In this document: piece after piece, positions 1 to 64,000 of the stretch | How the letters are laid out: each line of letters begins with the position of its first letter | Position numbering within the stretch: position 1 is the stretch's first letter | Source: Candidatus Avispirillum faecium | GTDB lineage: Bacteria > Bacillota > Clostridia > Oscillospirales > CAG-272 | NCBI GenBank assembly: GCA_904396155.1 | Contig: CAJFOI010000022.1 | Span: 12,607-76,606 of the forward strand | Direction: 5' to 3' | Length of the DNA: 64,000 nucleotides | Translations under genes and position numbers: made by a program | Notes under the pieces: generated by a model | What the model saw: only the letters and a program-made list of their open reading frames with translations | Told to the model about the DNA's origin: nothing | Database searches by the model: none

Positions 1-513
1 AATGCAGACCATATGTCGCCGGGCTGGAGTCTACAGGTTAATCAGGCAATAACAAATTGGGGTAGCTATTCTAACGGGAAAGTACGAATGTCATGGACGC
101 CTCTTGGAAGTGCAAATTGTGTTTTAAGTACATACAATGGTGCTTGGCCTTATCCTGATTGTTTTGCATTTACAATGTTATATAATAAAAACGGAAAGTA
201 TACAACAGATTACAATATAGCTTTAGATATAGGTCTTGGAAATTATGTGTCATTTAGCAATTTTGGCAGTCGGATAAACTCTGCAACAGTGATTTTTAAC
301 AATGGTTATAGCGACGGCGGCGGTGGGGCAAATGCTGCAATGAATAGGGCAAAAACGATAACACATGAGATCGGTCATTGCCTCAACTTAGGACATACCA
401 GCAGTCAGTCGGTTATGCGGCAGGGCTGGGATTTAGGGTGGTCAAATTATGATCGTCCTCAAGATCATGATCGTGCCGACTTAAATAATTATTATAACAA
501 AATTTATAAGTAA
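1..513 (+). CDS. Metzincin/matrixin-like zinc metallopeptidase (5' end probably outside window)
   Basis: HEIGHCLNLGH zinc motif followed by SVM Met-turn; frame is open from base 1. Confidence 0.8.
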   Translation, partial: NADHMSPGWSLQVNQAITNWGSYSNGKVRMSWTPLGSANCVLSTYNGAWPYPDCFAFTMLYNKNGKYTTDYNIALDIGLGNYVSFSNFGSRINSATVIFNNGYSDGGGGANAAMNRAKTITHEIGHCLNLGHTSSQSVMRQGWDLGWSNYDRPQDHDRADLNNYYNKIYK

Positions 514-524
514 GGAGGATTGTT

Positions 525-1205
525 ATGAAAAAGATCTGGATATCCGGAGGATGTATATTGGCAGTTGCGCTGATTGCCACGGTTGGTTTATTAAATGTAA
601 ATAAAAGCGTTTATAATGAAAACCCAGATTTGTCTCAAAAAATAGTTGCTTCAAAAAGCTTTTTTCCAGATCAAGTTCCAGTAGAAACAGTTGATGATTT
701 GTTGAAATCTACTGAACTAATTATAATCGGAGAGGTTATTAGTGATGGGGAAGAAGAAGCATTTAACATATATGGCTCTGGAGAGGCGGCAGAAGAACTT
801 GCTAATGCTGCTTTGAAAAACGGAAATAATCCTTATATGCCTTCAACCATTTCGAAAGTCCGAGTTTTAGAAACAATCTATGGAGACATGCCGGAGAACA
901 GCGAAATCGAATTTTTTGAACTTGGTTCCCCCAATATTCTGGATTTTCAGACAAAGGTTCAAAAAGGTGAAAAACTTATAATGCTTTTGCGGCCTTCTGA
1001 TACGGAGGGAATGTATTATGCCAGTAACGTAGAGCACAGTATGTTTTATTTGGATGGAGAAGATGAAATTACATCTATGTCAGATGAATTAATTTGTGCC
1101 CGGTACGATGGCTTGTCAAAAGAAATTTTAATACAGGATTTACAGGAGGGAATGGAAGATAAGAAAGAATTAAATTCATTGCAAAGTACGGAAGAATTGC
1201 AATAA
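525..1205 (+). CDS. Membrane-anchored/secreted hypothetical protein
   Basis: AGGAGG RBS; N-terminal basic plus hydrophobic segment; 226 aa directly after the peptidase. Confidence 0.7.
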   Translation: MKKIWISGGCILAVALIATVGLLNVNKSVYNENPDLSQKIVASKSFFPDQVPVETVDDLLKSTELIIIGEVISDGEEEAFNIYGSGEAAEELANAALKNGNNPYMPSTISKVRVLETIYGDMPENSEIEFFELGSPNILDFQTKVQKGEKLIMLLRPSDTEGMYYASNVEHSMFYLDGEDEITSMSDELICARYDGLSKEILIQDLQEGMEDKKELNSLQSTEELQ

Positions 1206-1385
1206 CAATATTTAAAATGCAAAGCATTTATACTTAATTTGCTACAAATTCCTGTTTTTTGTAGCGTGGCATAGAATAAAAGTATCGACAAATCGCTATA
1301 CCTTGATATAATAATTAAGGTATAGCGATATTTTTTGTGACCTTTGGGGGGGCGCAGTTGTTTATATAAATAGAGGGGGGATAGA

Positions 1386-1868
1386 ATGAACTGTATATCA
1401 GAAAGCAATTTTGATGAAAAATATGAGCGGTACAAAAGCCTCATATTTAGAATCGGCATCGTTTATCTGGGGAACCGCTCAGATGCAGAGGATTTGATGC
1501 AGGATGTTTTTGTGAAGCTTTTTTACAAGGCCCCGAAATTTTTCAGTGCGGAGGAGGAAAAAGCCTGGATGATAAAAGTAACGGTCAACTGCTGCAAAAA
1601 TATGTGCAAAAGCTATTGGAAAAGAAAAGTGGAGCTCACTTGTACATTTGACGATATTCCCGACCTCACGAAGGCAGACCAGATGGTGCTGGAGGAACTC
1701 GCAGCCTTGGATCCGGGCTACAGGACAGTGATATATCTGCATTATATGGAAGGCTATAAGATAGTGGAAATTGCAGAAATGTTGAAGCTGAGTCCATCTG
1801 CTGTAAAGATGCGTCTCTCACGTGGGCGGGAGATGTTGAAAACCAGTTTAAGGGAGGAGTTTATATGA
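1386..1868 (+). CDS. ECF RNA polymerase sigma factor
   Basis: DAEDLMQDVFVKL (region 2) and EIAEMLKLSPSAVKMRLSRGR (region 4). Confidence 0.9.
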   Translation: MNCISESNFDEKYERYKSLIFRIGIVYLGNRSDAEDLMQDVFVKLFYKAPKFFSAEEEKAWMIKVTVNCCKNMCKSYWKRKVELTCTFDDIPDLTKADQMVLEELAALDPGYRTVIYLHYMEGYKIVEIAEMLKLSPSAVKMRLSRGREMLKTSLREEFI

Positions 1869-2455
1869 ATCGTTTACAAGAAGTATTAAACAAAATCAGC
1901 CCGGATGATCAAGTGAAGGAGCTTGTTCGAAGACGTGTGATGGATGAGAAGCGGCGCAGGAAGTCCTTTCGTTTTGCAGCTGTGATCGCGTCCTGTGCTG
2001 CCTGTATTTTCCTGATGGTCTGTATACTTCCGATGATACAGAAGAACAAAGGAGTATACTTTGGCGCACCCGCTGCCGGAGTAGGAGATATCAGTGCAGG
2101 TGATTTTGGGGATGCCGTGCAATTTTTAATCTATGACGGACAGTATTATCAAATGGGTGAATCATATCGCACGACGTTTACAAAAGAGGAAGATGTGAAC
2201 ACGTCTATACCATATAGTGAAAATGCAGCGTCATTGATTGGAGAGAAGCTTGGTACCACTGCATTGAATGAATTGGATATCAATCAGGAGGGGTTTTATA
2301 GAGAAGAAGCGACAAACTACGCAGATCTCACGTCAAATGCGCCTGGCATGGAGGTGTATACTGTGAAGGGATACGATGCTGATACTGTGCTTGCGGCAAT
2401 AGATTCCTGGGGGATTATCCGATTTTTTCTTCCCGTACAACAGGAAGAAGCATAA
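1865..2455 (+). CDS. Putative anti-sigma factor, single TM
   Basis: ATGA overlap with the ECF gene; short cytoplasmic N-terminus, one TM, extracytoplasmic domain. Confidence 0.65.
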   Translation: MNRLQEVLNKISPDDQVKELVRRRVMDEKRRRKSFRFAAVIASCAACIFLMVCILPMIQKNKGVYFGAPAAGVGDISAGDFGDAVQFLIYDGQYYQMGESYRTTFTKEEDVNTSIPYSENAASLIGEKLGTTALNELDINQEGFYREEATNYADLTSNAPGMEVYTVKGYDADTVLAAIDSWGIIRFFLPVQQEEA

Positions 2456-2514
2456 TGTATCCGCTATTTGGCCATCTTTGAATTGTAAAATTTGAAAGTG
2501 AAATACAAATGGAA

Positions 2515-2546
2515 GAAGCCCCGCCGCCTGGCGGGGCTTCATTTTA
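2515..2546 (+). terminator. Intrinsic terminator
   Basis: GAAGCCCCGCC-gcct-GGCGGGGCTTC perfect 11-bp stem followed by ATTTT. Confidence 0.7.
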
Positions 2547-2628
2547 TAGGAACGCTTGGGGCAGTCATTCTGAACGGAAAGTATGTTTACTTGCCAGGGT
2601 GAATATGTAAAAAGACAGTATTCCTACA

Positions 2629-3010
2629 ACAATCTCCCAGTTTTTGCATACACAAAAACAATCCGCGGAGTTGCAGGAGGCTCCCCACAAGGGGGGCTTT
2701 AAATGAAAAAGATGTGCTGACAATCCCTCAGGCGGCTTTGCCGCCAGCTCCCTTTGCGGCTCTGCAAGAGACGCCCACATGGGAGCCTAAAAGACAAAAT
2801 AATATTGCCTTGTGTGGGAGATGCTGCGCATCTCCCACACAAGGGAGTCTTTTCAACGTAAGCCTCCCCTGTGCAAGGGGAGGTGGCTTGCCGCAGGCAA
2901 GTCGGAGGGGTTGTTTAGATGAAGCATGAAAAACAATCCCTCTGTCAGCTTCGCTGACACCCCCCTTTACACAAGGGGGACTTTTTTATTTTAACCTCCC
3001 CGGTGTGGGA
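2629..3010. repeat. REP/BIME-like palindromic repeat cluster A
   Basis: Units GCCTCCCCTGTGCAAGGGGAGGTG-hairpin-CGGAGGGGTTGT and ACAATCCC-hairpin-CCCCTTTACACAAGGGGG. Confidence 0.85.
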
Positions 3011-3036
3011 GTTGCTGTGTAATTCCACGGAAATAG

Positions 3037-3065
3037 TTGACAAACGTGGAAACGGAAAGTATACT
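3037..3065 (+). promoter_or_regulatory. Sigma-A-type promoter
   Basis: TTGACA-17 bp-TATACT upstream of the 3147 ORF. Confidence 0.65.
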
Positions 3066-3146
3066 AAAAGTAGGAATAAAATCCTACTAAAAAACGAAGT
3101 CGGGCAGGATGATGTAAAATCATAATTTTAATAGGAGGCATGAGGT

Positions 3147-3773
3147 ATGAGTAAAAGAACACGTGTTTTAATATGGAGTATCCTGGCTTTGCTTTTATTG
3201 AGCGTATGCTTTCTTGTATTTATCATAATCCAGAAAAATTATGCAAGTATAGAAAAATATGATTTTGCATATTTGAATGAGGCGGCAGAAGAAATTTTAC
3301 AGGAGTATGGTCCTGCGCAAAAAATGGATATTACCTCCTGCAATCCCTTTGTGCAAAACGGTCAATTTTTTGTCTTTTTTGAGTATCAGCCTCTGGAAGG
3401 AGATCCCAGTATAAATGAAATGCCCAAGGATGTGATAGAGCGAAGTGTATTTTTCGGCTATGCACAAATTGGGAAAAATTTCAATACATATTATGTAAAA
3501 GAATTTCAGACGGCCCAGTATGATACCCAATTGGATATTGCGGGGGCTTCCAGAGATGGGTCTGTGGATATATATGCTGAAAAGCCGTCCCGCTACTTTG
3601 GAAAAATATTGGATGAAAATGTTAATAAGATAGAGTTCTACGTAAATGATGTTCTGGCAGAAACATATTATGTGGGAGAAAAAGATTATTATTTTATTGA
3701 ACTCCCCCGTAACGCCATTGATACAATCAGTTATAGGTTTTACGATAGCGAAAACCGTTTTTTGTATGATTAA
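3147..3773 (+). CDS. Membrane-anchored hypothetical protein
   Basis: AGGAGG upstream; N-terminal TM; 208 aa. Confidence 0.75.
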   Translation: MSKRTRVLIWSILALLLLSVCFLVFIIIQKNYASIEKYDFAYLNEAAEEILQEYGPAQKMDITSCNPFVQNGQFFVFFEYQPLEGDPSINEMPKDVIERSVFFGYAQIGKNFNTYYVKEFQTAQYDTQLDIAGASRDGSVDIYAEKPSRYFGKILDENVNKIEFYVNDVLAETYYVGEKDYYFIELPRNAIDTISYRFYDSENRFLYD

Positions 3774-3801
3774 ATTTGAAAATACAGCAGCATGATGTGT
3801 T

Positions 3802-4008
3802 ACAATTCCCCAGTTTTTGCATACGCAAAAACATCCCCCTTGTGTAAGGGGGACCTTCTTGATTCATGCCTCCCCTGTGCAAGGGGAGGTGGCTTGCCGC
3901 AGGCAAGTCGGAGGGGTTGTTTAGATGAAGCATGAAAAAACAATCCCCCTGTCAGCTTCGCTGACATCCCCCTTTACACAAGGGGGACTTTTTTATTTAA
4001 GCCTCTCC
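3802..4008. repeat. REP/BIME-like cluster B
   Basis: 3868-4005 is nearly identical to 2862-2998, including the spacer. Confidence 0.85.
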
Positions 4009-4166
4009 AGGAGTTGCTTGCCGCAGTTTTTTCATTTATTTTTTCAAGGCGCCAATAAAAGGGTTCATTCGAAACGTCTTATTATACGAAGGGAGTTATT
4101 AACGCCCTTGCAAAGAAGGTATGAGGATGGTAAAATAAAAAACTTTCTTGAAAGGTAATTGCTAGT

Positions 4167-4676
4167 ATGGACGATTTACAGAAATGGCTTCATGGAATCC
4201 GAGACGGCGATATAACAGCATTTGAAGCCTTATATCATGAAATGAAAATCCCCTTGTTTACCATTATTTTGCGTATTACACGGGAGAGGGACCTTTCTGA
4301 AGACATCCTGCAGGAGCTGTTTTTAAAGCTGTATGTATCGCCGCCTGTGCCCCAGGGGAATTCCCGCGCGTATTTGTGCCGGATGGCACACAATCTGGCG
4401 CTGGACGGCTTGCGAAAAACAAAGCCCCATGACGATTTGGAGCTGGCCGAAAGGACAGTATCTCATCAGGCGGGCGACATGGACCAAAGGATGGATATCG
4501 AAGCGGCAATCAAAGCATTGCCCGCACGGGAGCTGGAAATAGTAACGATGCATGTCAATGGGGATTTGAAATTTCGGGAAATTGCAAATATTATGGAGCT
4601 TCCCATGGGGACGGTGTTATGGGCTTATAGAAAGGCCATCAAACAATTACAACGTATTTTAGGAGGAAAAGAATGA
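4167..4676 (+). CDS. ECF RNA polymerase sigma factor
   Basis: GDITAFEALY, SEDILQELFLKL, FREIANIMELPMGTV motifs. Confidence 0.9.
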   Translation: MDDLQKWLHGIRDGDITAFEALYHEMKIPLFTIILRITRERDLSEDILQELFLKLYVSPPVPQGNSRAYLCRMAHNLALDGLRKTKPHDDLELAERTVSHQAGDMDQRMDIEAAIKALPARELEIVTMHVNGDLKFREIANIMELPMGTVLWAYRKAIKQLQRILGGKE

Positions 4677-5587
4677 AACGTTTTATGAAGCGCATGGGTT
4701 TTCTTATGGTACTTGTCCTGTTGTCAACATTATATATTTTTTCAATTGGAGTGAGCGCCATGGATGTGAATGAGTTTTTGATTGAAAAATACGGGGAAGA
4801 ATTCATGGCAAACCTGAATCAGGCGCACGAAAATGATGAAGCATTGATGGCGCTGTTTCCTAAAAATGAATCAGGAGAGCCTGTATTTCCTGATTTTATC
4901 GGTGGGATTTATTATAACGATGATGGCAACATGGTTGTGCAATTGGTAACAGATGCCCAGACAAGTGATGTTGAACTGAGGACTGCCGTGGACAATTTGA
5001 TAGCAGAACGGAATATCATCGTTGAGTATGTAGAATTTTCACACAATGAAATAACTGCTACCATGGATACGCTGAATGCTATATATTTTTCCGAAGATAG
5101 ACCGGATGCTTTCGACAATGTAGATTCTTTTGGTGAAAGTACTTCAAATAACAGAGTTGAAGTTGAGATGCGTGTTTGCAGTGGGGAGGAAATTACCCGG
5201 TTTAAGGAAACAGTGCTCGATTCGCCGATTCTTTCCTTTGTGGAGTCATCTGGACCGTATGAGACTTATATATCGGCAAATGAGGGCGCATTGGGCATGC
5301 AGAGCGGAGGAATGACAGCAGCCGGGCAGCAGGAGCAGCATCTGAACTGGTACTGGCCTCTGGTTGTTGTTTTATGCATCGGCTTGCTGGCAGGCGCATG
5401 GTTCTTTCTGTTTCGGCGGCAGGCGCGTCCGGCTTTCGCTGGTGTAGATGCGGAAGGTGTAAGCAACGTCCACCAGGGCTCCTCGGTCAGCCAGAGGCAA
5501 ATTGTTGCAGCAATCAGGAGCAGCGATTGTGTTCCCAGAGAAGACCTGCTGAAGGATATCCTTGAAAAAATAAAGAAGCAGCATTGA
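4673..5587 (+). CDS. Membrane protein (signal peptide, extracellular domain, C-terminal TM and tail); putative anti-sigma partner
   Basis: ATGA overlap with the ECF gene; N-terminal signal-like segment; WYWPLVVVLCIGLLAGAWFFLFRR TM. Confidence 0.65.
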   Translation: MKRFMKRMGFLMVLVLLSTLYIFSIGVSAMDVNEFLIEKYGEEFMANLNQAHENDEALMALFPKNESGEPVFPDFIGGIYYNDDGNMVVQLVTDAQTSDVELRTAVDNLIAERNIIVEYVEFSHNEITATMDTLNAIYFSEDRPDAFDNVDSFGESTSNNRVEVEMRVCSGEEITRFKETVLDSPILSFVESSGPYETYISANEGALGMQSGGMTAAGQQEQHLNWYWPLVVVLCIGLLAGAWFFLFRRQARPAFAGVDAEGVSNVHQGSSVSQRQIVAAIRSSDCVPREDLLKDILEKIKKQH

Positions 5588-5631
5588 TATGCTTTGTTCG
5601 AGGTTTCATTTTGCATGAATAATGCATTCGG

Positions 5632-5667
5632 AAACAGCCGCTTATCCTTTGGTAAGCGGCTGTTTTT
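5632..5667 (+). terminator. Intrinsic terminator
   Basis: AAACAGCCGCTTA...TAAGCGGCTGTTTTT. Confidence 0.65.
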
Positions 5668-5679
5668 ATACAAACCAAA

Positions 5680-5887
5680 GCCTCCCCTGGGAGGGGGCTG
5701 CGCAGCAGACCCGGGGGTGGTGGCTCGCTGTAAGCGAGACGGAGGGGTTGTATAGGAAACAATCCCTCAGTCAACTTCGTTGACAGCTCCCTTTACACAA
5801 GGGAGCCTTTTTATTGTAAGCCTCCCCTGTGGTGCAGCTCCGCGGGAGATACTGGGGTGGTGGCGGCTCTGCCGCCGGAGGGGTTGT
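5680..5887. repeat. REP/BIME-like cluster C
   Basis: Three units, two with an extra hairpin inserted in the first stem. Confidence 0.85.
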
Positions 5888-6049
5888 TGTAACGGTCAAT
5901 CCTCCTGTCTTCTTATCCCTTTTTGCTCATATTGTATACACCAGCACAGAAGGATTGGGTGCAGTCGTTTTCATCTATTCAATGGATAGAGGCGTTAAAA
6001 TTACAATAGAAAAGATAGAAGAGGGTGGGTCGTGCAACACGTATCATTT

Positions 6050-6154
6050 CGAAAAAATGTTAAACGCGGCGGAACAATTCGCCGGTGTACAGACAGGAGA
6101 TGGAAAGCCCGCTGTACTGTTGGCACAGATCCCGGGACAGGGAAGGAAATTCAA
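6050..6154 (+). pseudogene. Remnant of an integrase N-terminus from an older element
   Basis: KNVKRGGTIRRCTDRRWKARCTVGTDPGTGKEIQ matches the integrase at 44157 at 24 of 34 residues. Confidence 0.8.
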
Positions 6155-6156
6155 CA

Positions 6157-6232
6157 TTTTTGCATAAGAAAAAGTCCTGTAAACTCAGTGTTTACAGAAC
6201 TTTTTTCTGGCAGGGGCACAAAGACTCGAACT
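6157..6232. repeat. Left attachment site; 76-bp direct repeat including the tRNA-Trp 3' 25 nt (6208-6232)
   Basis: Identical to 45416-45491 except for one mismatch. Confidence 0.92.
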
Positions 6233-6342
6233 ATATAAGGCGGTTTTTATGCTTCCGTATAATTTTCGAAAATTCCTTAAAATATAAGGGTTTCGGGATT
6301 TTATCGAGATAAACTGTCCTATGTTTTTTACCTTTTATGAAG

Positions 6343-6371
6343 CTGTAAAGGGTAAAATAAAGGGTCAAAAT
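6343..6371. repeat. Putative integrase arm-type site (left)
   Basis: CTGTAAAGGGTAAAATAAAGGGTCAAAAT, identical to 45384-45412; tandem AAAGGGT(A/C)AAA. Confidence 0.7.
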
Positions 6372-6820
6372 AGGTCGTCTTGGATATCTACTGTGTTTTG
6401 TAGACAGTTAAAATTATATTTACTATATTTAGACAAAAGGGTGTATAGATCATAAGCATTTATACGCCCTTTTGCTTTTTTGCAAGTCAATCGTTTATAT
6501 AGACATATATAGACGATTGATTTTTTATACTGTAAGAAAGGAATCAAAACGATACTTAGAACAACGAGCACGCTTTTTAACTGAAACAGATTACAAAAGG
6601 AATTTCCCAAATACTTAAAATGGTTCTTCCTTCATGCAATAGTTCTATTCCAAATGTTAAACAGGATTTGTTTGTGTTTATATAGTATTTTTTTAGAAAC
6701 TATAATAATGTTAGGGAGATAACAATACGTTCGTAGTAATTATCCCCTAATTGTCAGATGCTTATATTACCATAATGGGAAATAGTATGTACTAAAATGA
6801 GAAAAAGAAAGGAATACGCT

Positions 6821-7660
6821 ATGGAAAAAAGAATTACCGCCGAGTTGATAGAAGCTTATTCAAAACATCTGATTTTAGAAGAAAAGAGCAAACTTACTAT
6901 AGAAAAATACTTGCGTGATATCATGACTTTCAAAATATTCATCAAAGAAGAGGTTACTAAAGAAAATGTTATTGCGTATAAACACAAACTTATAGAAGAC
7001 AATTACGCTTTGAGAAGCGTTAATTCTATGCTGGCATCAATAAACAGTTTGTTTGATTTTGCAGGATGGAATGAGTGTAAGGTAAAGTCAATAAAAATAC
7101 AGCAGGAGATATTCTGCGCTGAAGAAAAAGAAATCAGCAAAATGGAGTATGAACGGTTGACGGCGGCTGCAAGAAAAAAGCACAATGAACGGTTAGCGCT
7201 GCTGATACAAACGATTTGCGGCACGGGGATCCGTGTGAGCGAGCTTAAATATATAACAATAGAAGCTATTAAAAACGGGTTGGCCCAGGTGAATTGTAAA
7301 GGAAAAAATCGCAGAATTTTTATTGTAAAAGAACTTAGGAAAAAACTTTTATCATATGCTAAAGCTAAAGGTATTATTGCCGGTCCAGTCTTTGTAACAA
7401 GAAAGGGCAAGCCGATGGACCGAACAAATATCTGGAGAGAAATGAAGCAACTATGTAAAGAGGCAAATGTTTCTTCTAAAAAAGTATTTCCTCATAATCT
7501 CCGGCATTTGTTTGCAAGAACATTTTATAAAATAGAAAAGGATATCGCAAAGCTTGCGGATATCCTTGGACACAGCAGTATAAACACAACAAGAATTTAT
7601 ATTGTATCAACAGGTTTTGAACACCAAAAGAGAATGGAAAGTATGAAGTTAATTTTATAA
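6821..7660 (+). CDS. Xer-like tyrosine recombinase (probable invertase)
   Basis: GIRVSEL, HNLRH, LGHSS, TRIY catalytic motifs; AAAGGA RBS before ATG 6821 (alternative start 6797). Confidence 0.9.
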   Translation: MEKRITAELIEAYSKHLILEEKSKLTIEKYLRDIMTFKIFIKEEVTKENVIAYKHKLIEDNYALRSVNSMLASINSLFDFAGWNECKVKSIKIQQEIFCAEEKEISKMEYERLTAAARKKHNERLALLIQTICGTGIRVSELKYITIEAIKNGLAQVNCKGKNRRIFIVKELRKKLLSYAKAKGIIAGPVFVTRKGKPMDRTNIWREMKQLCKEANVSSKKVFPHNLRHLFARTFYKIEKDIAKLADILGHSSINTTRIYIVSTGFEHQKRMESMKLIL

Positions 7661-7672
7661 AAAGACAAATAC

Positions 7673-7937
7673 ACAACATAATATGCATTATGCTGTAAAA
7701 ATAATATTTGATTAATTATTTTCAGTTGATTATACCATAATAGCGATTTCTTTTCAACATAAATTTCCTATATCTATTTTAACCTTATAAGAATAATAAG
7801 AAAAAATGGCATAACAAAAACAACTCACAGCCAGCGATCAAAAAATTTTGAGATATCTCGTCTCTTTTTTATAGCAAAGTTCGTTCGGTGAGCATTCTTA
7901 TTATATTATTTTTACAGCATAATGCATATTATGTTGT
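7673..7937. promoter_or_regulatory. Invertible segment: 35-bp perfect inverted repeats (7673-7707, 7903-7937) enclosing a minus-strand promoter (7729-7757)
   Basis: ACAACATAATATGCATTATGCTGTAAAAATAATAT and its exact reverse complement; TTGAAA-17-TATAAT with an extended -10 TG. Confidence 0.8.
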
Positions 7938-7956
7938 TTTCATGTGGGAGGGAAAT

Positions 7957-8259
7957 TTGGAAAACGAATTATGTAATGTTGATTACAGAAAACATTTAGA
8001 AGAAAATCTGTCTTTAAAAGAGATTACAGCCATAAAGCAAGCTGGAAAATCAGATTTGGAAGATGGTAACTATATTCAGAATGTAAGAAGTTGGTATTCT
8101 CAATTGAAAAGTTACATTGAAAATCATCCCCCGATAAAATATGTTAAAGAGTTGAGGGTATATGAAAATGACAGCAGAATAATTGATAGTGTCGAGTATC
8201 ATTATTATCAAGAAAATGAAGTTATAGATGAAGTTACACTTTGTATTATTAGATTATAG
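7957..8259 (+). CDS. Hypothetical protein (~100 aa)
   Basis: GGGAGGG before TTG 7957; the longer 7888 start would run through the inverted repeat. Confidence 0.5.
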   Translation: MENELCNVDYRKHLEENLSLKEITAIKQAGKSDLEDGNYIQNVRSWYSQLKSYIENHPPIKYVKELRVYENDSRIIDSVEYHYYQENEVIDEVTLCIIRL

Positions 8260-8290
8260 TGTATAATTCGCTCAACATCAAAACCATCGA

Positions 8291-8392
8291 TTATCACAAA
8301 TAGTGATGTAAACGATGTATAAGCAATGCATTGTCCCTAAAATAAAGAGAATATCCCAAATTCTTTATTTTTCGAAATATTGGTTATATAAT
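8291..8392 (+). promoter_or_regulatory. Putative LytTR (AgrA) boxes and -10 of the agrBD promoter
   Basis: TTATCACAAA 8291, TTGTCCCTAA 8331, ATATCCCAAA 8351; TATAAT 8387. Confidence 0.6.
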
Positions 8393-8439
8393 TTATATAA
8401 ATACAGGCTTTTCGACGTAAAGAATTTTGGAGTAATGTT

Positions 8440-9021
8440 ATGTTACATACTTTGTCTAACCGTATGGCTACCAGACTAGCAAATCATGGCATTATAAACT
8501 CGGAAAGCATAGAAGTTTATGTTTATGGACTGGAGCTTGTATTCTCATTTTTCTTTTCGTCTGTGGTAATACTTTTGATTGGCATTCTTTTGTCAAGAGT
8601 ATGGGAAACAATAGTTTTTCTAACGATATTTGTCTTGCTTAGAAGCTTCACTGGAGGTTATCATGCAAAGACTTTTACAAGATGCGCCATCGTAACATTT
8701 ACTACATATATTTCTGTGATTGTTCTTTCCATATTTGTTCGCTACATCCCTTTGTATGTTTATATTATGGGTGTTGTAATAGGATTTTTGATTATAGCAA
8801 TCGTTGCACCTGTTGAACATCCAAATAAGGAAATTCCACAGAACAAAAAAATAAAACATAAGATTACAAGTATGATAATATATCTTGTGTTTGTAACAGC
8901 GGGTTTGTTCTTCTATTATTATAATGTGGCAATAACGAGTTCGGTATTTTTTTCACTTGTTGCTGATATAGTTTTGTTGTTACCAAAAGAAAATATGAAA
9001 GGAGATTTGGGAAGTGGCTAA
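8440..9021 (+). CDS. agrB: Accessory gene regulator B (AIP-processing membrane protein)
   Basis: YVYGLE, LRSFTGGYHA...C, APVEHPNK motifs; polytopic. Confidence 0.92.
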   Translation: MLHTLSNRMATRLANHGIINSESIEVYVYGLELVFSFFFSSVVILLIGILLSRVWETIVFLTIFVLLRSFTGGYHAKTFTRCAIVTFTTYISVIVLSIFVRYIPLYVYIMGVVIGFLIIAIVAPVEHPNKEIPQNKKIKHKITSMIIYLVFVTAGLFFYYYNVAITSSVFFSLVADIVLLLPKENMKGDLGSG

Positions 9022-9136
9022 TTTATTTGAAAAGCTTCTTGCAAACTTGGCGTTTTTCTCGGCTGCGTCTGCTGCCGGAATGGCTTCCTTTTGGAATGTA
9101 TATCAGCCAAAGGAACCGAAAACCATAAGAAAGTAA
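9014..9136 (+). CDS. agrD: Cyclic lactone autoinducer precursor, 40 aa (absent from ORF track)
   Basis: GTG start overlapping the agrB stop; MANLFEKLLANLAFFSAASAAGMASFWNVYQPKEPKTIRK with YQPxxP tail. Confidence 0.88.
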   Translation: MANLFEKLLANLAFFSAASAAGMASFWNVYQPKEPKTIRK

Positions 9137-9138
9137 AC

Positions 9139-9182
9139 AAAAAAGCTGGGGTGCTCATAAGAGCACTTCAGCTTTTTTTTTT
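9139..9182 (+). terminator. Intrinsic terminator after agrD
   Basis: AAAAGCTGGGGTGCTC-ataa-GAGCACTTCAGCTTTTTTTT. Confidence 0.8.
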
Positions 9183-9230
9183 AAAAAGTATTATACATGT
9201 AACAGTTGCTTCAATGATTAAGGTTCATAT

Positions 9231-9259
9231 TTGACTTAAATTATATTTAATGTTATAAT
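9231..9259 (+). promoter_or_regulatory. Sigma-A-type promoter of agrAC
   Basis: TTGACT-17-TATAAT with TG extension. Confidence 0.65.
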
Positions 9260-9290
9260 TGTGTTAATAAAAACATAAGGTGTGTGCTTT

Positions 9291-10025
9291 ATGATAAACA
9301 TATTATTTTGTGATGATAATACAGAATTTCTTTCACTTTTGCATGGTTATGTTAAAAAGATAATGAAAAGTCATTTCAGAGATATTTTAATGGATGCAGA
9401 ATTATTTAGTTATGACAATGGAAAAAGTGTGATTTCCTTTGCTAAAAAATCCAGAGTTGACGTGATTTTTCTTGATATTGATATGAAAAATCTTAATGGA
9501 TTTGAAGTTGCAAAGAGACTGATAGAGATAAACGATGAAACGCTGATAGTATTTGTATCGGCGTACGATCAGTTTGTTTACGATGTATTTGAATTTTATC
9601 CGGTTGCCTTTCTCAGGAAGGGAAAAATCTGTGATGAATTGCCGAAGGTATTAAAGAGGATTTCAGAAAAGCTCAACGAGTCCAGTGAAAAACTAACGGT
9701 TTGTACAACGCAAGGGAAGGTTTTACTTAGGGAGAAAGATATTGTTTTTATACATAGCATTGGGAATTATTGTTACTATATGCTGATAAACGGTATACAG
9801 CATTCATGCCGTGATACTTTGTCGAATATAGAGAAATCCATTATGAGTTTAAAGTTTTATAGAGTTCACGCTGCGTATATTGTAAATTTTGATCAAATAC
9901 AAAGTATTGATAAACCGAACTCCGTGATAATGGGCAGAAACAATGTACCTGTGCCCATAGCACAGCGTAGGTGGACAGGCTTTAAGAAAGCATATGCGGA
10001 ATATATATCAAGGAGCTTGATATGA
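9291..10025 (+). CDS. agrA: LytTR response regulator
   Basis: REC (CDD, FLDIDM, FVS) plus LytTR (FYRVHAAYIVN); within the agr locus. Confidence 0.88.
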   Translation: MINILFCDDNTEFLSLLHGYVKKIMKSHFRDILMDAELFSYDNGKSVISFAKKSRVDVIFLDIDMKNLNGFEVAKRLIEINDETLIVFVSAYDQFVYDVFEFYPVAFLRKGKICDELPKVLKRISEKLNESSEKLTVCTTQGKVLLREKDIVFIHSIGNYCYYMLINGIQHSCRDTLSNIEKSIMSLKFYRVHAAYIVNFDQIQSIDKPNSVIMGRNNVPVPIAQRRWTGFKKAYAEYISRSLI

Positions 10026-11329
10026 TTTGTAAGATTGCAGAGATACTGGCAACTTTTTCGGATGTTGCATTTCTAGTGTGGTTTATACCTGCTTTTCTTC
10101 ACTTATCAATTAAAAATGATATTAAGCCGTTGGTGTATATTATACCCGCAGCGATGTTAGCTTTCGAATATTTGGCTGACTACTTCTTTCCGGGTTTCGA
10201 TTTTATATATTTGATAGGCTCTATTGCTTTCACAGTTTTGTTTGCAATTGTGATAAATATCGGAAGAAAGTCAAAATTTAGAGCACTTCTTGCTTCCTGT
10301 ATATTTATAGTTGTCCTAATATTTTCAAGCAGCTTGGTTTATACGATTTTATCGTTTATTATTGACGAAATGGATTTGATCATGCAAGGTGAAACCAGCA
10401 TTCTGAGAGTTATATATCTAACTGTTTGCCTGGCAATAAGGGTTATCATATATAAAGTGATTCTTGCTATATTTTCGTATAACGATCCATTGGATAAGAA
10501 AAATGGCTTGTTTATCTCTTTTTATACTTTGATATCGGCTATTGGTCTGGGGATACTAATGAAGCTTGCTGTAGCAAATGAAGGAAAGAATGAAGCATAT
10601 ATTCTTTTGTTGCTGTTTGTTATTATTGCATCAACTGCTATTTCCTTTTTTATGATATACCAGGTGCAAATATCGCAACGTAGGGAGTATGAATACAAGT
10701 TTATTGCGGAGAGAGCATCTTTTGCCAAAGAAAGTGCAAAGGAAGCAAGCCTTATATGGGAAAACATTCGCAAAGTGAGGCATGAATTAAAGAACCATTT
10801 GTCAATAGTTTCGGCAAAATTAAAATCTGGTGATGTGACAGGGTGCGGTGAATTTATTGATGGTCTAACGGAAACGGTCGATCAATTCGGAAACATTATC
10901 AAAACGGATAACGCCGTTATTGACTATTTGATTAATTCAAAGTTATCCGGACAAGATAAAACAAAGGTGGTTGTATCTGGGTATATTGATAATTACACCG
11001 ATATTGATGATACGGATCTAGTCTGCATTTTGGGAAATGTTATTGATAATGCTGTTGAGGCGGAACGCAATATTGAAGAATCAAAACGAAGAATAGAACT
11101 TCATTTCATTTGTCAGAATCAGAATAGAATTATTGTGTGCAAGAATACAATTGAGACCTCTGTTTTAAAAACAAATCCTAAATTGCAAACAACCAAAAAG
11201 GATCCCCGTATGCATGGATTAGGACACAAAATCATTCAAGAAGTCGCCGAAAAGTATCATGGGTTTGTGGACTATTCTGAATCGGATGATATGTTTTGTG
11301 TGCAGATTATTTTACCTCTAAAACAATAA
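10022..11329 (+). CDS. agrC: AgrC-like membrane histidine kinase
   Basis: Multiple TMs, RHELKNH, GNVIDNAVEA, HGLG. Confidence 0.88.
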   Translation: MICKIAEILATFSDVAFLVWFIPAFLHLSIKNDIKPLVYIIPAAMLAFEYLADYFFPGFDFIYLIGSIAFTVLFAIVINIGRKSKFRALLASCIFIVVLIFSSSLVYTILSFIIDEMDLIMQGETSILRVIYLTVCLAIRVIIYKVILAIFSYNDPLDKKNGLFISFYTLISAIGLGILMKLAVANEGKNEAYILLLLFVIIASTAISFFMIYQVQISQRREYEYKFIAERASFAKESAKEASLIWENIRKVRHELKNHLSIVSAKLKSGDVTGCGEFIDGLTETVDQFGNIIKTDNAVIDYLINSKLSGQDKTKVVVSGYIDNYTDIDDTDLVCILGNVIDNAVEAERNIEESKRRIELHFICQNQNRIIVCKNTIETSVLKTNPKLQTTKKDPRMHGLGHKIIQEVAEKYHGFVDYSESDDMFCVQIILPLKQ

Positions 11330-11337
11330 TGTATATC

Positions 11338-11364
11338 AAAAAAACGCCCAATAGGGCGTTTTTT
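11338..11364 (+). terminator. Intrinsic (bidirectional) terminator
   Basis: AAAAAAACGCCC-aata-GGGCGTTTTTT. Confidence 0.8.
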
Positions 11365-11381
11365 GTATTATATTGGTGCAT

Positions 11382-11443
11382 TTATCACTAAATTCTCTGC
11401 ATTATCCCAAATACTTGCAATGTTATATTTTACAATATATAAT
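11382..11443 (+). promoter_or_regulatory. Putative AgrA-dependent promoter of the biosynthetic cluster
   Basis: TTATCACTAA 11382 and TTATCCCAAA 11402 (20-bp pitch); TTGCAA-17-TATAAT. Confidence 0.65.
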
Positions 11444-11735
11444 GCAAATAAAGTATTTATTTTGTTAGTTTTTGACAATTAGGAATGAAAGCTAAAGTAT
11501 TCATTCCTGTGCTACTGCAAATAATTTTCCAACTATGAAGAGGTAACGAGATGAGATTAATATTCATAGACTATCTGCCAAGCTTTGAAACCGGTGAGAT
11601 AGATAATATAATTAAGTTTAGAACATAATAGATTTTCTAAGAACAATATAGGAAAATTGAAAAAATTTTATATGCGCGAAACATTGTTTTTTCTACCAAG
11701 CTGTGAGCGTGTTGGGGTCATTAAGGATAAAAATA

Positions 11736-12422
11736 ATGAACAATAATATTGCCAAGCTTTTTATTGTCCCTTTAAACGAATCATTTAATTCCGAATTATA
11801 TGATACATTGTCGTTATCCATAGCAACTAATAAAAAAGCAAAACTTGATAGTTATGAATCTGATATTGACAAAAAGCTCGAACTATATGCTGACATTTTG
11901 GTACGAATATCTATATATCAGGATTTGAATATAGAAAACGGCAATATTGAGTTCGGTACGAATAGCTACGGCAAGCCTTTTTTGATGAATAATCAAGATT
12001 ATCATTTCAATGTATCGCATACACACAATATGATCGCAGTAGCTGTTTCAAATAATTCGGTTGGTGTTGATGTGGAAAAAATAAAAGAAATAGATACGAG
12101 GATTGCAAAACGATTCTTTACCAAACAGGAATTTAGTTATATTGAAAAATTTCAGGATAACAGAAGCGAAAGATTCTTTAAAATATGGACGAAAAAAGAA
12201 GCCTATATAAAGTACACTGGTAAGGGTTTATCGGTTCCGTTGAACTCATTTGATGTGACAACTAGAGAATTATCTGCACATTTTTACACTGTCAGATATG
12301 GTAAATACATAATTAATATGTACGGAGCAGAAGAAAATATTGCTCCTATTACAATCATTATGTCGGAGACAGGACTTATAAATCTGGCAAAAGATTTGCT
12401 GTTATATGCTGTAGTATCCTAA
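11736..12422 (+). CDS. Sfp-type 4'-phosphopantetheinyl transferase
   Basis: YGKP, FNVSH, VGVDVE, WTKKEAYIKYTGKG. Confidence 0.92.
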   Translation: MNNNIAKLFIVPLNESFNSELYDTLSLSIATNKKAKLDSYESDIDKKLELYADILVRISIYQDLNIENGNIEFGTNSYGKPFLMNNQDYHFNVSHTHNMIAVAVSNNSVGVDVEKIKEIDTRIAKRFFTKQEFSYIEKFQDNRSERFFKIWTKKEAYIKYTGKGLSVPLNSFDVTTRELSAHFYTVRYGKYIINMYGAEENIAPITIIMSETGLINLAKDLLLYAVVS

Positions 12423-12726
12423 CTAATTGGATTATGCAAAAAAGATGGAGTCATGAACATTGCAGTTGAACATGTATCGGAGCAAAAGATTACCGGTACC
12501 AATTACAGAATTTAATTGCAATGAAATTATTTGTCGTACTAATACAAATTTATTGGCGTCCGATTTCCTTTGTCTAAAGGTAGTATTCTTTTAATGATGT
12601 GGTGAACTTTTCTGACGGCAAAATGGTTGAAGTAATCGTATTGAATTTAATATGCGCAAAAGTATAAGTGTTAACGTTTTGATAGATAAACATTTAATAG
12701 AGCGCTACTAACATTGGGAGGCAATT

Positions 12727-14511
12727 ATGAAAAGGCTCGTGGCTGCCGTTAAAAATATAGGGTTCATGTTTAAATATTCATGGAATTTTGCGAAAGGGAG
12801 ATATTTTATTGCGATAATAAATATTGTTTTAGATTCGGCGCAGCCGATATTTACCTTGTTAATGCCAAAGTATATTATAGATGAGCTGACGTACGGGCGG
12901 CGATGGAATATAGTTGGTATATATATCGCCGCCTTAGTCGGAATTAATTTGGCATTGAGTGGAATTCGCGAATTTGTAAAATATGCAAGCAGTGAGTCAA
13001 GTTTAAAAAGCCAGTGGAAGTTTAGTATGAAGCACGGTGTGATTTGCGCCACTATGGATTACAGCAAACTGGAAAACAGTTCTGTCAAAGACAAGGTAAA
13101 TCAGGCTATCAATAATACAAGTCCTGTCCAATTTATTGATAGCACCGTTACTGGGTTTGTTACAAACATCATACAGCTTGCAGGATACACTTATATAATT
13201 GCAACATTGCATCCGTTAGTAATACTGTTTATTTTGCTTCTGATTTTTATTGCATCCCTGGTAACCAAAGGCAGAGAAAAGCTTGGCTACGAATATCAGC
13301 CCATATTTTCAAAGTTTTCTCGCAAATTCAATTACCTTCTGAATGCAATGATACGTTTTGATTTTGGGAAAGAGGTCAGGATAAACAAAGCATCAACATG
13401 GCTTGAAAAGAAATTCGCAAACGAGATTGATGATTACATGGACATCTTTAACAAAAGTCAGAAAGGATACTTGAGACTTAGTATATTTGATTCTGTGCTG
13501 GAATTAATACAGACTGTCGTTATGTATGGATATGCAGTTTATAAGACAATAATAGGCAACATTACTGTTGGTAGTTTCAGTGTTTATCTTAGTACCGTCA
13601 CGTTGTTTACGCAAGGGTTCCAAGATCTTGTAAACAGATTTATTTCTTTTGGATATTTGTCAAAGTATGTAGATGATTATAAGGAATGTCTTGATGTGAT
13701 TTCGCCGTCACGGAGCAAATATGTAAATACGGATATTGATATAGAAAACACAGAAAAACATGAGATCATATTTGATCATGTTACATTTAAATACCCCAAT
13801 ACAGACAGGTATGTATTAAAGGATATATCAATAAAAATTGAAGCTGGTAAAAAGTTATCTATCGTTGGATATAACGGAGCGGGCAAGACAACATTTATTA
13901 AACTTATTTGTCGTCTTTACGAGCCTACAGAAGGAAAAATATATTATAACGGCATTGACATATCAACTATAGACTACGATACATATATGAAATTGTTGTC
14001 AGTAGTTTTTCAGGATTTTGCACTGTTTTATTTCACAATTAAGGACAATATTGTTTTTGATGATGACAAAGGCGACTTTGCATTAAATGAGGCAATTGAG
14101 AAAAGTGGGCTGCGCGAAAAAATAGACGGATTAAAAGACGGGTGGAACACTCCGCTCAGTAAGGAATTTTATAATAACGGTATAGAATTTTCTGGAGGTG
14201 AGGGACAAAAACTGGCCTGTGCACGGGCCTATTATAAGGATGCACCTATTATTATATTTGATGAGCCTACCGCATCTTTGGATGCTATTGCAGAAAGCCA
14301 GTTATATGAACGCTTTAACAATATTATTGAAAATAAAACTGCCATTTATATTTCTCACCGACTAGCCTCAGTAAAGTTTTGTGACAGTGTAGCTGTGTTC
14401 GCAGACGGAGAGATTGTTGAATATGGCACTCATGACGAACTGATGGCACTTGACGGAATGTATACGGAAATGTTCAATAAACAGTCTCAATTTTATGTGG
14501 AGGAAAATTGA
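12727..14511 (+). CDS. ABC exporter, fused permease/ATPase
   Basis: TMD plus GYNGAGKT, FSGGE, DEPT. Confidence 0.92.
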   Translation: MKRLVAAVKNIGFMFKYSWNFAKGRYFIAIINIVLDSAQPIFTLLMPKYIIDELTYGRRWNIVGIYIAALVGINLALSGIREFVKYASSESSLKSQWKFSMKHGVICATMDYSKLENSSVKDKVNQAINNTSPVQFIDSTVTGFVTNIIQLAGYTYIIATLHPLVILFILLLIFIASLVTKGREKLGYEYQPIFSKFSRKFNYLLNAMIRFDFGKEVRINKASTWLEKKFANEIDDYMDIFNKSQKGYLRLSIFDSVLELIQTVVMYGYAVYKTIIGNITVGSFSVYLSTVTLFTQGFQDLVNRFISFGYLSKYVDDYKECLDVISPSRSKYVNTDIDIENTEKHEIIFDHVTFKYPNTDRYVLKDISIKIEAGKKLSIVGYNGAGKTTFIKLICRLYEPTEGKIYYNGIDISTIDYDTYMKLLSVVFQDFALFYFTIKDNIVFDDDKGDFALNEAIEKSGLREKIDGLKDGWNTPLSKEFYNNGIEFSGGEGQKLACARAYYKDAPIIIFDEPTASLDAIAESQLYERFNNIIENKTAIYISHRLASVKFCDSVAVFADGEIVEYGTHDELMALDGMYTEMFNKQSQFYVEEN

Positions 14512-16307
14512 TGAAAAATAAAAAACATAAAAGTATATCGGCAAAGCAGCTTTTTTCCAACACTGTATTTGTGTTAAAGTTCCTCTACAAAACAAATAAG
14601 AAGCTGTACCTTATCCGTATACCTGTATTGCTTCTGCAAGTAACTTCAACATTTATTCCAATTATTTTTGTTAGATATATATTAAACGCTGTTACTGTTG
14701 GAAACAACATGCATAACGCAATGATATATGTGATGGCAATGGCGATTTTGACGTTTGTCGTCGGTGTTTTGAACAACATTTTTTCAAGCTGCGATCAAAA
14801 GCAGGTAGCAAGGACACGTTATCTTGCAAATCTGGCGCTGGGAAAATCAGTTATGCGCTTGCAGTATGAGGATTTGGAGCGACCGGAAACAAAAAGTTTT
14901 GTATCGCTTGCACAAGAAGATTCAATGCTGTATATTCTTACACTTGTTTCTAATTTTATTTCGTCAATAATTAGAGTTGCTGGCTTGACTGCCATCGTTT
15001 TGACTTTTCAGCCGCTGATTTTAATTCTCATTGCCGCAGTAATTGCAGTTAAAATGTTTATTGATAAGAAAAAACGGCACAGATTAGAGTTTTACAGAAG
15101 TGTTTGGGCCCCTATAAATAGGAAATCCGCATATATTATTGAATCCATGAAGGAAATCCAGTATGCAAAAGAGATCAGGGTAAATAATTTATCCGGTTGG
15201 CTTTGTAAAAAGCTTCAGGAGCATTTAGATTCTGAGGTATATCCGTTAAAGAAAAAAAGCGAAAAAGAAAACCGGCGTCTGAATATGTTTACTACCATTA
15301 CTGGAATATTGCAGGAGTGTGTTGTGTATTTCATTTTGGCATACCGCGTGATTTTTGCAGGTATGAGTATTGGTGATTTTTCAATGTATATGACCAGTAT
15401 ACAAAACTTTACCGACAGTATAACAGGCGTATTTTGGAACTACTCAAGACTTATCATTATGAGCCGCTTTGCGAGAGAATTCCGTTATTGTATCGAACTT
15501 GAAAAGAACATAAAAAAACAAGGGATCGAACACCTTGAAGATCACGGCAGCTCGGAGGATTTGAAAATCGAATTTCGTAATGTTTCATTTACATATCCCG
15601 ATACGGATAAGGTTATTTTGAAGAATATTTCAATTGCAATAGAGCCACGGCAGTCTTTGTCTATTGTAGGCGTAAACGGCGCTGGAAAGACAACTTTTGT
15701 CAAGTTGCTTTGCCGGCTTTATGAACCGACTGCCGGAGAAATATTGATCAATGGGATCCCGATACAAAACATACCGTTGGATGAATATTACGATTTGCTT
15801 GGTGTGGTTTTTCAGGATTTCAAGTTGTTTTCTTTCTCTGTGCGAGAGAATGTTTGTCTTGATACTGAAGGCGACGATTCAAAACTTACAAAATGTATTG
15901 AAAAAAGCGGGCTTGCAGATAAGATAGGCACCCTGCCAAATAAGTATAATACTATGATAAATAAAGAATTTGATGATTTTGGTATTGAATTCTCAGGCGG
16001 AGAGGGGCAAAAGCTTGCTATAGCAAGGGCACTTTATAAAGAAGCTCCGTTGATAATTCTGGATGAGCCTACATCTGCTCTTGATCCGATTGCGGAATAT
16101 GAGATATACAACCGTTTTCATCAGCTTACGGATGGAAAAAGCACAATATATATTTCCCACCGTCTTTCTTCCACACGATTTACCGACAAGATCGCGGTAT
16201 TTTCTGACGGTGAGCTTTGCGAGTACGGGAATCACGATGAACTGATGCAAATTGAGAATGGCGTATACAAAAACATGTTCGAAATGCAAGCGCAGTATTA
16301 TAGATGA
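14508..16307 (+). CDS. ABC exporter, fused permease/ATPase (probable heterodimer partner)
   Basis: TMD plus GVNGAGKT, FSGGE, DEPT; overlaps the previous gene. Confidence 0.92.
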   Translation: MMKNKKHKSISAKQLFSNTVFVLKFLYKTNKKLYLIRIPVLLLQVTSTFIPIIFVRYILNAVTVGNNMHNAMIYVMAMAILTFVVGVLNNIFSSCDQKQVARTRYLANLALGKSVMRLQYEDLERPETKSFVSLAQEDSMLYILTLVSNFISSIIRVAGLTAIVLTFQPLILILIAAVIAVKMFIDKKKRHRLEFYRSVWAPINRKSAYIIESMKEIQYAKEIRVNNLSGWLCKKLQEHLDSEVYPLKKKSEKENRRLNMFTTITGILQECVVYFILAYRVIFAGMSIGDFSMYMTSIQNFTDSITGVFWNYSRLIIMSRFAREFRYCIELEKNIKKQGIEHLEDHGSSEDLKIEFRNVSFTYPDTDKVILKNISIAIEPRQSLSIVGVNGAGKTTFVKLLCRLYEPTAGEILINGIPIQNIPLDEYYDLLGVVFQDFKLFSFSVRENVCLDTEGDDSKLTKCIEKSGLADKIGTLPNKYNTMINKEFDDFGIEFSGGEGQKLAIARALYKEAPLIILDEPTSALDPIAEYEIYNRFHQLTDGKSTIYISHRLSSTRFTDKIAVFSDGELCEYGNHDELMQIENGVYKNMFEMQAQYYR

Positions 16308-16365
16308 ACGAGTTTCCTGCCGCTTTTTGTAGAGATTGTACATTTATAAAAGGATGGTTTGTATT

Positions 16366-18870
16366 ATGAAGTATAAAGATATTGTGTATAAAATATCAGA
16401 CGAACTTATGGCTCCGGATGCAATGGGAATAGTAGAGGCAGATATTTTTGATTGGTCAACACCTTGTAAATGTTATGTAGAGTCTATTCCTGCAGTTGAA
16501 AAAGCGGTAGAACTATGTACAAATTTTGATTTGGAAGAAAATGTTACCAATATTATAACAGATGAGATCCCACCAGAGGGATTTTGCAAAAGATACGTTT
16601 ACTTTTTTATGATTGAGGTTGCTGAAAACATAGATATTGTTTATTATCCTTACATACCTGGTTCGGAGCATCGTCACTGGCTTAACGGTAAACTCGCTTT
16701 CATAGGAAACACGTTGTCTGTTTATACTATTTCATTAAGAAAAGGACGTAATATTTTTTGTGTTGAAAAATTTACAGAAGGTGTTCCTTTTGTAAGAATT
16801 CAAGTGAAAGATAATGCGTCTCATACTGCACTTCTTTCGTTGACAGAGAACAATTATTGGTATAAACCAAGTAATTTTGAAATAGCACACGATAAGCACA
16901 TTCAAAACGGGGAGCCTTTCCAATTTACTTTAATTCCCCTTGATTTAATAAATTTGAATTATGATTCAATCGTGAATATGACAATTCAATTGGGAGAAGA
17001 GGGCCCAATTTTACATGAAAGAAAAGTGACTTTCAAAGAAACATATAAAATAGATCTTTCATTTATACCCAATATGAGGGAAGACGAATGTGAAAGGTTA
17101 TATGTTTATTTTAGGGTAAAAGACAAAAATGGCAGAATATCAGAAAAATATACCTATTTATTCAGACATGATATTAAACCTGAGTATATTAAAGATTTGA
17201 AAGAGAGAACATCATGTATACTCGAACAAAAGGATGTTCCTGAATTACTGAAAGATGAAATTAGGTTTTATGCGCAGATAATGACGGATCAAATAACATA
17301 TTATTATTTCGGGTATCTTTTAAAGAAAATGCTGAAAGCGGCAGAGGACAATGCATTAAATAATTATTTGTTTAGTCCCGGAGCCCATAATGTATACTAT
17401 TATTCCAATATAAATAATGAATATCACCACTATTATGTCGTACTGCCAAAAGATTTTGATCCTTCGAAAAAATATCCTCTATTGTTGACTTTTCAGTTTG
17501 GCCATGTAAACAATTTCGAGTCTATTCATCACTCATCAAATTTTTCTGCACGTTTTGCGGATCGTGAAGGGGCGATTTATGCAGACATAGGTGGAGACGG
17601 CTGTACCATGGGCAGTTATACAGGAGAAGTATTTCTGCTAGCGGAGATTGAACACTTGCTGAAGAATTTCCCTGTCGACAGAAAAAGGGTTTATGCAATA
17701 GCCAATTGTGCCGGTAATATAGCAGCTCTCAATTTTGTTGAGACATATCCTCATCTGTTTGCGGGAATATATACCAGAAGTGCAGACATTACCAAAAACA
17801 GTATTGGTAATTTGTATAACCTTCACTGTATGTATGTTTTCAGTGGACAAGATGATTGGGTGTTAAAAGATACAAGACTTATAAAAAAGAAATTAAATAA
17901 TGTCGAATTTATCTATTCCGATAAGTATCTTGATAGGTATATAGATCTTATTCTCTCTCAATATACTGTATCTGCAATTGATCATTTAATGACAGGAGAA
18001 CTGGACGAATACCCAGAAAATATTCATTATAGAACTGTAAGAAACCGTGCTCGACGAGCCTACTATATTGAGATTGAATCTATAAAAAGGGGAAAATCTT
18101 TTGCTGAGTTTAGTTCTAAAATTGAAGGACAGAATCTTGTTATTTTGACGAAAAACTGTACAGGGCTAAAAATTACTCTTCCTCCGCAAATAAACAAGGA
18201 GCACTTTACTATAAAAGTAAATGGTAAACTGTTAATCTTTAGCAAATATAAAAAGGATGAGGTATATTTGAAACAACATTCTGGGAGGGGATTTGAACTT
18301 GTTGATAGCTACAGTGAAAATATTTGTTATTACAAAGGAACAGGACTGTTAGATGTTTACTTATCTTCAATGAGAACTGTAAACTGTAATTTGGACGATG
18401 ATAAACTAACGAAAGTGTCAAAGGCTTTTGCCAATCCCACAACCAATACAATAGTAGAAACCAATATTAACTATCCTATTATTTCCATGGAGGAAATTTC
18501 TAATAACCTAAATAATGCACTAACGATTGTTGACAGTAATTGTGAATCAAACGAAACACTTGGTTTTATACGAACAAAACTGCCAATTCAAATGGATAGC
18601 AAAGGATACTATTACAAAGGGAAAACTGTTCAGGGAGACTACTGCATCTTACAGGTTATTGATAATCCTTGGTATAATGACAAAAGTATATTATATATTA
18701 ATACCAATAACAGGGATTTATATGCAAAAAATATTATAACTCGAAAGCTAATGCTTCCTTCGTACAGAAATGGCTATCATCCATATTTAAATGGTGTTGC
18801 GCTACTATTTGATGGATACAAATACTTAACTATAAGAGAATGGACAAATGATTTTGTTGAAATATTATAG
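16366..18870 (+). CDS. Large multidomain alpha/beta-hydrolase-fold protein
   Basis: LPKDFDPSKKYPLLL and VDRKRVYAIANCAG at the nucleophile-elbow position. Confidence 0.6.
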   Translation: MKYKDIVYKISDELMAPDAMGIVEADIFDWSTPCKCYVESIPAVEKAVELCTNFDLEENVTNIITDEIPPEGFCKRYVYFFMIEVAENIDIVYYPYIPGSEHRHWLNGKLAFIGNTLSVYTISLRKGRNIFCVEKFTEGVPFVRIQVKDNASHTALLSLTENNYWYKPSNFEIAHDKHIQNGEPFQFTLIPLDLINLNYDSIVNMTIQLGEEGPILHERKVTFKETYKIDLSFIPNMREDECERLYVYFRVKDKNGRISEKYTYLFRHDIKPEYIKDLKERTSCILEQKDVPELLKDEIRFYAQIMTDQITYYYFGYLLKKMLKAAEDNALNNYLFSPGAHNVYYYSNINNEYHHYYVVLPKDFDPSKKYPLLLTFQFGHVNNFESIHHSSNFSARFADREGAIYADIGGDGCTMGSYTGEVFLLAEIEHLLKNFPVDRKRVYAIANCAGNIAALNFVETYPHLFAGIYTRSADITKNSIGNLYNLHCMYVFSGQDDWVLKDTRLIKKKLNNVEFIYSDKYLDRYIDLILSQYTVSAIDHLMTGELDEYPENIHYRTVRNRARRAYYIEIESIKRGKSFAEFSSKIEGQNLVILTKNCTGLKITLPPQINKEHFTIKVNGKLLIFSKYKKDEVYLKQHSGRGFELVDSYSENICYYKGTGLLDVYLSSMRTVNCNLDDDKLTKVSKAFANPTTNTIVETNINYPIISMEEISNNLNNALTIVDSNCESNETLGFIRTKLPIQMDSKGYYYKGKTVQGDYCILQVIDNPWYNDKSILYINTNNRDLYAKNIITRKLMLPSYRNGYHPYLNGVALLFDGYKYLTIREWTNDFVEIL

Positions 18871-18905
18871 AAATATGAACGCTATAGTGAGCAATGGAGA
18901 TTGAT

Positions 18906-19976
18906 ATGGAGAGTAATAACCTTTTTTTTAGATTATGTGATCCTTTACAAAAGCATATTTATGAGGCGGATTTAATTAGCAATCAGGAGGAATTATTTGG
19001 TCAACTAGTGTTGAACAAAATGGTTGGAATTGCATTTAAAAAGCTTGAATACAGAGCGTTAAATCCTGAGTTGAGAAAGACACTAATTTTGCTAAATGAT
19101 AACTATCTAAACAGAAGTGCGCTGTACAAAAAACAATTAAAATATTTGGTTAATAATATATTAGCAAATGCAGAATTTGACTATTCTTTGTTGAAAGGAT
19201 CATTTTTATCAACTAATTTGTATAAATCTGGGCAAAGGGTTTCCAACGATTTTGATATACTAATCAGTCCGGAAAGCATCTCAAGATTGCAAAAATTATT
19301 AATTGACAATGGTTTTGTACAGGGTGGAGTTAACAGTTCTAACGAAATTGTTCCGGCCACAAGAAGGGAGATACTAGAATCAAGATTGAATTTTGGTCAA
19401 ACAGTTCCATTTGTGAAAATTATCGAAAACTCTCCATTGATAATAGACATAAATTTTTCTCTTGATTTTAAAGCATCAGCCAACAACATCGTTGGAGAAT
19501 TTTTGAATGATATAGTGATTGCAACCTTTGAAAATGTTCGCTTTAAGACTTTAAGTCCGATTAAATTCTTACTTCATCTTGCATGTCACCTATATAAAGA
19601 ATCTACTACATACTACTGGGTTGCACGCCGTAGAGATTTAATGTTGTATAAATTTTGCGATATCTATATGTTTATTAATAAATTTGGAACGATAGAATAT
19701 TTCTCGGATTTAATTGAACAGATTAAAAAATACAATTTTGAAAAGGAATGTTATTATACCTTTGAAAATTCTTCTATAATTTATCCGGCTTTAAATAAAA
19801 TCGATGGTTTTTTGAAAGTGAAAGAATCAATTAAACCTGAAAATTTGGATTTTATGAAACAAATCGTATATCCGCGAGAGAAAAAACTTTTCAAGTATGA
19901 TATGAGTTTCACAGATTGGTTTTTCTGCCCTGATCGCGTTTCTCAATTGGAGGAAATACCATATGAAGAATATTGA
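18906..19976 (+). CDS. Nucleotidyltransferase family protein (NTP_transf_5-like)
   Basis: LLKG..L...LY....RVSNDFDILI and LLHLACHLYKE. Confidence 0.75.
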   Translation: MESNNLFFRLCDPLQKHIYEADLISNQEELFGQLVLNKMVGIAFKKLEYRALNPELRKTLILLNDNYLNRSALYKKQLKYLVNNILANAEFDYSLLKGSFLSTNLYKSGQRVSNDFDILISPESISRLQKLLIDNGFVQGGVNSSNEIVPATRREILESRLNFGQTVPFVKIIENSPLIIDINFSLDFKASANNIVGEFLNDIVIATFENVRFKTLSPIKFLLHLACHLYKESTTYYWVARRRDLMLYKFCDIYMFINKFGTIEYFSDLIEQIKKYNFEKECYYTFENSSIIYPALNKIDGFLKVKESIKPENLDFMKQIVYPREKKLFKYDMSFTDWFFCPDRVSQLEEIPYEEY

Positions 19977-20814
19977 TGTGGACTTGTCACGATTCAATTC
20001 TTTCCAAAGTTTATCTTGTGTCGAAAGCTATTTGCTGTATATTTTGAGTACCAATAATTATGATTATAGGTATCTATATGCACTAAGCTATGTGAGTTTT
20101 TCTGAGATAATGAACTACTTTTTTAACGAAAGGAAACGGTTTGAGTATTATAATGGGGTCCCTAGATTACAACAAATAGCAAGTAAGTATAATATAATTT
20201 TAATAAAAGATTTTGACAAACTAAGTATAAATATAGACTCAAAACATGATTATTACTTATTGAGACTTTGCCCGGAATATATTGAAGAAACTTACGGAGA
20301 AGTAACATGGCGTGACGACCATTATGTGCTATTAGCGAACTACAATGATTCAATGTGGACATACATTAATGATGACCCGCGAGATTGTAGAACATTAAAC
20401 TATAATGAAATGTTAACTGCATATGCAGGCAGTTTGATAAGAATTGATCTGGTAAGTGGCATAACGGATAAAATGAAAGATTTGTTGCTACAAGGATTTC
20501 TTGATAGCATGTCCGAAAATAAAAAAACATTTTCAATACCTTCAGTGGATGATATCATTGCTGCGAGAAATGCGCTGGCAGTTTTACGAATACTCAGACG
20601 AAGGATATACGAATATTGTTTTCAGTTTATCTGCTGCGACTTTATGGTAGATTATTTAAACGAATTGGACAAGCAATTTTCACTGATAGAGTATATGCGG
20701 TTGCGTAATAGAGTCAATTATAGCAAAATTGATAATATGTTTTCGACGTTGCAGCAAAAAGATTCAAAAATTATAGAAGCAATAAATGGAAAGATGTGTG
20801 AAAACTATGGATAA
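19963..20814 (+). CDS. Papain-fold protein, BtrH-N-like (putative ACP-dependent acyltransferase)
   Basis: N-terminal SCVE, later HYVLL and YIND; adjacent to an ACP. Confidence 0.5.
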   Translation: MKNIDVDLSRFNSFQSLSCVESYLLYILSTNNYDYRYLYALSYVSFSEIMNYFFNERKRFEYYNGVPRLQQIASKYNIILIKDFDKLSINIDSKHDYYLLRLCPEYIEETYGEVTWRDDHYVLLANYNDSMWTYINDDPRDCRTLNYNEMLTAYAGSLIRIDLVSGITDKMKDLLLQGFLDSMSENKKTFSIPSVDDIIAARNALAVLRILRRRIYEYCFQFICCDFMVDYLNELDKQFSLIEYMRLRNRVNYSKIDNMFSTLQQKDSKIIEAINGKMCENYG

Positions 20815-21046
20815 AGAATATGAAATTATTAAGGTTATTTCGTCAGTTTCTCCTTTTTCTGACGAAGATATAAGCTTAGAAGATGAGCTTGCTTCAATCG
20901 GAATTGATTCGTTAAAGAAAGTAGAGTTAATAGTAGCTATTGAAGATGCCTTTAGTATAGTCTTTGAGGATGCGGATCTTGATCCCGTACAGTTAGTAAG
21001 TGTATCTGATTTTGTAAAACTGGCTGAAAAGTATTTAAACAGGTAA
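20807..21046 (+). CDS. Acyl carrier protein
   Basis: GIDSL motif; small and acidic. Confidence 0.9.
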   Translation: MDKEYEIIKVISSVSPFSDEDISLEDELASIGIDSLKKVELIVAIEDAFSIVFEDADLDPVQLVSVSDFVKLAEKYLNR

Positions 21047-21052
21047 TTTGAT

Positions 21053-22492
21053 ATGTGGAGCTTTGTAGAAAACTGTTTGAAGCGTTATCCGGAAGCGAAA
21101 ATCATATTTGGTGAACAAACACTTTTTTACCGTGAAATGCAAGATAATGTAGTGCTGCATGGAGAAAATTTGAAATCAGCATTAAAACCAAGGGCGAAAT
21201 GTGTAATTCTATGCGACTCTGGGCTAAATGCTGCCAAGGCTATTCTTGCATGTTGGTACGCTGATATGATCGCAATTCCCCTGTCAAAAAATTACGGTCA
21301 GGATCACTGCAACAAAATTATTAGTTTGACTGATCCGGATATTCTTCTTACAGATAACGATGATTGTTTATATAGGTATACATATAATTTAAAGAAAAAA
21401 ACTTTTTTGGGAAAACGTGACGAAATAAATCTGGAATCGGAATTAAACGATATTGTCCTAATCATGTGCACTTCGGGAACTACAGGGAATCCTAAAGGTG
21501 CGATGATAACCAAAGACGGCTTACAAAAAAATGTTAAGGGAATAGCGCAGTATTTTGATATAAACGATACAGACACTATACTTATTGCAAGACCGCTGTA
21601 TCATTGCGCTGTTTTAACAGGTGAATTTCTTGTCTCGCTTTTTAAAGGAGTTAATATTGCATTTCTTGATGAAGCTTATAATCCAGTAAATGTCATTTCT
21701 TATATGAGTAAATGTAACGCAACAACGATTTGCGGCACACCGACTTTGCTAAATCATATTTCAAGACTTATAAAGCTTAATTATCGAGAAAATTTAATCA
21801 AAAAAATTGCTATAAGCGGTGAGTGTCTCAGTACCAGCATCGCAAAAAACATCAGAGATGTTTTTCCAAATACGGACATATACAGCATATATGGGTTGAC
21901 AGAAGCATCACCCCGTGTCTCATATCTGCCTCCGGCAGATTTTGACAAGTATTCAGAATCTGTGGGTATTCCGATAAACGGAGTAAGAATTAAAATTATT
22001 GATACGCAAACCGGTGTCGATTTGCCGGAAAATAGTCGTGGACTTGTTATGGTTTCATCTCCTAGCTTAATGAAGGGGTATTATAAAGATCAGAGTTTAT
22101 CACAGAAAACTATTGTGAACGGGTGGCTTAATACCCATGATATCGGATATAAAGATGAAAACGGTTACTTATATATTCTTGGACGAGCTGATGATATGAT
22201 CATAAAAGCCGGTATGAATATTTATCCAAGAGAAATTGAAAATGCAATCAATAAATTACCTGAGATTTCAGAATGCTTGGCGTACGGCAAGAAAGGTTTA
22301 TTGGGAGAGGATATTATTATTGATATTGTCTTACCAAAGGAGATCAAAAACATTAGTAAAAAAGACCTAATGGCAAAGATTAAGGAAATTTTACCTTCAT
22401 ACTTAATGCCATCAAGTATAAATATCGTTGATACAATTCCCCGGAATGCTTCGGGAAAGTTGATACGCAGTAAGAGGTTTCATAATGAATAA
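21053..22492 (+). CDS. AMP-binding (acyl-adenylate-forming) ligase
   Basis: TSGTTGNPKG, YGLTE, GRADD, GK motifs. Confidence 0.92.
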   Translation: MWSFVENCLKRYPEAKIIFGEQTLFYREMQDNVVLHGENLKSALKPRAKCVILCDSGLNAAKAILACWYADMIAIPLSKNYGQDHCNKIISLTDPDILLTDNDDCLYRYTYNLKKKTFLGKRDEINLESELNDIVLIMCTSGTTGNPKGAMITKDGLQKNVKGIAQYFDINDTDTILIARPLYHCAVLTGEFLVSLFKGVNIAFLDEAYNPVNVISYMSKCNATTICGTPTLLNHISRLIKLNYRENLIKKIAISGECLSTSIAKNIRDVFPNTDIYSIYGLTEASPRVSYLPPADFDKYSESVGIPINGVRIKIIDTQTGVDLPENSRGLVMVSSPSLMKGYYKDQSLSQKTIVNGWLNTHDIGYKDENGYLYILGRADDMIIKAGMNIYPREIENAINKLPEISECLAYGKKGLLGEDIIIDIVLPKEIKNISKKDLMAKIKEILPSYLMPSSINIVDTIPRNASGKLIRSKRFHNE

Positions 22493-22934
22493 TGTAAATA
22501 TGAATCCAAACAATTTAAAGCTTTAGACGAGTATAATAATTTTATATAAAAATTAGACGGATTTGTGCTTGTGAAGGGATCTTCCAGATCAATTATTACT
22601 GTAGTGAAAAAAGGTTCTCCTATTTTATAAAGATGAAAGATAGAGGGAAAACAAAAGAAAATAAATTTCTAAAATAGCATCTGTAACGATAGTAGTAAAA
22701 TAGTTGAATCTTTGCTGTTAAAAGTTATCTTTAATAATTATACGAAAAAACTATGTTGTTGATGAAATGTAATACCTTTTGATATTAGTTATTTCTTGGG
22801 TAAGGATTTATAAGAACTATAGTCGGAGTTAAATAAAGAAATAATCCAATCTTATTTACAAATCAATAAATTTAACAATTACCCCAATGGAAAGTGTAGT
22901 ATTTAGTTAAAGTATTGAAAGAAATGGTACCGAT

Positions 22935-23186
22935 ATGATGAAATATGAAAAGAGGATTCGTGAAATTATTGCAGCAAATTTAAAGACAAAAATAGATATT
23001 GATGATTATGATGCAAATGGAGATTTGCGTAATATTGGGATGAATTCTATTTTATTTGTATCAATAGTTGTTGCTATAGAAAATGAATTTGGGATTAATT
23101 TTCCAGATGACAAACTGCTTATTTCTGAAGCTGGAACAATTTTATTGCTTAATCAAATTTTGGAAAGTATTATTGTTAATTATTAA
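22935..23186 (+). CDS. Acyl carrier protein (NS variant)
   Basis: GMNSILFVSIVVAIENEFGI. Confidence 0.8.
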   Translation: MMKYEKRIREIIAANLKTKIDIDDYDANGDLRNIGMNSILFVSIVVAIENEFGINFPDDKLLISEAGTILLLNQILESIIVNY

Positions 23187-23310
23187 AAAATGTTTACCTA
23201 CCTTTTAACTCCTTAAATTCTATCAAAACGTTATATTTATCTTTTTAATTTTTTATAATAATGTAGATATTGTTAAAACTATTGTATTTTAAAATAAAGG
23301 ATTAATTTAA

Positions 23311-24042
23311 ATGGAATTTACTTATTCGAATTATAAAATATTATTAAAAAGCATTATTGATACTGGAAAATATATGGATTATTCAGTGGTTAATAATAGT
23401 ATTCCTAACTTTATTGTTTTACGTCATGATATAGAATTTTCATTGAAAAAAGCTTTAATAATGTCAGAAATAGAGAAACAATTTGGAATAGTTTCTAGCT
23501 ATTTTATCCAAATACAAAATGATTTTTACAATGCTTTATCTAACGAAAGCATAAAGATAATTCAACAAATAAATGCCAACAACCACTATATTGGATTGCA
23601 TTATCATTTGAGCAACAAAAATTCTTTTGATTTTTCGGAGATAAGTAATGAAATACAAAGACAGTGTGGAGTTTTGTCTCAGTTTTTGAATATACCTATT
23701 ACCCGATTTTCTATTCATAAACCCACTGAACAAATTTTAAAAAATACAATCAAAATAAAAAATATAATTAATACCTATGATCCGCTATATTTTACTTATA
23801 TTCCTAATTTTGAAACCAAATTTGAAAATGAGATCAATGTTAAATATTATGCAGATTCTTCTATAAAATGGAAGTATGGGATACCTACTAAAAAAAATTT
23901 TGAAAAATTTAATCGAATTCAAATATTAATACATCCATATTCTTGGTATTCTAGTAAAAAAACTTATGATGAAATATCAGAACTTACAATTGCTGATAGG
24001 GTAAAAGAAATAATTACAATTTATGAAAAAGAACAAAAATAA
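23311..24042 (+). CDS. Polysaccharide-deacetylase-like (CE4/NodB-fold) protein
   Basis: LRHDIE, IGLH, H.P and LIHP motifs. Confidence 0.65.
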   Translation: MEFTYSNYKILLKSIIDTGKYMDYSVVNNSIPNFIVLRHDIEFSLKKALIMSEIEKQFGIVSSYFIQIQNDFYNALSNESIKIIQQINANNHYIGLHYHLSNKNSFDFSEISNEIQRQCGVLSQFLNIPITRFSIHKPTEQILKNTIKIKNIINTYDPLYFTYIPNFETKFENEINVKYYADSSIKWKYGIPTKKNFEKFNRIQILIHPYSWYSSKKTYDEISELTIADRVKEIITIYEKEQK

Positions 24043-24974
24043 TGGAGAAAGTATATATGCAATATAAAGTTATAGTGATAGGAACAACAGATTTCACTTA
24101 TCAATTACTAAAACGAATACATAAAAAAATTGTACCTATTGATCTTATTGTTACAATTTCAAATGATGTAACAAAAAAAAATCATATATCCAACTATACA
24201 TCATTAGATAAGTATGCCTGGGAAAACAAAATAGAACTATTCAAAGCGCCCAGTTATTATTTGAATGATGACGTTTCCTGTGAATTCTTTAGAAACAATT
24301 CGTTTGATTTAGGTATATCGGCTGGTTGGCAAAGGAAGATACCTCCAAACATATTAAGTGCAGTGAAATATGGGATATATGGATTTCATGGAAGCTGTGG
24401 ATATTTACCATATGGTAGAGGAAGATCACCCTTTAATTGGTCCATTATTAATGGAGATAACAGAATTATACAAAACCTTTTTAAGTATGATGATAATTTT
24501 GATTCACCAAATATTTTTTCAAAGAAAATGTTTGAAATAAATCATCATGATACCATACAGACAATACAGTTTAAATCAATAATCATTGCAGTTAGGCAAA
24601 TAAAAGAACTTTATACTGCTTATCAAGAAGAATATATACCCATTAACACTGAAAGTTATGATTTTGACTTGTGGTATGAAAAGAGAACACCTTCTAGCGG
24701 GAAAATAAATTTTCATGATAAAACAAGAGAGATATATAATTTAATTCGCGCTACTACAAGACCTTTTCCGGGAGCATTTGCATACACAGCTAAAGGAAAA
24801 GTTTGTATATGGAAGGCCCACCCTTTTGATTCTATTATTGATTTTTCAAAGTATCAACCTGGACAAATAATAGACGTAATAAATAATATGCCAATTGTTA
24901 GAACAATAGATGGTTCTTTAATAATTAAGGAATATGAGGGGGCTTTACTATCGACAAGAGATATCTTATATTAA
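24042..24974 (+). CDS. Formyltransferase (Fmt/ArnA-like, probably sugar N-formyltransferase)
   Basis: GWQRKIP, GFHGS..LP.GRGRSP.NW, LIRATTRPFPGAF. Confidence 0.85.
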   Translation: MEKVYMQYKVIVIGTTDFTYQLLKRIHKKIVPIDLIVTISNDVTKKNHISNYTSLDKYAWENKIELFKAPSYYLNDDVSCEFFRNNSFDLGISAGWQRKIPPNILSAVKYGIYGFHGSCGYLPYGRGRSPFNWSIINGDNRIIQNLFKYDDNFDSPNIFSKKMFEINHHDTIQTIQFKSIIIAVRQIKELYTAYQEEYIPINTESYDFDLWYEKRTPSSGKINFHDKTREIYNLIRATTRPFPGAFAYTAKGKVCIWKAHPFDSIIDFSKYQPGQIIDVINNMPIVRTIDGSLIIKEYEGALLSTRDILY

Positions 24975-25055
24975 TGCTTTATAATATATTTAAAAATTTT
25001 AATTGGGCAGCATCATCCTTATATTTTTATATGACTTATGTAAAAGGTGTAATAT

Positions 25056-28000
25056 ATGAATTTACTAAATAATCTACAAAGATATTATCCATTAATAAGT
25101 ATTTTACAAGTAAATAAAATATTAAATAAATCAATTATTCGAGAATTAAAAGTAGATGACTATTATATTATAGAAAATTTTTGTAATAGTGAATATTTAA
25201 CAAATATTTCCGTAAAAGCTGAAAAAGCGCTTTGTCAAGATGAAAGCGTAGACTCTATTATATTATACTATTTGGCACATATAGAATATGGAAAGCATGT
25301 TGTATTAAGTGATACATTGATAAAAATAATTAATGAAAATCTATTTTATTGTGGTCAATATCGGGTTCCGTATTTAGATGTAAGACAGATGATTTTAGAA
25401 ACGAATAAATATTCATCAGGTGAGATAGTACTTCTTAACGTGATAATAAATACTTGCTATAGTAAACCAGGTATCGTTGGTTCAAATGTAGATATGTATA
25501 AATTAAAAGAGTATAATGAAGATGTGAGTAAAATAATTAACCAGCATACCAACGTAGGTTCAGATGGATTTAACAATGAATATTTGATTTCACAAATGAA
25601 AGGTGGGCTGTCTATTGATGTTTTATTGGGGTGTCCAATGGGGTGTGCTTATTGTTATAGAATAGATAGTGAATATTCTGAAGAGTATATCGAGCATTGG
25701 CACCCTGACTCTAGAATTTGTAGCGAAGTAATTATTGAACGCTTAATGTCGCATCCATGGTTTACCCCACATGTTACTCCTCTTGGAATACATATGTCTA
25801 CTACTGAAGCTTTTTTGCCTCAAATATGGCCAATTACATTAGAAATACTCAATTTACTTGAAAAGTATAAATTAACTAATAGGGTTAGTATAATAACGAA
25901 ATGGTTTTTGGATGAAGAACAAATATTGAAATTGGAACAATTCAAATATATAGATATAGATATTTGTGTTTGCTATTCAGGCATGCCTACTAATATAGAA
26001 CCAAGTAGTTCTAAAAAAAGATTAGGCTTTTTGAAAAGACTAGTGGATTCTAAGTCGCCTCATATCCATGCAATAGCGTATTATAGACCAATAATCGAAG
26101 GATATAATACTTCAGAACGAATTATTAATGAGGTGGTTTCTGATATAAAGAATACTGGTGTGAAAGTAATTGTATTAGGCGGTTTGAAATTTTCAAAAAA
26201 ACATAGAAATTATTTCTTGTCTAAGGGTTTCCCCCTTCCTCGTGGTAATTTTTTGCCTGGGAAAAAAGTTTTACAGGACAAGACAGTATCAAAAATTATG
26301 AAGGCTTTTAAGAATGTTTATGCTGGTGAACCGATTCCTTATATTTTAAGAAGATCCTCTTGCTCAAGAATCATAGCTCACGGTAATAAATACCCTGATT
26401 ATAATGCACATTGGTATAATAAACAAAAAAATTGTATGCTAAATTGTGATCATTATGATATTTGCTCAAAGTGTTTGCCGCCGCAAACTGAAATTGTTTT
26501 AGACTTATTGGAAAGAATTAATAAAGCAAATATAAAATATGTTATAACAAATAATGCATTAATATTATTTACACATATTACCATGTTTGAAAAAACATTT
26601 ATCACTCAAAATATATTTTTCCCTGTTTTGGATTTGTATTCTTTACAAGCTTTGAATGATGAGGGGAAAAATGAACTTCTTTCTAATTATAAACATTATA
26701 TTATTGAATCAATTAGTTTAATAGAAGATGAAGAAGTATATCTATCTTTGTTAAAACTAACAAATATTGATGATTATTCGCGGATAGTTGATTTAATTTA
26801 TAAGAAAATATTGGGTCAAAAGGTAAGCTTAAAACTTTGGTTTGAGGTAAAATGGTCTTACTTATTATTACAATATAAAAATTCTAAAACCGAGGAAAAT
26901 GAACTAAAAATAGTATTAAACTGTATATTGGCATTGATAGATGATTATGTTAAATCTTTAGCTCATGAAAATTTATCACCTGAATATGTATGGGCCATAG
27001 ATGATTCAGGGAGGAATATAATTCATTTGCTAGCTGATAAATTGTTAGAATTAAATTTTGCAACTATAATTGAAGAAACTGACGACGCATGGATATCATA
27101 TGCAGATAGTTATTTTTGTACTGAAAGCTATAATATGTATTCTGATATAAGAAAAATTGGATATGTTTTAGTAATCAAATCACTTTTGTCAAAATACTAT
27201 ATTAATCGTCTTATCTATCCTCTTAATATTGGAATTGTTATTCCTATGTATAATGAGAAGAATACCATTTTGGGACCGACTGAATGTGACGAAGGAAAAA
27301 ACTCTATTTTTGTTAAGTATAAACAAATTGAATGGTTAACTAGCAATTCAAAAATAAAGTGTGATTTTTTGTATGTTGATGATTTTGATCCTAACGGTTC
27401 TGGCGAAATTGCGATGTCAGTTATCAAAAATTCACATGAACTAACTAAGAGAGTTAGAGTTGTTAGCCTGAGTTCAATAATGGCTGACGCCAGTGAAAAC
27501 AACAAATCTGAAAACCCAATAAAAAGATATAAATCAGATGATGGTGAATGGAAGAAAGGTGGGAGTGTATTATGGGGAATGTATGAATTGGCTAAACAAA
27601 ACTATGATTATGTTGCATTTTGCGATTGTGACTTGTTATATCCTTTGGAGCAACTAGGCTTATTATTAGACTTATGTATGAATAATGGTGGAATTTCGGT
27701 AGCATCTAGAAAACTTGATAATTCATTTGGATATTATAATGCGAATGGTATGGATAAAATAGCATTAAAGTATCAACAGTCAATTAAAAGTGTATTTAAT
27801 ATTGAAATAAATGATATCCAGGCTGGATTTAAATGTATGAGTAGTAATGTAGCATTAAAAATTATACCTCAAACTTTTGATAGAAGTCTAAGTTTTGATG
27901 TTGAATTACTATCATTAGCTCAGCAATATGGATATTCAATTAATGAAGTAGGAGTATTAACATTACATGTATATAAGATAGGTAAGGTTCGTACTGCTCG

Positions 28001-28097
28001 AAACTATCTTAAAATGTTTAATAATGCAGTTCAAATTGGTCAGATTCATAATACTTGTGATAAAATTTATGATGATTTGCCGATTTTTCAAGAATAA
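25056..28097 (+). CDS. Radical SAM - GT2 glycosyltransferase fusion
   Basis: CPMGCAYC; C-terminal VIPMYNE, VDD, DCD, DIQAGFK, FDVELL. Confidence 0.8.
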   Translation: MNLLNNLQRYYPLISILQVNKILNKSIIRELKVDDYYIIENFCNSEYLTNISVKAEKALCQDESVDSIILYYLAHIEYGKHVVLSDTLIKIINENLFYCGQYRVPYLDVRQMILETNKYSSGEIVLLNVIINTCYSKPGIVGSNVDMYKLKEYNEDVSKIINQHTNVGSDGFNNEYLISQMKGGLSIDVLLGCPMGCAYCYRIDSEYSEEYIEHWHPDSRICSEVIIERLMSHPWFTPHVTPLGIHMSTTEAFLPQIWPITLEILNLLEKYKLTNRVSIITKWFLDEEQILKLEQFKYIDIDICVCYSGMPTNIEPSSSKKRLGFLKRLVDSKSPHIHAIAYYRPIIEGYNTSERIINEVVSDIKNTGVKVIVLGGLKFSKKHRNYFLSKGFPLPRGNFLPGKKVLQDKTVSKIMKAFKNVYAGEPIPYILRRSSCSRIIAHGNKYPDYNAHWYNKQKNCMLNCDHYDICSKCLPPQTEIVLDLLERINKANIKYVITNNALILFTHITMFEKTFITQNIFFPVLDLYSLQALNDEGKNELLSNYKHYIIESISLIEDEEVYLSLLKLTNIDDYSRIVDLIYKKILGQKVSLKLWFEVKWSYLLLQYKNSKTEENELKIVLNCILALIDDYVKSLAHENLSPEYVWAIDDSGRNIIHLLADKLLELNFATIIEETDDAWISYADSYFCTESYNMYSDIRKIGYVLVIKSLLSKYYINRLIYPLNIGIVIPMYNEKNTILGPTECDEGKNSIFVKYKQIEWLTSNSKIKCDFLYVDDFDPNGSGEIAMSVIKNSHELTKRVRVVSLSSIMADASENNKSENPIKRYKSDDGEWKKGGSVLWGMYELAKQNYDYVAFCDCDLLYPLEQLGLLLDLCMNNGGISVASRKLDNSFGYYNANGMDKIALKYQQSIKSVFNIEINDIQAGFKCMSSNVALKIIPQTFDRSLSFDVELLSLAQQYGYSINEVGVLTLHVYKIGKVRTARNYLKMFNNAVQIGQIHNTCDKIYDDLPIFQE

Positions 28098-28463
28098 TTC
28101 AAATTTACGAGTACATAAGTTCTCAGGTTGTCTTTTAATTTTTATGTTCTCCTCCGGCTTTGCCGGAGGAGGAACCCAAGAGGAAAACATTGCTTAATAC
28201 ATCGAACAACTCGAATTAATAAATTATCTGAGTAAACGTCAATTAAGTTTTAAATTGTCTGTTATAGTTGGTAACGAAAATATTGTAAGTAGAGTACTAT
28301 TTCTAATACCCTTTAGATTGTGTCAATAAGATATCCACTTTGATCTTTCAAGTATCTAACTTTTATCGTGACAAGATTTAATATGAAAACATTTAACTAT
28401 ATCAGCAGTTATTATATAGTAAAACTAGTAAAATATTAAGAACTCGCACTAAACGAGGTATAT

Positions 28464-31031
28464 ATGATTGAAAATAAATGTAAATTAGACATAGAACAGT
28501 TTGAATTTATTAAAAAATGGTTAAAAAATAATAATGAAAAATACAGTAATTTTGACATATATTATTATGCTAAAATGTTATGTAAAATGGGATTAGATCT
28601 AACTAATGATTTTAAATGCAGAAAGGGATGTATTGATTTACATATTCATTCAAATATAAGTGATGGTTTATATGATCCAAAATTAATAGTATTAGCGGCA
28701 GATTATTTGGGATTATCTGTGATTAGTATAACTGATCATAATAGTTTACTTTATTATAAAGATAATAAAATAATTTGCAATGTTAATATTCTTCCTGGTT
28801 TGGAAATAAATACAATTCTTGGAGAGGAAAAAATACATTTACTTTGTTATGGAAAAAATTTGATACAGAATAATGAATTTTTAAGTTATTTAGAAATTAT
28901 TCAAAAGCATTGGAATCTTCGTTACATAATGGCAATAGAAAAAATTAATAAGTATTATTCAATGGCTATATCATCCAAAATAGCGATAAATAATAGAGAA
29001 ACAATAAATAATGAATTATTTAGAAATCATTTAAAAAGTCAAGTTTCAAATATAAGTATTGAAAATATTTTAAAGCAATGGGATAATAAACTCTTTTTAT
29101 ATGAAAAAAGTAATTCATATTTACCTAATACTCTTAATGTAATAGAAGCTGTTGTACGTTGCGGAGGTTTTCCTTATTTAGCGCATTGTAATATACTATT
29201 AAAAGACAAGCCAGAAATAATTAATTTGTTAAAGTCTCATGGCCTACATGGTTTAGAAGCACTGCATCCTGCTTACACAAGAGAAGAATCAATTATGATA
29301 ATTAAAAGTGCCAAAAAATATGGTTTACATTTGTCTGGAGGCAGTGATTATCATGGTAATAATACCATAACAATAGGAAAAGGAAATATAAACAATAAAA
29401 ACTGGAGGGTTCCAAGTGCATATTATTATAACGGGATATGTAAACAAAATGGCATAATTATTTCATCAAAAGAAAAAATACTTATTGACGAATTAAATAT
29501 TGATGAAAAAATATCGTTACTTATACATCCTAATTGTGATATTATTTATGGTAATATTAACAATGGAGTAGTTTTTGGGCGTGTCAATAAAGATAATATT
29601 ACTACAGAAAAAGATCTTTATGAATGTTCAAAAGAAGTTTTAATGTCAAATAATCATCCAATATTAATAAATATTAACCAAGAAGGTGGAAGACTTAACA
29701 CAATAAATTGGAGTTGGGATGATATTTGGCCTGGAAACAATGCACTAGGATGTATAAATAATTGGGATTTAATTAAGAAGTGCTTTGAGGGGATGGCGAA
29801 TGAATTAAAAGCGTTAGGAATCACATGGAATTTGGCTCCAGTTGTAGATGTCCAATTAAATCCTAATAATACCACTACATCTGGACGTTGTTTTGGAAAC
29901 GATTTTTGTAAAGTAGCAAAATATGTAAATTTATTTATTAAAACAATGCAAAAATCTGGTATTGCTACAACCGCGAAACATTTTCCAGGAATAGGTCCAT
30001 TAAATGTGGATATTCATAAAACAGTACCGCATCTTTCCAACATTGATGAATCAAATTTAGTGCCTTTTTATTCTGCAATTGAAGCAAAAGTTGCATCGAT
30101 TATGATAAGTAATGTGGTAATAGATGATATTGATAATCTTCCAGCGTTTATGTCTTATAAAGTTGTAACTGAACTTTTGCGTAAAAAAATGAAGTATGAT
30201 GGAGTTGTGATAACTGAAAATATATCAATTCCTTCATTAGCAACATATAAAATTAATATGGCACAAGCAGCGGTAAAAAGTCTAATTGCTGGATGTGATA
30301 TTGTTTTGTTTGAACCAGATATTACCAAGGAGCATTGCGATGGGCTTTTAAAACAAGAAGAAATTAAAAAAACAATTTATTTGCGTCAATCAATTTGTAC
30401 GGCTGTTAAAAACGCGGTCACTTGTGGACAAATTAATAGAGAACGCTTTTATGAAGCATTAAAACATGTAGAATATATGTACAATACATATGGTATGGTT
30501 CCAAGCAAATTGGGAACATTTTCTGAATTTCTTCAAATAAAAAAAAGTAATCAAAAATTAAAATATAAAGTTGCAATGGATAGTGTGAAAATGTTTTCGA
30601 ATAATATACAATGTGAACTTCTGGATAACTTAGAATTATCAAAGAATATTCTTATTTTTCAAATATGTTATGTTAAGAATGTTAGAGCTGATAGTTCATA
30701 TAATCATGACATAAAATTGAAAAATTTGGCGAATAAATATTTTTATAATTGTGATATTTTATATGTAAGTTCTATTGATGATTTTAATAATATTAAATTA
30801 TCAAACTATGATGTAATAATTGGAATTACTTATAATAGTTATTATCTTTTGGAACAAAAAGAAATTATTAAGTTCTTACATAAATATTTTTCAAAAATGG
30901 TTATAATAGGTATGGGGGCCGATGACGAAAAAGAGGAATTATTAAGTTATGGAATTCCAATTTATATTTCGGCTAAAAATATGAATGCGTATGCATTAGA
31001 GGCGGCATTTGAAATTCTTATAAATAGATAG
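28464..31031 (+). CDS. PHP phosphoesterase - GH3 (NagZ-like) fusion
   Basis: DLHIHSNISDG, TDHN, LAH, GSDYHG; QEGGR, APVVD, KHFPG. Confidence 0.82.
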   Translation: MIENKCKLDIEQFEFIKKWLKNNNEKYSNFDIYYYAKMLCKMGLDLTNDFKCRKGCIDLHIHSNISDGLYDPKLIVLAADYLGLSVISITDHNSLLYYKDNKIICNVNILPGLEINTILGEEKIHLLCYGKNLIQNNEFLSYLEIIQKHWNLRYIMAIEKINKYYSMAISSKIAINNRETINNELFRNHLKSQVSNISIENILKQWDNKLFLYEKSNSYLPNTLNVIEAVVRCGGFPYLAHCNILLKDKPEIINLLKSHGLHGLEALHPAYTREESIMIIKSAKKYGLHLSGGSDYHGNNTITIGKGNINNKNWRVPSAYYYNGICKQNGIIISSKEKILIDELNIDEKISLLIHPNCDIIYGNINNGVVFGRVNKDNITTEKDLYECSKEVLMSNNHPILININQEGGRLNTINWSWDDIWPGNNALGCINNWDLIKKCFEGMANELKALGITWNLAPVVDVQLNPNNTTTSGRCFGNDFCKVAKYVNLFIKTMQKSGIATTAKHFPGIGPLNVDIHKTVPHLSNIDESNLVPFYSAIEAKVASIMISNVVIDDIDNLPAFMSYKVVTELLRKKMKYDGVVITENISIPSLATYKINMAQAAVKSLIAGCDIVLFEPDITKEHCDGLLKQEEIKKTIYLRQSICTAVKNAVTCGQINRERFYEALKHVEYMYNTYGMVPSKLGTFSEFLQIKKSNQKLKYKVAMDSVKMFSNNIQCELLDNLELSKNILIFQICYVKNVRADSSYNHDIKLKNLANKYFYNCDILYVSSIDDFNNIKLSNYDVIIGITYNSYYLLEQKEIIKFLHKYFSKMVIIGMGADDEKEELLSYGIPIYISAKNMNAYALEAAFEILINR

Positions 31032-31097
31032 TTTTTAGTATTATTTTTGGACTTAATATAAAGATATTAAAGATTTATTATAGTAAGTTTTTTAATA

Positions 31098-32333
31098 ATG
31101 GAGATTAATATGAATTATTTAGAAGCTTTAGCAAAACTGGGCGCGAACCATCAGGAGCATTTACTGCGGTATTATAGTGAACTATCATCGACTGAAAAGG
31201 ATGCATTGCTTTATCAAATTGAGCAGTTTGATTTTTCAGAAATAGAAAATTTGAGATCCCATAAATATAAAATGAATATAAGCGATTTGCAAATTATCGA
31301 AACTTTGACTGTAGACGATACAAAAAAACGCGCGATTTGTACAGAGATTGGGAAAAAAGCTTTGGCAAAAGGAAAAATGGGGATTGTCATTTTGTCCGGA
31401 GGTCAGGGCTCAAGACTTGGCTTCCAACATGCCAAGGGAATGTACAATATTGGAATAAAAAAAACGATTACCATTTTTGAAATGCATATTCGTCGACTTC
31501 TTCATTTCAAAGAGGAAACTGGCGTTTTATTGCATTGCTTTATTATGACAAGTTCTCATAATAATAAAGAGATAGAACAGTTTTTTGAAAAAAACAATTA
31601 CTTTGGATATGATAAAAATTATATTCATTTTTATATTCAGGGCAACAATATTACTGTAGATAGGAATTGGAATCCAATGCTTTCTGATAAGAGTACCATT
31701 TGCTATTCACCAAATGGAAATGGCTGTTGGTACATGGACTTGGTTAAAGCAGGCTATAGAGAATTGCTAGAAACAAGTGGAATAGAGTGGTTAAATGTAG
31801 TATCTGTGGATAACGTACTGCAAAATTTTGTTGATCCTACATTTTTGGGAGCCGTTCTCTATGCATCTGCTGGATGCGGTGCGAAGGTTGTATCAAAAAT
31901 TTGTGCTGATGAAAAGATTGGAGTTATTTGTATCAATGGCGGCCATCCAGATGTGTTGGAATATTATGAGATACCAGATGACGTGAAAGGCGCAGTAGAT
32001 GCAACCGGACAACTTTTGTATCGCTATGGGGTCATTCTAAATTATATTTTTCATGTTGCGGAGCTTGACTGTATCAATTATAGTGAGTTACCTGTGCATA
32101 TAGTTAAGAAAAAAGTAGCGTATGTTGATGATAATGGCACATTCGTAAAACCTGATGAAGAAAATGCATGGAAGTTTGAATATTTGCTTACGGATTTAAT
32201 TGCACATACAAGTTCTTGTGTCGCTTTTGAAGTAGAAAGAGATAAAGAATTTGCCCCGATAAAAAATCTAACTGGAATCGATTCTGTGGAGAGTGCGCGT
32301 AGGCTTTTACAGAAAAATAATATTTTACTATGA
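31098..32333 (+). CDS. UDP-N-acetylhexosamine pyrophosphorylase (UDPGP/UAP family)
   Basis: GGQGSRLG..AKG, PNGNG, VDN, KFE, EFAPIKN. Confidence 0.88.
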   Translation: MEINMNYLEALAKLGANHQEHLLRYYSELSSTEKDALLYQIEQFDFSEIENLRSHKYKMNISDLQIIETLTVDDTKKRAICTEIGKKALAKGKMGIVILSGGQGSRLGFQHAKGMYNIGIKKTITIFEMHIRRLLHFKEETGVLLHCFIMTSSHNNKEIEQFFEKNNYFGYDKNYIHFYIQGNNITVDRNWNPMLSDKSTICYSPNGNGCWYMDLVKAGYRELLETSGIEWLNVVSVDNVLQNFVDPTFLGAVLYASAGCGAKVVSKICADEKIGVICINGGHPDVLEYYEIPDDVKGAVDATGQLLYRYGVILNYIFHVAELDCINYSELPVHIVKKKVAYVDDNGTFVKPDEENAWKFEYLLTDLIAHTSSCVAFEVERDKEFAPIKNLTGIDSVESARRLLQKNNILL

Positions 32334-32821
32334 TTTTAATAGATATAAACTCAGAACATAGTTTCATAACATCTTCTTGTATTAAAATATTATATGATTT
32401 TTTTGAAAATAAGAATATGCCATGTTATTGCATTAAAGATTTACTAGATCCAGTTATTGTAGACTTAGTTGATAATAATAAATATATTGCACGAGATAAT
32501 TTTGTACTATGCTCCATTTTAAAAACTATTTGCATATTTGAAGCACAACGTAATAATGAAATAAAATCAAATTCTGTTTTATTTATGAATGATTTTTTTA
32601 ATTATAGTTTTGAATTTAAAGAACAAAATAGTATTAATTATTTATGTAATTTGTGTAAATGCACTTCTGTTAAATATTTAAGTTTTATAATTAGAGATCA
32701 ATTAGCTTTAAAGCAAATTATACCAAATTCATACTTAAATATACATTTCTATATAATAGATGCTAGAAAAGAAATATATTCACAAATTGTCAAAGCGCTT
32801 AAGGAAAGTGAAGTGTATTAA
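32330..32821 (+). CDS. Hypothetical protein; possibly a degenerate dTMP-kinase-like subunit
   Basis: Translationally coupled on both sides; loose pattern similarity to the next gene but no P-loop. Confidence 0.5.
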   Translation: MILIDINSEHSFITSSCIKILYDFFENKNMPCYCIKDLLDPVIVDLVDNNKYIARDNFVLCSILKTICIFEAQRNNEIKSNSVLFMNDFFNYSFEFKEQNSINYLCNLCKCTSVKYLSFIIRDQLALKQIIPNSYLNIHFYIIDARKEIYSQIVKALKESEVY

Positions 32822-33447
32822 TGTTAATAGCAATTGAAGGAATTCATGGGGCTGGTAAATCAGAACTCATAAAAAAAATTCAAAAATATTATAATGGGAA
32901 AATCCCTGTTATAATTACAAATTGGAATTCCTATGAGACTATACATCCTTTATTATACAAATATCGCATTAAAGACCATATGAATGATAAATATACTTAT
33001 TTTCTTATGCAGCTAGCAGATTTTGCTTTTAGATACTATTCAATAATTGAATCTGCTATTGGAGATTCGCAAGTACTTGTAGTCGCTGACCGATATGTTC
33101 GTACAGGATGGGTAAGAGGAATCGTTAGAGGGATAAATGAAGAATATGTTAAGTCGGCGTATTCTTTTGCTAAAGAGCCAGATGTAGAAATATTACTGGA
33201 TGTAGATATAAATATATCGATTTGCAGAAGAAGGCCAACTAGTGATAACATTTGGAAAATAGGAATGGGTGTATTCTCTAGTAAAACTCAGTTCAGTGAA
33301 TTGGAATATAGAAAATATTTAACAATTTCACGTAATTTATATTTAAAATACGCTATAGAGAATCATTCGTTAATTGCAAAAGATCATCTACCTCTTGATT
33401 TATGGAAAGCACTGTGCCAAGAAATAAACCACAAATTGTTATTTTGA
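32821..33447 (+). CDS. Thymidylate (NMP) kinase-like protein
   Basis: IEGIHGAGKS P-loop, DRY, PD...LD. Confidence 0.85.
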   Translation: MLIAIEGIHGAGKSELIKKIQKYYNGKIPVIITNWNSYETIHPLLYKYRIKDHMNDKYTYFLMQLADFAFRYYSIIESAIGDSQVLVVADRYVRTGWVRGIVRGINEEYVKSAYSFAKEPDVEILLDVDINISICRRRPTSDNIWKIGMGVFSSKTQFSELEYRKYLTISRNLYLKYAIENHSLIAKDHLPLDLWKALCQEINHKLLF

Positions 33448-33799
33448 AAAAATAGTTATAAATTCCCATGACGACAATATCGTTATGAAATAATAGATTG
33501 AATATGAAGGATAAGAGTGGATGATGTTAAAGACTGAGCAACGTTCAAGTAGAAAAGTTTGTTTGATATTTGAAAAAATATGGTGCATAAAGTTTTGTAT
33601 TTAACAGATTCATCTTGTCAGTTATTGATTTATTACACGAAGAGTTTCAGAAAGAGTGGTATTTTTGTTTACATTAAAAGAAAAGGAAGGGCCTCTAAAT
33701 ATTACTTTCCATGGTCGAAAGTATTTTTGCTGGTCCCATTCTACAAAAGAATTATAACAATACTAGCCATTTTCTGTAAGTAACCAGGTAGGACTTATT

Positions 33800-34765
33800 A
33801 TGAAGATTATAGCAACAATTTCAACTAAATGTTCCGAAAAAGATTTTGATAATCTTATTGAAACTTGTCTTAGTAATTATGTTAATAATTTTCGGTTTAA
33901 TTTAGCTAAGTTTAATGAAGAAGAATATGATTTATTTACAAAAAAATGTAAGCTCCTGCACTCTGAAAATAACATTTTGAGTTTCGATATTCCTTTTCCT
34001 GGCATGAAACCGCGAATTTTCATATATGAATATCCAAGACACATAACTAAGGGAGAATTTATTTATTGCTCGAATTCTACTAAATCAAATTGTTATATTA
34101 ATGTGGATAATTTTTATAATTACTTTAAATTAGGAAATAATTATTATTATCAAGATGGTATTGGTTTTTTGACAGTAGAATATATAAGTGCCTCAAAAAT
34201 TGTATTTAGAAGTGAAAATGAATTTGTTTTATGTTCAGGAAAGTCTTTAACAGGTGGGGAAACTCTAAAAACTCATATCAACAAAAGAATAATAGACTTA
34301 TTAAATAATGTGAAACCAGAAGAAATTTGGTTATCATTTGTTGAAGAGCCTATGTGTGAATCATTACTTCTTTCATACCTCGAATACTCTCCTCGTATTT
34401 TCTACAAAATTGAAACATTAAAAAGCTACGAAAATATTTATAATTTATTAACTCTAAGTGACGCTGATATTGTCATTGCAAGAGGTGACTTAGGCACAAG
34501 TTTCTGCTATAATTTAATAGATATTCAATATAATCTATTAAAAATGTCCAAGAAGTTCAATAAAATGGTTTATTTAGCAACTGATTTTTTAAAATCCATG
34601 AATATATCAACACTGCCATCAAGAGCAGATATGATAGATATACAGTTTGCTGTTCAGACACAGTGTGATGGTATTATGCTGAATGTATCAAATTTATTCA
34701 ACAATTTTTCACATCAAGTAGAATATATCAGAAGATGTGAAGAACAAATCAAAAGGTCATGTTAA
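33800..34765 (+). CDS. Pyruvate-kinase-like protein (A/B domains only)
   Basis: KIIAT, RFN, SFVE, KIE, ARGDLG, PSRA; 321 aa, lacks the C-terminal domain. Confidence 0.8.
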   Translation: MKIIATISTKCSEKDFDNLIETCLSNYVNNFRFNLAKFNEEEYDLFTKKCKLLHSENNILSFDIPFPGMKPRIFIYEYPRHITKGEFIYCSNSTKSNCYINVDNFYNYFKLGNNYYYQDGIGFLTVEYISASKIVFRSENEFVLCSGKSLTGGETLKTHINKRIIDLLNNVKPEEIWLSFVEEPMCESLLLSYLEYSPRIFYKIETLKSYENIYNLLTLSDADIVIARGDLGTSFCYNLIDIQYNLLKMSKKFNKMVYLATDFLKSMNISTLPSRADMIDIQFAVQTQCDGIMLNVSNLFNNFSHQVEYIRRCEEQIKRSC

Positions 34766-35640
34766 ATTTAATATCCAAACAGTTTGTATAAATTTTTCGT
34801 GAGTTTAGAGAATATTTACAAGCTGCAGCTCAATTTGATTAATTGATACATGTATGAATATGTAAAAGATCAAAGGAATATTAAAGAATATCAACATTTG
34901 GTTTCTCTGGTGGTTGGTGTTCTCCTTTTGAAAAATAAAAATAGTAGTGCATATGATTTGCTGGAACTAAAATTATATAGAGCTTTACCCATTTACACTG
35001 CCAGATCACCGGGGAAATTGTCAGACTGTTTTATGTTGCCGTGGGTTTTGTTTATGCAAATACGAAAAAGAAATAGCATAAATTCGGATTCATGCGCATT
35101 GAAAATTTGGAATATAACGAGAAAGAAGTGTGCTAAGTTATCGTAAACGAATTATTCATTGGGGATATAACTCGTCTTGGTGCAGAAGTGTGCCGTGACT
35201 TACGCTACAATGGCCGTATTGAATAAATTCCCCCGGGAGTATGTTCTCCGGTAAGCATATTGAAAAATATTGAATTCAGTCGTTATTTCGAAACACGGAA
35301 ATCCTGTTATTGCAAATGTGTTTATGAGAATGAAGTTTATGGAACGTTGTGGATCAATACTGAGAAATGATAATAATATAGACATCTTGTGAAAAAGAGA
35401 ATATTGGAGCTTTTCATGTTTAGAAAGTAACTTGTTCAAGATCATTTTCTAGATACTAAACAATTCAAATTTTATCCTGTCAGTGTTTGGATCTGTACAA
35501 CCAAATATTTAGGGTCAAAAGGGCGTATGAAGCCCAAGTATTCATGCACCCTTTTGTGTTATCAATCAATCGTTTATACAGACGATTGGTTTTTATAAGT
35601 GCAAAAAAGGGAGTGAAACAATGGTTATAACAACGCGCGT

Positions 35641-35793
35641 TTAATAAACTATAAAAGGGATCGCCAACCATTGAAGTATCGAGCTTATAAAATGCTCGTC
35701 CATAACAATCCAAAGCAATTTGGATGCTGTTTCCATAGCGACATCTATTTCATGCAGTTCATCTGCCATATTGATTTGTTCTTCTCGTGTCAT
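35641..35793 (-). CDS. Small hypothetical protein (50 aa; possibly truncated by the cargo junction)
   Basis: GGAGG RBS; MTREEQINMADELHEIDVAMETASKLL... Confidence 0.45.
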   Translation of the reverse strand: MTREEQINMADELHEIDVAMETASKLLWIVMDEHFISSILQWLAIPFIVY

Positions 35794-35884
35794 TTTCTTT
35801 TCCTCCAAAATTGTTTTTAATTTATACTTGACAATCCAGAGAGGGCATGCTATGCTCTATGTATATCCTCTCTGGGTGTGGCCT

Positions 35885-36103
35885 TCATATAGCGTTCCTT
35901 TGGTTGGGTGGCGCTGTATGGGGGCTTTCTTTTGCGTAGCAGAACTTGTCCAGTTCCGGCTGCAGGTACTCCAATTCTTCCCGGATGTCCTCTGTAAGGA
36001 CCCCTGTGTCCAGCAACTGATCAATTGCTACACAGGCAAGAATCAATGCGGCCTCTGTTTTCGCCGACATTTCCACGGTGATTTTTGTGTTGTTTGCGTC
36101 CAT
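35885..36103 (-). CDS. Small hypothetical protein
   Basis: AGGAGG RBS; 72 aa. Confidence 0.55.
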   Translation of the reverse strand: MDANNTKITVEMSAKTEAALILACVAIDQLLDTGVLTEDIREELEYLQPELDKFCYAKESPHTAPPNQRNAI

Positions 36104-36143
36104 GTATGTTTTGTCCTCCTTTCTGTAAATTCATTGCTTTGCG

Positions 36144-36419
36144 TCAAACGATGGAGAAGCGCCGGGTTTCCGTTTGCTTCAAATACTGGCTGTACACATC
36201 CGGGAGGGCGGCTTTCAGCTTCTTGCTGTCCAGCCGGGAGGAGATAATCTCCTTCCAACGGACGATGAAATCTTTGGTTTTCAGTTCGTCCACGCCCCTG
36301 CTCTCCATGTCGTCCTTGATTTCCGTCCGAATGGCTTCGGCCTGCGCTTCCAGGTCCTTCTGCTGCGCTTCAATTTCCTGCAGCCTTCTGATACGGTTTT
36401 CGATCATTCGCTCTGTCAT
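36144..36419 (-). CDS. Small coiled-coil protein of phage/mobile-element type
   Basis: AGGAG RBS; coiled coil then SSRLDSKKLK...YL..T..RRF. Confidence 0.7.
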   Translation of the reverse strand: MTERMIENRIRRLQEIEAQQKDLEAQAEAIRTEIKDDMESRGVDELKTKDFIVRWKEIISSRLDSKKLKAALPDVYSQYLKQTETRRFSIV

Positions 36420-36748
36420 GGTTCTGTCTCCTTTTCTTGTTGAGTATTAGATGAAGTATCCAAGCCCCGGCAGGCTTTAAGGTATCTATGCCTTAGCAAT
36501 CTCAATCTCCCCTTATCCTGCTGTCCGGTGTCACGTTGCGTTCTTTGTATCCGCATTCGCTGTGGACTCTCTCCCTTGCTGTGATTATATTATACACTTT
36601 TATTCGTGTAAAATTGCACAAGAAAATACTCTGTTTTTCGTGCAATATTACTCTTGCTCTCGTGTACTTTTTGCGCTATAATAATGGTAAAGTGGTAGGA
36701 GAAGGCTTATAAATAAGCCGCCCCACTAACTCAGAAAGGAGCTTAAAT

Positions 36749-36967
36749 ATGCCGCTTGTATATAAAATTGATGTTCTGCAAGCCCTAAAGGATAAGGGCT
36801 ATAACACAAACCGGCTGAGAAAAGAGAAAATTCTTGCAGAAAGCACGATCCAGAAGCTTAGAGAAAACAAGCCTATAAGCTGGGCAAATATCGCCCAAAT
36901 TTGCGACTTGCTACACTGCCAGCCCGGTGATATTATGGAGTACGTGGAAGAAGGGAGTGAAAGATAA
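36749..36967 (+). CDS. Cro/C1-type HTH regulator
   Basis: STIQKLR...ICDLLHCQPGDIMEY. Confidence 0.85.
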   Translation: MPLVYKIDVLQALKDKGYNTNRLRKEKILAESTIQKLRENKPISWANIAQICDLLHCQPGDIMEYVEEGSER

Positions 36968-36970
36968 AGG

Positions 36971-37576
36971 ATGGCAATAGCAAACAAGCTGGGAATCACC
37001 GATTCATCGGAGCTCGCCCGAATTGAAGAGAAAATCAGCAAGACAAAGGCGCTGGAACTGTTTGAAAAAGGCTTGCTGGATACCTTTGAAGTGGGCACCT
37101 TCAAGGGACTGGCACAAATCCATAAATATCTTTTTGATAAAATTTACGATTTTGCCGGAGAGATGCGGGACGTAAACATTGCCAAAGGCAGCTTTCGGTT
37201 TGTTCCTGTGATGTACCTGGATGCCGCCCTTGCCAATATTTCCAAGATGCCGCAGTCTACCTTTGATGAAATCATAGAAAAGTATGTGGAAATGAATGTG
37301 GCGCATCCGTTCAGAGAGGGCAACGGGAGAAGTACACGGATATGGCTGGATGCAATTCTGAAAAAGGAACTTGGGCGTGTCATAGATTGGAGCCGGGTGG
37401 ATAAGGAAGACTATCTGCTCGCAATGGAGCGCAGCCCTATCAAGGACGTTGAGATAAAGGCGCTTCTCAAAGCGGCTCTGACAGACAAAATCCATGACCG
37501 AGAGGTCTACATGAAGGGAATCGATGCAAGCTATCACTATGAGGGGTACCATGTCTTTAAGACAGAAGACCTTTAA
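36971..37576 (+). CDS. fic: Fic protein adenylyltransferase, class III-like
   Basis: HPFREGNGRSTR; C-terminal inhibitory SYHYEG. Confidence 0.9.
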   Translation: MAIANKLGITDSSELARIEEKISKTKALELFEKGLLDTFEVGTFKGLAQIHKYLFDKIYDFAGEMRDVNIAKGSFRFVPVMYLDAALANISKMPQSTFDEIIEKYVEMNVAHPFREGNGRSTRIWLDAILKKELGRVIDWSRVDKEDYLLAMERSPIKDVEIKALLKAALTDKIHDREVYMKGIDASYHYEGYHVFKTEDL

Positions 37577-37914
37577 CCTTTTTATGCCCGCAAAATCATG
37601 AATGCCTCTCATTCGCTCAAAACCGGCCCTATTTTAATCGTTTGTGTTTTGTGTATTTCTCTCCCCCCCTATGAAAACAAATAAATCGCGTTGTAGGGCC
37701 GTTTTTGAGCGTTACAGAGGTATTTATGTGTATTCCCTCTCTGTACAACTGTAAATCCGGGATATTCATCCGCCTTCGAGTTTGTTTGTGTTCATGGTTC
37801 TGTCTCCTTTTCTTGTTGAGTATGAGGTGCTTGCCATTTACCCCTTGATCCTCATGGGCTTATCGGTGTCGCAAGTTGCCGAGGGTTTTCTTCTTCCCTG
37901 TGTCTATAGTATAC

Positions 37915-37998
37915 TATATCGGGTACGATATATCAAGTGGTAAAGTTAACAAATATTGTACCCGATATATGTGCATAATGTATATTGTACCCTATATA
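37915..37998. promoter_or_regulatory. Putative operator repeats
   Basis: TATATCGGGTACGATAT (37915) inverted to ATATTGTACCCGATATA (37953); third copy at 37982. Confidence 0.55.
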
Positions 37999-38040
37999 CA
38001 ATCTATGATATAATATGATTACAAGGAAAGGGGATAACAT

Positions 38041-38229
38041 ATGCCAGCATCAAAAGCACAGCAAAAAGCCGTTTCAAAATACATGAAAGAAAATTATGAT
38101 GAAATCAAAGTCAGAGTAAAAAAAGGCAGAAAAGACGAAATTAAAACTCATGCCGAAAAAATGGGTGAAAGTGTCAACGAATTCATCGGCCGAGCAATTG
38201 AAGAGACCATGGAGAGGGATGGGGAATAA
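38041..38229 (+). CDS. Ribbon-helix-helix/Arc-like DNA-binding protein
   Basis: KAVSKY...YDEIKVRV.KG...SVNEFI.RAI. Confidence 0.75.
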   Translation: MPASKAQQKAVSKYMKENYDEIKVRVKKGRKDEIKTHAEKMGESVNEFIGRAIEETMERDGE

Positions 38230-38969
38230 TGGATTTTACAAAAGTAGATCAGCTCAGGGACGCGTTGAAGGCAATGCGCCCGCTCAATGACGCGGAACTA
38301 AAACGGCTTCGGGAAGAATTCATCATCGAAAATACCTATGACTCCAATGCCATCGAGGGCAGCACCTTGACGCTTAGGGAAACGGCGCTCATTCTGCAGG
38401 AGGGCATCACGATCGCAGAAAAGCCCGTCAAGGAACATTTGGAGGCAATCGGACACAGGGATGCCTTTGAATACATTCTGACCCTTGCAGATGCAGGTAC
38501 ACCGCTTACAGAGCGGGTAATCAAAGATATACACTCCCTTGTACTGATGAATGACGCCATCAATAAAGGGGTATACAGGGGCATTCCCGTTACGATCGTG
38601 GGAGCGGTTCATACACCACCGCAGCCGTATCTGGTTCCTGTTCAAATGGAGCAGCTTGTACGTGATTATGACGGGATAAAGAGGGATAGGCACATCATTG
38701 AAGCGGCGGCGGAATTTCATCTGCGTTTTGAAGGGATTCATCCGTTTATAGACGGCAACGGCAGAACAGGCCGACTGATTTTAAATTTGGAACTGATGAA
38801 GGCTGGAATGCTTCCGGTGAACATCAAATATACAGACCGCCGCAGGTATAACGACTGCTTTGACGACTACTACGGGAATGGACACACAGCAAAGACGCTT
38901 GTGCAGCTAATAACCAACTATGAGGTGGAAGAGTTGGAAAAGTATATCCGCATCATCGAAGGCAAATAA
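38229..38969 (+). CDS. fic: Fic family protein, class II-like
   Basis: HPFIDGNGRTGR; N-terminal inhibitory SNAIEG. Confidence 0.9.
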   Translation: MDFTKVDQLRDALKAMRPLNDAELKRLREEFIIENTYDSNAIEGSTLTLRETALILQEGITIAEKPVKEHLEAIGHRDAFEYILTLADAGTPLTERVIKDIHSLVLMNDAINKGVYRGIPVTIVGAVHTPPQPYLVPVQMEQLVRDYDGIKRDRHIIEAAAEFHLRFEGIHPFIDGNGRTGRLILNLELMKAGMLPVNIKYTDRRRYNDCFDDYYGNGHTAKTLVQLITNYEVEELEKYIRIIEGK

Positions 38970-38981
38970 AAGATACACATA

Positions 38982-39019
38982 AGGCCCTCTCTATCGGAAG
39001 TGGACAGAGAGGGCTTTTT
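38982..39019 (+). terminator. Intrinsic terminator
   Basis: AGGCCCTCTCT...AGAGAGGGCTTTTT. Confidence 0.65.
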
Positions 39020-39099
39020 CATGTGTTTTTGCAGCAGTTTTGTTTCCCAGGCAAACTTTTCATTCGTTAACCCATAACAAAAAACAAATAAATCGCGTT

Positions 39100-39471
39100 T
39101 CAGGGCCGTTTTAGAACGTTACAAGGGCATTCCCGTATGGTCTTTCGGGGGAACTTCTTCGTTTCCGTCCCCTTCAGAAATCGCTCGCATCTTCTTCTTA
39201 CAGCGTCCTTGCTGCAGGAGCCTGTACGAAAGGCAACCTTCTCCCAGTTGTTCCCGTCCGCAAATCGGCAAAGGATAATCTCACGTATGGAATGATCTTC
39301 AATGGCGTCAATAAAGCGGACCAGCTCCCTCCCTTCCTCCAGGCATTTCTTTAGTTTCTCGTTGAGATACGCTTTGTCACCTGCCAGAAGCTGTTCATCG
39401 TGCAGCCGTTCCTGCAGGTCCCGGATTTCCATGCGCAGATAGCGCAGCTGCCTTAGTCTCTTGTTTGTCAT
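39100..39471 (-). CDS. Phage RinA/ArpU-like transcriptional regulator
   Basis: L.QLRYL..EI..L...IDAIED...REII..RF.DG..WE.VA. Confidence 0.6.
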   Translation of the reverse strand: MTNKRLRQLRYLRMEIRDLQERLHDEQLLAGDKAYLNEKLKKCLEEGRELVRFIDAIEDHSIREIILCRFADGNNWEKVAFRTGSCSKDAVRRRCERFLKGTETKKFPRKTIRECPCNVLKRP

Positions 39472-40061
39472 ATACCCTCAATTCCTGGCATCCGTCCATA
39501 TACTTGATTACGGCCGCTTCCACACTGCTCATGCCGGTATCTCGGAAGAATGCCAGACTGGTATGTTTCATCCCATCACTGTAATACTGCGCCATACTTC
39601 GGATTTTCGGATTCTGCCGCAAGTGACGCAGGGCCTTGTTCTTCACCTGTCCGGCATAGCTTTGGGTGCGCATCCCGAGAAGTACCGTGCAGTCTTTCAG
39701 AGAGACCTCCCGGTAGAAATGATACTGTATGATTTTCCGCTCCATGTCGGGCGGGGAGTCTACTGCTCTGTGCAGCTCCTCATACATCATAGCGTCTTCC
39801 ACCGCCTCAAAGGGCTGCTCGCTTTGCGGATCCTCGATGGTGTCCCCCAGCAGCAGTTCCCCGTCCCCCTCTCCTGTGAGCTTCATGTCCAGGCTTGTGC
39901 AGGTGTTCAGCGGTTTTTTCTGCTGCCGCACAGCGTTTCCGGTATCTTGTATATATGCCGCCGGCAAGCTTGTACAAGAACCTGTATAGATTCTTCCACA
40001 GCTTTTCTGTGCATGCGGTATCCCCATCCTTGATGCGTACGGCCAGCTCCTCTTTGGTCAT
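39395..40061 (-). pseudogene. Phage sigma-70-like factor with frameshift/internal deletion
   Basis: N-terminus MTKEELAVRIKDGD... and C-terminus SLD...LGDTIEDP...KALRHLR are in different frames, joining near 39925. Confidence 0.7.
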
Positions 40062-40225
40062 TGACATTCCCCTCCACTTTTCGTATAATATACGTACAGA
40101 CGGATCTGATTTGCAGTCGTCAAAAAGCGGAAGGAGAGGGCATGTGCGCCCTCTCTTTTTCTGTACGATTTTTGAGCAGTTTTTTGTGCTAAATTTGCGC
40201 TGATTTTGTACCGTTTATGCTCCCA

Positions 40226-40320
40226 TTATGTGCTTGCTTGTATCAAACGCAGAGCGTCCTCCACGCAGTAGCATACCCCTGCAATGGCGCCTGCAGCAGA
40301 TGGGATTCTGTCTTTGGCAT
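40226..40320 (-). pseudogene. VRR-NUC-like gene remnant (internal deletion)
   Basis: AGGAGG + MPKTESHLLQ joined out of frame to GAIAGVCYCVEDALRLI*. Confidence 0.55.
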
Positions 40321-40331
40321 AGACCCTCCTG

Positions 40332-40490
40332 TTAAAAACTGCTTTTGTCGCACCTTTCCTTGATTCTCTCCTCATATTCCTCCGGCGTCATGGGGATGTC
40401 CTGTAAATCCGCCTTGAACCGCTCATAATCCCACACTTTTCTGTGCCCATGTTCGGGATACCTGTAGGGCTTCTTTCCTCCTTTTACCAC
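40332..40490 (-). CDS. Small phage-type hypothetical protein (52 aa)
   Basis: GTG overlapping the primase stop; ...YERFKADL..MTPEEYEERI. Confidence 0.4.
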   Translation of the reverse strand: MVKGGKKPYRYPEHGHRKVWDYERFKADLQDIPMTPEEYEERIKERCDKSSF

Positions 40491-42271
40491 GGCAGTTCCT
40501 CCGTTTCTCCGATTTCCGTATACACAGGCTCTCCGTCCATCCAGCCGTATTGCCGGGTGTTGCCTGTGCTTGGTAAATAAAAGCGCCTGCTGGTGGTGCA
40601 GAAATTGAGGCCGATTTCCCCCACTTTACCATAGAACCGGTTTTTAATCACCCGGAGAACGCTGTCCGCTCCGTTCTGGGCTCGTTCCGCTTCGCTCAGT
40701 CGGCTGACTGTGATCACATTGTCGGCGCGGTTGGTAATATCCCCGCTGCCGGCGATATCGTCATTCCCCAAATCCCGGTCCGTCTTCCTTGGGTGGGCTA
40801 CAAGATGGACGTGGACGTTGTACTTCTTTGCAAAATCAACAAGCTGTCCCGTAAAGACCGACTGCTTGCGGTAAAAGCTTCTGTCGTCTCCATCGTTTTG
40901 CAGGGTCATCAGGTTGTCCACCATAAAGACCTTGCAGTCGTATCGCTTTACTGCGTAAGTGAACACATTCATCACATTCTCCACTTCGTTGCTTTGGGCG
41001 ATCGAATTGTCGTATATGTAAAACCTGCCCCGGTACCAGTCGTGGATCATGTCCCGCATCCCCTTTGTGATATATGCCGCTTGGGTATCCCGCAGGGGAT
41101 CCTTCCGGTACATCACATACTTCGGTCCGGCACACTGCAAATCGATACAGTATTGGAAATAGGTCGCCTGCAGCTCCCCGCTGTATGCGCATACCTTGCT
41201 GCCGCATTCCACTGCCTCAATCATCATCTGTCCCAGAAGGGTGCTTTTTCCCTCTCCCCGCTTGCCCGTCCACACAGTCAGCTGGCCTGCCATAAATCCA
41301 CCCAGGATGTCGTCCAGGGCTTTTATGCCGCTGCTGTCACGCTCTATGCTTTCCAAATCCAGCGGCTTTACGTCCGCCAGCTCCAGCAGTCCCGCCACCG
41401 GCACCAGCTTTGCTCCCGCCACGGCCTCTATTACCGCATCCTTGCCATGACGGTACAAAAGCTCATTTGCATCCTTGCAGCCCCTGTACAGTTCCAGCGG
41501 CACCGTGCTGATCCGGCACTCTCCCAGCCGGCTGATCAGCTTTGCGGCAAGCTCCTGTCCCGGCGCGTCGTTATCCACAAACAGGGTAATGTTGTGAAAT
41601 TGCTGCAGCCAGTCAAAGCACGTGTCCAGGAAGGTGAGGTCCTGCGTCCCGCTGGGGACACTGACCGCGTTGTCGATCCCACATTCCACAAGCGACAGGC
41701 AGTCGATTTCCCCTTCCACAATAATCAGGGGCTTTTCGGGGCTGCACAGATGCATCAGATACAGCACTGGCTTTGTATCCTTGTCCCGCCACGCTTTGCG
41801 CTCTCCCGTGCCTTTCTGCACCTTGTGGGAGGGTCGGTACTTGGTGAACACATGCGTCCCGGACGCATCCAGATAGTTAAATTGAATGTTCCCGTTTGCG
41901 TCGGACCGCACGCCGCATGTTTCCAGCGTCTGTTTGCTGATACCACGCAGTTTTAGATATTCCTCGGCCTGTTTTGTCAGCGGACTGCCCTCTCCCCGGG
42001 GACTGGCGTAGTGCTTTTCTTTGCGGAACGGTTCCAGGGTCATGCTTTGGTCCGCCTGTACTCCAAAATCCCTGCACAGCTGGGTAAAGTGTCCCTGTCT
42101 TCCGCAGCTTCCCCGCTGGCATTTGAACACCTGCCGATCAACGTTCAGCGCAAAGGTGTATTTGTCCTTGTGGTCGCCGCCGTGACAATAGGGGCAGTAT
42201 GTTGGGATGATTTCTTGCCCCTTTCTCTGATACGGCTGCAGAAATGCGTCTGCAAAAGCGTAAACGTCCAT
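40484..42271 (-). CDS. Bifunctional primase-helicase (T7 gp4/Twinkle-like)
   Basis: CPYC..C..C Zn finger, TOPRIM EGEID and DND, helicase GKRGEGKS and HPRK. Confidence 0.9.
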   Translation of the reverse strand: MDVYAFADAFLQPYQRKGQEIIPTYCPYCHGGDHKDKYTFALNVDRQVFKCQRGSCGRQGHFTQLCRDFGVQADQSMTLEPFRKEKHYASPRGEGSPLTKQAEEYLKLRGISKQTLETCGVRSDANGNIQFNYLDASGTHVFTKYRPSHKVQKGTGERKAWRDKDTKPVLYLMHLCSPEKPLIIVEGEIDCLSLVECGIDNAVSVPSGTQDLTFLDTCFDWLQQFHNITLFVDNDAPGQELAAKLISRLGECRISTVPLELYRGCKDANELLYRHGKDAVIEAVAGAKLVPVAGLLELADVKPLDLESIERDSSGIKALDDILGGFMAGQLTVWTGKRGEGKSTLLGQMMIEAVECGSKVCAYSGELQATYFQYCIDLQCAGPKYVMYRKDPLRDTQAAYITKGMRDMIHDWYRGRFYIYDNSIAQSNEVENVMNVFTYAVKRYDCKVFMVDNLMTLQNDGDDRSFYRKQSVFTGQLVDFAKKYNVHVHLVAHPRKTDRDLGNDDIAGSGDITNRADNVITVSRLSEAERAQNGADSVLRVIKNRFYGKVGEIGLNFCTTSRRFYLPSTGNTRQYGWMDGEPVYTEIGETEELPW

Positions 42272-42281
42272 GTATTACACC

Positions 42282-42998
42282 TCATGTCCGCAGGTTTGCA
42301 TACACACGTACAGGTTCTGTCTCGGAAGGAGAAGGGGTGTCCTTTTCATTCTTTTCCCATGTTCTGACCGCCGCTTTCCAGTCCTTCATTTTCCTGCCCT
42401 TGGACAGATCCCACCCCCGTGCGGCATAATAATCTATAAACTGTTCCGGGTCGATGCCGTTATGACGTTCCCTGCAATATGCGGTTACTTCTTCCACACT
42501 GGGTGGGGTGAATTTTTTGTTGTGCGTCGCTTGCGGCGCCAAAACACTCTTCTCTCTTTTCTCTTTTGTCTTCTCTCTTTTCTCTAACGTCACATTTTGC
42601 GCACATTGTGACGGAATCGCGTCACATTGTGACGTTTTGTTCCCCCTGCTTTTTCGCATTCTGCCCGCACTTTCGCTTTCGCTGCCGACCATTTCTGCGC
42701 TTTTAGGCAGAAAATAGTTTCTGTCGGGATGGGACTCAATCAGATTATGTGTTTGCAGGAATGCAAGCGTTAATTTGACGTTTTCCGCATCTTCGTTCAT
42801 AACTAAGGACAATTCGTCTGAGAAATCTTCTTCAATTCCCTCATGAATCAACATCCCGCCATTGTTGATACTTAAAAGCAGCATCTTCAAGTAAATGATT
42901 GTAAAGGTATCGCCACCTGCAATACGACGCAGTTTTTTTATTTTCGGTTCTTCGAAAAAGGTGTCCCGCAGTTTCAGCCAGTAATATCTCCTTGCCAT
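42282..42998 (-). CDS. Phage replisome organizer / replication initiator
   Basis: RRYYWLKL...FF...IKKLRR..GG....IYLKMLLLS; C-terminal F.DYY...GW...MKDWKAAVRTW. Confidence 0.88.
   Translation of the reverse strand: MARRYYWLKLRDTFFEEPKIKKLRRIAGGDTFTIIYLKMLLLSINNGGMLIHEGIEEDFSDELSLVMNEDAENVKLTLAFLQTHNLIESHPDRNYFLPKSAEMVGSESESAGRMRKSRGNKTSQCDAIPSQCAQNVTLEKREKTKEKREKSVLAPQATHNKKFTPPSVEEVTAYCRERHNGIDPEQFIDYYAARGWDLSKGRKMKDWKAAVRTWEKNEKDTPSPSETEPVRVYANLRT
42550..42634. other. Putative replication origin (iterons) inside the initiator gene
   Basis: Three (GT)CACATT(G/T)TG repeats including the near-palindrome CGTCACATTGTGACG, next to a CT-rich strand-biased tract. Confidence 0.55.
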
Positions 42999-43030
42999 TT
43001 CCCTCCTCCTTTCTGTCTATGTAGTACAGG

Positions 43031-43249
43031 TCAGGCCTTTTCGCTTTGTGCGCTCGCAAGCGTTTGACTATCCAGCCATTGGAAGAACTTGTCCCGATTG
43101 ACAAACTTTCTGCCTCCTATGCAAACCACAGGGATATCCTCTCTGTTGAGCAGCTGATAAGCCATTGTTTTTGTAACCCCTACTTTTTGCAGATCCTTTG
43201 CACTCATCAGCAGGGGAAAATCTTCCCGGATAATGCGATTCGTTTCCAT
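43031..43249 (-). CDS. Excisionase-like HTH protein
   Basis: P.LMSAKDL...G....AYQL......P...IG.RK.V....F..WL. Confidence 0.8.
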   Translation of the reverse strand: METNRIIREDFPLLMSAKDLQKVGVTKTMAYQLLNREDIPVVCIGGRKFVNRDKFFQWLDSQTLASAQSEKA

Positions 43250-43276
43250 ATTGTACCATCCTTTCTTTTTTTATCA

Positions 43277-43351
43277 TTGACAATTTGCATTTTTTGTGCT
43301 ATGCTTTGATTATACCATAACAAATTGGATATGTAAATATATTTTGTTATG
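43277..43351. promoter_or_regulatory. Opposed repressor/xis promoters with operator palindrome
   Basis: + TTGACA-17-TATGCT; - TTTACA-17-TATAAT; CATAACAAA...TTTGTTATG. Confidence 0.55.
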
Positions 43352-43402
43352 TTTTTGAAAGTACATAACATTATAGTTACTATCCAGGAGGATTAAAGCA
43401 AT

Positions 43403-44146
43403 ATGGATAACAAAAAGGTTATTGGACAACGAATAAATAGCGCTCTGGCTGCCGCAAACAAAAAACAAAAGGAATTGGCAGCGGCACTCGGCGTTACGGA
43501 TAATACAATTTCGTATTTTGCAAGCGGAAAAAGAACGCCGAATACGGAACAGATCATAAAGATTGCAGAATTTCTGAATGTATCAGCAGATTATCTTTTG
43601 GGCTTGTCGGACGTACAGTCAACCGATATTGATACACAAGCCATATGCAAAAAAATTGGATGTTCGGAAGAAGTTATTGAAAATCTAACGTTTTTATATA
43701 GCGGAGAAAAAAATATTGGTGGAACCATTTTCAAAAAACACAAGCAAAAACGAGTGTCAACTGATTTCCTGGATCAATTTTTTTCTTCCCCAAAATTGGA
43801 ACATTTTTTACTCACAATAAAAAGAACTGTATATGCAAAAAACGAGGCTGTAATTTTATATAAACAAGCAAATACTTGTCATAAAGAGTTAGACAATATA
43901 GAGCTGAGATTGGCACAAGAAGTGGATGCAGAGGTAGAAACGGGTAAGATTGATCCTGATGAAGCTATATACATATTTGAACAGCGTTGCAGGATGGATA
44001 TAACATATTCTAAAATGTTTGGTGAAACAAGTAGGTTACTTTCAAATGCTGAATCGGCCCGTGAAAAATCTGATGCTATATTATGGCGTTCGCAACATGA
44101 ATTTTGGGAATTTATTGAGTCTTTGGCAACGGGGATAAAGGTATAA
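43403..44146 (+). CDS. XRE-family repressor
   Basis: QKELAAALGV...IS....GKRTP....I.KIA.FL.VS.DYLLG. Confidence 0.88.
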   Translation: MDNKKVIGQRINSALAAANKKQKELAAALGVTDNTISYFASGKRTPNTEQIIKIAEFLNVSADYLLGLSDVQSTDIDTQAICKKIGCSEEVIENLTFLYSGEKNIGGTIFKKHKQKRVSTDFLDQFFSSPKLEHFLLTIKRTVYAKNEAVILYKQANTCHKELDNIELRLAQEVDAEVETGKIDPDEAIYIFEQRCRMDITYSKMFGETSRLLSNAESAREKSDAILWRSQHEFWEFIESLATGIKV

Positions 44147-44156
44147 AAGGGAACAC

Positions 44157-45341
44157 ATGAAAATGTCTAAATCAAACAATAAAAACGCTAAAGGGGGAGG
44201 CACGATCCGCCAGCGTCCAGATGGAAGGTGGGAAGCCCGCTATACTGTCGGAAGAGACCCCGGAACAGGAAAGCAGATCCAGCGTTCCGTTTATGGGCGA
44301 ACACAGGCGGAAGTGCGAAAAAAGCTTTCCCAGATTAGTACGGAAATTGATAACGGTGTTTATAAGGATCCGTTAAAAATCACTGTGGGAGAATGGCTGG
44401 ATATCTGGCTGGAAGAATATATCGGCAATGTAAAGCCGAATACTGTGATTACATATACAATAAAAGTGAATAACCACCTAAAGCCGGCCTTCGGTGCTGT
44501 AAAGTTGAATTCCCTCTCAGCGCCGGCCATACAAAAATTATATAACGATATGCAGAAGGGGAGAAGAGGCGGGAAAGCATATTCCGCAAAAGCAATAAAA
44601 GACCTGCATGGAGTTCTTCATAAGGCGCTACAGCAGGCCGTACAGATCGGGTATTTGCGGTTTAATCCTTCTGACAGTTGTACGCTTCCAAGGGTAGGGC
44701 GACGGGATATAAAACCTTTTGAGAATGACAAAATGGCCGAATTTCTGCGGAGGATCCAAGGGGACAAATATGAACTGCTTTATATTGTTGCGCTGTTTAC
44801 GGGTATGAGAAAAAGTGAACTGATGGGCCTCACATGGGACTCTGTAGATTTTACTCATGGAAGCATCACCGTAAAGCAGCAGCTGCAGTTATCTCCAGAT
44901 GGTTCCTATTACTTTACTACACCTAAAAACGATAAACCGCGTACGATTCATGCAGCGCCTACCGTTATGGATGCTCTTCGAAGGCAGTATTGTAAGCAGT
45001 TAGAAGAACGGACAGCAGCAGGTAAATTATGGCAGCCCGGTGCGTTTCAAAATATCGTTTTTACAAATGCTTTCGGCGGGCATATGAAGCCTAAAACGAT
45101 ACACAAACGATTTAAGGCAATCGTGACCGAAATGGGATTACCGGACATGCGGTTTCATGATTTGCGCCATACCTATGCAGTGATGTCTATACAGGCCGGG
45201 GACGATATAAAAACCGTACAGGAAAATATGGGCCACCATACGGCAGCTTTTACGCTGGATGTGTACGGACATGTAACAGAACAGATGCGGCAGGACAGTG
45301 CCTCCCGGATGGAACAATTGATTCAGCGAATCATCAGTTGA
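44157..45341 (+). CDS. int: Tyrosine integrase of the island
   Basis: TGMRKSE, HDLRHT, MGH, VY.H; adjacent to att/tRNA. Confidence 0.95.
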   Translation: MKMSKSNNKNAKGGGTIRQRPDGRWEARYTVGRDPGTGKQIQRSVYGRTQAEVRKKLSQISTEIDNGVYKDPLKITVGEWLDIWLEEYIGNVKPNTVITYTIKVNNHLKPAFGAVKLNSLSAPAIQKLYNDMQKGRRGGKAYSAKAIKDLHGVLHKALQQAVQIGYLRFNPSDSCTLPRVGRRDIKPFENDKMAEFLRRIQGDKYELLYIVALFTGMRKSELMGLTWDSVDFTHGSITVKQQLQLSPDGSYYFTTPKNDKPRTIHAAPTVMDALRRQYCKQLEERTAAGKLWQPGAFQNIVFTNAFGGHMKPKTIHKRFKAIVTEMGLPDMRFHDLRHTYAVMSIQAGDDIKTVQENMGHHTAAFTLDVYGHVTEQMRQDSASRMEQLIQRIIS

Positions 45342-45343
45342 CG

Positions 45344-45369
45344 GAAAAGAGGCCTTGCGGCCTCTTTTT
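45344..45369 (+). terminator. Intrinsic terminator after int
   Basis: GAAAAGAGGCC-ttgc-GGCCTCTTTTT. Confidence 0.75.
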
Positions 45370-45415
45370 CTATGTTTCTAATTCTGTAAAGGGTAAAATA
45401 AAGGGTCAAAATCTG

Positions 45416-45491
45416 TTTTTGCATAAGAAAAAGTCCTGTAAACTCAGTGTTTACAGGACTTTTTTCTGGCAGGGGCACAAAGACTCGAACT
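45416..45491. repeat. Right attachment site (with hairpin 45428-45465 and tRNA 3' end)
   Basis: Direct repeat of 6157-6232. Confidence 0.92.
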
Positions 45492-45542
45492 CTGGACACG
45501 TGGTTTTGGAGACCACTGCTCTACCAACTGAGCTATACCCCT
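45467..45542 (-). tRNA. tRNA-Trp (CCA)
   Basis: 76 nt AGGGGTATAGCTCAGTTGGTAGAGC...CTCCAAA...GTTCGAGTC...CCCCTGCCA cloverleaf with encoded CCA. Confidence 0.97.
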
Positions 45543-45636
45543 GTGGACCGCCTGCCGCGGACATAAAATATTTTATCATAAAGCAGCAAACTTTGCAAGC
45601 CTTTTTGTAAATTTTTTCGGTGCGACGCCCCAAAGG

Positions 45637-47052
45637 TCACTGCAAAAGAGGGATGACTTTTGTGATGTCGCCCGCTCCCATGATCAAGAACATGTCTTCC
45701 TTTTTTCCGTGACTGTTGAGGTATGCTGCGATGTCCGCAAATGGATCAATACAGCGGCAGACAGCGCCGTTTTTTGCAATGGCGTCGGCCAGCCGCTGAG
45801 AGGAGACGCCCAGTGTGTCTGTTTCTCTGGCGGAGTAAATGGGCGCCAGCACCACTTCGCCGTCTTTGATGCCGGAGAGCGCTTTGGCAAAGCCGTCAAA
45901 CAGCCGGCTGGTCCGGGAATAGGTGTGGGGTTGAAAGACGCAGTAGATCCGCCGGTATCCCATTTGCGCCGCCGCCGAGAGGGTCGCGGCGACTTCTGTG
46001 GGGTGGTGGGCATAATCGGAGTAGATGGCGGCGCCGCATGCGGCAGTGCCGCAGGGTTCCATCCGGCGGCTCAGCCCGTGGAAGGCGTCCAGTGCCCGGG
46101 AGATTTCTTCTCCGCAGATCCCGCACAGATGGGCGGCGGCTCCGGCGGCCAGCGCGTCGCAGACTGCATGGGCGCCGGGGATCCTGAGGGAAACCGTGCA
46201 TAGGGGGGTGCCGCTGTGCCGGAGGACAAACCGTGCGCATCCCTTTTCCAGGGTGATTGCATCGGCACAGTAATCCGCCTCCGGCGTCTCTACGCCAAAC
46301 GTCACCAGCCGTCCGCCGTATCCAGCGGCAGCCTGCATCACGTCGGCATCGGCGCAGTTGACCAGCGCGATGCCGGAGGGGCCGGTGCGCTCCAAAAATT
46401 TATGGAAGGAAGTATGAATTTGTTCCATAGAATGAAAATAATCCACATGATCCATTTCTATATTCAAAATAATGGCGATAGTGGGGTAAAAATCCAAAAA
46501 GGAATCCATATATTCGCAGGCTTCAAAAATAAAATATTCTTCTCCGCCGATTTTGTGGGTGCTATGCACGCTTGCCATTTTCGCGCCGCAACTTACCGTT
46601 GGATTGCGCCCCGCATCGGAAAAGATCTTTTCCAGCATGGAGGTGGTGGTGGATTTGCCGTGCATGCCGCTGACGCCGATGCGGCAGTCGTAGCCGGACA
46701 TCAGGTATCCAAGATAATCCGCTCTGGAGACGCAGGGAATCCCCGCGGCGCTGGCCGCGGCGTATTCCGCATTGTCGGCAGGCATGGCTACGGTGTATAC
46801 CAGCAGATCGCAGCCGGTTACATGCGTGGGGTCCTCCTTGTTGTAAACAGGGATCCCGCAGGCTTCCAGCTGGCGCGTGATGTCAGACCGGGCGCGGTCG
46901 TACCCGCTGACGGAGTGCCCCCGCAGCTGGGACACCCGGGCCAGGGAACACATACTGATTCCTCCAATACCGGCAAAAAAGATTTTTTTCGAGCCGCCGG
47001 AGAGAATCTCCCCGATGGCTGCCGCACCCAGATGTGTATTTTTCAGTGCCAT
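45637..47052 (-). CDS. murC: UDP-N-acetylmuramate--L-alanine ligase
   Basis: GIGGISM, G.HGKSTT, EACEY, DYAHHP, FQPHTYSRT, GAGDI. Confidence 0.95.
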   Translation of the reverse strand: MALKNTHLGAAAIGEILSGGSKKIFFAGIGGISMCSLARVSQLRGHSVSGYDRARSDITRQLEACGIPVYNKEDPTHVTGCDLLVYTVAMPADNAEYAAASAAGIPCVSRADYLGYLMSGYDCRIGVSGMHGKSTTTSMLEKIFSDAGRNPTVSCGAKMASVHSTHKIGGEEYFIFEACEYMDSFLDFYPTIAIILNIEMDHVDYFHSMEQIHTSFHKFLERTGPSGIALVNCADADVMQAAAGYGGRLVTFGVETPEADYCADAITLEKGCARFVLRHSGTPLCTVSLRIPGAHAVCDALAAGAAAHLCGICGEEISRALDAFHGLSRRMEPCGTAACGAAIYSDYAHHPTEVAATLSAAAQMGYRRIYCVFQPHTYSRTSRLFDGFAKALSGIKDGEVVLAPIYSARETDTLGVSSQRLADAIAKNGAVCRCIDPFADIAAYLNSHGKKEDMFLIMGAGDITKVIPLLQ

Positions 47053-47288
47053 GTGCCCACCCTCGTTTCGTTCATAAAATACGCAAGAATCATTCAATCA
47101 GTTTTTTAATTTCTTTTACAGTATTAGTATATCATTTTGCCGCAGTTTGTGCTATAATCCTATTGTACCATAAAATCGAGCAAATACAAAGCCCGGCGGG
47201 TAAAAATTTTCGCACTGCGCATACTGGCGAAAAAACAGACGATAATAGGAACAGCAATCTTATTTTACATTATGAAAGGAAGGCTACG

Positions 47289-47618
47289 ATGAACATTACA
47301 GATGTAAAGATTCGGAAACTGTTTGAGGAGGGACCCATGAAGGCGATCGCCTCCGTCACCTTTGACGATCAGCTGGCTGTGCATGATATCAAAGTGATTT
47401 ACGCACGCGACAAGTACTTTATTGTGATGCCCAGCCGGAAGAATGCGGACGGTTCCTTTAGGGATATCGTGCACCCCATCAACGGTGCATTCCGCGCCGA
47501 GTTGGAGACAGCTGTGCTGCGGGCGTATGACGCCGCGCTGGCACTGGCACAGACAGAGGCTGCACAAGCGAGCGCAGAGGAAGCCTCTGCAGCAGAAGAA
47601 ACGCCTGCCTCAGAGTAG
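47289..47618 (+). CDS. spoVG: Septation regulator SpoVG
   Basis: MNITDVKIRK...MKAIASVTFD...HDIKVI...MPSRK...DIVHPI. Confidence 0.95.
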   Translation: MNITDVKIRKLFEEGPMKAIASVTFDDQLAVHDIKVIYARDKYFIVMPSRKNADGSFRDIVHPINGAFRAELETAVLRAYDAALALAQTEAAQASAEEASAAEETPASE

Positions 47619-47710
47619 GCGCCCGCCGCCGGGAGAAAATGGGGCTTCTGCATTGTGGGCAGAAGCAAAGAGGGGGAGACTTCCCCCTCTTTTTTTGCTG
47701 CAAGTGCGGA

Positions 47711-49231
47711 TCAATTTTTTCCAAAGGCTTCGATTTCTTCTCCATTTAACACGCGCTGCGCGTCGTTTTCCACTTTTTTTACCAGATCGGTCAGCACGTA
47801 AAACTCCCCTACGCCGTTGATGGTCACCAGCGAGTGCCGGGTGGAATAGGAATAAAAACGGTATACCGTTTCCTCCCCGGACAGCGTTGTGGCTGTGAAG
47901 GTCATATATGCATTTTCCGGGTCCGCGGCGAAGGCTTCCATTTCCTCCGGCGTCATGGTGGCATATGTGTCTGCCGCGTAGTAGTCCTGAATGGCAAGGG
48001 CAACCAGGGACTGATAGAACTTGCGAAATTCCGGGATGTAGTCTTCCGCGAGTGTTCGCCCTTCCGTGGTGACGGTGAGAAGGGGTTTGTCCTGCGCATC
48101 TACGTCGTGTTCCAGGTGAAAGTCTGCCTGCACCGTGTCCGTAGAAATGCGTATTTGACGGATGTTGGTGATATTTTCCTGATAGATATACGGATTGATC
48201 CAGTCGATGAGCGAATACTCCAGGTACGTGTGGTTTTCTGCGCTGCAAATACCGATCACATTGGGGTACAGATTGGAGCACACATAGTATGTTCCCTCTT
48301 CCGTACGCGCAGAGAAGGACAGATCAAATTCTTGCCCTTCATATTCAAATGTGATTTCATGGGCGGGCGCATCCAGACCCACTGCCGCAAAATCCGCCGC
48401 TGTCGCGCCCAGCTTGTAGCAGGAATCCGCCTGCAGTTCCAGATAGGCAAAGATAATCTCATAGTACCCATTGGCGTCCGGATTGTACGCCGTGGGATAA
48501 TCCATGATGGTCTCTGCCAGGGCGTCGGGATTGCTTTGGTCCTTTTTGTCCTTCAGGCGGATGCGCAGCAGCATTTCTCCGTCTTTGTATACGGTGAATT
48601 TGTCCACCTCGTAGTAGTTTTCCTGGGAAATACCGGTGGTCAGCACCGGTGTTACATAGTTTTCCACGGGAACCAGGATGGTGTCCGCCACTTCTGTTCC
48701 CAGAACGTATACGCTGCGCCGTCCCTCCAGCATACAGTAGTACCCGCCGCCGGTGAGAAGCCTGTCTCCCACCAGCACAGTAAACTGGTCGCCTCCGGTG
48801 GAAGTGACCGACCACCGGGCGACGGGTGTGTCCAGGCCGTATTCGGCAATTTTTTCATCGGACAGATTGCTGCCTACCTTGACTTTGGACAGGGTGTAGG
48901 CAGATACGTTTACCAGAGAAGCAAAGAGGGTCTCGTCATAGGGGACGGAATCGTACCCCCGAATCACAAATTCGTTTTCTCCCGCCTGGTAAAAGGCAAA
49001 GGTGCCGTATTCGTTTTCCACCTCAATTTGTGCGATGTCGCTGCGTTCCAGGGAGCCGAAAAGGAAAAACCGGTCTCCGTTGCCCAGCGCTTCGCCCTCC
49101 TCTGTCTCGGGGGGATCTTCCTCTGTTTCCTCCGGCGTCTGTGTCATGGGCCGGATGACGAGAAAGTATCCTGCGAGCAGGAGCACAAACAGACAAAGCA
49201 GTGTGACGATCAGTATTTTTTGCCGTTTCAT
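47711..49231 (-). CDS. DUF4340-like membrane-anchored protein
   Basis: N-terminal TM; repeated GLD.P motifs; downstream of the GldG-like gene. Confidence 0.7.
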   Translation of the reverse strand: MKRQKILIVTLLCLFVLLLAGYFLVIRPMTQTPEETEEDPPETEEGEALGNGDRFFLFGSLERSDIAQIEVENEYGTFAFYQAGENEFVIRGYDSVPYDETLFASLVNVSAYTLSKVKVGSNLSDEKIAEYGLDTPVARWSVTSTGGDQFTVLVGDRLLTGGGYYCMLEGRRSVYVLGTEVADTILVPVENYVTPVLTTGISQENYYEVDKFTVYKDGEMLLRIRLKDKKDQSNPDALAETIMDYPTAYNPDANGYYEIIFAYLELQADSCYKLGATAADFAAVGLDAPAHEITFEYEGQEFDLSFSARTEEGTYYVCSNLYPNVIGICSAENHTYLEYSLIDWINPYIYQENITNIRQIRISTDTVQADFHLEHDVDAQDKPLLTVTTEGRTLAEDYIPEFRKFYQSLVALAIQDYYAADTYATMTPEEMEAFAADPENAYMTFTATTLSGEETVYRFYSYSTRHSLVTINGVGEFYVLTDLVKKVENDAQRVLNGEEIEAFGKN

Positions 49232-50733
49232 CCGTTCCGTCTCCTGATATACACCGCCGTTCCCACAATGCCGATGAGCACCGGCAGGGTCACTGTCAGC
49301 GCCACCGTCCACCGATTGGCCTGCGCGGTGGTGATGTCCATGCTGGTGTCGTCCAGCAGCTTCATATCGATGTCCGCGATGATCTGGTCTCTGCCGGTGA
49401 GCCGCATGGTGTTGTACAAAATGTCGCTGTTGGCGTAGGTGTTGGACAGAAGATACGCGGGATCCGTGTAGTCCGCGCTGCCGCTGACCAGCACATAGGA
49501 GTAGTAGTATTCATTGTTTTCCACCCGCCCCTCTCTGGAAACGGTCATCAACGGGAGGCTCCCCGCGGCGGTGACTTCCCCGTTTTGGACAGACTCTGCA
49601 CTGTCGTGGGACAAAAGAACAGGGGACGTCACTTTGGTGCCCTCCAGTGCGGGATCGTTTTCCCACAGGATTGTCAGGGGCATGGCGTTGGGCAAAATCG
49701 TTTTGGGCATCTCGTCCAGTTCAAAAAGATCCAAATACAGGGAAGCGCCCAGCTCTCCCTCTTCAGCATAATCCGCCACCAGGGTCCTGCCGTCTGTGGA
49801 AATGGAATGTTCCGCGTCCTGCACGTAGGTGTCCGGGTTGAAGGCGATGCCCCACTCGGCCAGCAGCTCGCTGAGATTGGTGAGATTGCCCGCATGCTCC
49901 GGGGAGGTAAACACCATCAGACAGCCGTAGTCGTCCAAAAACCGGTCCAGCTTTTCGATTTCGTTGGCCTGCGTGCTGTCCGCTTCGATGCCGGCAAAAT
50001 CGTAGATGGGGTCGTTTATGACGACGATGCGGGCATCCGCGTCAATTTCTTCTTTTGTCAGATCGATGTTTCGCACCTCATAGCCGGCGTCGGTAAAGAG
50101 CTCCACCAGGGCGGAAGCGTCCTCGCCCACCGTCTCTCCGTGCTGGGTCGTCATGTGGACCACAGGTTTTTCGGCGGAATGCATGGAGAGGATCGCGGAC
50201 ACAAACTTCTGCTCTGCCTGCAGCCCTAAGACGTCGGAGTATTGCTCGTCAAACACGAAAAAGGCTTCCAGATTGAACAGGCGAAATTCCGTACCGCATT
50301 CCACCACGACTGAGGTGGTCTTGATATCCTGGGCCGCCGTGGTGTAAAACGCTTTGAAAAAGCCGGGATTTTTTACGATGTCTATGCATTCCACATGGAT
50401 GTTGTCAAATTCCGATTCCAGCTGAAGCGCCAGCTGATATACGTAAAACAGCATGGGACTGGCCTCGCTGATTTTGTCCGGCTCCACGGTGAAGTAGATG
50501 TTTGTCTCCCCTTCCACATCGGCGAGGAGATCCTTGGTGGTGTCGGACAGGGAGTAGATCTGCGACGCCGTCATATCCGCATACCAGGTGAAATGGCTTG
50601 CCAGAGCAAAAAATGCAATGTTGAAAACAATGGCCAGGGCGATTACCAGCGCCGTGATCACGGAGGACATGGCGGTATATCGGTTTCTTCTTTCTCTGTG
50701 CAGGCGCGCCCGCTGCAGCTTTTTGATGTTCAC
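49228..50733 (-). CDS. GldG-like ABC auxiliary protein
   Basis: D.T....YSLS..T, HGE, N- and C-terminal TMs. Confidence 0.8.
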   Translation of the reverse strand: MNIKKLQRARLHRERRNRYTAMSSVITALVIALAIVFNIAFFALASHFTWYADMTASQIYSLSDTTKDLLADVEGETNIYFTVEPDKISEASPMLFYVYQLALQLESEFDNIHVECIDIVKNPGFFKAFYTTAAQDIKTTSVVVECGTEFRLFNLEAFFVFDEQYSDVLGLQAEQKFVSAILSMHSAEKPVVHMTTQHGETVGEDASALVELFTDAGYEVRNIDLTKEEIDADARIVVINDPIYDFAGIEADSTQANEIEKLDRFLDDYGCLMVFTSPEHAGNLTNLSELLAEWGIAFNPDTYVQDAEHSISTDGRTLVADYAEEGELGASLYLDLFELDEMPKTILPNAMPLTILWENDPALEGTKVTSPVLLSHDSAESVQNGEVTAAGSLPLMTVSREGRVENNEYYYSYVLVSGSADYTDPAYLLSNTYANSDILYNTMRLTGRDQIIADIDMKLLDDTSMDITTAQANRWTVALTVTLPVLIGIVGTAVYIRRRNG

Positions 50734-50747
50734 GATGCGCCCTCCCC

Positions 50748-51452
50748 TCATGCAAACCTGCGCTTTTCATATACGCGCTTGGTTAGGAACAGAAAGACGG
50801 CGCACATGGAAAGATAGTACACCGCACTGGAAAAATCGAAGATCCCCATGGTGAAGTTGGAGTACCGGCTGTAGATGGAGATCCAGTTGAGGATCTGGCG
50901 CAGCACGTAGCTGTTGAGAAACCCGTTGAGCATGGCCAGCATCACAAGGCCGCACAAGACGCCGATGGTGGTGATGGCGGCGGTGAACTGGTTTTCCGTA
51001 AGAGAGGACAGAAACATGCCGATGGCGATGAAGCAGATGCCGATGAGGATCATACCTACTGTACATCCCAGTACCCGTCCCCAGTTGGGTTCTGCATACA
51101 TGCCCAGCGTGACAAAGAACAGGGAGGAGACCGCCACGGTTCCCAAAAACAAAGTGAAGGCCGCGAGAAACTTTGCCAGCACCATGCTCCACAGACTCAC
51201 CGGCGCGGTGAGGAGGAGCTGCTCCGTTTTGTTTCGCTTTTCCTCTGCGAAGGACCGCATGGTCAGCAGAGGGATCAGCACGATGTAAGCCAGCATCAGA
51301 AGCTGAAAATACATGGACACGTCCGAGGACTGCTCCTGAAGGGTGGTCAGGCTGAACAAAAATCCGGCAGCGCATAGAAAGATCGCCATAAAGATGTAGC
51401 CGGCCGGCGTTGTGAAATAAGCGTGCATTTCACGCTTGTAGATCGCTAACAT
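50748..51452 (-). CDS. GldF-like ABC-2 permease
   Basis: AIYKRE..AYF, PLLTMR.FAEE....TEQLLLT.P. Confidence 0.88.
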   Translation of the reverse strand: MLAIYKREMHAYFTTPAGYIFMAIFLCAAGFLFSLTTLQEQSSDVSMYFQLLMLAYIVLIPLLTMRSFAEEKRNKTEQLLLTAPVSLWSMVLAKFLAAFTLFLGTVAVSSLFFVTLGMYAEPNWGRVLGCTVGMILIGICFIAIGMFLSSLTENQFTAAITTIGVLCGLVMLAMLNGFLNSYVLRQILNWISIYSRYSNFTMGIFDFSSAVYYLSMCAVFLFLTKRVYEKRRFA

Positions 51453-51487
51453 GCAAATACCATGCCTTTCCAATTCTATTAAAGAGA

Positions 51488-51717
51488 ACAATCCCCCTGT
51501 CAGCTGACGCTGACATCCCCCTTTACACAAGGGGGACTTAGAAATGGGGTCTCGCTGACAATCCCGCGGAGATGCTGCGCATCTCCCCACAAGGGGGACT
51601 TTTTTTAGGCCCTCCCGCAAAGGGAACTTTATTTAAAGCCTCCCACAAGGAAGCTACACTAAACTCAAGCCTCCCCTGTGTAAGGGGAGGTGGCGGCGTA
51701 GCCGCCGGAGGGGTTGT
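51488..51717. repeat. REP/BIME-like cluster D (inside the ABC operon)
   Basis: Same unit family as cluster A. Confidence 0.85.
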
Positions 51718-51749
51718 CTTGTATTCCTTACTACTTTCTTCAAAAATCT

Positions 51750-52715
51750 TCATTTTCTGCGTTTCTTTCCGGTTCCGGACAAATCGCCCGTTTCCGTCAG
51801 TTTTAAGAACACATCCTCCAGAGAATAGCCCTCTTCCTCCATGCCCACAATGGGCCATTCCCGCTGGGCCATGGCAAAAAACACGCCCTTGCGCACATCT
51901 GTGCCGGGAGCAGATTCCACGAAGTAGGAAAAGCTGTCCCGCTCCCGCTCTCCTGTGGCCATGGCGCTGGATACCTGGGGCACTGCCCGCAGCGCCTCCA
52001 GCACTTCTTTTTGAGGTCCGCAGACCCGTACCCGGATCCGGGTATTCTGTTGGACTGCGCGGCTGATGCTGTTTGTTTTTTCATCGCACAGCACCTTTCC
52101 GTTGTCCAGAATCACCACCCGGTCGCACACAGCCTGCACTTCCGACAGAATGTGGGAGGAAAGAATCACCGTGTGTTCCCGACCCAGGGTGCGGATCAAA
52201 TTGCGCACTTCGATGATCTGCTTGGGGTCCAGTCCGACGGTGGGCTCGTCCAGAATGAGCACTTTGGGATTGCCCACCAGCGCTTGGGCGATGCCCAGGC
52301 GCTGCCGGTATCCGGTAGAAAGATTTTTGATGATCCGCCGGCGGGCATCGTACAGACGCGTGACCCGGCAGACTTCCTCCAGGTGAGCGTCCCGGTTGTA
52401 GGTGCACTGCTTCAGTTCGTAGACAAACCGCAGATATTCCTCCACGCGCATGTCTCCGTAGAGGGGCGGCGTCTCCGGCAAAAAGCCGATGCGCTTTTTC
52501 GCCTCCCCGGGATGCTCCAGGATATCTATTCCATCTATACGGACAGTGCCTGCGTTTGCGGAGAGATATCCTGTCATAATGTTCATCGCTGTGGATTTTC
52601 CCGCTCCGTTGGGGCCCAAAAGCCCCAGGATCTCCCGCTCGCCTACGGAAAAACTCACATCGTCCAGAGCAAGATTTGTTCCATAGGATTTTACAAGATG
52701 CTCCACCTCTATCAT
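51750..52715 (-). CDS. GldA-like ABC ATP-binding protein
   Basis: GPNGAGKST, LS.GYRQR, DEPT.GLDP. Confidence 0.92.
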   Translation of the reverse strand: MIEVEHLVKSYGTNLALDDVSFSVGEREILGLLGPNGAGKSTAMNIMTGYLSANAGTVRIDGIDILEHPGEAKKRIGFLPETPPLYGDMRVEEYLRFVYELKQCTYNRDAHLEEVCRVTRLYDARRRIIKNLSTGYRQRLGIAQALVGNPKVLILDEPTVGLDPKQIIEVRNLIRTLGREHTVILSSHILSEVQAVCDRVVILDNGKVLCDEKTNSISRAVQQNTRIRVRVCGPQKEVLEALRAVPQVSSAMATGERERDSFSYFVESAPGTDVRKGVFFAMAQREWPIVGMEEEGYSLEDVFLKLTETGDLSGTGKKRRK

Positions 52716-52800
52716 CGATCCACTACTCCTTGCCGGGGATTTCCCCAGGTTCTGATAAAATATTGTAACATACAGTTTCGGGCAAGCTGTAGATAAACTA

Positions 52801-53661
52801 TTAAATTTTTTCCCTATATTCCCGAATCCGATCTATATAATACGGCAGCGCCGTCTCAAAATCCACTCCGTACCAGCGCCGATCCTCCGCTTGGGTCCAG
52901 GCGGCCGCACAGTGTGCGGTGAAATCCACCGCCAGAGAGAGGGCGTCTTCCAGAGACATGCCTGCGGCCAGCGCGCCCACACAGGCAGAGGCGAATACAT
53001 CTCCTGTTCCATGGAGGGGTTGTCCTGTCTGTATATATTCTCCGAAGTAGGAGAAGACCGTGTCGTCCCGGCTGTCATATTTCAGCACACCCAGCCGGTT
53101 TGCATTCTTGGGGGAAAATACACCGGTGAGTACTGCACTTCTGGCTCCCTCCGCGCACAGGCGGCGAAGCAGATCCAGCAGCTGCTCCCAGGAGTAGTCC
53201 TCCCGATAGGGCATGTCCAGCAGCGCGCACGCTTCCGTCAAATTGGGGACGATCACATCCGCCCGGGCGCACAGCCGCGCCATCTCCCCTGGAAAAGAGG
53301 CATGGAAGCCCGCATACAGCCGGCCGAAATCTCCCATTGCCGGATCTACGAATACCAGCCGTCCGCTTTCGGCGGAACAGTCCAGGTAGCGGATCACGGT
53401 GTCTATCTGTTCCTGAGAGGCCAGATACCCGGTGTACACGCTGTCGAAGGTGAGCCCCTCCGCCTGCCAGGCGGAAAAGATTTTTTCCATGTCCTCGGAC
53501 AGATCCCGCTTGTATACATGGGAAAATGCTGTATGCACAGAGAGCACCGCAGTGGGCAAAACAGCTGCTTCCGCCCCGGCGGCGCTGATGATGGGCAGTG
53601 CCACTCCGAGAGAGCACTTGCCCACACAGGAGATGTCCTGAATGGTTAAAACACGCTTCAT
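52801..53661 (-). CDS. pdxK: Pyridoxal/pyridoxamine kinase
   Basis: QDISCVGKCSL, DPAMGD, PNLTEA, GTGDVF. Confidence 0.88.
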   Translation of the reverse strand: MKRVLTIQDISCVGKCSLGVALPIISAAGAEAAVLPTAVLSVHTAFSHVYKRDLSEDMEKIFSAWQAEGLTFDSVYTGYLASQEQIDTVIRYLDCSAESGRLVFVDPAMGDFGRLYAGFHASFPGEMARLCARADVIVPNLTEACALLDMPYREDYSWEQLLDLLRRLCAEGARSAVLTGVFSPKNANRLGVLKYDSRDDTVFSYFGEYIQTGQPLHGTGDVFASACVGALAAGMSLEDALSLAVDFTAHCAAAWTQAEDRRWYGVDFETALPYYIDRIREYREKI

Positions 53662-53710
53662 GGTATTTTTTGCCTTCCTTATGGGAAATGGAAATATAAT
53701 TTGGGGAAGG

Positions 53711-54147
53711 ACAATCCCCCACCCGCTGCGCGGGAGCCCCCTTTGCACAAGGGAGCCTCTCTACCATTTAAGCCTCCCCTGTGCAAGGGGAGGTGTCAGC
53801 GAAGCTGACGGAGGGGTTGTTGTAACATTAATAAAGCAGACAATCCCCCTGTCGACTACGTCGACATCCCCCTTTACACAAGGGGGACTTATTAATGTAG
53901 GCCTCCCCTGTGTGGGGCTGCATAGCAGACCCAGGGGTGATGCAATATCTTTATAAATGCCTCCCCTGTGCAAGGGGAGGTGGCTTGCCGTAGGCAAGTC
54001 GGAGGGGTTGTAGAACAGGACAATCCCCCACCCGTTACGCGGGAGCCCCCTTTGCACAAAGGGGCCTTTATCTTAAGCCTCCCCTGTGTGGGGCTGCGGA
54101 GCAGACCCGGGGGTGGTGGCTTGCCGCAGGCGAGTCGGAGGGGCTGT
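53711..54147. repeat. REP/BIME-like cluster E (about seven units)
   Basis: Alternating unit types and orientations. Confidence 0.88.
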
Positions 54148-54187
54148 TTACAGCGTCTTTATTTTGACATATCAGCAAAACCAAAAC

Positions 54188-54751
54188 TCACCCAATGATG
54201 TGCAGATGTTCCAGCACGATATGGACCCCGATTAAAATCAAAATTGCCCCGCCGGCGATTTTTGCCCCCCGCAGGAACCGGGCTCCAAGGCAGCTGCCCG
54301 CCAGTACCCCTGCTACGGAGAAGATAAAAGCAACCAGTCCGATGACCAGCGCGGCGGCCCAAATGTTTAAGGTATCCCCTGCCGCCATGGAAAAAGCGAC
54401 GCCCATTGCCAGTGCGTCTATACTGGTGGCCAGTGCGGGCAGCAGCATGTTGCCGTGGGTGGCCTCTGGCTTTTTTTCTTTTTGCAGTGCCTCCCAAATC
54501 ATGTTCCCGCCGATCAGGGAAAGCAGAGCAAGGGCAACCCAGTGGGAGGCGGCCTCGATATACCCTGCGAGCTGTGCTCCGAGAAACCAGCCGCAAAGAG
54601 GCATCAGCGCCTGAAATCCTCCAAACCACAGCCCCGCTGTGCAGGCGCCGCCCAGGGTGATTTTTCCTCCGGCCAGCCCATGGCATACCGCGGCGGCGAA
54701 GGCATCCATGGAGAGGCTGCAGGCGATGAGCAGAAGTTCTCCGATCCCCAT
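54188..54751 (-). CDS. mntP: Manganese efflux pump MntP family
   Basis: SLSMDAFA, FQALMP, ATSIDALA. Confidence 0.88.
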   Translation of the reverse strand: MGIGELLLIACSLSMDAFAAAVCHGLAGGKITLGGACTAGLWFGGFQALMPLCGWFLGAQLAGYIEAASHWVALALLSLIGGNMIWEALQKEKKPEATHGNMLLPALATSIDALAMGVAFSMAAGDTLNIWAAALVIGLVAFIFSVAGVLAGSCLGARFLRGAKIAGGAILILIGVHIVLEHLHIIG

Positions 54752-54822
54752 GCAAATTCCGTTCCTTTCCTATCCTGTATTACAATGTACGAAAGATAGG
54801 GATCGAAATATGCCTGACGCTT

Positions 54823-55548
54823 TTATTTTCTTGCCTCCACCATGTGGATGGGAAGGCCCCGCTTTGTGAAATTTTTTTCGTATTCACTCATGATGTTTTC
54901 CGCTTTGCGTTCGCTGGCGTGAAGATCATGGGTTACAAACGTCACGGTAAAGGGAGAAGCTTCCAGCATCTCCAGTGAATAGGCAAACAGATCGGCGTTG
55001 TCCGTTTTGAAACGGAAGTACCCGCCGGGCTGCAAGAGATACAGGTACCGCTCCAGGAAATCCGGGTGGGTGAGCCGCCGCCGGGCATGGCCCTTTTTGG
55101 GCCAGGGGTCGCTGAAGTTTGCGTATATGGATTCAAAGGTGTCCCGTGCAAAATATTCGGTCAGCCGGCCGGCGTCTCCCGGCAAAAAGCGGACGTTTCC
55201 CCGCGCCTCCAGGGGGATGTCCCAGGGCGTGTCTTTGTATACGACACCCTCCGGGGTTTCCCACCCTCCCTGGGGATGGGGCTTTCCAAGCCCTCTGTCC
55301 CGTGCGTATTTTTCCATGGCGATCACCGCCACGTCGGCACAGCGTTCCAGGGCGATGTAGTTGTAGCTGCTCTCCCGCCGGGAAAGAGCACAGATAAAAT
55401 CCCCTTTGCCGCAGCCGATTTCCAGACGCAGGGGAAGATTTTTTGCAAAGGAAAGCTCTACCGGTCCGCCCTCTGCTGCGGGGGAGGCGGTGATTGCGGA
55501 CAAAACGGAAAGTCTTTGTGCTCCCCGGGGTTTTTTTCGCATTCTCAT
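54823..55548 (-). CDS. trmB: tRNA (guanine-N7)-methyltransferase
   Basis: EIGCGKG, NFSDPWPKK.H.RRRLT, KTD, SEYE. Confidence 0.93.
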   Translation of the reverse strand: MRMRKKPRGAQRLSVLSAITASPAAEGGPVELSFAKNLPLRLEIGCGKGDFICALSRRESSYNYIALERCADVAVIAMEKYARDRGLGKPHPQGGWETPEGVVYKDTPWDIPLEARGNVRFLPGDAGRLTEYFARDTFESIYANFSDPWPKKGHARRRLTHPDFLERYLYLLQPGGYFRFKTDNADLFAYSLEMLEASPFTVTFVTHDLHASERKAENIMSEYEKNFTKRGLPIHMVEARK

Positions 55549-55748
55549 CTTGCATTATATCCCGCTTTTTGTTAAAATAGGTACACTGGCAGATTTTTCT
55601 GCAACGTGCCGTATCATCATATAGAGTATAGCATACAAAATGGAAAAAATCCAGAGACGGGGCGCAATTTCCTCTTGGAGCATACTTGTCCCTCTCGCGG
55701 CATACAAATAAAAGGAAATTGCCGCAGTATTACGGAAAGGGGGCCGCC

Positions 55749-56636
55749 GTGAATATCAGTACCTTCTCCATACAGCTTGCACAGTCCTTGGTGGAACAGG
55801 GCGTGGAGGAACAGACTGCCGCCGCATATGTAAAAACGCTTCTTCGAACACTTACGGAGGAGGATCTGCGGGAGATCAGCGGATATCGGACCAGGGAGGA
55901 TTTCGCATCCCTTTCCCTAAGCATGGCGAAATTGATCCAGGAGCAAAGCACCCCCCTCCCCTCCGCCGGCATGAAAGAACGCGCCGGGGGAGCAGCGCCG
56001 GTTCGTCCTACGGACGTTACAACGCGCCATCCTCTGGGAAAAGAGGATTTGCATCATACAAAAACGGGGATGCAGCCCGTGCGCCCCGGATCGGTGGCAA
56101 AAGTGCAAAAGCACTCTGCCGATATGGAGCACACAAAAATTGGCGCGCCGGTCCCAAGAAGCGGGGAACAGCTTCCGTATGATGAGGAGGCCGGGGACAG
56201 GGGATTGGTCTCTCTTACCCCTCGGGGCAAGGTGCGCTTTTGGAGTTTATTGATCCTCACTCTTCCGCTTTCTCTGAGCTTTTGTACACTGCTGCTTTTG
56301 GTCTTTGCTTTCTGTTTTCTTACCGTGTGCGCGCTGATCGCTGCAAGCATTCTTCTGATCGGCGGCGAGGCGGTGGCGGGGACGGCCTGCTTCCTTGTGG
56401 GCGTCATCTATGGGATCATTCAGATTTGTACTGCTTCCGTGGGGATCGGCATCTATGAGATCGGCCTGGGGATCATATGTGCAGGCGTATTTCTGGCGCT
56501 GGGTGTATTGACCTATCACCTGGCGGTGCGGGGGCTGCCGTATCTTCTCCGGCAGGAAGTGCTGTTTGCCCGGTATTTTCTGCGGCAGGGAAAGCCTGCG
56601 ATCAATCGCTGGAGAGAGGGGTGCAACAGGGAATGA
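55749..56636 (+). CDS. Membrane protein (DUF1700-like)
   Basis: GTG after AAAGGGG; C-terminal hydrophobic helices; paired with the next gene. Confidence 0.6.
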   Translation: MNISTFSIQLAQSLVEQGVEEQTAAAYVKTLLRTLTEEDLREISGYRTREDFASLSLSMAKLIQEQSTPLPSAGMKERAGGAAPVRPTDVTTRHPLGKEDLHHTKTGMQPVRPGSVAKVQKHSADMEHTKIGAPVPRSGEQLPYDEEAGDRGLVSLTPRGKVRFWSLLILTLPLSLSFCTLLLLVFAFCFLTVCALIAASILLIGGEAVAGTACFLVGVIYGIIQICTASVGIGIYEIGLGIICAGVFLALGVLTYHLAVRGLPYLLRQEVLFARYFLRQGKPAINRWREGCNRE

Positions 56637-57589
56637 AAAGAAGATCCAAGCTGATGCTTGTCGTTGCCGCCGTTTTGGTGGGCGTGGGTCTGATCACCTG
56701 CCTGGTAGGCGCCGGCGTCAGCAGCGCCGCGGGAGATCAATTGTTTGCCTCCTCTCTGGAAGACGGCAAAGGCTATCGCTACGATTTTGACGGCAGCAAG
56801 ATCGACAGTATCCGACTGGACGTGGTAGACGCCCAGATTCGGGTGATCGGCGGCGCGGAAGAGTCCTATATAGAAATTCTCCATTTCAACGAAAACTTTT
56901 ACACTTTTTCTCAGAGTAGATCTCTTATTAGCTTTAAGGAATCACCGGACATATCCTCTATTCTCAGGTTTTGGGAAAGCGGATTTACCTTCAAGGGGAT
57001 GCGGTATATTCTGCGACTTTCTCCCAGAGACGAACAGCAGGCTATCAATATTTATTTGACAGACGAGGACTATGTGAAGGGCCTGGAAATTGAAAGTGAG
57101 ACAGGCAATATTTTTATCCAGAATATTCAAACGGATACCGACTACACCTTCACTATGGAAAAGGGAACGGTGCAGATGGAGGATGTCTCCACCGGCTCCG
57201 CTTTGCATATCACCTCTACGGGAACCGATCCCTGTGCCGTCACTTTGAAGAATACTACGGCTAAGATCTTTTCTCTGGATCTGACGGAGGGAGAAGTAGA
57301 GGCACAGGCGCTGTCCGCCGGCACCGGTGAGATCGACATCGCCCACGGCAGCCTCGATTTGGAGTATATCCCCCGGGAGGCGGTGCTTACCATTTCGGCG
57401 AGCACCAAAGGCAAGCTGTCGGTAAACGATGTGGGTTATATCGATACGTTTGCGTACACCAACAAGGAAGAAAACACAGGCACAGACACGGAAGAAGCGC
57501 CCCCGGAGGAGACGCTTACGATTACCGGAAACGATGCGGCCGTCTATTTGTCCGTGGAAAATCTGGTGTTGCAGCCGGATTCAAATTGA
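56633..57589 (+). CDS. DUF4097-like beta-strand repeat protein
   Basis: ATGA overlap; N-terminal TM; repeated G.I.. beta strands. Confidence 0.6.
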   Translation: MKRRSKLMLVVAAVLVGVGLITCLVGAGVSSAAGDQLFASSLEDGKGYRYDFDGSKIDSIRLDVVDAQIRVIGGAEESYIEILHFNENFYTFSQSRSLISFKESPDISSILRFWESGFTFKGMRYILRLSPRDEQQAINIYLTDEDYVKGLEIESETGNIFIQNIQTDTDYTFTMEKGTVQMEDVSTGSALHITSTGTDPCAVTLKNTTAKIFSLDLTEGEVEAQALSAGTGEIDIAHGSLDLEYIPREAVLTISASTKGKLSVNDVGYIDTFAYTNKEENTGTDTEEAPPEETLTITGNDAAVYLSVENLVLQPDSN

Positions 57590-57614
57590 CCGGAAAAAAG
57601 GAGGAGGGGGAAAA

Positions 57615-57899
57615 ATGAAATATACCTATAGGCTGCACGGCGTTTGTGCCTCTCAGGTTTCCTTCGATTTGGAAGCAGATGGAACGATCAGAAACGTACA
57701 GTTTACCGGCGGCTGCAACGGCAATTTGAAGGCTGTGGGAAAGCTTGCGGAAGGCATGGAGGCGGCGCGGGTGGCGCAGATCCTTGCCGGGAATACCTGC
57801 GGGCACAAACAGACATCCTGCGCCGATCAGCTTGCCCGCTGCATCCGTGCGGCCCTGACAGAAAACAATAAAAAAATACAGGAGGACAGCGTAAGCTGA
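57615..57899 (+). CDS. TSCPD-domain (TIGR03905-like) protein
   Basis: GVC, GGCNGN, CG..TSCADQLA. Confidence 0.85.
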   Translation: MKYTYRLHGVCASQVSFDLEADGTIRNVQFTGGCNGNLKAVGKLAEGMEAARVAQILAGNTCGHKQTSCADQLARCIRAALTENNKKIQEDSVS

Positions 57900-57906
57900 A
57901 AAAACC

Positions 57907-60186
57907 ATGTTTACTTTGAAAGACCAGAAGCATCCCAAAAGGGAATATGAAATCACCTGTGTGGACGAGGGGATTTTCCACATCCGCGTTTCCGCAGACG
58001 GCACCTATTTGCAAACCCTTCTTTCCCGGTACAATATCCTGAAGGAAAAACAAGCGGATACGGACGCCGCCCTGTCTGAAAATACCGTCTCTCAGGGGCG
58101 CTTTTCTCTCACGGTAGAAGCAGACGGCGCCCTGCAGGTTGCAGGGACCCGGGCGCCGCTGGCCCTGCATTTTGACGGGTACGAAGGAAAGCCCTACTGC
58201 AACAAGGGCTTTACCCTTCAGATTGATCTGCAGAAGGACGAGCGGTTGTACGGCCTGGGGGACGAATCCAGAAAGAGCATTTCCCGTCGGGACTCCGTCT
58301 CCCGGCTGGACATCCGCAACATCGCCTCCTATGGGCCCATTCCCTACATCATGTCCATGAACGGCTGGGGAATGCTGCTCAACTGTACTTATGCGTCCAT
58401 TTTTGATATGGACCAGACGCATCCGGACCAGGTGACAATCACCGCCCACAAGGGAATGATCGATTTTTATCTGTTCCTGCCGGCGTCCGGAGCGCTGCGG
58501 GATATTCTGGCACTTCACGGCAAAATCGCCGGAAATCCGGTGATGCTGCCCAAGTTTGCATACGGATACACCTTTGTGCTCAACGAGCAGACCAACGCCA
58601 GAGAAATGCTGTACGACTGCCTGAACTTTCGCAGGGAGGATATTTCCTGCGATATGGTTGGGCTGGAGCCCCAGTGGATGAGCCGGCATTACGACGCCAG
58701 CGTGGATAAAAAGTTTGACGAGGACCGGTTCTATATCCCCGGCTGGCTGCCGGAGAACCAAAGCGGACCGGAGACCTTTTTCTACTCCCTGCGTCAGATG
58801 GGGTTCCGCCTCAGCCTGTGGCTGTGCCAGAACTATGACCTTCTCTTTGAGGAGGAGCGGCAGTGCGGCGAGCGCATGAAAAAGGAAGGCAAGGAGTACA
58901 CCTTTGAGGGCGCGTCCATTTTGGACGAGCATCTGGCGTGCCCCATGTACATGGACGGGCTCACCGTGCGGGACCAGCCCTGGTTTGAACATCTGAAAAA
59001 ATTCTGCGACAACGGCGCGGAAGCCTTCAAGCTGGACGGCGCCTTCCAGGTGAACGACCACCCGGACCGGCTGTGGGGCGGCAAATACTTCGACGATGAG
59101 GTCCACAACGTATATCCTGTGCTGTATGTAAAGCAGATGCAGGAGGGGTACGCCGACTACACGGGCCGCCGGGCCATGATCTATACCCCCTGCGTCTATG
59201 CGGGCACCCAGCAGTACGCTGCATCCTGGGCGGGCGACACCGGCGGCGGCTTTGACACCGTGGTGGCCATGCTCAACTACGGCCTGTCCGGCCACTCCAA
59301 CGTGACCTGTGACATGGACATCACCTCCCTGGAGGGAATCCACTACGGCTTTTTGTCCCCGTGGACCCAGCAGCTGGGCTGGCGTACCTGGAACCTGCCC
59401 TGGTTTATGCGGCAGGAGGTTCTGGAGGCGGTTCGCTATTACTCCCACCTGCGCAGCGAGCTGTTCCCTTATATCTACTCTATGGCGCATCTGGCCGCAA
59501 AGACCTCCATGCCTCTGGCCCGGGCGCTGCCTCTGATGTATCCGGACAATCCGGATTACGACCAGGTCGCCAATACCTATATGTTCGGCGACAGCCTGCT
59601 GGTGTCCGTGTTTGACATGAATGTCACGCTGCCGGAGGGGCAGTGGATCGACTTCTTCACCGGCGACGTATATGAAGGCGGGCAGGTGATTCGGTACCAG
59701 ATTCCCAAGGGACGGGGCGGCGCGCTGATGGTAAAGGCGGGCAGTGTGTTCTGCACTATGCCGTACCAGAAGTATCTCCATGAGAGCGTGCCGGAGGCGT
59801 ACGCCATTCAGGTATATCCGGGCGGGGACGCGTCCTTCACTTTGTGTGAGGACGACGGCTATACCTATGACTACAGGGAAGGCAAAATGGCGACCACGGT
59901 GATTGCCATGGAAAACAGCAGCGAAAACGGCTTCGATCTGGTAATTTCCCCCAGAGAGGGAAGCTTTTCCGGACGGGAGAAGAATGAATCCTCCAAGCCC
60001 TCCGATCCTGCGATTCCCGGGATGGGTGAAGTGACAGGCTTTACGGTGCGAATTTTCGGCGGGGCAGACGAGGTGACGCTGGACGGAAAGGCAATTCCTG
60101 CGCGGAGAGAAAACGGCTTCTGCGTATTTGATGTGCCGAAAGAACTGCACGCGGCGGGGCGGCTGGTGTATCACATCGCCCGGTAA
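57907..60186 (+). CDS. Glycoside hydrolase family 31
   Basis: YGLG, FKLD nucleophile, WAGD, YMFG..LLV, LP.G.W.DF. Confidence 0.88.
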   Translation: MFTLKDQKHPKREYEITCVDEGIFHIRVSADGTYLQTLLSRYNILKEKQADTDAALSENTVSQGRFSLTVEADGALQVAGTRAPLALHFDGYEGKPYCNKGFTLQIDLQKDERLYGLGDESRKSISRRDSVSRLDIRNIASYGPIPYIMSMNGWGMLLNCTYASIFDMDQTHPDQVTITAHKGMIDFYLFLPASGALRDILALHGKIAGNPVMLPKFAYGYTFVLNEQTNAREMLYDCLNFRREDISCDMVGLEPQWMSRHYDASVDKKFDEDRFYIPGWLPENQSGPETFFYSLRQMGFRLSLWLCQNYDLLFEEERQCGERMKKEGKEYTFEGASILDEHLACPMYMDGLTVRDQPWFEHLKKFCDNGAEAFKLDGAFQVNDHPDRLWGGKYFDDEVHNVYPVLYVKQMQEGYADYTGRRAMIYTPCVYAGTQQYAASWAGDTGGGFDTVVAMLNYGLSGHSNVTCDMDITSLEGIHYGFLSPWTQQLGWRTWNLPWFMRQEVLEAVRYYSHLRSELFPYIYSMAHLAAKTSMPLARALPLMYPDNPDYDQVANTYMFGDSLLVSVFDMNVTLPEGQWIDFFTGDVYEGGQVIRYQIPKGRGGALMVKAGSVFCTMPYQKYLHESVPEAYAIQVYPGGDASFTLCEDDGYTYDYREGKMATTVIAMENSSENGFDLVISPREGSFSGREKNESSKPSDPAIPGMGEVTGFTVRIFGGADEVTLDGKAIPARRENGFCVFDVPKELHAAGRLVYHIAR

Positions 60187-60199
60187 AAGCGATTGCTCT

Positions 60200-60232
60200 A
60201 AAAAAGGAGACGGATTTCCGTCTCCTTTTTTT
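60200..60232 (+). terminator. Intrinsic (bidirectional) terminator
   Basis: AAAAAAGGAGACGG-attt-CCGTCTCCTTTTTT. Confidence 0.8.
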
Positions 60233-60421
60233 AACCCCTCCGGCGGCGCAGCCGCCACCTCCCCTTCGCAAGGAAGGGGAGGCTGAAAATAAAGTCCCTC
60301 TTGTGGGAGGGACGATAATAAAATTTCCTACTAAAATAAAGCCCCCCTTGTGTAAAGGGGGGTGTCGACGTAGTCGACGGGAGGATTGTCTGCTTTCTTA
60401 TTACAACAACCCCTCCGACGG
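60233..60421. repeat. REP/BIME-like cluster F (last unit truncated)
   Basis: Reverse-oriented units of the same family. Confidence 0.8.
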
Positions 60422-60519
60422 AAATCTTCCTTTTGCCGCACGCCGCACCAGTGACAGAAAACGACGTTCTCTTCAATTTCTTGTCCGCATTTTATAGTAT
60501 GTAATCTCCTCTACCTTAT

Positions 60520-61038
60520 TTAATTCTTTCTTATATCGGTTCCAATGCGGTAGAAAAGCGCATCAATCCAACTGCCTAACCGGTAAAAGGTCCAGGAATA
60601 ATAGACGTTGCCGTATGCAACAGTTTTATATGAAATTGCGACGTGCCAGGTTCCATCCTCCAGACGAAATAGATAGTCTTCTCTTTGGTCTGTGCAACGA
60701 TCGGAGGAAAAAGGACAGATGTGTTCATTTAAGGCACCGATAGTGGAGGAAATTGAAACCATCTTGCTGTTTCTTTCCCGAAAAACGGGAAGGATCCAGT
60801 CGATTTTTTCCTCAATGCCGTATTCCTTTATACTCTTTTCCAAGCGGGAAACGGGATACTCCAACTCCCAAATCCCCGGGTTTTTGATGCTCCAGGCGGA
60901 TCTTCCGGCAAAATATGTAAAGCTGAGCAGACAGGCAGGCAAAAAACAGGAAAGGAATAAAAGAAATGCCCAGGTGATTTTTACAGGACCGATTTTCCGG
61001 ACTTCTTGGGCAGAGCCCTGCAAATGCTGTTTTTTCAT
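60520..61038 (-). CDS. Membrane-anchored hypothetical protein
   Basis: AGGAGG RBS; one TM. Confidence 0.6.
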   Translation of the reverse strand: MKKQHLQGSAQEVRKIGPVKITWAFLLFLSCFLPACLLSFTYFAGRSAWSIKNPGIWELEYPVSRLEKSIKEYGIEEKIDWILPVFRERNSKMVSISSTIGALNEHICPFSSDRCTDQREDYLFRLEDGTWHVAISYKTVAYGNVYYSWTFYRLGSWIDALFYRIGTDIRKN

Positions 61039-61151
61039 ATCTCACCTCCTTGTCTATCTTATCACCTTCGTTCTCCCTTGTCAACCCAAAAGAGTTAACT
61101 ATTTTGGTATAGAAAGGGTAAACTGATAAAAACGAGGGATAGGAGAACCGT

Positions 61152-61394
61152 ATGAATATCGGGGAGGCAGTGCGCCGGCGCATTTTGGAGCTTTGCCGGG
61201 AGGAGGAAATCACCGTGAACAAGCTGGCGACCGTGAGCGGGATCACCCAGTCTACGCTGAACAATATTGTCAGCGGGCGAAACAACAGCACCACCGTTTC
61301 CACCGTAAAAAAAATCTGTGACGGATTGAATATTTCCATCGAAGAATTTTTCCATTCCCCACTTTTTCGGGACTTGGAGCAAGAAGTAAAATAA
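61152..61394 (+). CDS. XRE-family HTH regulator
   Basis: T.NKLA..SGI.QSTL.NI..G...TV.T..KICDGL.IS..EFF. Confidence 0.88.
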   Translation: MNIGEAVRRRILELCREEEITVNKLATVSGITQSTLNNIVSGRNNSTTVSTVKKICDGLNISIEEFFHSPLFRDLEQEVK

Positions 61395-61422
61395 TTTCCT
61401 GTAGATGCACAGCCCGGGAGTC

Positions 61423-61679
61423 ACAACCCCTCCGGCGGGAGAGCCGCCACCACCCGGGGAACTACTCACTAAGCCTCCCCTGTGGAGGACTTGCATAGCA
61501 AGTCCGGGGGTGGTGGCTCGCCGTAGGCGAGACGGAGGGGTTGTTGCAACTGACAATCCCCCAGGTGGCTGCGCCACCAGCCCCCTTTACACAAGGGGGC
61601 CTTTTTATTTTAAGTCTTCCTTGTGGAGGAGTTGCAAAGCAATTCCGGGGGGCATCCCGCGTAGCGGGTGGGGGATTGT
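61423..61679. repeat. REP/BIME-like cluster G
   Basis: Same unit family. Confidence 0.82.
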
Positions 61680-61737
61680 CCATTGTATACTTAGTTCTTA
61701 TAAAATAAAAAAGGATGCGGCTGCATCCTTTTTTATT

Positions 61738-62397
61738 TTACAGTAAGGACTGTCCGTTGATCTGTAGTCGAAAGCGCAGCCCCAGCTTTTCCGCAGCCTT
61801 GCGGCACAGGACCATGCGTCCCAGAAAGATTTCGAAATAATCCATAACACTGCCGTACTCCGTATCGATGGTGAGGCGCAGCGTAATTTCCGTCTTGTCC
61901 TCGCTGATCTCCAGTACAGAATCCGTCACCGAATAATTCACCCGGTCATGGATGTCGAAGTTTGCGATGTCCGTATTTCGCACGCGGCTGCGGCGCACGT
62001 CCGATTTGTCCGCCAGAATCAGCGCCGCTGAAATGTCGTTGATGGGCACGCCCGTGCCCTCGTCATGGTTTCCGATCGCGGAGACGATTGTCGCCACGTC
62101 TCCTGCATCCATATCCATGCTCCGCAGGATGCGAAAAGCCATCACCGCACCGCTTTGGGAGTGGTCCACCCGGTTTACCAGATTGCCGATATCGTGGAGA
62201 TATGCCGCCATTCGGGCCAGCTCTACCGCATGGGCGTCCGCGCCCATCTGGGTGAGGATGTAGCTGGCGATCTGACTTACCTTGGTCACATGGGCAAAGC
62301 TGTGTTCCGTGTACCCCAGCGCAGCCAGAGCCTCGTCCGCTTTTTTGATGTAGGTTTTGATTTCTTCGTTTTGCCGCAGCTGTTCGTATGTGATCAT
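61738..62397 (-). CDS. HD-domain phosphohydrolase
   Basis: GYTEH, LHDIG, H..SGA, NHDE, ADK.D. Confidence 0.85.
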   Translation of the reverse strand: MITYEQLRQNEEIKTYIKKADEALAALGYTEHSFAHVTKVSQIASYILTQMGADAHAVELARMAAYLHDIGNLVNRVDHSQSGAVMAFRILRSMDMDAGDVATIVSAIGNHDEGTGVPINDISAALILADKSDVRRSRVRNTDIANFDIHDRVNYSVTDSVLEISEDKTEITLRLTIDTEYGSVMDYFEIFLGRMVLCRKAAEKLGLRFRLQINGQSLL

Positions 62398-62444
62398 GTG
62401 CATCTCCCTCTTTTCTTTCATTGTATAGCAGCCGACAGAAAAAG

Positions 62445-63398
62445 TCAAGGCAGACAAAGGGCGGTGCAGAGCTCCTGCACGAGGGCCTTTGTCGGGCGCA
62501 TCTGCCCGTCCTCGTCCACATAGACGATGTGGGCATCTTTATACCGCCGAAACCAGGTCATCTGCCGCTTTGCATACCGACGGGTGTTTTGACAAATGGC
62601 CTGCGTCGCCGCCTCCAGGGTGCTCTCTCCCGCAAAGTAGGGCAAAAGTTCCTTGTATCCGATGGCCTGGGCCGCGGGCGCATCCCCCCCGAGCAGCCCG
62701 TCCTCATACAGCCGCCGCGCTTCCTCAATGAGCCCTGCCTTCAGCATATTCTCCACGCGCCGGTCGATCCGCGCATAGAGAAGCTCTCTGGAGGAAAAGG
62801 TGAGCACGATCCTTGCGCAGTTGTATTTTGCCGTAGATGTGGGCGTCAGCCCGTCAAATTGGGATTTCGGCACCCCGGTGGTTTCGTAGATCTCCAGGGC
62901 CCGGATCACCCGGCGCACATTGTTGGGGTGGATCTCAGCTGCGGATGCTGGATCGACTGCGGCCAGCAGGCCGTGCAGCACATCGGTGCCGTGTTCCTGT
63001 GCCACTTTTTCAAAGGCGGCCCGCACGGCGGGATTTTTTGTGCTCTGGGACAGTCCGTCTCCGTACAGGACCGCATCCAGATACAGCCCTGTTCCCCCGC
63101 AGAAAATGGGCAGCTTCCCCCGGGCGAGGACTTCCTCTGTGATGGGCGTCGCCATCGCGGCGTAGTCTGCACAGGAAAACGCTGCCCCGGGAGGTACTGC
63201 GCCGATCATATGGTGGGGGATTTCCCCCATCTCCTCCCGGGTAGGTGCGGCAGTGCCGATGGTCATGCCCTTGTAGATCTGCATGGAGTCGTTGGAGATC
63301 ACCTCTCCCGAAAGGCGGCGGGCCAGAGCAATAGCCAACGCCGTTTTTCCCGAGGCGGTGGGCCCCAGCACGGCAAGGACTTTCTTTTTCTGTTCCAT
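62445..63398 (-). CDS. miaA: tRNA dimethylallyltransferase
   Basis: GPTASGKT, DSMQIY, GGTGLY, IGYKE, YAKRQ.TWF. Confidence 0.96.
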   Translation of the reverse strand: MEQKKKVLAVLGPTASGKTALAIALARRLSGEVISNDSMQIYKGMTIGTAAPTREEMGEIPHHMIGAVPPGAAFSCADYAAMATPITEEVLARGKLPIFCGGTGLYLDAVLYGDGLSQSTKNPAVRAAFEKVAQEHGTDVLHGLLAAVDPASAAEIHPNNVRRVIRALEIYETTGVPKSQFDGLTPTSTAKYNCARIVLTFSSRELLYARIDRRVENMLKAGLIEEARRLYEDGLLGGDAPAAQAIGYKELLPYFAGESTLEAATQAICQNTRRYAKRQMTWFRRYKDAHIVYVDEDGQMRPTKALVQELCTALCLP

Positions 63399-63469
63399 AA
63401 TATCCTCTTTGTGTGTGTTACAACTCGATTTTCCTACCTGTCATTATAGGAAACCCTCTCTCATTATTA

Positions 63470-63655
63470 GCCTCCCCAGTGTGGGAGTTGCTACGCAACT
63501 CCTGGGGTGGTGTCAGCGAAGCTGACGGAGGGGTTGTAGTAGAACAATCCCCCGTCGACTGCGTCGACAGCCCCCTTTGCACAAGGGGGCCTTATTTAGT
63601 TACACTACAAGGGATGCCCCCGGAGTTGCTTTGCAACTCCGCACATGGGGGCCTT
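63470..63655. repeat. REP/BIME-like cluster H
   Basis: Same unit family. Confidence 0.82.
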
Positions 63656-63684
63656 ATTGAATCACCTACTTTGTTGACAGTCTC

Positions 63685-64000
63685 CTAAATGATCAGCATG
63701 GCGTCGCCGAAGCTGAAGAAACGGTATTTCTCCGCCACGGCGATATGGTATGCATGAAGGATCTGTTCCCGCCCGGCAAAGGCGGATACCAGCATCAGCA
63801 GCGTGCTCTCCGGCAGGTGGAAGTTGGTGATCAGCCCGTCTACGATCTTGAATCGATAGCCGGGATAAATGTAAATTCCCGTCTCCCCGGTGTAAGGCTG
63901 GAGGATGCCGTCTTCCCCTGCTACGCTCTCCAGAGTGCGGCAGGAGGTGGTCCCCACGGCGATCACCCGCCCGCCGGCAGCCCTGCGGTCGTTGATCTGG
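63685..64000 (-). CDS. queA: S-adenosylmethionine:tRNA ribosyltransferase-isomerase (3' part)
   Basis: [31 protein letters not shown]. Confidence 0.95.

Follow-up and report, generated by a model that had tools for sequence, protein, structure and literature searches.

One established source of heritable heterogeneity is the invertible promoter, a device mostly tied to surface structures and defence genes. In the fimS switch of Escherichia coli, a promoter segment lies between inverted repeats and is flipped by the tyrosine recombinases FimB and FimE, which are encoded alongside it. Invertons in gut metagenomes were reportedly catalogued in the PhaseFinder study. For Clostridioides difficile, parts of the published accounts describe inversion of the flagellar switch by RecV, several invertible sequences in the one genome, and invertible cargo that includes the cmrRST signal-transduction system (PMC7446863; 10.1101/690230; PMC9286219). 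A different use of paired recombination sites is found in the pdif modules of Acinetobacter, which, as outlined in portions of two reports, carry genes and rely on the host XerCD (PMC12907356; PMC11705084). Gut-metagenome invertons are presented, in the same partial sense, as repeat-flanked promoters that are abundant in gut Firmicutes and whose catalogued cargo consists largely of surface and defence genes (PMC11602134, DeepInverton; PMC10028968). Neither quorum-sensing cargo nor a Xer-like recombinase nor a dif-like repeat core is mentioned in those portions of the two inverton surveys; their supplementary tables may list such loci (PMC11602134; PMC10028968). Those tables aside, the literature searched yielded no inverton joined to agr or other quorum-sensing cargo or to Xer-like or dif-like sites, nor any characterization of the recombinase and site family described below.

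The locus considered here lies in a window of 64 kb, the whole stretch of DNA analysed, from Candidatus Avispirillum faecium. Its anatomy, its conservation across a family, the intact catalytic residues of its recombinase and the reversed homologous spacers of related loci make it probably a tyrosine-recombinase promoter inversion switch (inverton). The type of switch is already known; the agr cargo is unusual.

Two inverted repeats form the predicted recombination sites, a left, recombinase-proximal one at 7673-7707 and a right, cargo-proximal one at 7903-7937 that is the perfect complement of the first. A preliminary description of this DNA had reported a perfect 35-bp pair around a 195-bp spacer, 12 bp past the recombinase stop, and all of its coordinates were reproduced: the 35-nt arms are 100% complementary and 195 nt apart, and the recombinase ORF ends at 7660. 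Thirty-five perfect bases rule out a chance repeat. The pair is the sole perfect inverted repeat of at least 20 nt (arms no more than 1 kb apart) in the window, the three other inverted repeats of which are REP-like palindromes (88%). The 25-nt repeat core occurs at only these two places in its own genome (up to 3 mismatches allowed; genome 85% complete), and a search for exact matches to it in metagenome contigs found none. The left repeat contains ACAACATAA-TATGCA-TTATGCTGT, which fits the family consensus A-CATAA-T-NNNN-A-TTATG-T, and the core of the right repeat is TTACAGCATAA-TGCATA-TTATGTTG, with a non-palindromic centre. Two arms around a 6-bp centre, CATAA-N6-TTATG, is the layout of dif. 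When positions 7911-7938 were compared by hand with E. coli dif, as printed in section 11 of the part of PMC3025954 drawn on here, 19 of 28 positions matched, comprising part of each arm and 5 of the 6 centre bases. The core was thus rightly described as dif-like with an asymmetric 6-bp centre.

The gene immediately upstream (6821..7660, + strand) encodes a Xer-like tyrosine recombinase of 279 aa that presumably acts as the invertase of the switch beside it. Its reading frame is open over all 279 codons, homologues have N-termini consistent with the start at 6821, and the protein carries the Pfam domains Phage_integrase (5.9e-26) and Phage_int_SAM_1 (SAM-like; 1.3e-08). The catalytic residues R138, H225, R228, H251 and Y260 are invariant across 22 homologues (alignment A1), as are K160 and K162, both candidates for the catalytic Lys. 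The top NCBIfam models are XerA, XerC and XerD at 110-131 bits, which do not reach their cut-offs of 220-335 (XerC, 112.3 against 335.15 bits; XerD, 110.8 against 329.6 bits). The nearest solved structures are Xer enzymes, the closest chain being the XerC-like 4a8e (1.9e-21). The domains, the invariant catalytic residues and the ranking of the Xer models bear out the earlier assignment of a Xer-like recombinase beside the repeats. Models of fim-type invertases give only 28-31 bits (cut-offs about 221-222), and assignment as an integron integrase was rejected since TIGR02249 (IntI) scores 53.9 bits and does not reach its cut-off of 265. A true dif site serving dimer resolution was likewise rejected: two inverted copies are present at the locus and the recombinase scores below the Xer cut-offs. 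Where Xer/dif has one site per replicon, there are two copies here, and two further loci with a recombinase and a repeat pair are found in the genome.

The locus belongs to a family that is widespread in gut Clostridia. The region was matched in 23 of 61 related genomes, its own genome counted, and 17 loci lie in species genomes of Oscillospiraceae, Lachnospiraceae and Ca. Avispirillum; in metagenomes, at least 590 of at least 598 matched stretches encode a relative. A common layout is shared by 78 of 114 related loci, namely a recombinase stop, an ACATAAT-N4-ATTATGT inverted repeat pair and a spacer of 160-470 nt, with the pair mostly within about 120 nt of the stop (maximum 263 nt). The other 36 loci lack a repeat pair by the method used; 13 of these have less than 400 nt after the gene, 3 have pairs that fail the motif filter, and 20 have enough room after the gene and still yielded no pair. 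Among 71 distinct sites the arms are conserved and positions 6-9 vary, giving 48 distinct 6-nt centres, none of them palindromic, and in 71 of 76 cases the 16-nt core is the same in both copies of a locus. Conserved arms, variable non-palindromic centres and matching copies are what strand exchange by a tyrosine recombinase requires. The cargo of 67 family loci is largely surface and defence genes, and cultured carriers include Brotonthovivens ammoniilytica Sanger_109, with two loci (L033 and L034), and Clostridium sp. 1001271st1 H5, with L032.

It should be noted that the same genome has a separate XerD-like gene, on contig C35, with a better score (209.6 bits) than the recombinase at the locus. 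Coupled with the resemblance of the core to dif, this gene raises the alternative that the pair is a dif-like module boundary used by the host chromosomal Xer system (pdif-like), or the end of a mobile element, rather than a regulatory switch run by the neighbouring recombinase. The occurrence of the recombinase and switch in unrelated contexts (L041/L065 and L066/L067), which indicates that this unit moves, would also agree with such a boundary. However, in 78 loci the repeat pair accompanies a recombinase gene of its own, the three family members of this single 2-Mb genome each have their own repeat pair and their own centre, and the segment between the repeats holds no gene, only a positioned promoter (no ORF of at least 40 aa lies wholly inside 7708-7902). 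A boundary function is therefore considered highly unlikely, and a switch operated by the adjacent recombinase, which presumably performs the flipping, is preferred.

The predicted invertible spacer (7708..7902; 195 bp, 27% G+C) contains a predicted promoter, TTGAAA-17-TGnTATAAT, on the minus strand at 7729..7757, with the -35 at 7757-7752 and the -10 at 7734-7729. The TG-extended promoter described earlier was recovered by the promoter scan, which lists it from 7757 to 7729 with a score of 11/12. Promoter-like matches are common in this AT-rich window (21 found against 15.2 +/- 4.2 in shuffles); the position and strength of this one are shared by the family. Of 75 distinct family spacers, 44 score at least 11, compared with 80 of 1500 shuffles; in 63 of the 75, the best promoter is located 20-55 nt from one exit, an arrangement seen in 226 of the 1500 shuffles. 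In the window, 21 nt separate the end of the -10 from the spacer exit and the promoter presently points at the 3' end of the recombinase gene, from which the call that the locus is currently OFF follows. Mirroring about the repeats (x -> 15610-x) places the flipped -10 at 7876-7881, as had been proposed. Across the 78 loci, the promoter is directed toward the recombinase in 43, away from it in 15 and is unclear in 20. That antisense firing into the recombinase stabilizes the OFF state, as was suggested at first, finds a hint in this distribution, with 43 of the 58 clear loci pointing that way.

Most relatives have a strong hairpin in the spacer at the position where the window has a weak A-run/hairpin/T-run element (7848..7871; -5.8 kcal/mol, z 0.2). 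The best 50-nt fold in the window spacer is -6.5 (z +1.0); in the family, folds of -12 or below occur in 42 of 56 spacers. A terminator role for the spacer hairpin was rejected, the fold in the window being no better than in shuffles. Because the strong hairpin of its relatives is missing here, insulation by the spacer element is doubtful, and read-through from the recombinase gene may blur the OFF state.

Reversal of the spacer was observed by comparing related loci. A syntenic metagenome locus (L040) has the gene order of the window, recombinase, switch, small ORF, agrB, agrD and response regulator, with collinear flanks (nucleotide identity 71% over the recombinase and 67% over ORF-agrB-agrD-regulator). 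Its spacer is homologous to that of the window only in reverse, with 133 of 195 positions matching and a score of 51.5, against 14.5 for the same orientation and 16.4 +/- 3.6 for shuffles. The predicted promoter of this locus, TTGAAA-17-TGaTACAAT, is directed at the small ORF, and by this arrangement L040 represents the putative ON state. Closer pairs behave in the same way. In L066 and L067, the left 3.4 kb are 95.5% identical and the repeats plus spacer are 93.5% identical in reverse; L041 is 96, 94 and 87% identical in reverse to L065, L061 and L075, respectively, with a collinear recombinase flank. Since the DNA beyond the right repeat is unrelated in L066/L067 and in L041/L065, these pairs document a segment turned around with respect to the recombinase side, in loci that are not otherwise identical. 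A check of orientation in homologous loci thus found spacers lying both ways (window/L040, L066/L067, L041/L061/L065/L075, and promoters at 43:15).

The assembly of Candidatus Avispirillum faecium itself holds one orientation only. Public sequence runs containing the locus number 20 in 9 studies, with labels that are mostly gut or chicken-gut metagenomes and no RNA run listed among them. Four of these runs were examined as Logan contigs (31-mers), which end inside the 35-bp repeats, as 31-mers must, and yielded no joints. The single orientation of the assembly, together with a spacer hairpin that has decayed relative to the family, would suit a fossil switch that was once invertible and is now fixed in this species. 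Against this, the repeats match perfectly across 35 nt, exceeding the 16-33 nt of most relatives, and the recombinase is intact in its catalytic residues and its frame. Moreover, one run (X3) represents a strain with about 4% divergence, in which 33 nt of the repeat are unchanged, whereas a 256-nt piece over the spacer has 11 substitutions. A fossil is accordingly regarded as improbable, and flipping probably still occurs in Candidatus Avispirillum faecium.

The switch certainly faces a small agr-linked ORF of 100 aa (7957..8259, + strand), which has a TTG start behind GGGAGGG and is the first gene that the flipped promoter would read. This ORF shares 44% identity with the one in the same place in L040, 70% with P0002 and 28-31% with ORFs next to agrBD in two further genomes; a search of 5.8 billion proteins returned two relatives, one of which is possibly the window's own. 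It has no match in Pfam or NCBIfam, and the Atlas search gave no usable match. An AF2 model (pLDDT 86.8) predicts two helices and three strands, and no fold in the PDB matches this model at E <= 0.001. Downstream lie, all on the + strand, agrB (8440..9021; Pfam AgrB, 8.4e-41), agrD (9014..9136; a 40-aa autoinducer precursor, NCBIfam TIGR04223, 37.8 bits against a cut-off of 19), an AgrA-like LytTR response regulator (9282..10025; Pfam LytTR and Response_reg) and an AgrC-like GHKL histidine kinase (10022..11329; Pfam HATPase_c_5, 7.3e-23). The agr-type quorum-sensing locus is thus complete.

How far the influence of the switch extends is less clear-cut, because agrB has a predicted promoter of its own at 8334..8392 (+ strand), which is LytTR-box-like and consists of two TCCC boxes 20 nt apart followed by TATAAT. 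The pattern TCCC-N16/17-TCCC-N22-32-TAWAAT, chosen after looking, matches once in the 64 kb against 0.07 expected; the motif of a single box, TRTCCCWAAA, shows no enrichment there, with 2 occurrences where 0.97 would be expected. In two switch-less relatives (L126 and L127), the two-box pattern precedes both the small ORF and agrB, and only the boxed promoter of the small ORF has been replaced in the window. The agr operon need not, then, depend on the switch. These promoters form the basis of a contending interpretation, in which a genuine switch governs the small ORF alone and the agrBD-regulator-kinase run is transcribed from its own AgrA-type promoter in either orientation. A stable fold in 8300-8440 (-28.8 kcal/mol, z -2.84) that would pair 8354-8367 with the ribosome-binding region of agrB in long transcripts points the same way. 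On the other hand, a scan of the + strand from 7937 to 8440, which takes in the whole interval 8259-8440 past the small ORF, detected nothing resembling a terminator, and L040 keeps the order recombinase-switch-ORF-agrBD at 67-71% nucleotide identity. Control of the small ORF alone is accordingly a serious possibility, to which we give somewhat less than an even chance. Of the earlier proposal that the flipped promoter fires into the small ORF and toward agrBD, the first part stands, the small ORF being the direct target; the second is reduced to read-through, as agrB keeps its own two-box promoter. Such read-through is the most by which the switch would reach agrBD, and its chances are about even.

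The following sequence of events can be proposed for an active inversion switch at this locus. The recombinase would bind the two dif-like sites and exchange strands across the identical asymmetric centre (TATGCA / TGCATA) and, given the inverted placement of the sites, the intervening 195-bp segment would flip. In the present OFF state, the strong spacer promoter would be directed backwards, with transcription entering the recombinase gene at its 3' end. In the ON state, transcription would begin at a predicted start site near 7888 and pass through the right repeat into the small ORF, and the transcript, meeting no evident terminator, could run on into agrB-agrD. The switch would most likely place the small ORF under heritable, stochastic ON/OFF control and add an AgrA-independent input able to prime the autoinduction loop.

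A broader interpretation is offered more tentatively and rates a little below even. Gut Clostridia may possess a self-contained and relocatable phase-variation cassette of ~1.3 kb, composed of a Xer-like recombinase, a dif-like site pair whose crossover centre is specific to each locus and, in most cases, a hairpin and promoter, that is placed before very different genes. Here, the cassette may have taken the place of the AgrA-dependent promoter in front of the first agr-operon gene, so as to yield heritable ON/OFF signalling (or its priming, with a companion gene) in a subpopulation. If this is true, the outcome would be programmed bet-hedging in communication, rather than the loss of agr by mutation. 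In two species, the predicted invertible promoter precedes a peptide quorum-sensing operon and occupies the place of the autoinducer-dependent promoter found in switch-less relatives. With a functional switch, a fraction of cells would, whatever the cell density, express the agr-linked gene and might seed the production of autoinducer, which would provide a testable link between phase variation and communication. The frequency of the family in gut metagenomes (at least 590 contig matches), its three copies in a 2-Mb genome, its clear site consensus and its cultured carriers open it to experiment, and it could serve as a compact orthogonal inversion module.

In comparison with the systems described at the outset, the locus shares with catalogued invertons a repeat-flanked promoter and, as judged from the 67 family loci, surface and defence cargo. 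With the RecV system, so far as the cited portions of that literature describe it, it has in common an origin in Clostridia, a tyrosine recombinase, invertible promoter or regulatory segments and one cargo that is a signal-transduction system; it differs in that each of the three switches in its genome has its own adjacent recombinase and its own crossover centre. The best-scoring models, the nearest structures and the CATAA-N6-TTATG site recall Xer/dif dimer resolution, as set out in the part of PMC3025954 considered, yet two inverted copies 230 bp apart beside the gene take the place of one terminus site, the scores fall far below the Xer cut-offs, and the proposed outcome is inversion instead of resolution. 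Like pdif modules, as far as they are characterized in the portions cited above, it has a pair of dif-like sites bounding a discrete, relocatable unit, but the bounded segment is a promoter only and the recombinase is part of the unit. The likeness to fimS extends to a short promoter segment, inverted repeats and a neighbouring tyrosine recombinase gene that lies upstream, a position that permits feedback from switch orientation. The window departs from fimS in its 35-bp repeats with a dif-like 5-6-5 core and longer conserved arms, in having one recombinase rather than two, Xer-like and scoring 28-31 bits with fim-type models, and in a cargo that is an agr-linked operon in place of fimbriae.

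The tyrosine recombinase gene (6821-7660, plus strand), which encodes 279 amino acids with a Phage_integrase and an N-terminal SAM-like domain, ends 12 bases before a perfect 35-nt inverted repeat pair (7673-7707 / 7903-7937) enclosing 195 nt, and 19 bases separate the right repeat from a small ORF of 100 codons (7957-8259, plus strand) with a TTG start preceded by GGGAGGG. On the same strand follow agrB (8440-9021), agrD (9014-9136), and genes for a LytTR response regulator (9282-10025) and a GHKL histidine kinase (10022-11329). The spacer promoter, TTGAAA-17-TGnTATAAT, lies on the minus strand (7757 to 7729). The preliminary description had reported a promoter-bearing perfect repeat pair behind the recombinase; this observation is confirmed, and all of its coordinates were verified, including the mirrored -10 at 7876-7881. 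No second perfect inverted repeat of at least 20 nt within 1 kb was found across the 64-kb window, and the 25-nt repeat core occurs at just these two sites in the window's own genome (1.95 Mb, 85% complete, 51 contigs). Upstream of the recombinase are REP-like GC-rich palindromes of the CCCCTT...AAGGGG type (2801-2851, 2962-2987, 3827-3852, and 3969-3994), and comparable palindromes lie near the homologous recombinase in two related loci, L006 (916-1281) and L010. The window also holds a second, unrelated tyrosine recombinase gene at ~44430-45287 (G000:C22:57036-57893) that scores 66.8 bits against the XerD model.

The switch had been described as OFF, with its promoter directed toward the recombinase, and comparison with the syntenic metagenome locus L040 bears this out. 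The gene order of L040 is that of the window (recombinase, repeats, small ORF, agrB, agrD, regulator, and kinase start), and both flanks are collinear with it at 71% and 67% nucleotide identity. The two spacers align in reverse only (133 of 195 positions matching; score 51.5), the same-orientation score being 14.5 against 16.4 +/- 3.6 (maximum 30.5) for 200 shuffles. Since the L040 promoter, TTGAAA-17-TGaTACAAT, is directed at the small ORF and the window spacer is reversed relative to it, the window is OFF and L040 is ON. On the minus strand at 7546-7558, within the recombinase gene and ~165 nt downstream of where transcription would begin in the OFF state, a small terminator-like hairpin could terminate a short antisense RNA; it overlaps a conserved protein motif and may have arisen by chance.

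Both orientations also occur among other homologous loci. Among spacer pairs alignable over at least 80 nt, which are not independent, 52 had the same orientation and 11 were reversed, with the recombinase flank always collinear. L066 and L067 are 95.5% identical over the 3.4 kb up to the left repeat, and their repeats and spacer are 93.5% identical in reverse; those of L041 match L065, L061, and L075 in reverse at 96, 94, and 87%. The exact repeat core had no match in the metagenome contig collection. A total of 20 public runs contain the stretch, all as Logan contigs, and in four of them the contig pieces (7521-7702; the 35-mer 7673-7707 alone; 7678-7932; 7908 onward) reflect breakage of the 31-mer graph at the 35-bp inverted repeat and carry no orientation information. 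In one public run (X3) with a strain ~4% diverged, the repeat is preserved without change over 33 nt, and the 256-nt piece covering the spacer carries 11 substitutions and 3 indels, a pattern that fits selection on the sites. The locus is probably an invertible promoter that still works or did so until recently.

The recombinase residues R138, H225, R228, H251, Y260, K160, and K162 are invariant in an alignment of 22 homologues, and with its catalytic residues thus preserved the enzyme should be active. The label 'Xer-like' is fair, as XerA, XerC, and XerD are the highest-scoring models and Xer enzymes the closest among solved chains; scores are much lower against models of integron integrases and fim-type invertases. 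Identification as a Xer proper was rejected, the scores of 110-131 bits lying far below the cut-offs of 220-335 bits. The genome's best XerD-like candidate is a different gene, on contig C35 (209.6 bits).

The recombinase is present in 23 of 61 related genomes, the window's own included, by DNA search; protein search yielded 17 loci from species genomes (Oscillospiraceae, Lachnospiraceae, Candidatus Avispirillum, Brotonthovivens, and Clostridium sp.), and a profile search of contigs found at least 590 relatives among at least 598 matched metagenome stretches, 80 of these relatives being retained. A repeat pair with the core motif lies close behind the recombinase stop in 78 of the 114 loci with a recombinase match, mostly within ~120 nt (maximum 263 nt), and encloses spacers of 161-472 nt, mostly 200-280. 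Of the 36 loci without such a pair, 13 have less than 400 nt of sequence past the gene and 3 have pairs that fail the motif filter; the other 20 have enough sequence, yet no pair by the perfect-seed method. In five members (L007 2167-2252, L011 2282-2365, L083, L018 2067-2117, and L100) one repeat of the pair has a tandem copy 34-65 nt away, and the resulting three sites would permit two alternative inversions.

Across 71 distinct sites the consensus is A-CATAA-T-NNNN-A-TTATG-T-(T)GTA, in which positions fixed by the filter carry no evidential weight; the unfiltered flanking positions are A in 70, T in 65, A in 66, and T in 70 of the 71. Between loci there are 48 different centre 6-mers, none palindromic, and in 71 of 76 cases a locus has the 16-nt core identical in both of its copies. 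A tyrosine recombinase that is to invert DNA, and do nothing else, needs such features: arms that are conserved, a centre that is asymmetric and free to vary provided both copies match, and copies in inverted arrangement. The dif sites of E. coli, B. subtilis, and Frankia have CATAA or GATAA ... TTATG around six bases (PMC3025954), and the family sites have the same layout. The proposed dif-likeness is upheld by the CATAA-N6-TTATG arrangement common to the family and by 19 of 28 positions matching between the window's right copy and E. coli dif (hand count). One 16-nt core, with centre TCGGCA, occurs in ten loci of several lineages (L004, L014, L024, L043, L055, L059, L065, L066, L067, and L098), invariably as exactly two inverted copies within their stored flanks.

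Promoters are likewise a family feature. The best sigma-70-type match scores at least 11 in 44 of 75 distinct spacers versus 80 of 1500 shuffles, and the -10 sits 20-55 nt from the spacer exit that it faces in 63 of 75 versus 226 of 1500. By a simple rule, promoters point toward the recombinase in 43 of the 78 loci, away in 15, and unclearly in 20, a count that includes three pairs of identical duplicates. A hairpin upstream of the promoter reaches -12 kcal/mol or lower in 42 of 56 spacers, with z <= -2 in 24 of these 42; that of L040 is strong, with A and T runs on either side. The window spacer hairpin is an exception in the family, being no better than shuffles.

The genes that lie downstream in 67 family loci vary widely, including collagen-repeat proteins (6), SPFH Band_7_1 proteins (5), ResIII/DEAD helicases (4), HTH_26 (3), signal peptidases (3), DNA methylases (2), M23 peptidases (2), cohesin (2), VWA (2), and a BspA-type LRR protein (1), many with signal peptides; such a mixture of surface and defence functions is customary under phase variation. 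Three family members occur in the window's own genome, one before agr and two before secreted proteins (contigs C12 and C48), and all three differ in having a centre of their own. Similarity between L041 and L065 is confined to recombinase and switch, and that between L066 and L067 stops precisely at the right repeat's outer edge, which indicates that the unit relocates as a module and that the cassette is portable. Another locus from Avispirillum, L004 (L024 is identical to it), has the switch ahead of a small unannotated ORF, and a convergent agrB-kinase-regulator set adjoins them.

The small ORF shares 44% identity with its positional counterpart in L040, 70% with one further database protein, and 28-31% with ORFs in two genomes that belong to the same order but a different family (3 of 401 genomes gave a match, the window's own counted). 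In L127 the homologue stands immediately ahead of agrB-agrD-regulator, as in the window, and in L125 it is divergent from agrBD; these comparisons indicate that the ORF is real and tied to agr. Its product is confidently modelled (pLDDT 86.8) as two helices and a three-stranded sheet, for which the PDB returned nothing at E <= 0.001. A recombinase-type repeat pair is absent at all three loci of this more distant set, L125 and L127 among them. In L127 and L126, a further switch-less relative, two TCCC boxes ~20 nt apart and then an extended -10 precede the small ORF and agrB alike, presumably the layout expected for a LytTR activator, by analogy with AgrA-type promoters. The window retains the boxed promoter at agrB only (8334-8392; 1 match in 64 kb versus 0.07 expected, with a pattern chosen post hoc), and the recombinase and switch unit stands in place of the small ORF's own promoter region. 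The earlier interpretation, in which the ON promoter fires into the small ORF and towards agrBD, is thus supported in its main points but narrowed: the small ORF is the direct target, and agrBD, given its own promoter, is reachable by read-through at most. Such read-through is open to it because no terminator-like site was found between 8259 and 8440, in agreement with the preliminary description; the chance that it matters for signalling is about even. A 14-nt inverted repeat (8354-8367 / 8418-8431) lies within a fold of -28.8 kcal/mol (8300-8440; z -2.84), and pairing of 8354-8367 with the agrB ribosome-binding region might curb translation from long transcripts; transcripts that start at agrB's own promoter would not include the upstream arm.

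The AgrD precursor (9014-9136; mature region ...ASFWNVYQPKEP...) has no cysteine and so none for a thiolactone, a hint that the autoinducer is a lactone or of some other construction; in the L040 homologue (2414-2536) a single Cys lies further upstream. Past the agr genes, the stretch 11703-25000 encodes a 4'-phosphopantetheinyl transferase, two ABC exporters, an NTP_transf_5 protein, an AMP-binding enzyme, a formyltransferase, and a number of large ORFs that lack a Pfam match; these genes may form a biosynthetic cluster controlled by agr.

The mechanism is classical promoter inversion, with the tyrosine recombinase encoded next to its switch. Among the closest known cases is fimS with FimB/FimE. 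Equally close are the C. difficile RecV switches, which include one that governs a signal-transduction system (PMC7446863, 10.1101/690230, PMC9286219). Among the papers that the literature searches covered, none joined invertons (invertible promoter segments bounded by inverted repeats) with agr/quorum-sensing cargo or with Xer-like/dif-like sites, and passages of two inverton surveys (PMC11602134, PMC10028968) mention neither. Since these surveys report many invertons in gut Firmicutes, their supplementary lists may well contain loci of this family. The family differs from the fimS and RecV switches in its Xer-like enzyme, its dif-like sites, its use of one enzyme per switch, and its cargo; a known mechanism is here joined to unusual cargo, in a recombinase and site family that is well-defined, widespread, and apparently uncharacterised.

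Follow-up and report, generated by a model that had tools for sequence, protein, structure and literature searches.

A horizontally acquired island of Candidatus Avispirillum faecium carries a rare radical SAM cassette and may encode synthesis of an exported aminosugar nucleoside

Prokaryotic viperins are radical SAM enzymes that act on a nucleotide and are paired with nucleotide kinases, and pathways of the tunicamycin and butirosin type combine radical SAM chemistry with glycosyl transfer and sugar N-deacetylation, the amine so freed receiving an acyl group from an ACP, with BtrH being an acyltransferase from ACP to aminosugar. In the 4'-thiothymidine cluster, a radical SAM enzyme is accompanied by a nucleoside kinase and by a nucleoside triphosphatase (PMC12691670), and the Ophion preprint lists a radical SAM protein, OpnA, a PHP protein, OpnB, and a PRTase, OpnC (bioRxiv 10.1101/2025.09.30.679545). 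The locus described here resembles thmA-C, the genes of the former, in its gene content (radical SAM, nucleoside/nucleotide kinase and nucleotide phosphohydrolase) and in being compact and horizontally spread (PMC12691670). Beyond these genes its cassette has a GT2, a GH3 and a UDP-HexNAc synthase, and further genes of the acyl-ACP, formyltransferase, CE4-like and PK-like kinds are found in the island. In gene content it also resembles Ophion, both having a radical SAM protein and a PHP-domain protein in one compact mobile locus (bioRxiv 10.1101/2025.09.30.679545), but here a PRTase is lacking and PHP and GH3 form a single protein. The logic shared with viperins is that a radical SAM enzyme acts on a nucleotide and has an NMP kinase dedicated to it, and TMK-like proteins of the cassette weakly match PADLOC's kinase models, whereas the radical SAM domain itself is not viperin-like. 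With the Arn pathway the locus has in common a formyltransferase with ArnA as best solved relative, a predicted CE4-fold enzyme and a GT2, yet it contains no UDP-glucuronate dehydrogenase/decarboxylase, aminotransferase, membrane-anchored GT2 (ArnC) or ArnT.

The genes lie in a low-GC island within a window of 64,000 nucleotides, by which we mean the whole stretch of DNA analysed:

6382..35680 (about), plus strand: whole low-GC island, 29.3 kb, 31.2% GC, containing the studied stretch
6420..6570, no strand: left terminal repeat, ~80% identical to 35499-35649
6797..7660, plus strand: tyrosine recombinase (integrase) adjoining the left repeat (PF00589, E 6e-26)
8440..11329, plus strand: agr-type quorum-sensing genes, four ORFs (Pfam matches and one assignment by reading, as follows)
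8440-9021, plus strand: AgrB (PF04647, E 8e-41)
about 9014-9136, plus strand: putative AgrD-like ORF, 40 aa (read from the sequence, by position and shape only)
9282-10025, plus strand: LytTR response regulator (LytTR and Response_reg)
10022-11329, plus strand: AgrC-like histidine kinase (HATPase_c_5)
11703..12422, plus strand: Sfp-type 4'-phosphopantetheinyl transferase (PF01648; AusB-like, E 3e-31, below cut-off)
12727..16307, plus strand: two ABC exporter half-transporters, 594 and 599 aa (PF00005; transmembrane-like segments)
16336..23186, plus strand: acyl-carrier module, six ORFs
23311..24042, plus strand: CE4/NodB-fold de-N-acylase-like protein, 243 aa (fold match)
24042..24974, plus strand: ArnA/Fmt-type formyltransferase, 310 aa (Formyl_trans_N and Formyl_trans_C)
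25056..28097, plus strand: fusion of radical SAM, helical linker and GT2, 1013 aa (motifs; domains of relatives)
28464..31031, plus strand: fusion of an N-terminal PHP phosphoesterase with a NagZ-like GH3 (PF02811; PF00933, E 6.6e-53)
31098..32333, plus strand: UAP/AGX-type UDP-N-acetylhexosamine pyrophosphorylase (PF01704)
32330..32821, plus strand: 163-aa ORF without detectable relative (no profile match)
32821..33447, plus strand: TMK-like P-loop kinase (PF02223; GxxGxGKS and DRY motifs)
33800..34765, plus strand: pyruvate-kinase-like protein without C-terminal domain (PF00224)
35499..35649, no strand: right terminal repeat, pairing with 6420-6570

The island is horizontally acquired and constitutes a single inserted unit, as is evident from the integrase, the terminal repeats of ~140 nt, the location of all island genes on the same strand, and an empty site in a genome of the same genus (G011), where the counterparts of 6222-6381 (87.5% identity) and 35681-35932 (93.7%) are ~200 nt apart. 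Its distal third, 23311-34765, has a GC content of 28.3%, compared with 33.0% for 6382-23310 and with 42.4% and 51.9% for the left and right flanks, so that this stretch is indeed more AT-rich than the upstream part, as the first-pass annotation had stated. The eight co-directional ORFs listed there are found at exactly the positions given, and all but one of the eight gene calls are upheld, the exception being the second ‘dTMP-kinase-like’ gene, for which 32330-32821 gave no match.

The upstream half contains AgrB, an AgrC-type kinase, a LytTR regulator and the putative AgrD, that is, the components of an agr locus. The ABC proteins show MsbA-, PglK- and bacteriocin-exporter-like matches, all below equivalog cut-offs, and the acyl-carrier module encodes an 844-aa alpha/beta-hydrolase-like protein, an NTP_transf_5 protein, a 283-aa ORF without assignment, an ACP, an acyl-CoA/ACP-ligase-like adenylating enzyme and a second ACP. 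Taken together, AgrB, the LytTR regulator, the AgrC-like kinase, the Sfp-type PPTase, two ACPs, the adenylating enzyme and two ABC halves are typical of gene clusters whose product is secreted. Among the 22 island ORFs scanned (the integrase being left out), transmembrane-like segments occur only in AgrB, AgrC and the ABC proteins. A related acyl-ACP set is present on Clostridium perfringens plasmids (hydrolase, 24% identity; adenylating enzyme, 28%; ACP), where it is accompanied by a protein annotated as having a BtrH_N domain. This annotation is the sole link to the tunicamycin- and butirosin-type pathways, the logic of which the island may share by function; the 64-kb window yielded no BtrH_N-domain protein.

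The first protein of the distal third, described earlier as ‘deacetylase-like’, merits this name at the level of its fold only: Pfam (including PF01522) and NCBIfam gave no useful match, while its AlphaFold model (pLDDT 90.3) is matched by Foldseek to CE4/NodB deacetylases, ArnD among them, with probability 1.00 and a modest TM of 0.40-0.45. Its invariant residues are RHD, GLH, H136, DS..W and LxH. The adjoining formyltransferase, in which both Pfam domains were found, has the ArnA N-terminal domain as its best solved match (E 3e-18). When aligned with the catalytic Asn-His-Asp of ArnA, His and Asp are retained and Asn is replaced by Gly, and with 120 bits the protein stays far below the NCBIfam ArnA cut-off of 777.

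The call of a radical SAM-GT2 fusion is borne out. The radical SAM domain (residues about 95-540) contains CxxxCxxC and four more invariant Cys, the motif CPMGCAYC is invariant in 7/7 aligned relatives, the GT2 domain (residues about 720-1000) has a DCD motif, and relatives of the fusion carry PF04055 and PF00535. The PA0069 family, which is spore-photoproduct-lyase-like, matches the radical SAM domain weakly (E 7e-5; 22 bits versus a cut-off of 360). Membership in the viperin family was considered and rejected, PADLOC giving no match for the 1013-aa protein and viperin being placed at rank 27 of generic radical SAM fold matches (E 1.6e-3). More distant radical SAM relatives (26-30% identity) form an operon with a 3'-5' exonuclease and a small AAA ATPase on 4/4 plasmids inspected, and this proximity to an exonuclease and a P-loop ATPase suggests that the substrate of the enzyme is a nucleotide.

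Both domains of the predicted PHP-GH3 fusion were matched. Its GH3 domain keeps the Asp-His dyad (KHFPG..D.H) and has, as in 5/6 cassette members, Glu in place of the TD-motif Asp of solved NagZ enzymes, which we take to be their nucleophile; the NagZ equivalog scores 135.8 bits, compared with a cut-off of 207. The pyrophosphorylase, correctly assigned to UDP-HexNAc, matches solved UDP-GlcNAc pyrophosphorylases with E 4e-63 and UDP-glucose enzymes with only 6e-7, and its LSGGQGSRLG corresponds to the GGQGxRLG loop that presumably marks the UAP/AGX type.

From the supposed pair of dTMP-kinase-like genes, 32821-33447 is retained: its product matches PDB 2plr with E 2e-20 and TIGR00041 with E 8e-12 (45.2 bits versus a cut-off of 83.25), and is 44% identical to that of a Fictibacillus cassette gene. 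The 163-aa ORF has no similarity to TMK by BLASTP, hhalign (probability 1.2%) or ESM Atlas; in Fictibacillus, where two TMK-like genes are present, the first of them occupies the corresponding slot. ‘Truncated pyruvate kinase’ turns out to be an apt description of the last protein, which retains the barrel as well as the catalytic motifs KIE, ARGDLG and SM..P.RA and lacks PF02887; with 95.6 bits against the TIGR01064 cut-off of 306.4, it nonetheless falls outside pyruvate kinase proper. Elsewhere in the genome are a PK of canonical type (417 bits) and three further matches to the TMK family, so that the island genes are, judging from similarity, extra and divergent copies beside housekeeping ones. 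Given these copies, and radical SAM relatives accompanied by P-loop ATPases and nucleotide hydrolases, the dedicated NMP-to-NTP route proposed by the first-pass annotation appears reasonable.

A pattern scan of one genome per species (185,579 species) located the radical SAM gene in 23 loci, with Micromonospora, Streptomyces, Fictibacillus and Anaerocolumna as hosts. It is flanked by a GH3 gene in 21/23 loci and by a GT2-like gene in 21/23, the two exceptions being contigs of <3 kb. On the strength of these neighbourhoods, radical SAM, GT2, NagZ-like GH3 with or without PHP, P-loop kinase and sugar-1-P nucleotidylyltransferase are taken to be the core of a rare conserved cassette, for which we found neither a describing Pfam, NCBIfam or PADLOC model nor a description in the literature. 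The actinomycete loci add Ldh_2, a small P-loop protein, an NTP_transferase and a NUDIX gene, and the Fictibacillus locus comprises UDPGP, Ldh_2, rSAM, GT-like, PHP-GH3 and two TMK-like genes beside an HTH-TPR regulator. Ldh_2 is found in 21/23 cassette loci and is absent here; this absence, and that of an aminotransferase or dehydratase for de novo aminosugar synthesis from the island ORFs, were counted against the reading that we prefer.

We suggest that a biosynthetic cluster, acquired horizontally and probably quorum-sensing-controlled, has its nucleotide/sugar half in this stretch, and we favour, tentatively, an exported aminosugar nucleoside as the product of such a cluster. The rare and previously uncharacterised enzyme set would thereby be a lead for new nucleoside chemistry. 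In the route proposed here the gene identities alone are established, and the chemistry is inferred. The UAP-type enzyme would provide a UDP-N-acetylhexosamine, the radical SAM domain would modify a nucleotide or nucleotide-sugar, and the GT2 domain of the same fusion would transfer the hexosamine. The CE4-like enzyme and the formyltransferase might then exchange the hexosamine's N-acyl group or strip it off in an ArnA/ArnD-like manner, perhaps freeing the amine for acylation by the upstream acyl-ACP module, while the TMK-like and PK-like enzymes would hold the unusual nucleotide as di- or triphosphate. Finally, the PHP-GH3 fusion would take off phosphate and trim or activate the HexNAc glycoside, and the ABC pair would export the product. 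The N-formyl-aminosugar-decorated nucleotide envisaged earlier is in part sustained: gene content points to nucleotide and aminosugar chemistry, and the N-formyl group may, by analogy with the Arn pathway, be transient and not in the final product. Among the three purposes then offered, a nucleoside antibiotic fits the island best in view of agr, the PPTase, the ACPs, the adenylating enzyme, two ABC exporters and otherwise soluble enzymes. The two island halves, which also differ in GC content, could nevertheless be unrelated neighbours, because in the other cassette loci inspected the cassette is not accompanied by conserved agr, ABC and ACP genes; and the formyltransferase or the GH3 may act otherwise, given the missing ArnA Asn and the Glu at the NagZ Asp position.

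An anti-phage purpose, the second of those offered, could pertain to the core cassette only, which would make a modified and perhaps glycosylated intracellular nucleotide that poisons phage polymerases, with agr, ABC and ACP genes as unrelated cargo. Its logic would be that of prokaryotic viperins and possibly of Ophion. We regard this main rival as somewhat unlikely, although it is favoured by the neighbours of the distant radical SAM operons (annotated anti-phage dGTPase, TIR, WYL, GIY-YIG, N6 methylase and toxin-antitoxin genes) and by the unconserved flanks of the actinomycete cassettes, which include a C5 DNA methylase, an SNF2 helicase and a NucS-like protein. The TMK-like proteins of the window and of Fictibacillus weakly match PADLOC PDC-M51B (E 4e-5 and 1e-12, respectively), and those of Fictibacillus and Kitasatospora, but not of the window, weakly match VakA. 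Moreover, the cassette is carried by a mobile island, and Ophion, according to the preprint, likewise pairs a radical SAM with a PHP protein (bioRxiv 10.1101/2025.09.30.679545). However, a PRTase domain is found in none of the 23 island ORFs, so that the locus is not Ophion, PADLOC gave no match for the radical SAM, GT2, GH3, UDPGP, PK-like, formyltransferase and CE4-like proteins, and quorum-sensing-type regulators (agr here, HTH-TPR in Fictibacillus) together with exporters suit a secreted product better. To our knowledge, sugar-nucleotide synthesis, GT2 and GH3 are also not among the parts of known nucleotide-analogue defences.

It is unlikely, yet conceivable, that both purposes meet in an undescribed cassette pathway leading to a nucleotide that is both glycosylated and modified by the radical SAM enzyme. 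This nucleotide would be intracellular in actinomycetes and bacilli, for example a sugar-masked anti-phage chain terminator that is unmasked by GH3/PHP or NUDIX, while in the present gut bacterium the addition of acyl-ACP genes, exporters and agr would turn it into a secreted, density-regulated acyl-aminosugar nucleoside antibiotic.

That the island makes a surface or cell-wall glycan, by Arn-like formylation of an aminosugar nucleotide, GT2 transfer to a lipid carrier, deformylation and ABC flipping, we consider improbable. Such a route would accommodate the ArnA and ArnD matches, the MsbA-/PglK-like character of the ABC proteins below cut-offs, and the sole solved sequence match of the GT2 domain, dolichol-phosphate mannose synthase (E 0.001). 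It is also in line with the 46 loci of the CE4-like family, where the usual neighbours are SDR, nucleotide-sugar dehydrogenase, UDP-glucuronate decarboxylase, GT4 and AsnB-like genes, and where a formyltransferase 41-53% identical to that of the window adjoins the CE4-like gene in 6/46 loci and lies 2.4 kb off in a seventh. Residence of homologous clusters in capsule/LPS loci, which the first-pass annotation had named as evidence against its proposal, is however true of this pair only, and the radical SAM-GH3-GT2-kinase core was not found in glycan loci elsewhere. In addition, the GT2 fusion has no transmembrane segment, the kinase pair and the PHP domain are without a role in such a route, and the island ORFs include no dehydrogenase, decarboxylase, aminotransferase, initiating transferase or GT-C protein, with no match to polyprenyl-phosphate or Wzx/Wzy-type Pfam families among all 23.

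The combination of GH3, kinase and nucleotidylyltransferase resembles the NagZ/AmgK/MurU route, and a GntR-UTRA regulator flanks the Kitasatospora cassette, as might be expected if cell-wall GlcNAc were recycled to UDP-HexNAc with no special end product; this is very improbable, however, since the kinase is TMK-like and not a sugar kinase, radical SAM and GT2 are conserved with GH3 yet have no place in salvage, and the cassette is rare and mobile rather than housekeeping. DNA hypermodification, by incorporation of a modified dNTP or glycosylation of DNA to protect the host or element genome and the third purpose once proposed, is hardly credible, for only the kinase chain and the PA0069-family similarity speak for it, whereas genes for a polymerase, a DNA glycosyltransferase, a thymidylate-synthase-like enzyme or a DNA-binding protein are missing from the island, no relative was found in IMG/VR (0/29 pattern matches) or 50,697 phage records, and exporters and quorum-sensing genes would be out of place.

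The operons of the distant radical SAM relatives contain, as extras, an HD protein on one plasmid and an aldo/keto reductase on one, and thymidylate synthase and NDP kinase genes are located upstream of one such operon.

The radical SAM-GT2 fusion protein encoded in the distal third of the low-GC island belongs to a rare gene cassette, and there is a real chance that this cassette, presumably a variant of a radical-SAM nucleoside/sugar pathway, encodes new chemistry. The eight ORFs of the stretch 23311-34765, all on the + strand, were identified by searches of Pfam, NCBIfam and solved structures together with two structure models, which confirmed seven of the eight gene calls of the first-pass annotation. 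They are listed here with one small ORF from the left part of the island.

Features of the window (coordinates, strand, description)
~9014-9136, +, AgrD-like ORF, 40 aa; GTG start; overlaps the end of agrB
23311-24042, +, CE4/NodB-fold protein, 243 aa; model pLDDT 90.3; Foldseek probability 1.00 but TM 0.40-0.45 to CE4 deacetylases including ArnD
24042-24974, +, ArnA/Fmt-type formyltransferase, 310 aa; His and Asp align with ArnA catalytic residues, Asn replaced by Gly
25056-28097, +, radical SAM and GT2 domain fusion, 1013 aa; CPMGCAYC invariant in 7/7 relatives, as are four more Cys
28464-31031, +, PHP phosphoesterase and NagZ-like GH3 fusion, 855 aa
31098-32333, +, UAP/AGX-type UDP-HexNAc pyrophosphorylase, 411 aa; E 4e-63 to solved enzymes
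32330-32821, +, orphan ORF, 163 aa; no detectable relatives
32821-33447, +, TMK-like P-loop kinase, 208 aa
33800-34765, +, pyruvate-kinase barrel without C-terminal domain, 321 aa; catalytic motifs retained

Where a kinase pair had been proposed, we find instead a single TMK-like kinase and the orphan ORF; to regard the latter as a degenerate TMK is unsupported. The AT-richness noted earlier holds, with a GC content of 28.3% in 23311-34765 versus 33.0% in the remaining island and 42-52% in the flanks. Since three further TMK-family matches and a pyruvate kinase of the canonical type (417 bits) are also present in the genome, and since the PK-like protein has a single close database relative (40% identity), the TMK-like and PK-like genes of the island are extra, divergent copies, which fits a dedicated role. 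A fold search with the radical SAM domain model (pLDDT 70.9) returned generic radical SAM matches only. Two enzymes depart from their solved counterparts in the active site: (i) in the GH3 domain, the position that the TD-motif Asp, the catalytic nucleophile, occupies in solved NagZ enzymes is taken by a Glu (within residues 582-584; window 30207-30215), and the same replacement is seen in 5/6 aligned cassette members, and (ii) the Gly that takes the place of the catalytic Asn of ArnA lies within residues 106-108 of the formyltransferase (window 24357-24365). Judged from these residues, the function of both enzymes may have shifted.

Only six relatives of the fused protein were found in a collection of 5.8 billion proteins, four of them full-length (P0001-P0004; 40-41% identity), and among 1.84 billion cluster representatives only seven proteins exceed 470 bits in a search with a profile of its radical SAM domain, the next scoring at most 263 bits. 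A locus scan with the single protein gave relatives of the GT2 domain only, and an alignment-based pattern scan was needed to obtain 23 loci (one genome per species, 185,579 species): nine from Micromonospora, eight from Streptomyces, one each from Kitasatospora and Streptacidiphilus, two from actinomycete MAGs, and one each from Fictibacillus nanhaiensis and Anaerocolumna jejuensis. The radical SAM gene is adjoined by a GH3 gene in 21 of these loci and likewise by a GT2-like gene in 21, the two loci without such neighbours being contigs of less than 3 kb. An Ldh_2 gene, also present in 21/23 loci, is missing from the window and from Anaerocolumna. Among the actinomycetes, the genes of reference locus L026 that reappear in the 20 other loci encode a small P-loop protein (8/20), an NTP_transferase (18/20) and a NUDIX protein (9/20); past these cassette genes the flanks are unconserved. 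In Kitasatospora, the flanks of the cassette (L017 16740-17609, 4777-6111) encode an HD_3/YfbR-like 5'-deoxynucleotidase as well as a GntR-UTRA regulator, and in a Streptomyces the flanks (L013 29-1390, 15552-20026) carry C5 DNA methylase, SPDY, NucS-like and SNF2-helicase genes.

The Fictibacillus cassette comprises UDPGP, an HTH-TPR regulator, Ldh_2, radical SAM, a GT-like gene, PHP-GH3 and two TMK-like genes, followed by luciferase-like, CYTH, nucleotidyltransferase and CAAX-protease genes, and that of Anaerocolumna comprises GT2, a GT-like gene, PHP-GH3, radical SAM and a further GT2. Comparison of the loci thus reveals a recurring set of a radical SAM enzyme, a glycosyltransferase, a NagZ-like hydrolase, a P-loop kinase, a sugar-1-phosphate nucleotidylyltransferase and a nucleotide phosphohydrolase (PHP, NUDIX or HD). 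This cassette is undescribed in the Pfam, NCBIfam and PADLOC libraries, and PADLOC gave no system-level match for it.

The island that carries the cassette is a low-GC block of 29.3 kb (~6382-35680) with a tyrosine recombinase gene at its start, bordered by imperfect direct repeats of ~140 nt (6420-6570 and 35499-35649; 80% identical). In the same-genus genome G011 (95% complete), matches to window 6222-6381 (87.5% identity) and 35681-35932 (93.7%) lie ~200 nt apart, and this site (L091 872-1486) is an empty site. Since the sequence between them there is unrelated, the terminal repeats are part of the element and not a duplicated target. Both repeats contain a TCAATCGTT...AGACGATTG palindrome as well as a hairpin (window 6222-6600, 35440-35932). 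Searches of 24 genomes from the genus and 16 from the order, many of them incomplete, did not find the radical SAM part, and matches there are restricted to the GT2 end (residues ~834-994 of the fusion). Sequencing runs from three studies, two of which are labelled gut or chicken gut in their records, contain island DNA as exact contig pieces at low depth, and no meaning attaches to the parts left uncovered. One metatranscriptome has four such exact matches, 152-264 nt long (20990-21203, 24757-25005, 29345-29496 and 29702-29965), which are not counted as evidence of expression because DNA carry-over is possible.

Reading from the left, the recombinase gene is followed by genes for AgrB, the AgrD-like peptide, a regulator of the LytTR type and an AgrC-like kinase, then for an Sfp-type PPTase and the two halves of an ABC exporter. 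Next come an alpha/beta-hydrolase-like protein of 844 aa, an NTP_transf_5 protein and an uncharacterised protein of 283 aa, and finally two ACPs with an acyl-CoA/ACP-ligase-like adenylating enzyme between them. Transmembrane-like segments are confined to AgrB, AgrC and the ABC proteins. The AgrD-like ORF resembles an AgrD propeptide in shape, with an amphipathic start, an S/A-rich core and a QPKEP tail; as it is devoid of Cys, a cyclic signal, if any, would need to be a lactone. Counterparts of the acyl module (hydrolase, 24% identity; adenylating enzyme, 28%; ACP) cluster on 30 Clostridium perfringens plasmids, together with genes for a BtrH_N-domain protein, ABC-2 transporters and a PHP fragment. 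These plasmids are mobilizable, and on one of them (L099 6992-19661) the cluster comprises ACP, 855-aa alpha/beta hydrolase, ABC-2 transporter, BtrH_N-domain protein, adenylate-forming enzyme, ACP and PHP fragment.

Based on the make-up of the island, its soluble enzymes, the presence of regulators of quorum-sensing type in two of the Firmicute carriers and the published parallel of 4'-thiothymidine, whose cluster combines a radical SAM enzyme, a kinase and an NTPase (PMC12691670), we tentatively favor, at a little under an even chance, an exported aminosugar nucleoside under quorum-sensing control as the product. The agr, ABC and ACP genes occur with the cassette in the window only and in none of the other loci, so that the island may consist of two halves that are independent of each other.

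A nucleotide substrate is argued for by distant relatives of the radical SAM enzyme. The next-nearest proteins are radical SAM enzymes of ~350 aa whose matches to the PA0069/Rv2578c family, a family related to spore photoproduct lyase, are no more than faint. Plasmid relatives (24 records, 26-30% identity) are encoded, in 4/4 plasmids inspected, in an operon with a DEDDh 3'-5' exonuclease and a small (~195-aa) AAA/P-loop ATPase (L039 8100-11719; L040 4926-7221; L041 4953-7299; L042 4923-8168), joined in one plasmid each by an HD protein, by an aldo/keto reductase, and by an upstream thymidylate synthase and NDP kinase. Neighbors include an annotated anti-phage dGTPase, GIY-YIG, WYL and TIR genes, an N6 methylase and toxin-antitoxin genes. 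It is because of these partners and neighbors that a nucleotide is argued to be the substrate. PADLOC 2.0 has no model for the radical SAM protein of this conserved operon, which resembles a candidate defence system that has yet to be described, and a defence role for the wider radical SAM family is conceivable; members of the family were found neither in IMG/VR nor in the phage records searched. In the papers searched, no account of this operon or of the cassette was found.

The cassette might produce an anti-phage nucleotide analogue, which we consider unlikely but the foremost alternative: the neighborhoods of these distant relatives and of the actinomycete cassettes, together with weak PADLOC matches of the kinases, point in this direction, and Ophion likewise pairs a radical SAM protein with PHP (bioRxiv 10.1101/2025.09.30.679545).

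A surface glycan is improbable as the product, its sole ground being the CE4-like/formyltransferase pair. In the 46 loci of the CE4-like family, a formyltransferase 41-53% identical to that of the window is adjacent in six and 2.4 kb away in a seventh. The usual neighbors, judged by the best annotated plasmid relatives, are SDR oxidoreductases, nucleotide-sugar dehydrogenases, UDP-glucuronate decarboxylases, GT4 transferases and AsnB-like enzymes, which is surface-glycan-type, Arn-like company. The island has none of these partner genes, and the pair therefore looks recruited, with a history unlike that of the core cassette. N-formylation in the Arn pathway is transient and brackets the GT2 transfer. 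By analogy, the formyl group here may be a handle that is absent from the final product, and the amine set free could receive an acyl group from the ACP module. Salvage of GlcNAc, to which the combination of GH3, kinase and nucleotidylyltransferase and nothing else points, is very improbable, and DNA modification, for which specific support is absent, is hardly credible.

In the window, the cassette is joined to genes for quorum sensing and for export, all on a mobile island that occurs in gut metagenomes, and this would be a case of a gut anaerobe that has gained a ready-made chemical weapon. The radical SAM clade is rare, always accompanied by GT2 and GH3 enzymes, and without a curated model or paper found, and both nucleoside natural products and nucleotide-analogue immunity yield antiviral and antibacterial scaffolds. 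The cassette is present in strains available in culture (Fictibacillus nanhaiensis DSM 23009, Anaerocolumna jejuensis DSM 15929, Micromonospora carbonacea DSM 43168), and its chemistry is therefore directly testable.

Rfam gave no match over 5500-36500 at E up to 0.1, and hence no riboswitch clue, and three larger gaps checked for small ORFs held nothing notable. Promoter-like sites numbered 123 versus 107 expected and terminator-like sites on the + strand zero, in a scan that is uninformative in such AT-rich DNA. An ECF-type sigma factor is encoded left of the island (window 4167-4676) and a Fic/DOC-family protein immediately right of it (window 38229-38969). In the ESM Atlas, the CE4-like protein (23311-24042) adjoins clusters in which 80-88% of the members on record are viral (TM 0.90-0.93), and in BFVD one uncharacterised Caudovirales protein resembles it with a TM of 0.73-0.77.
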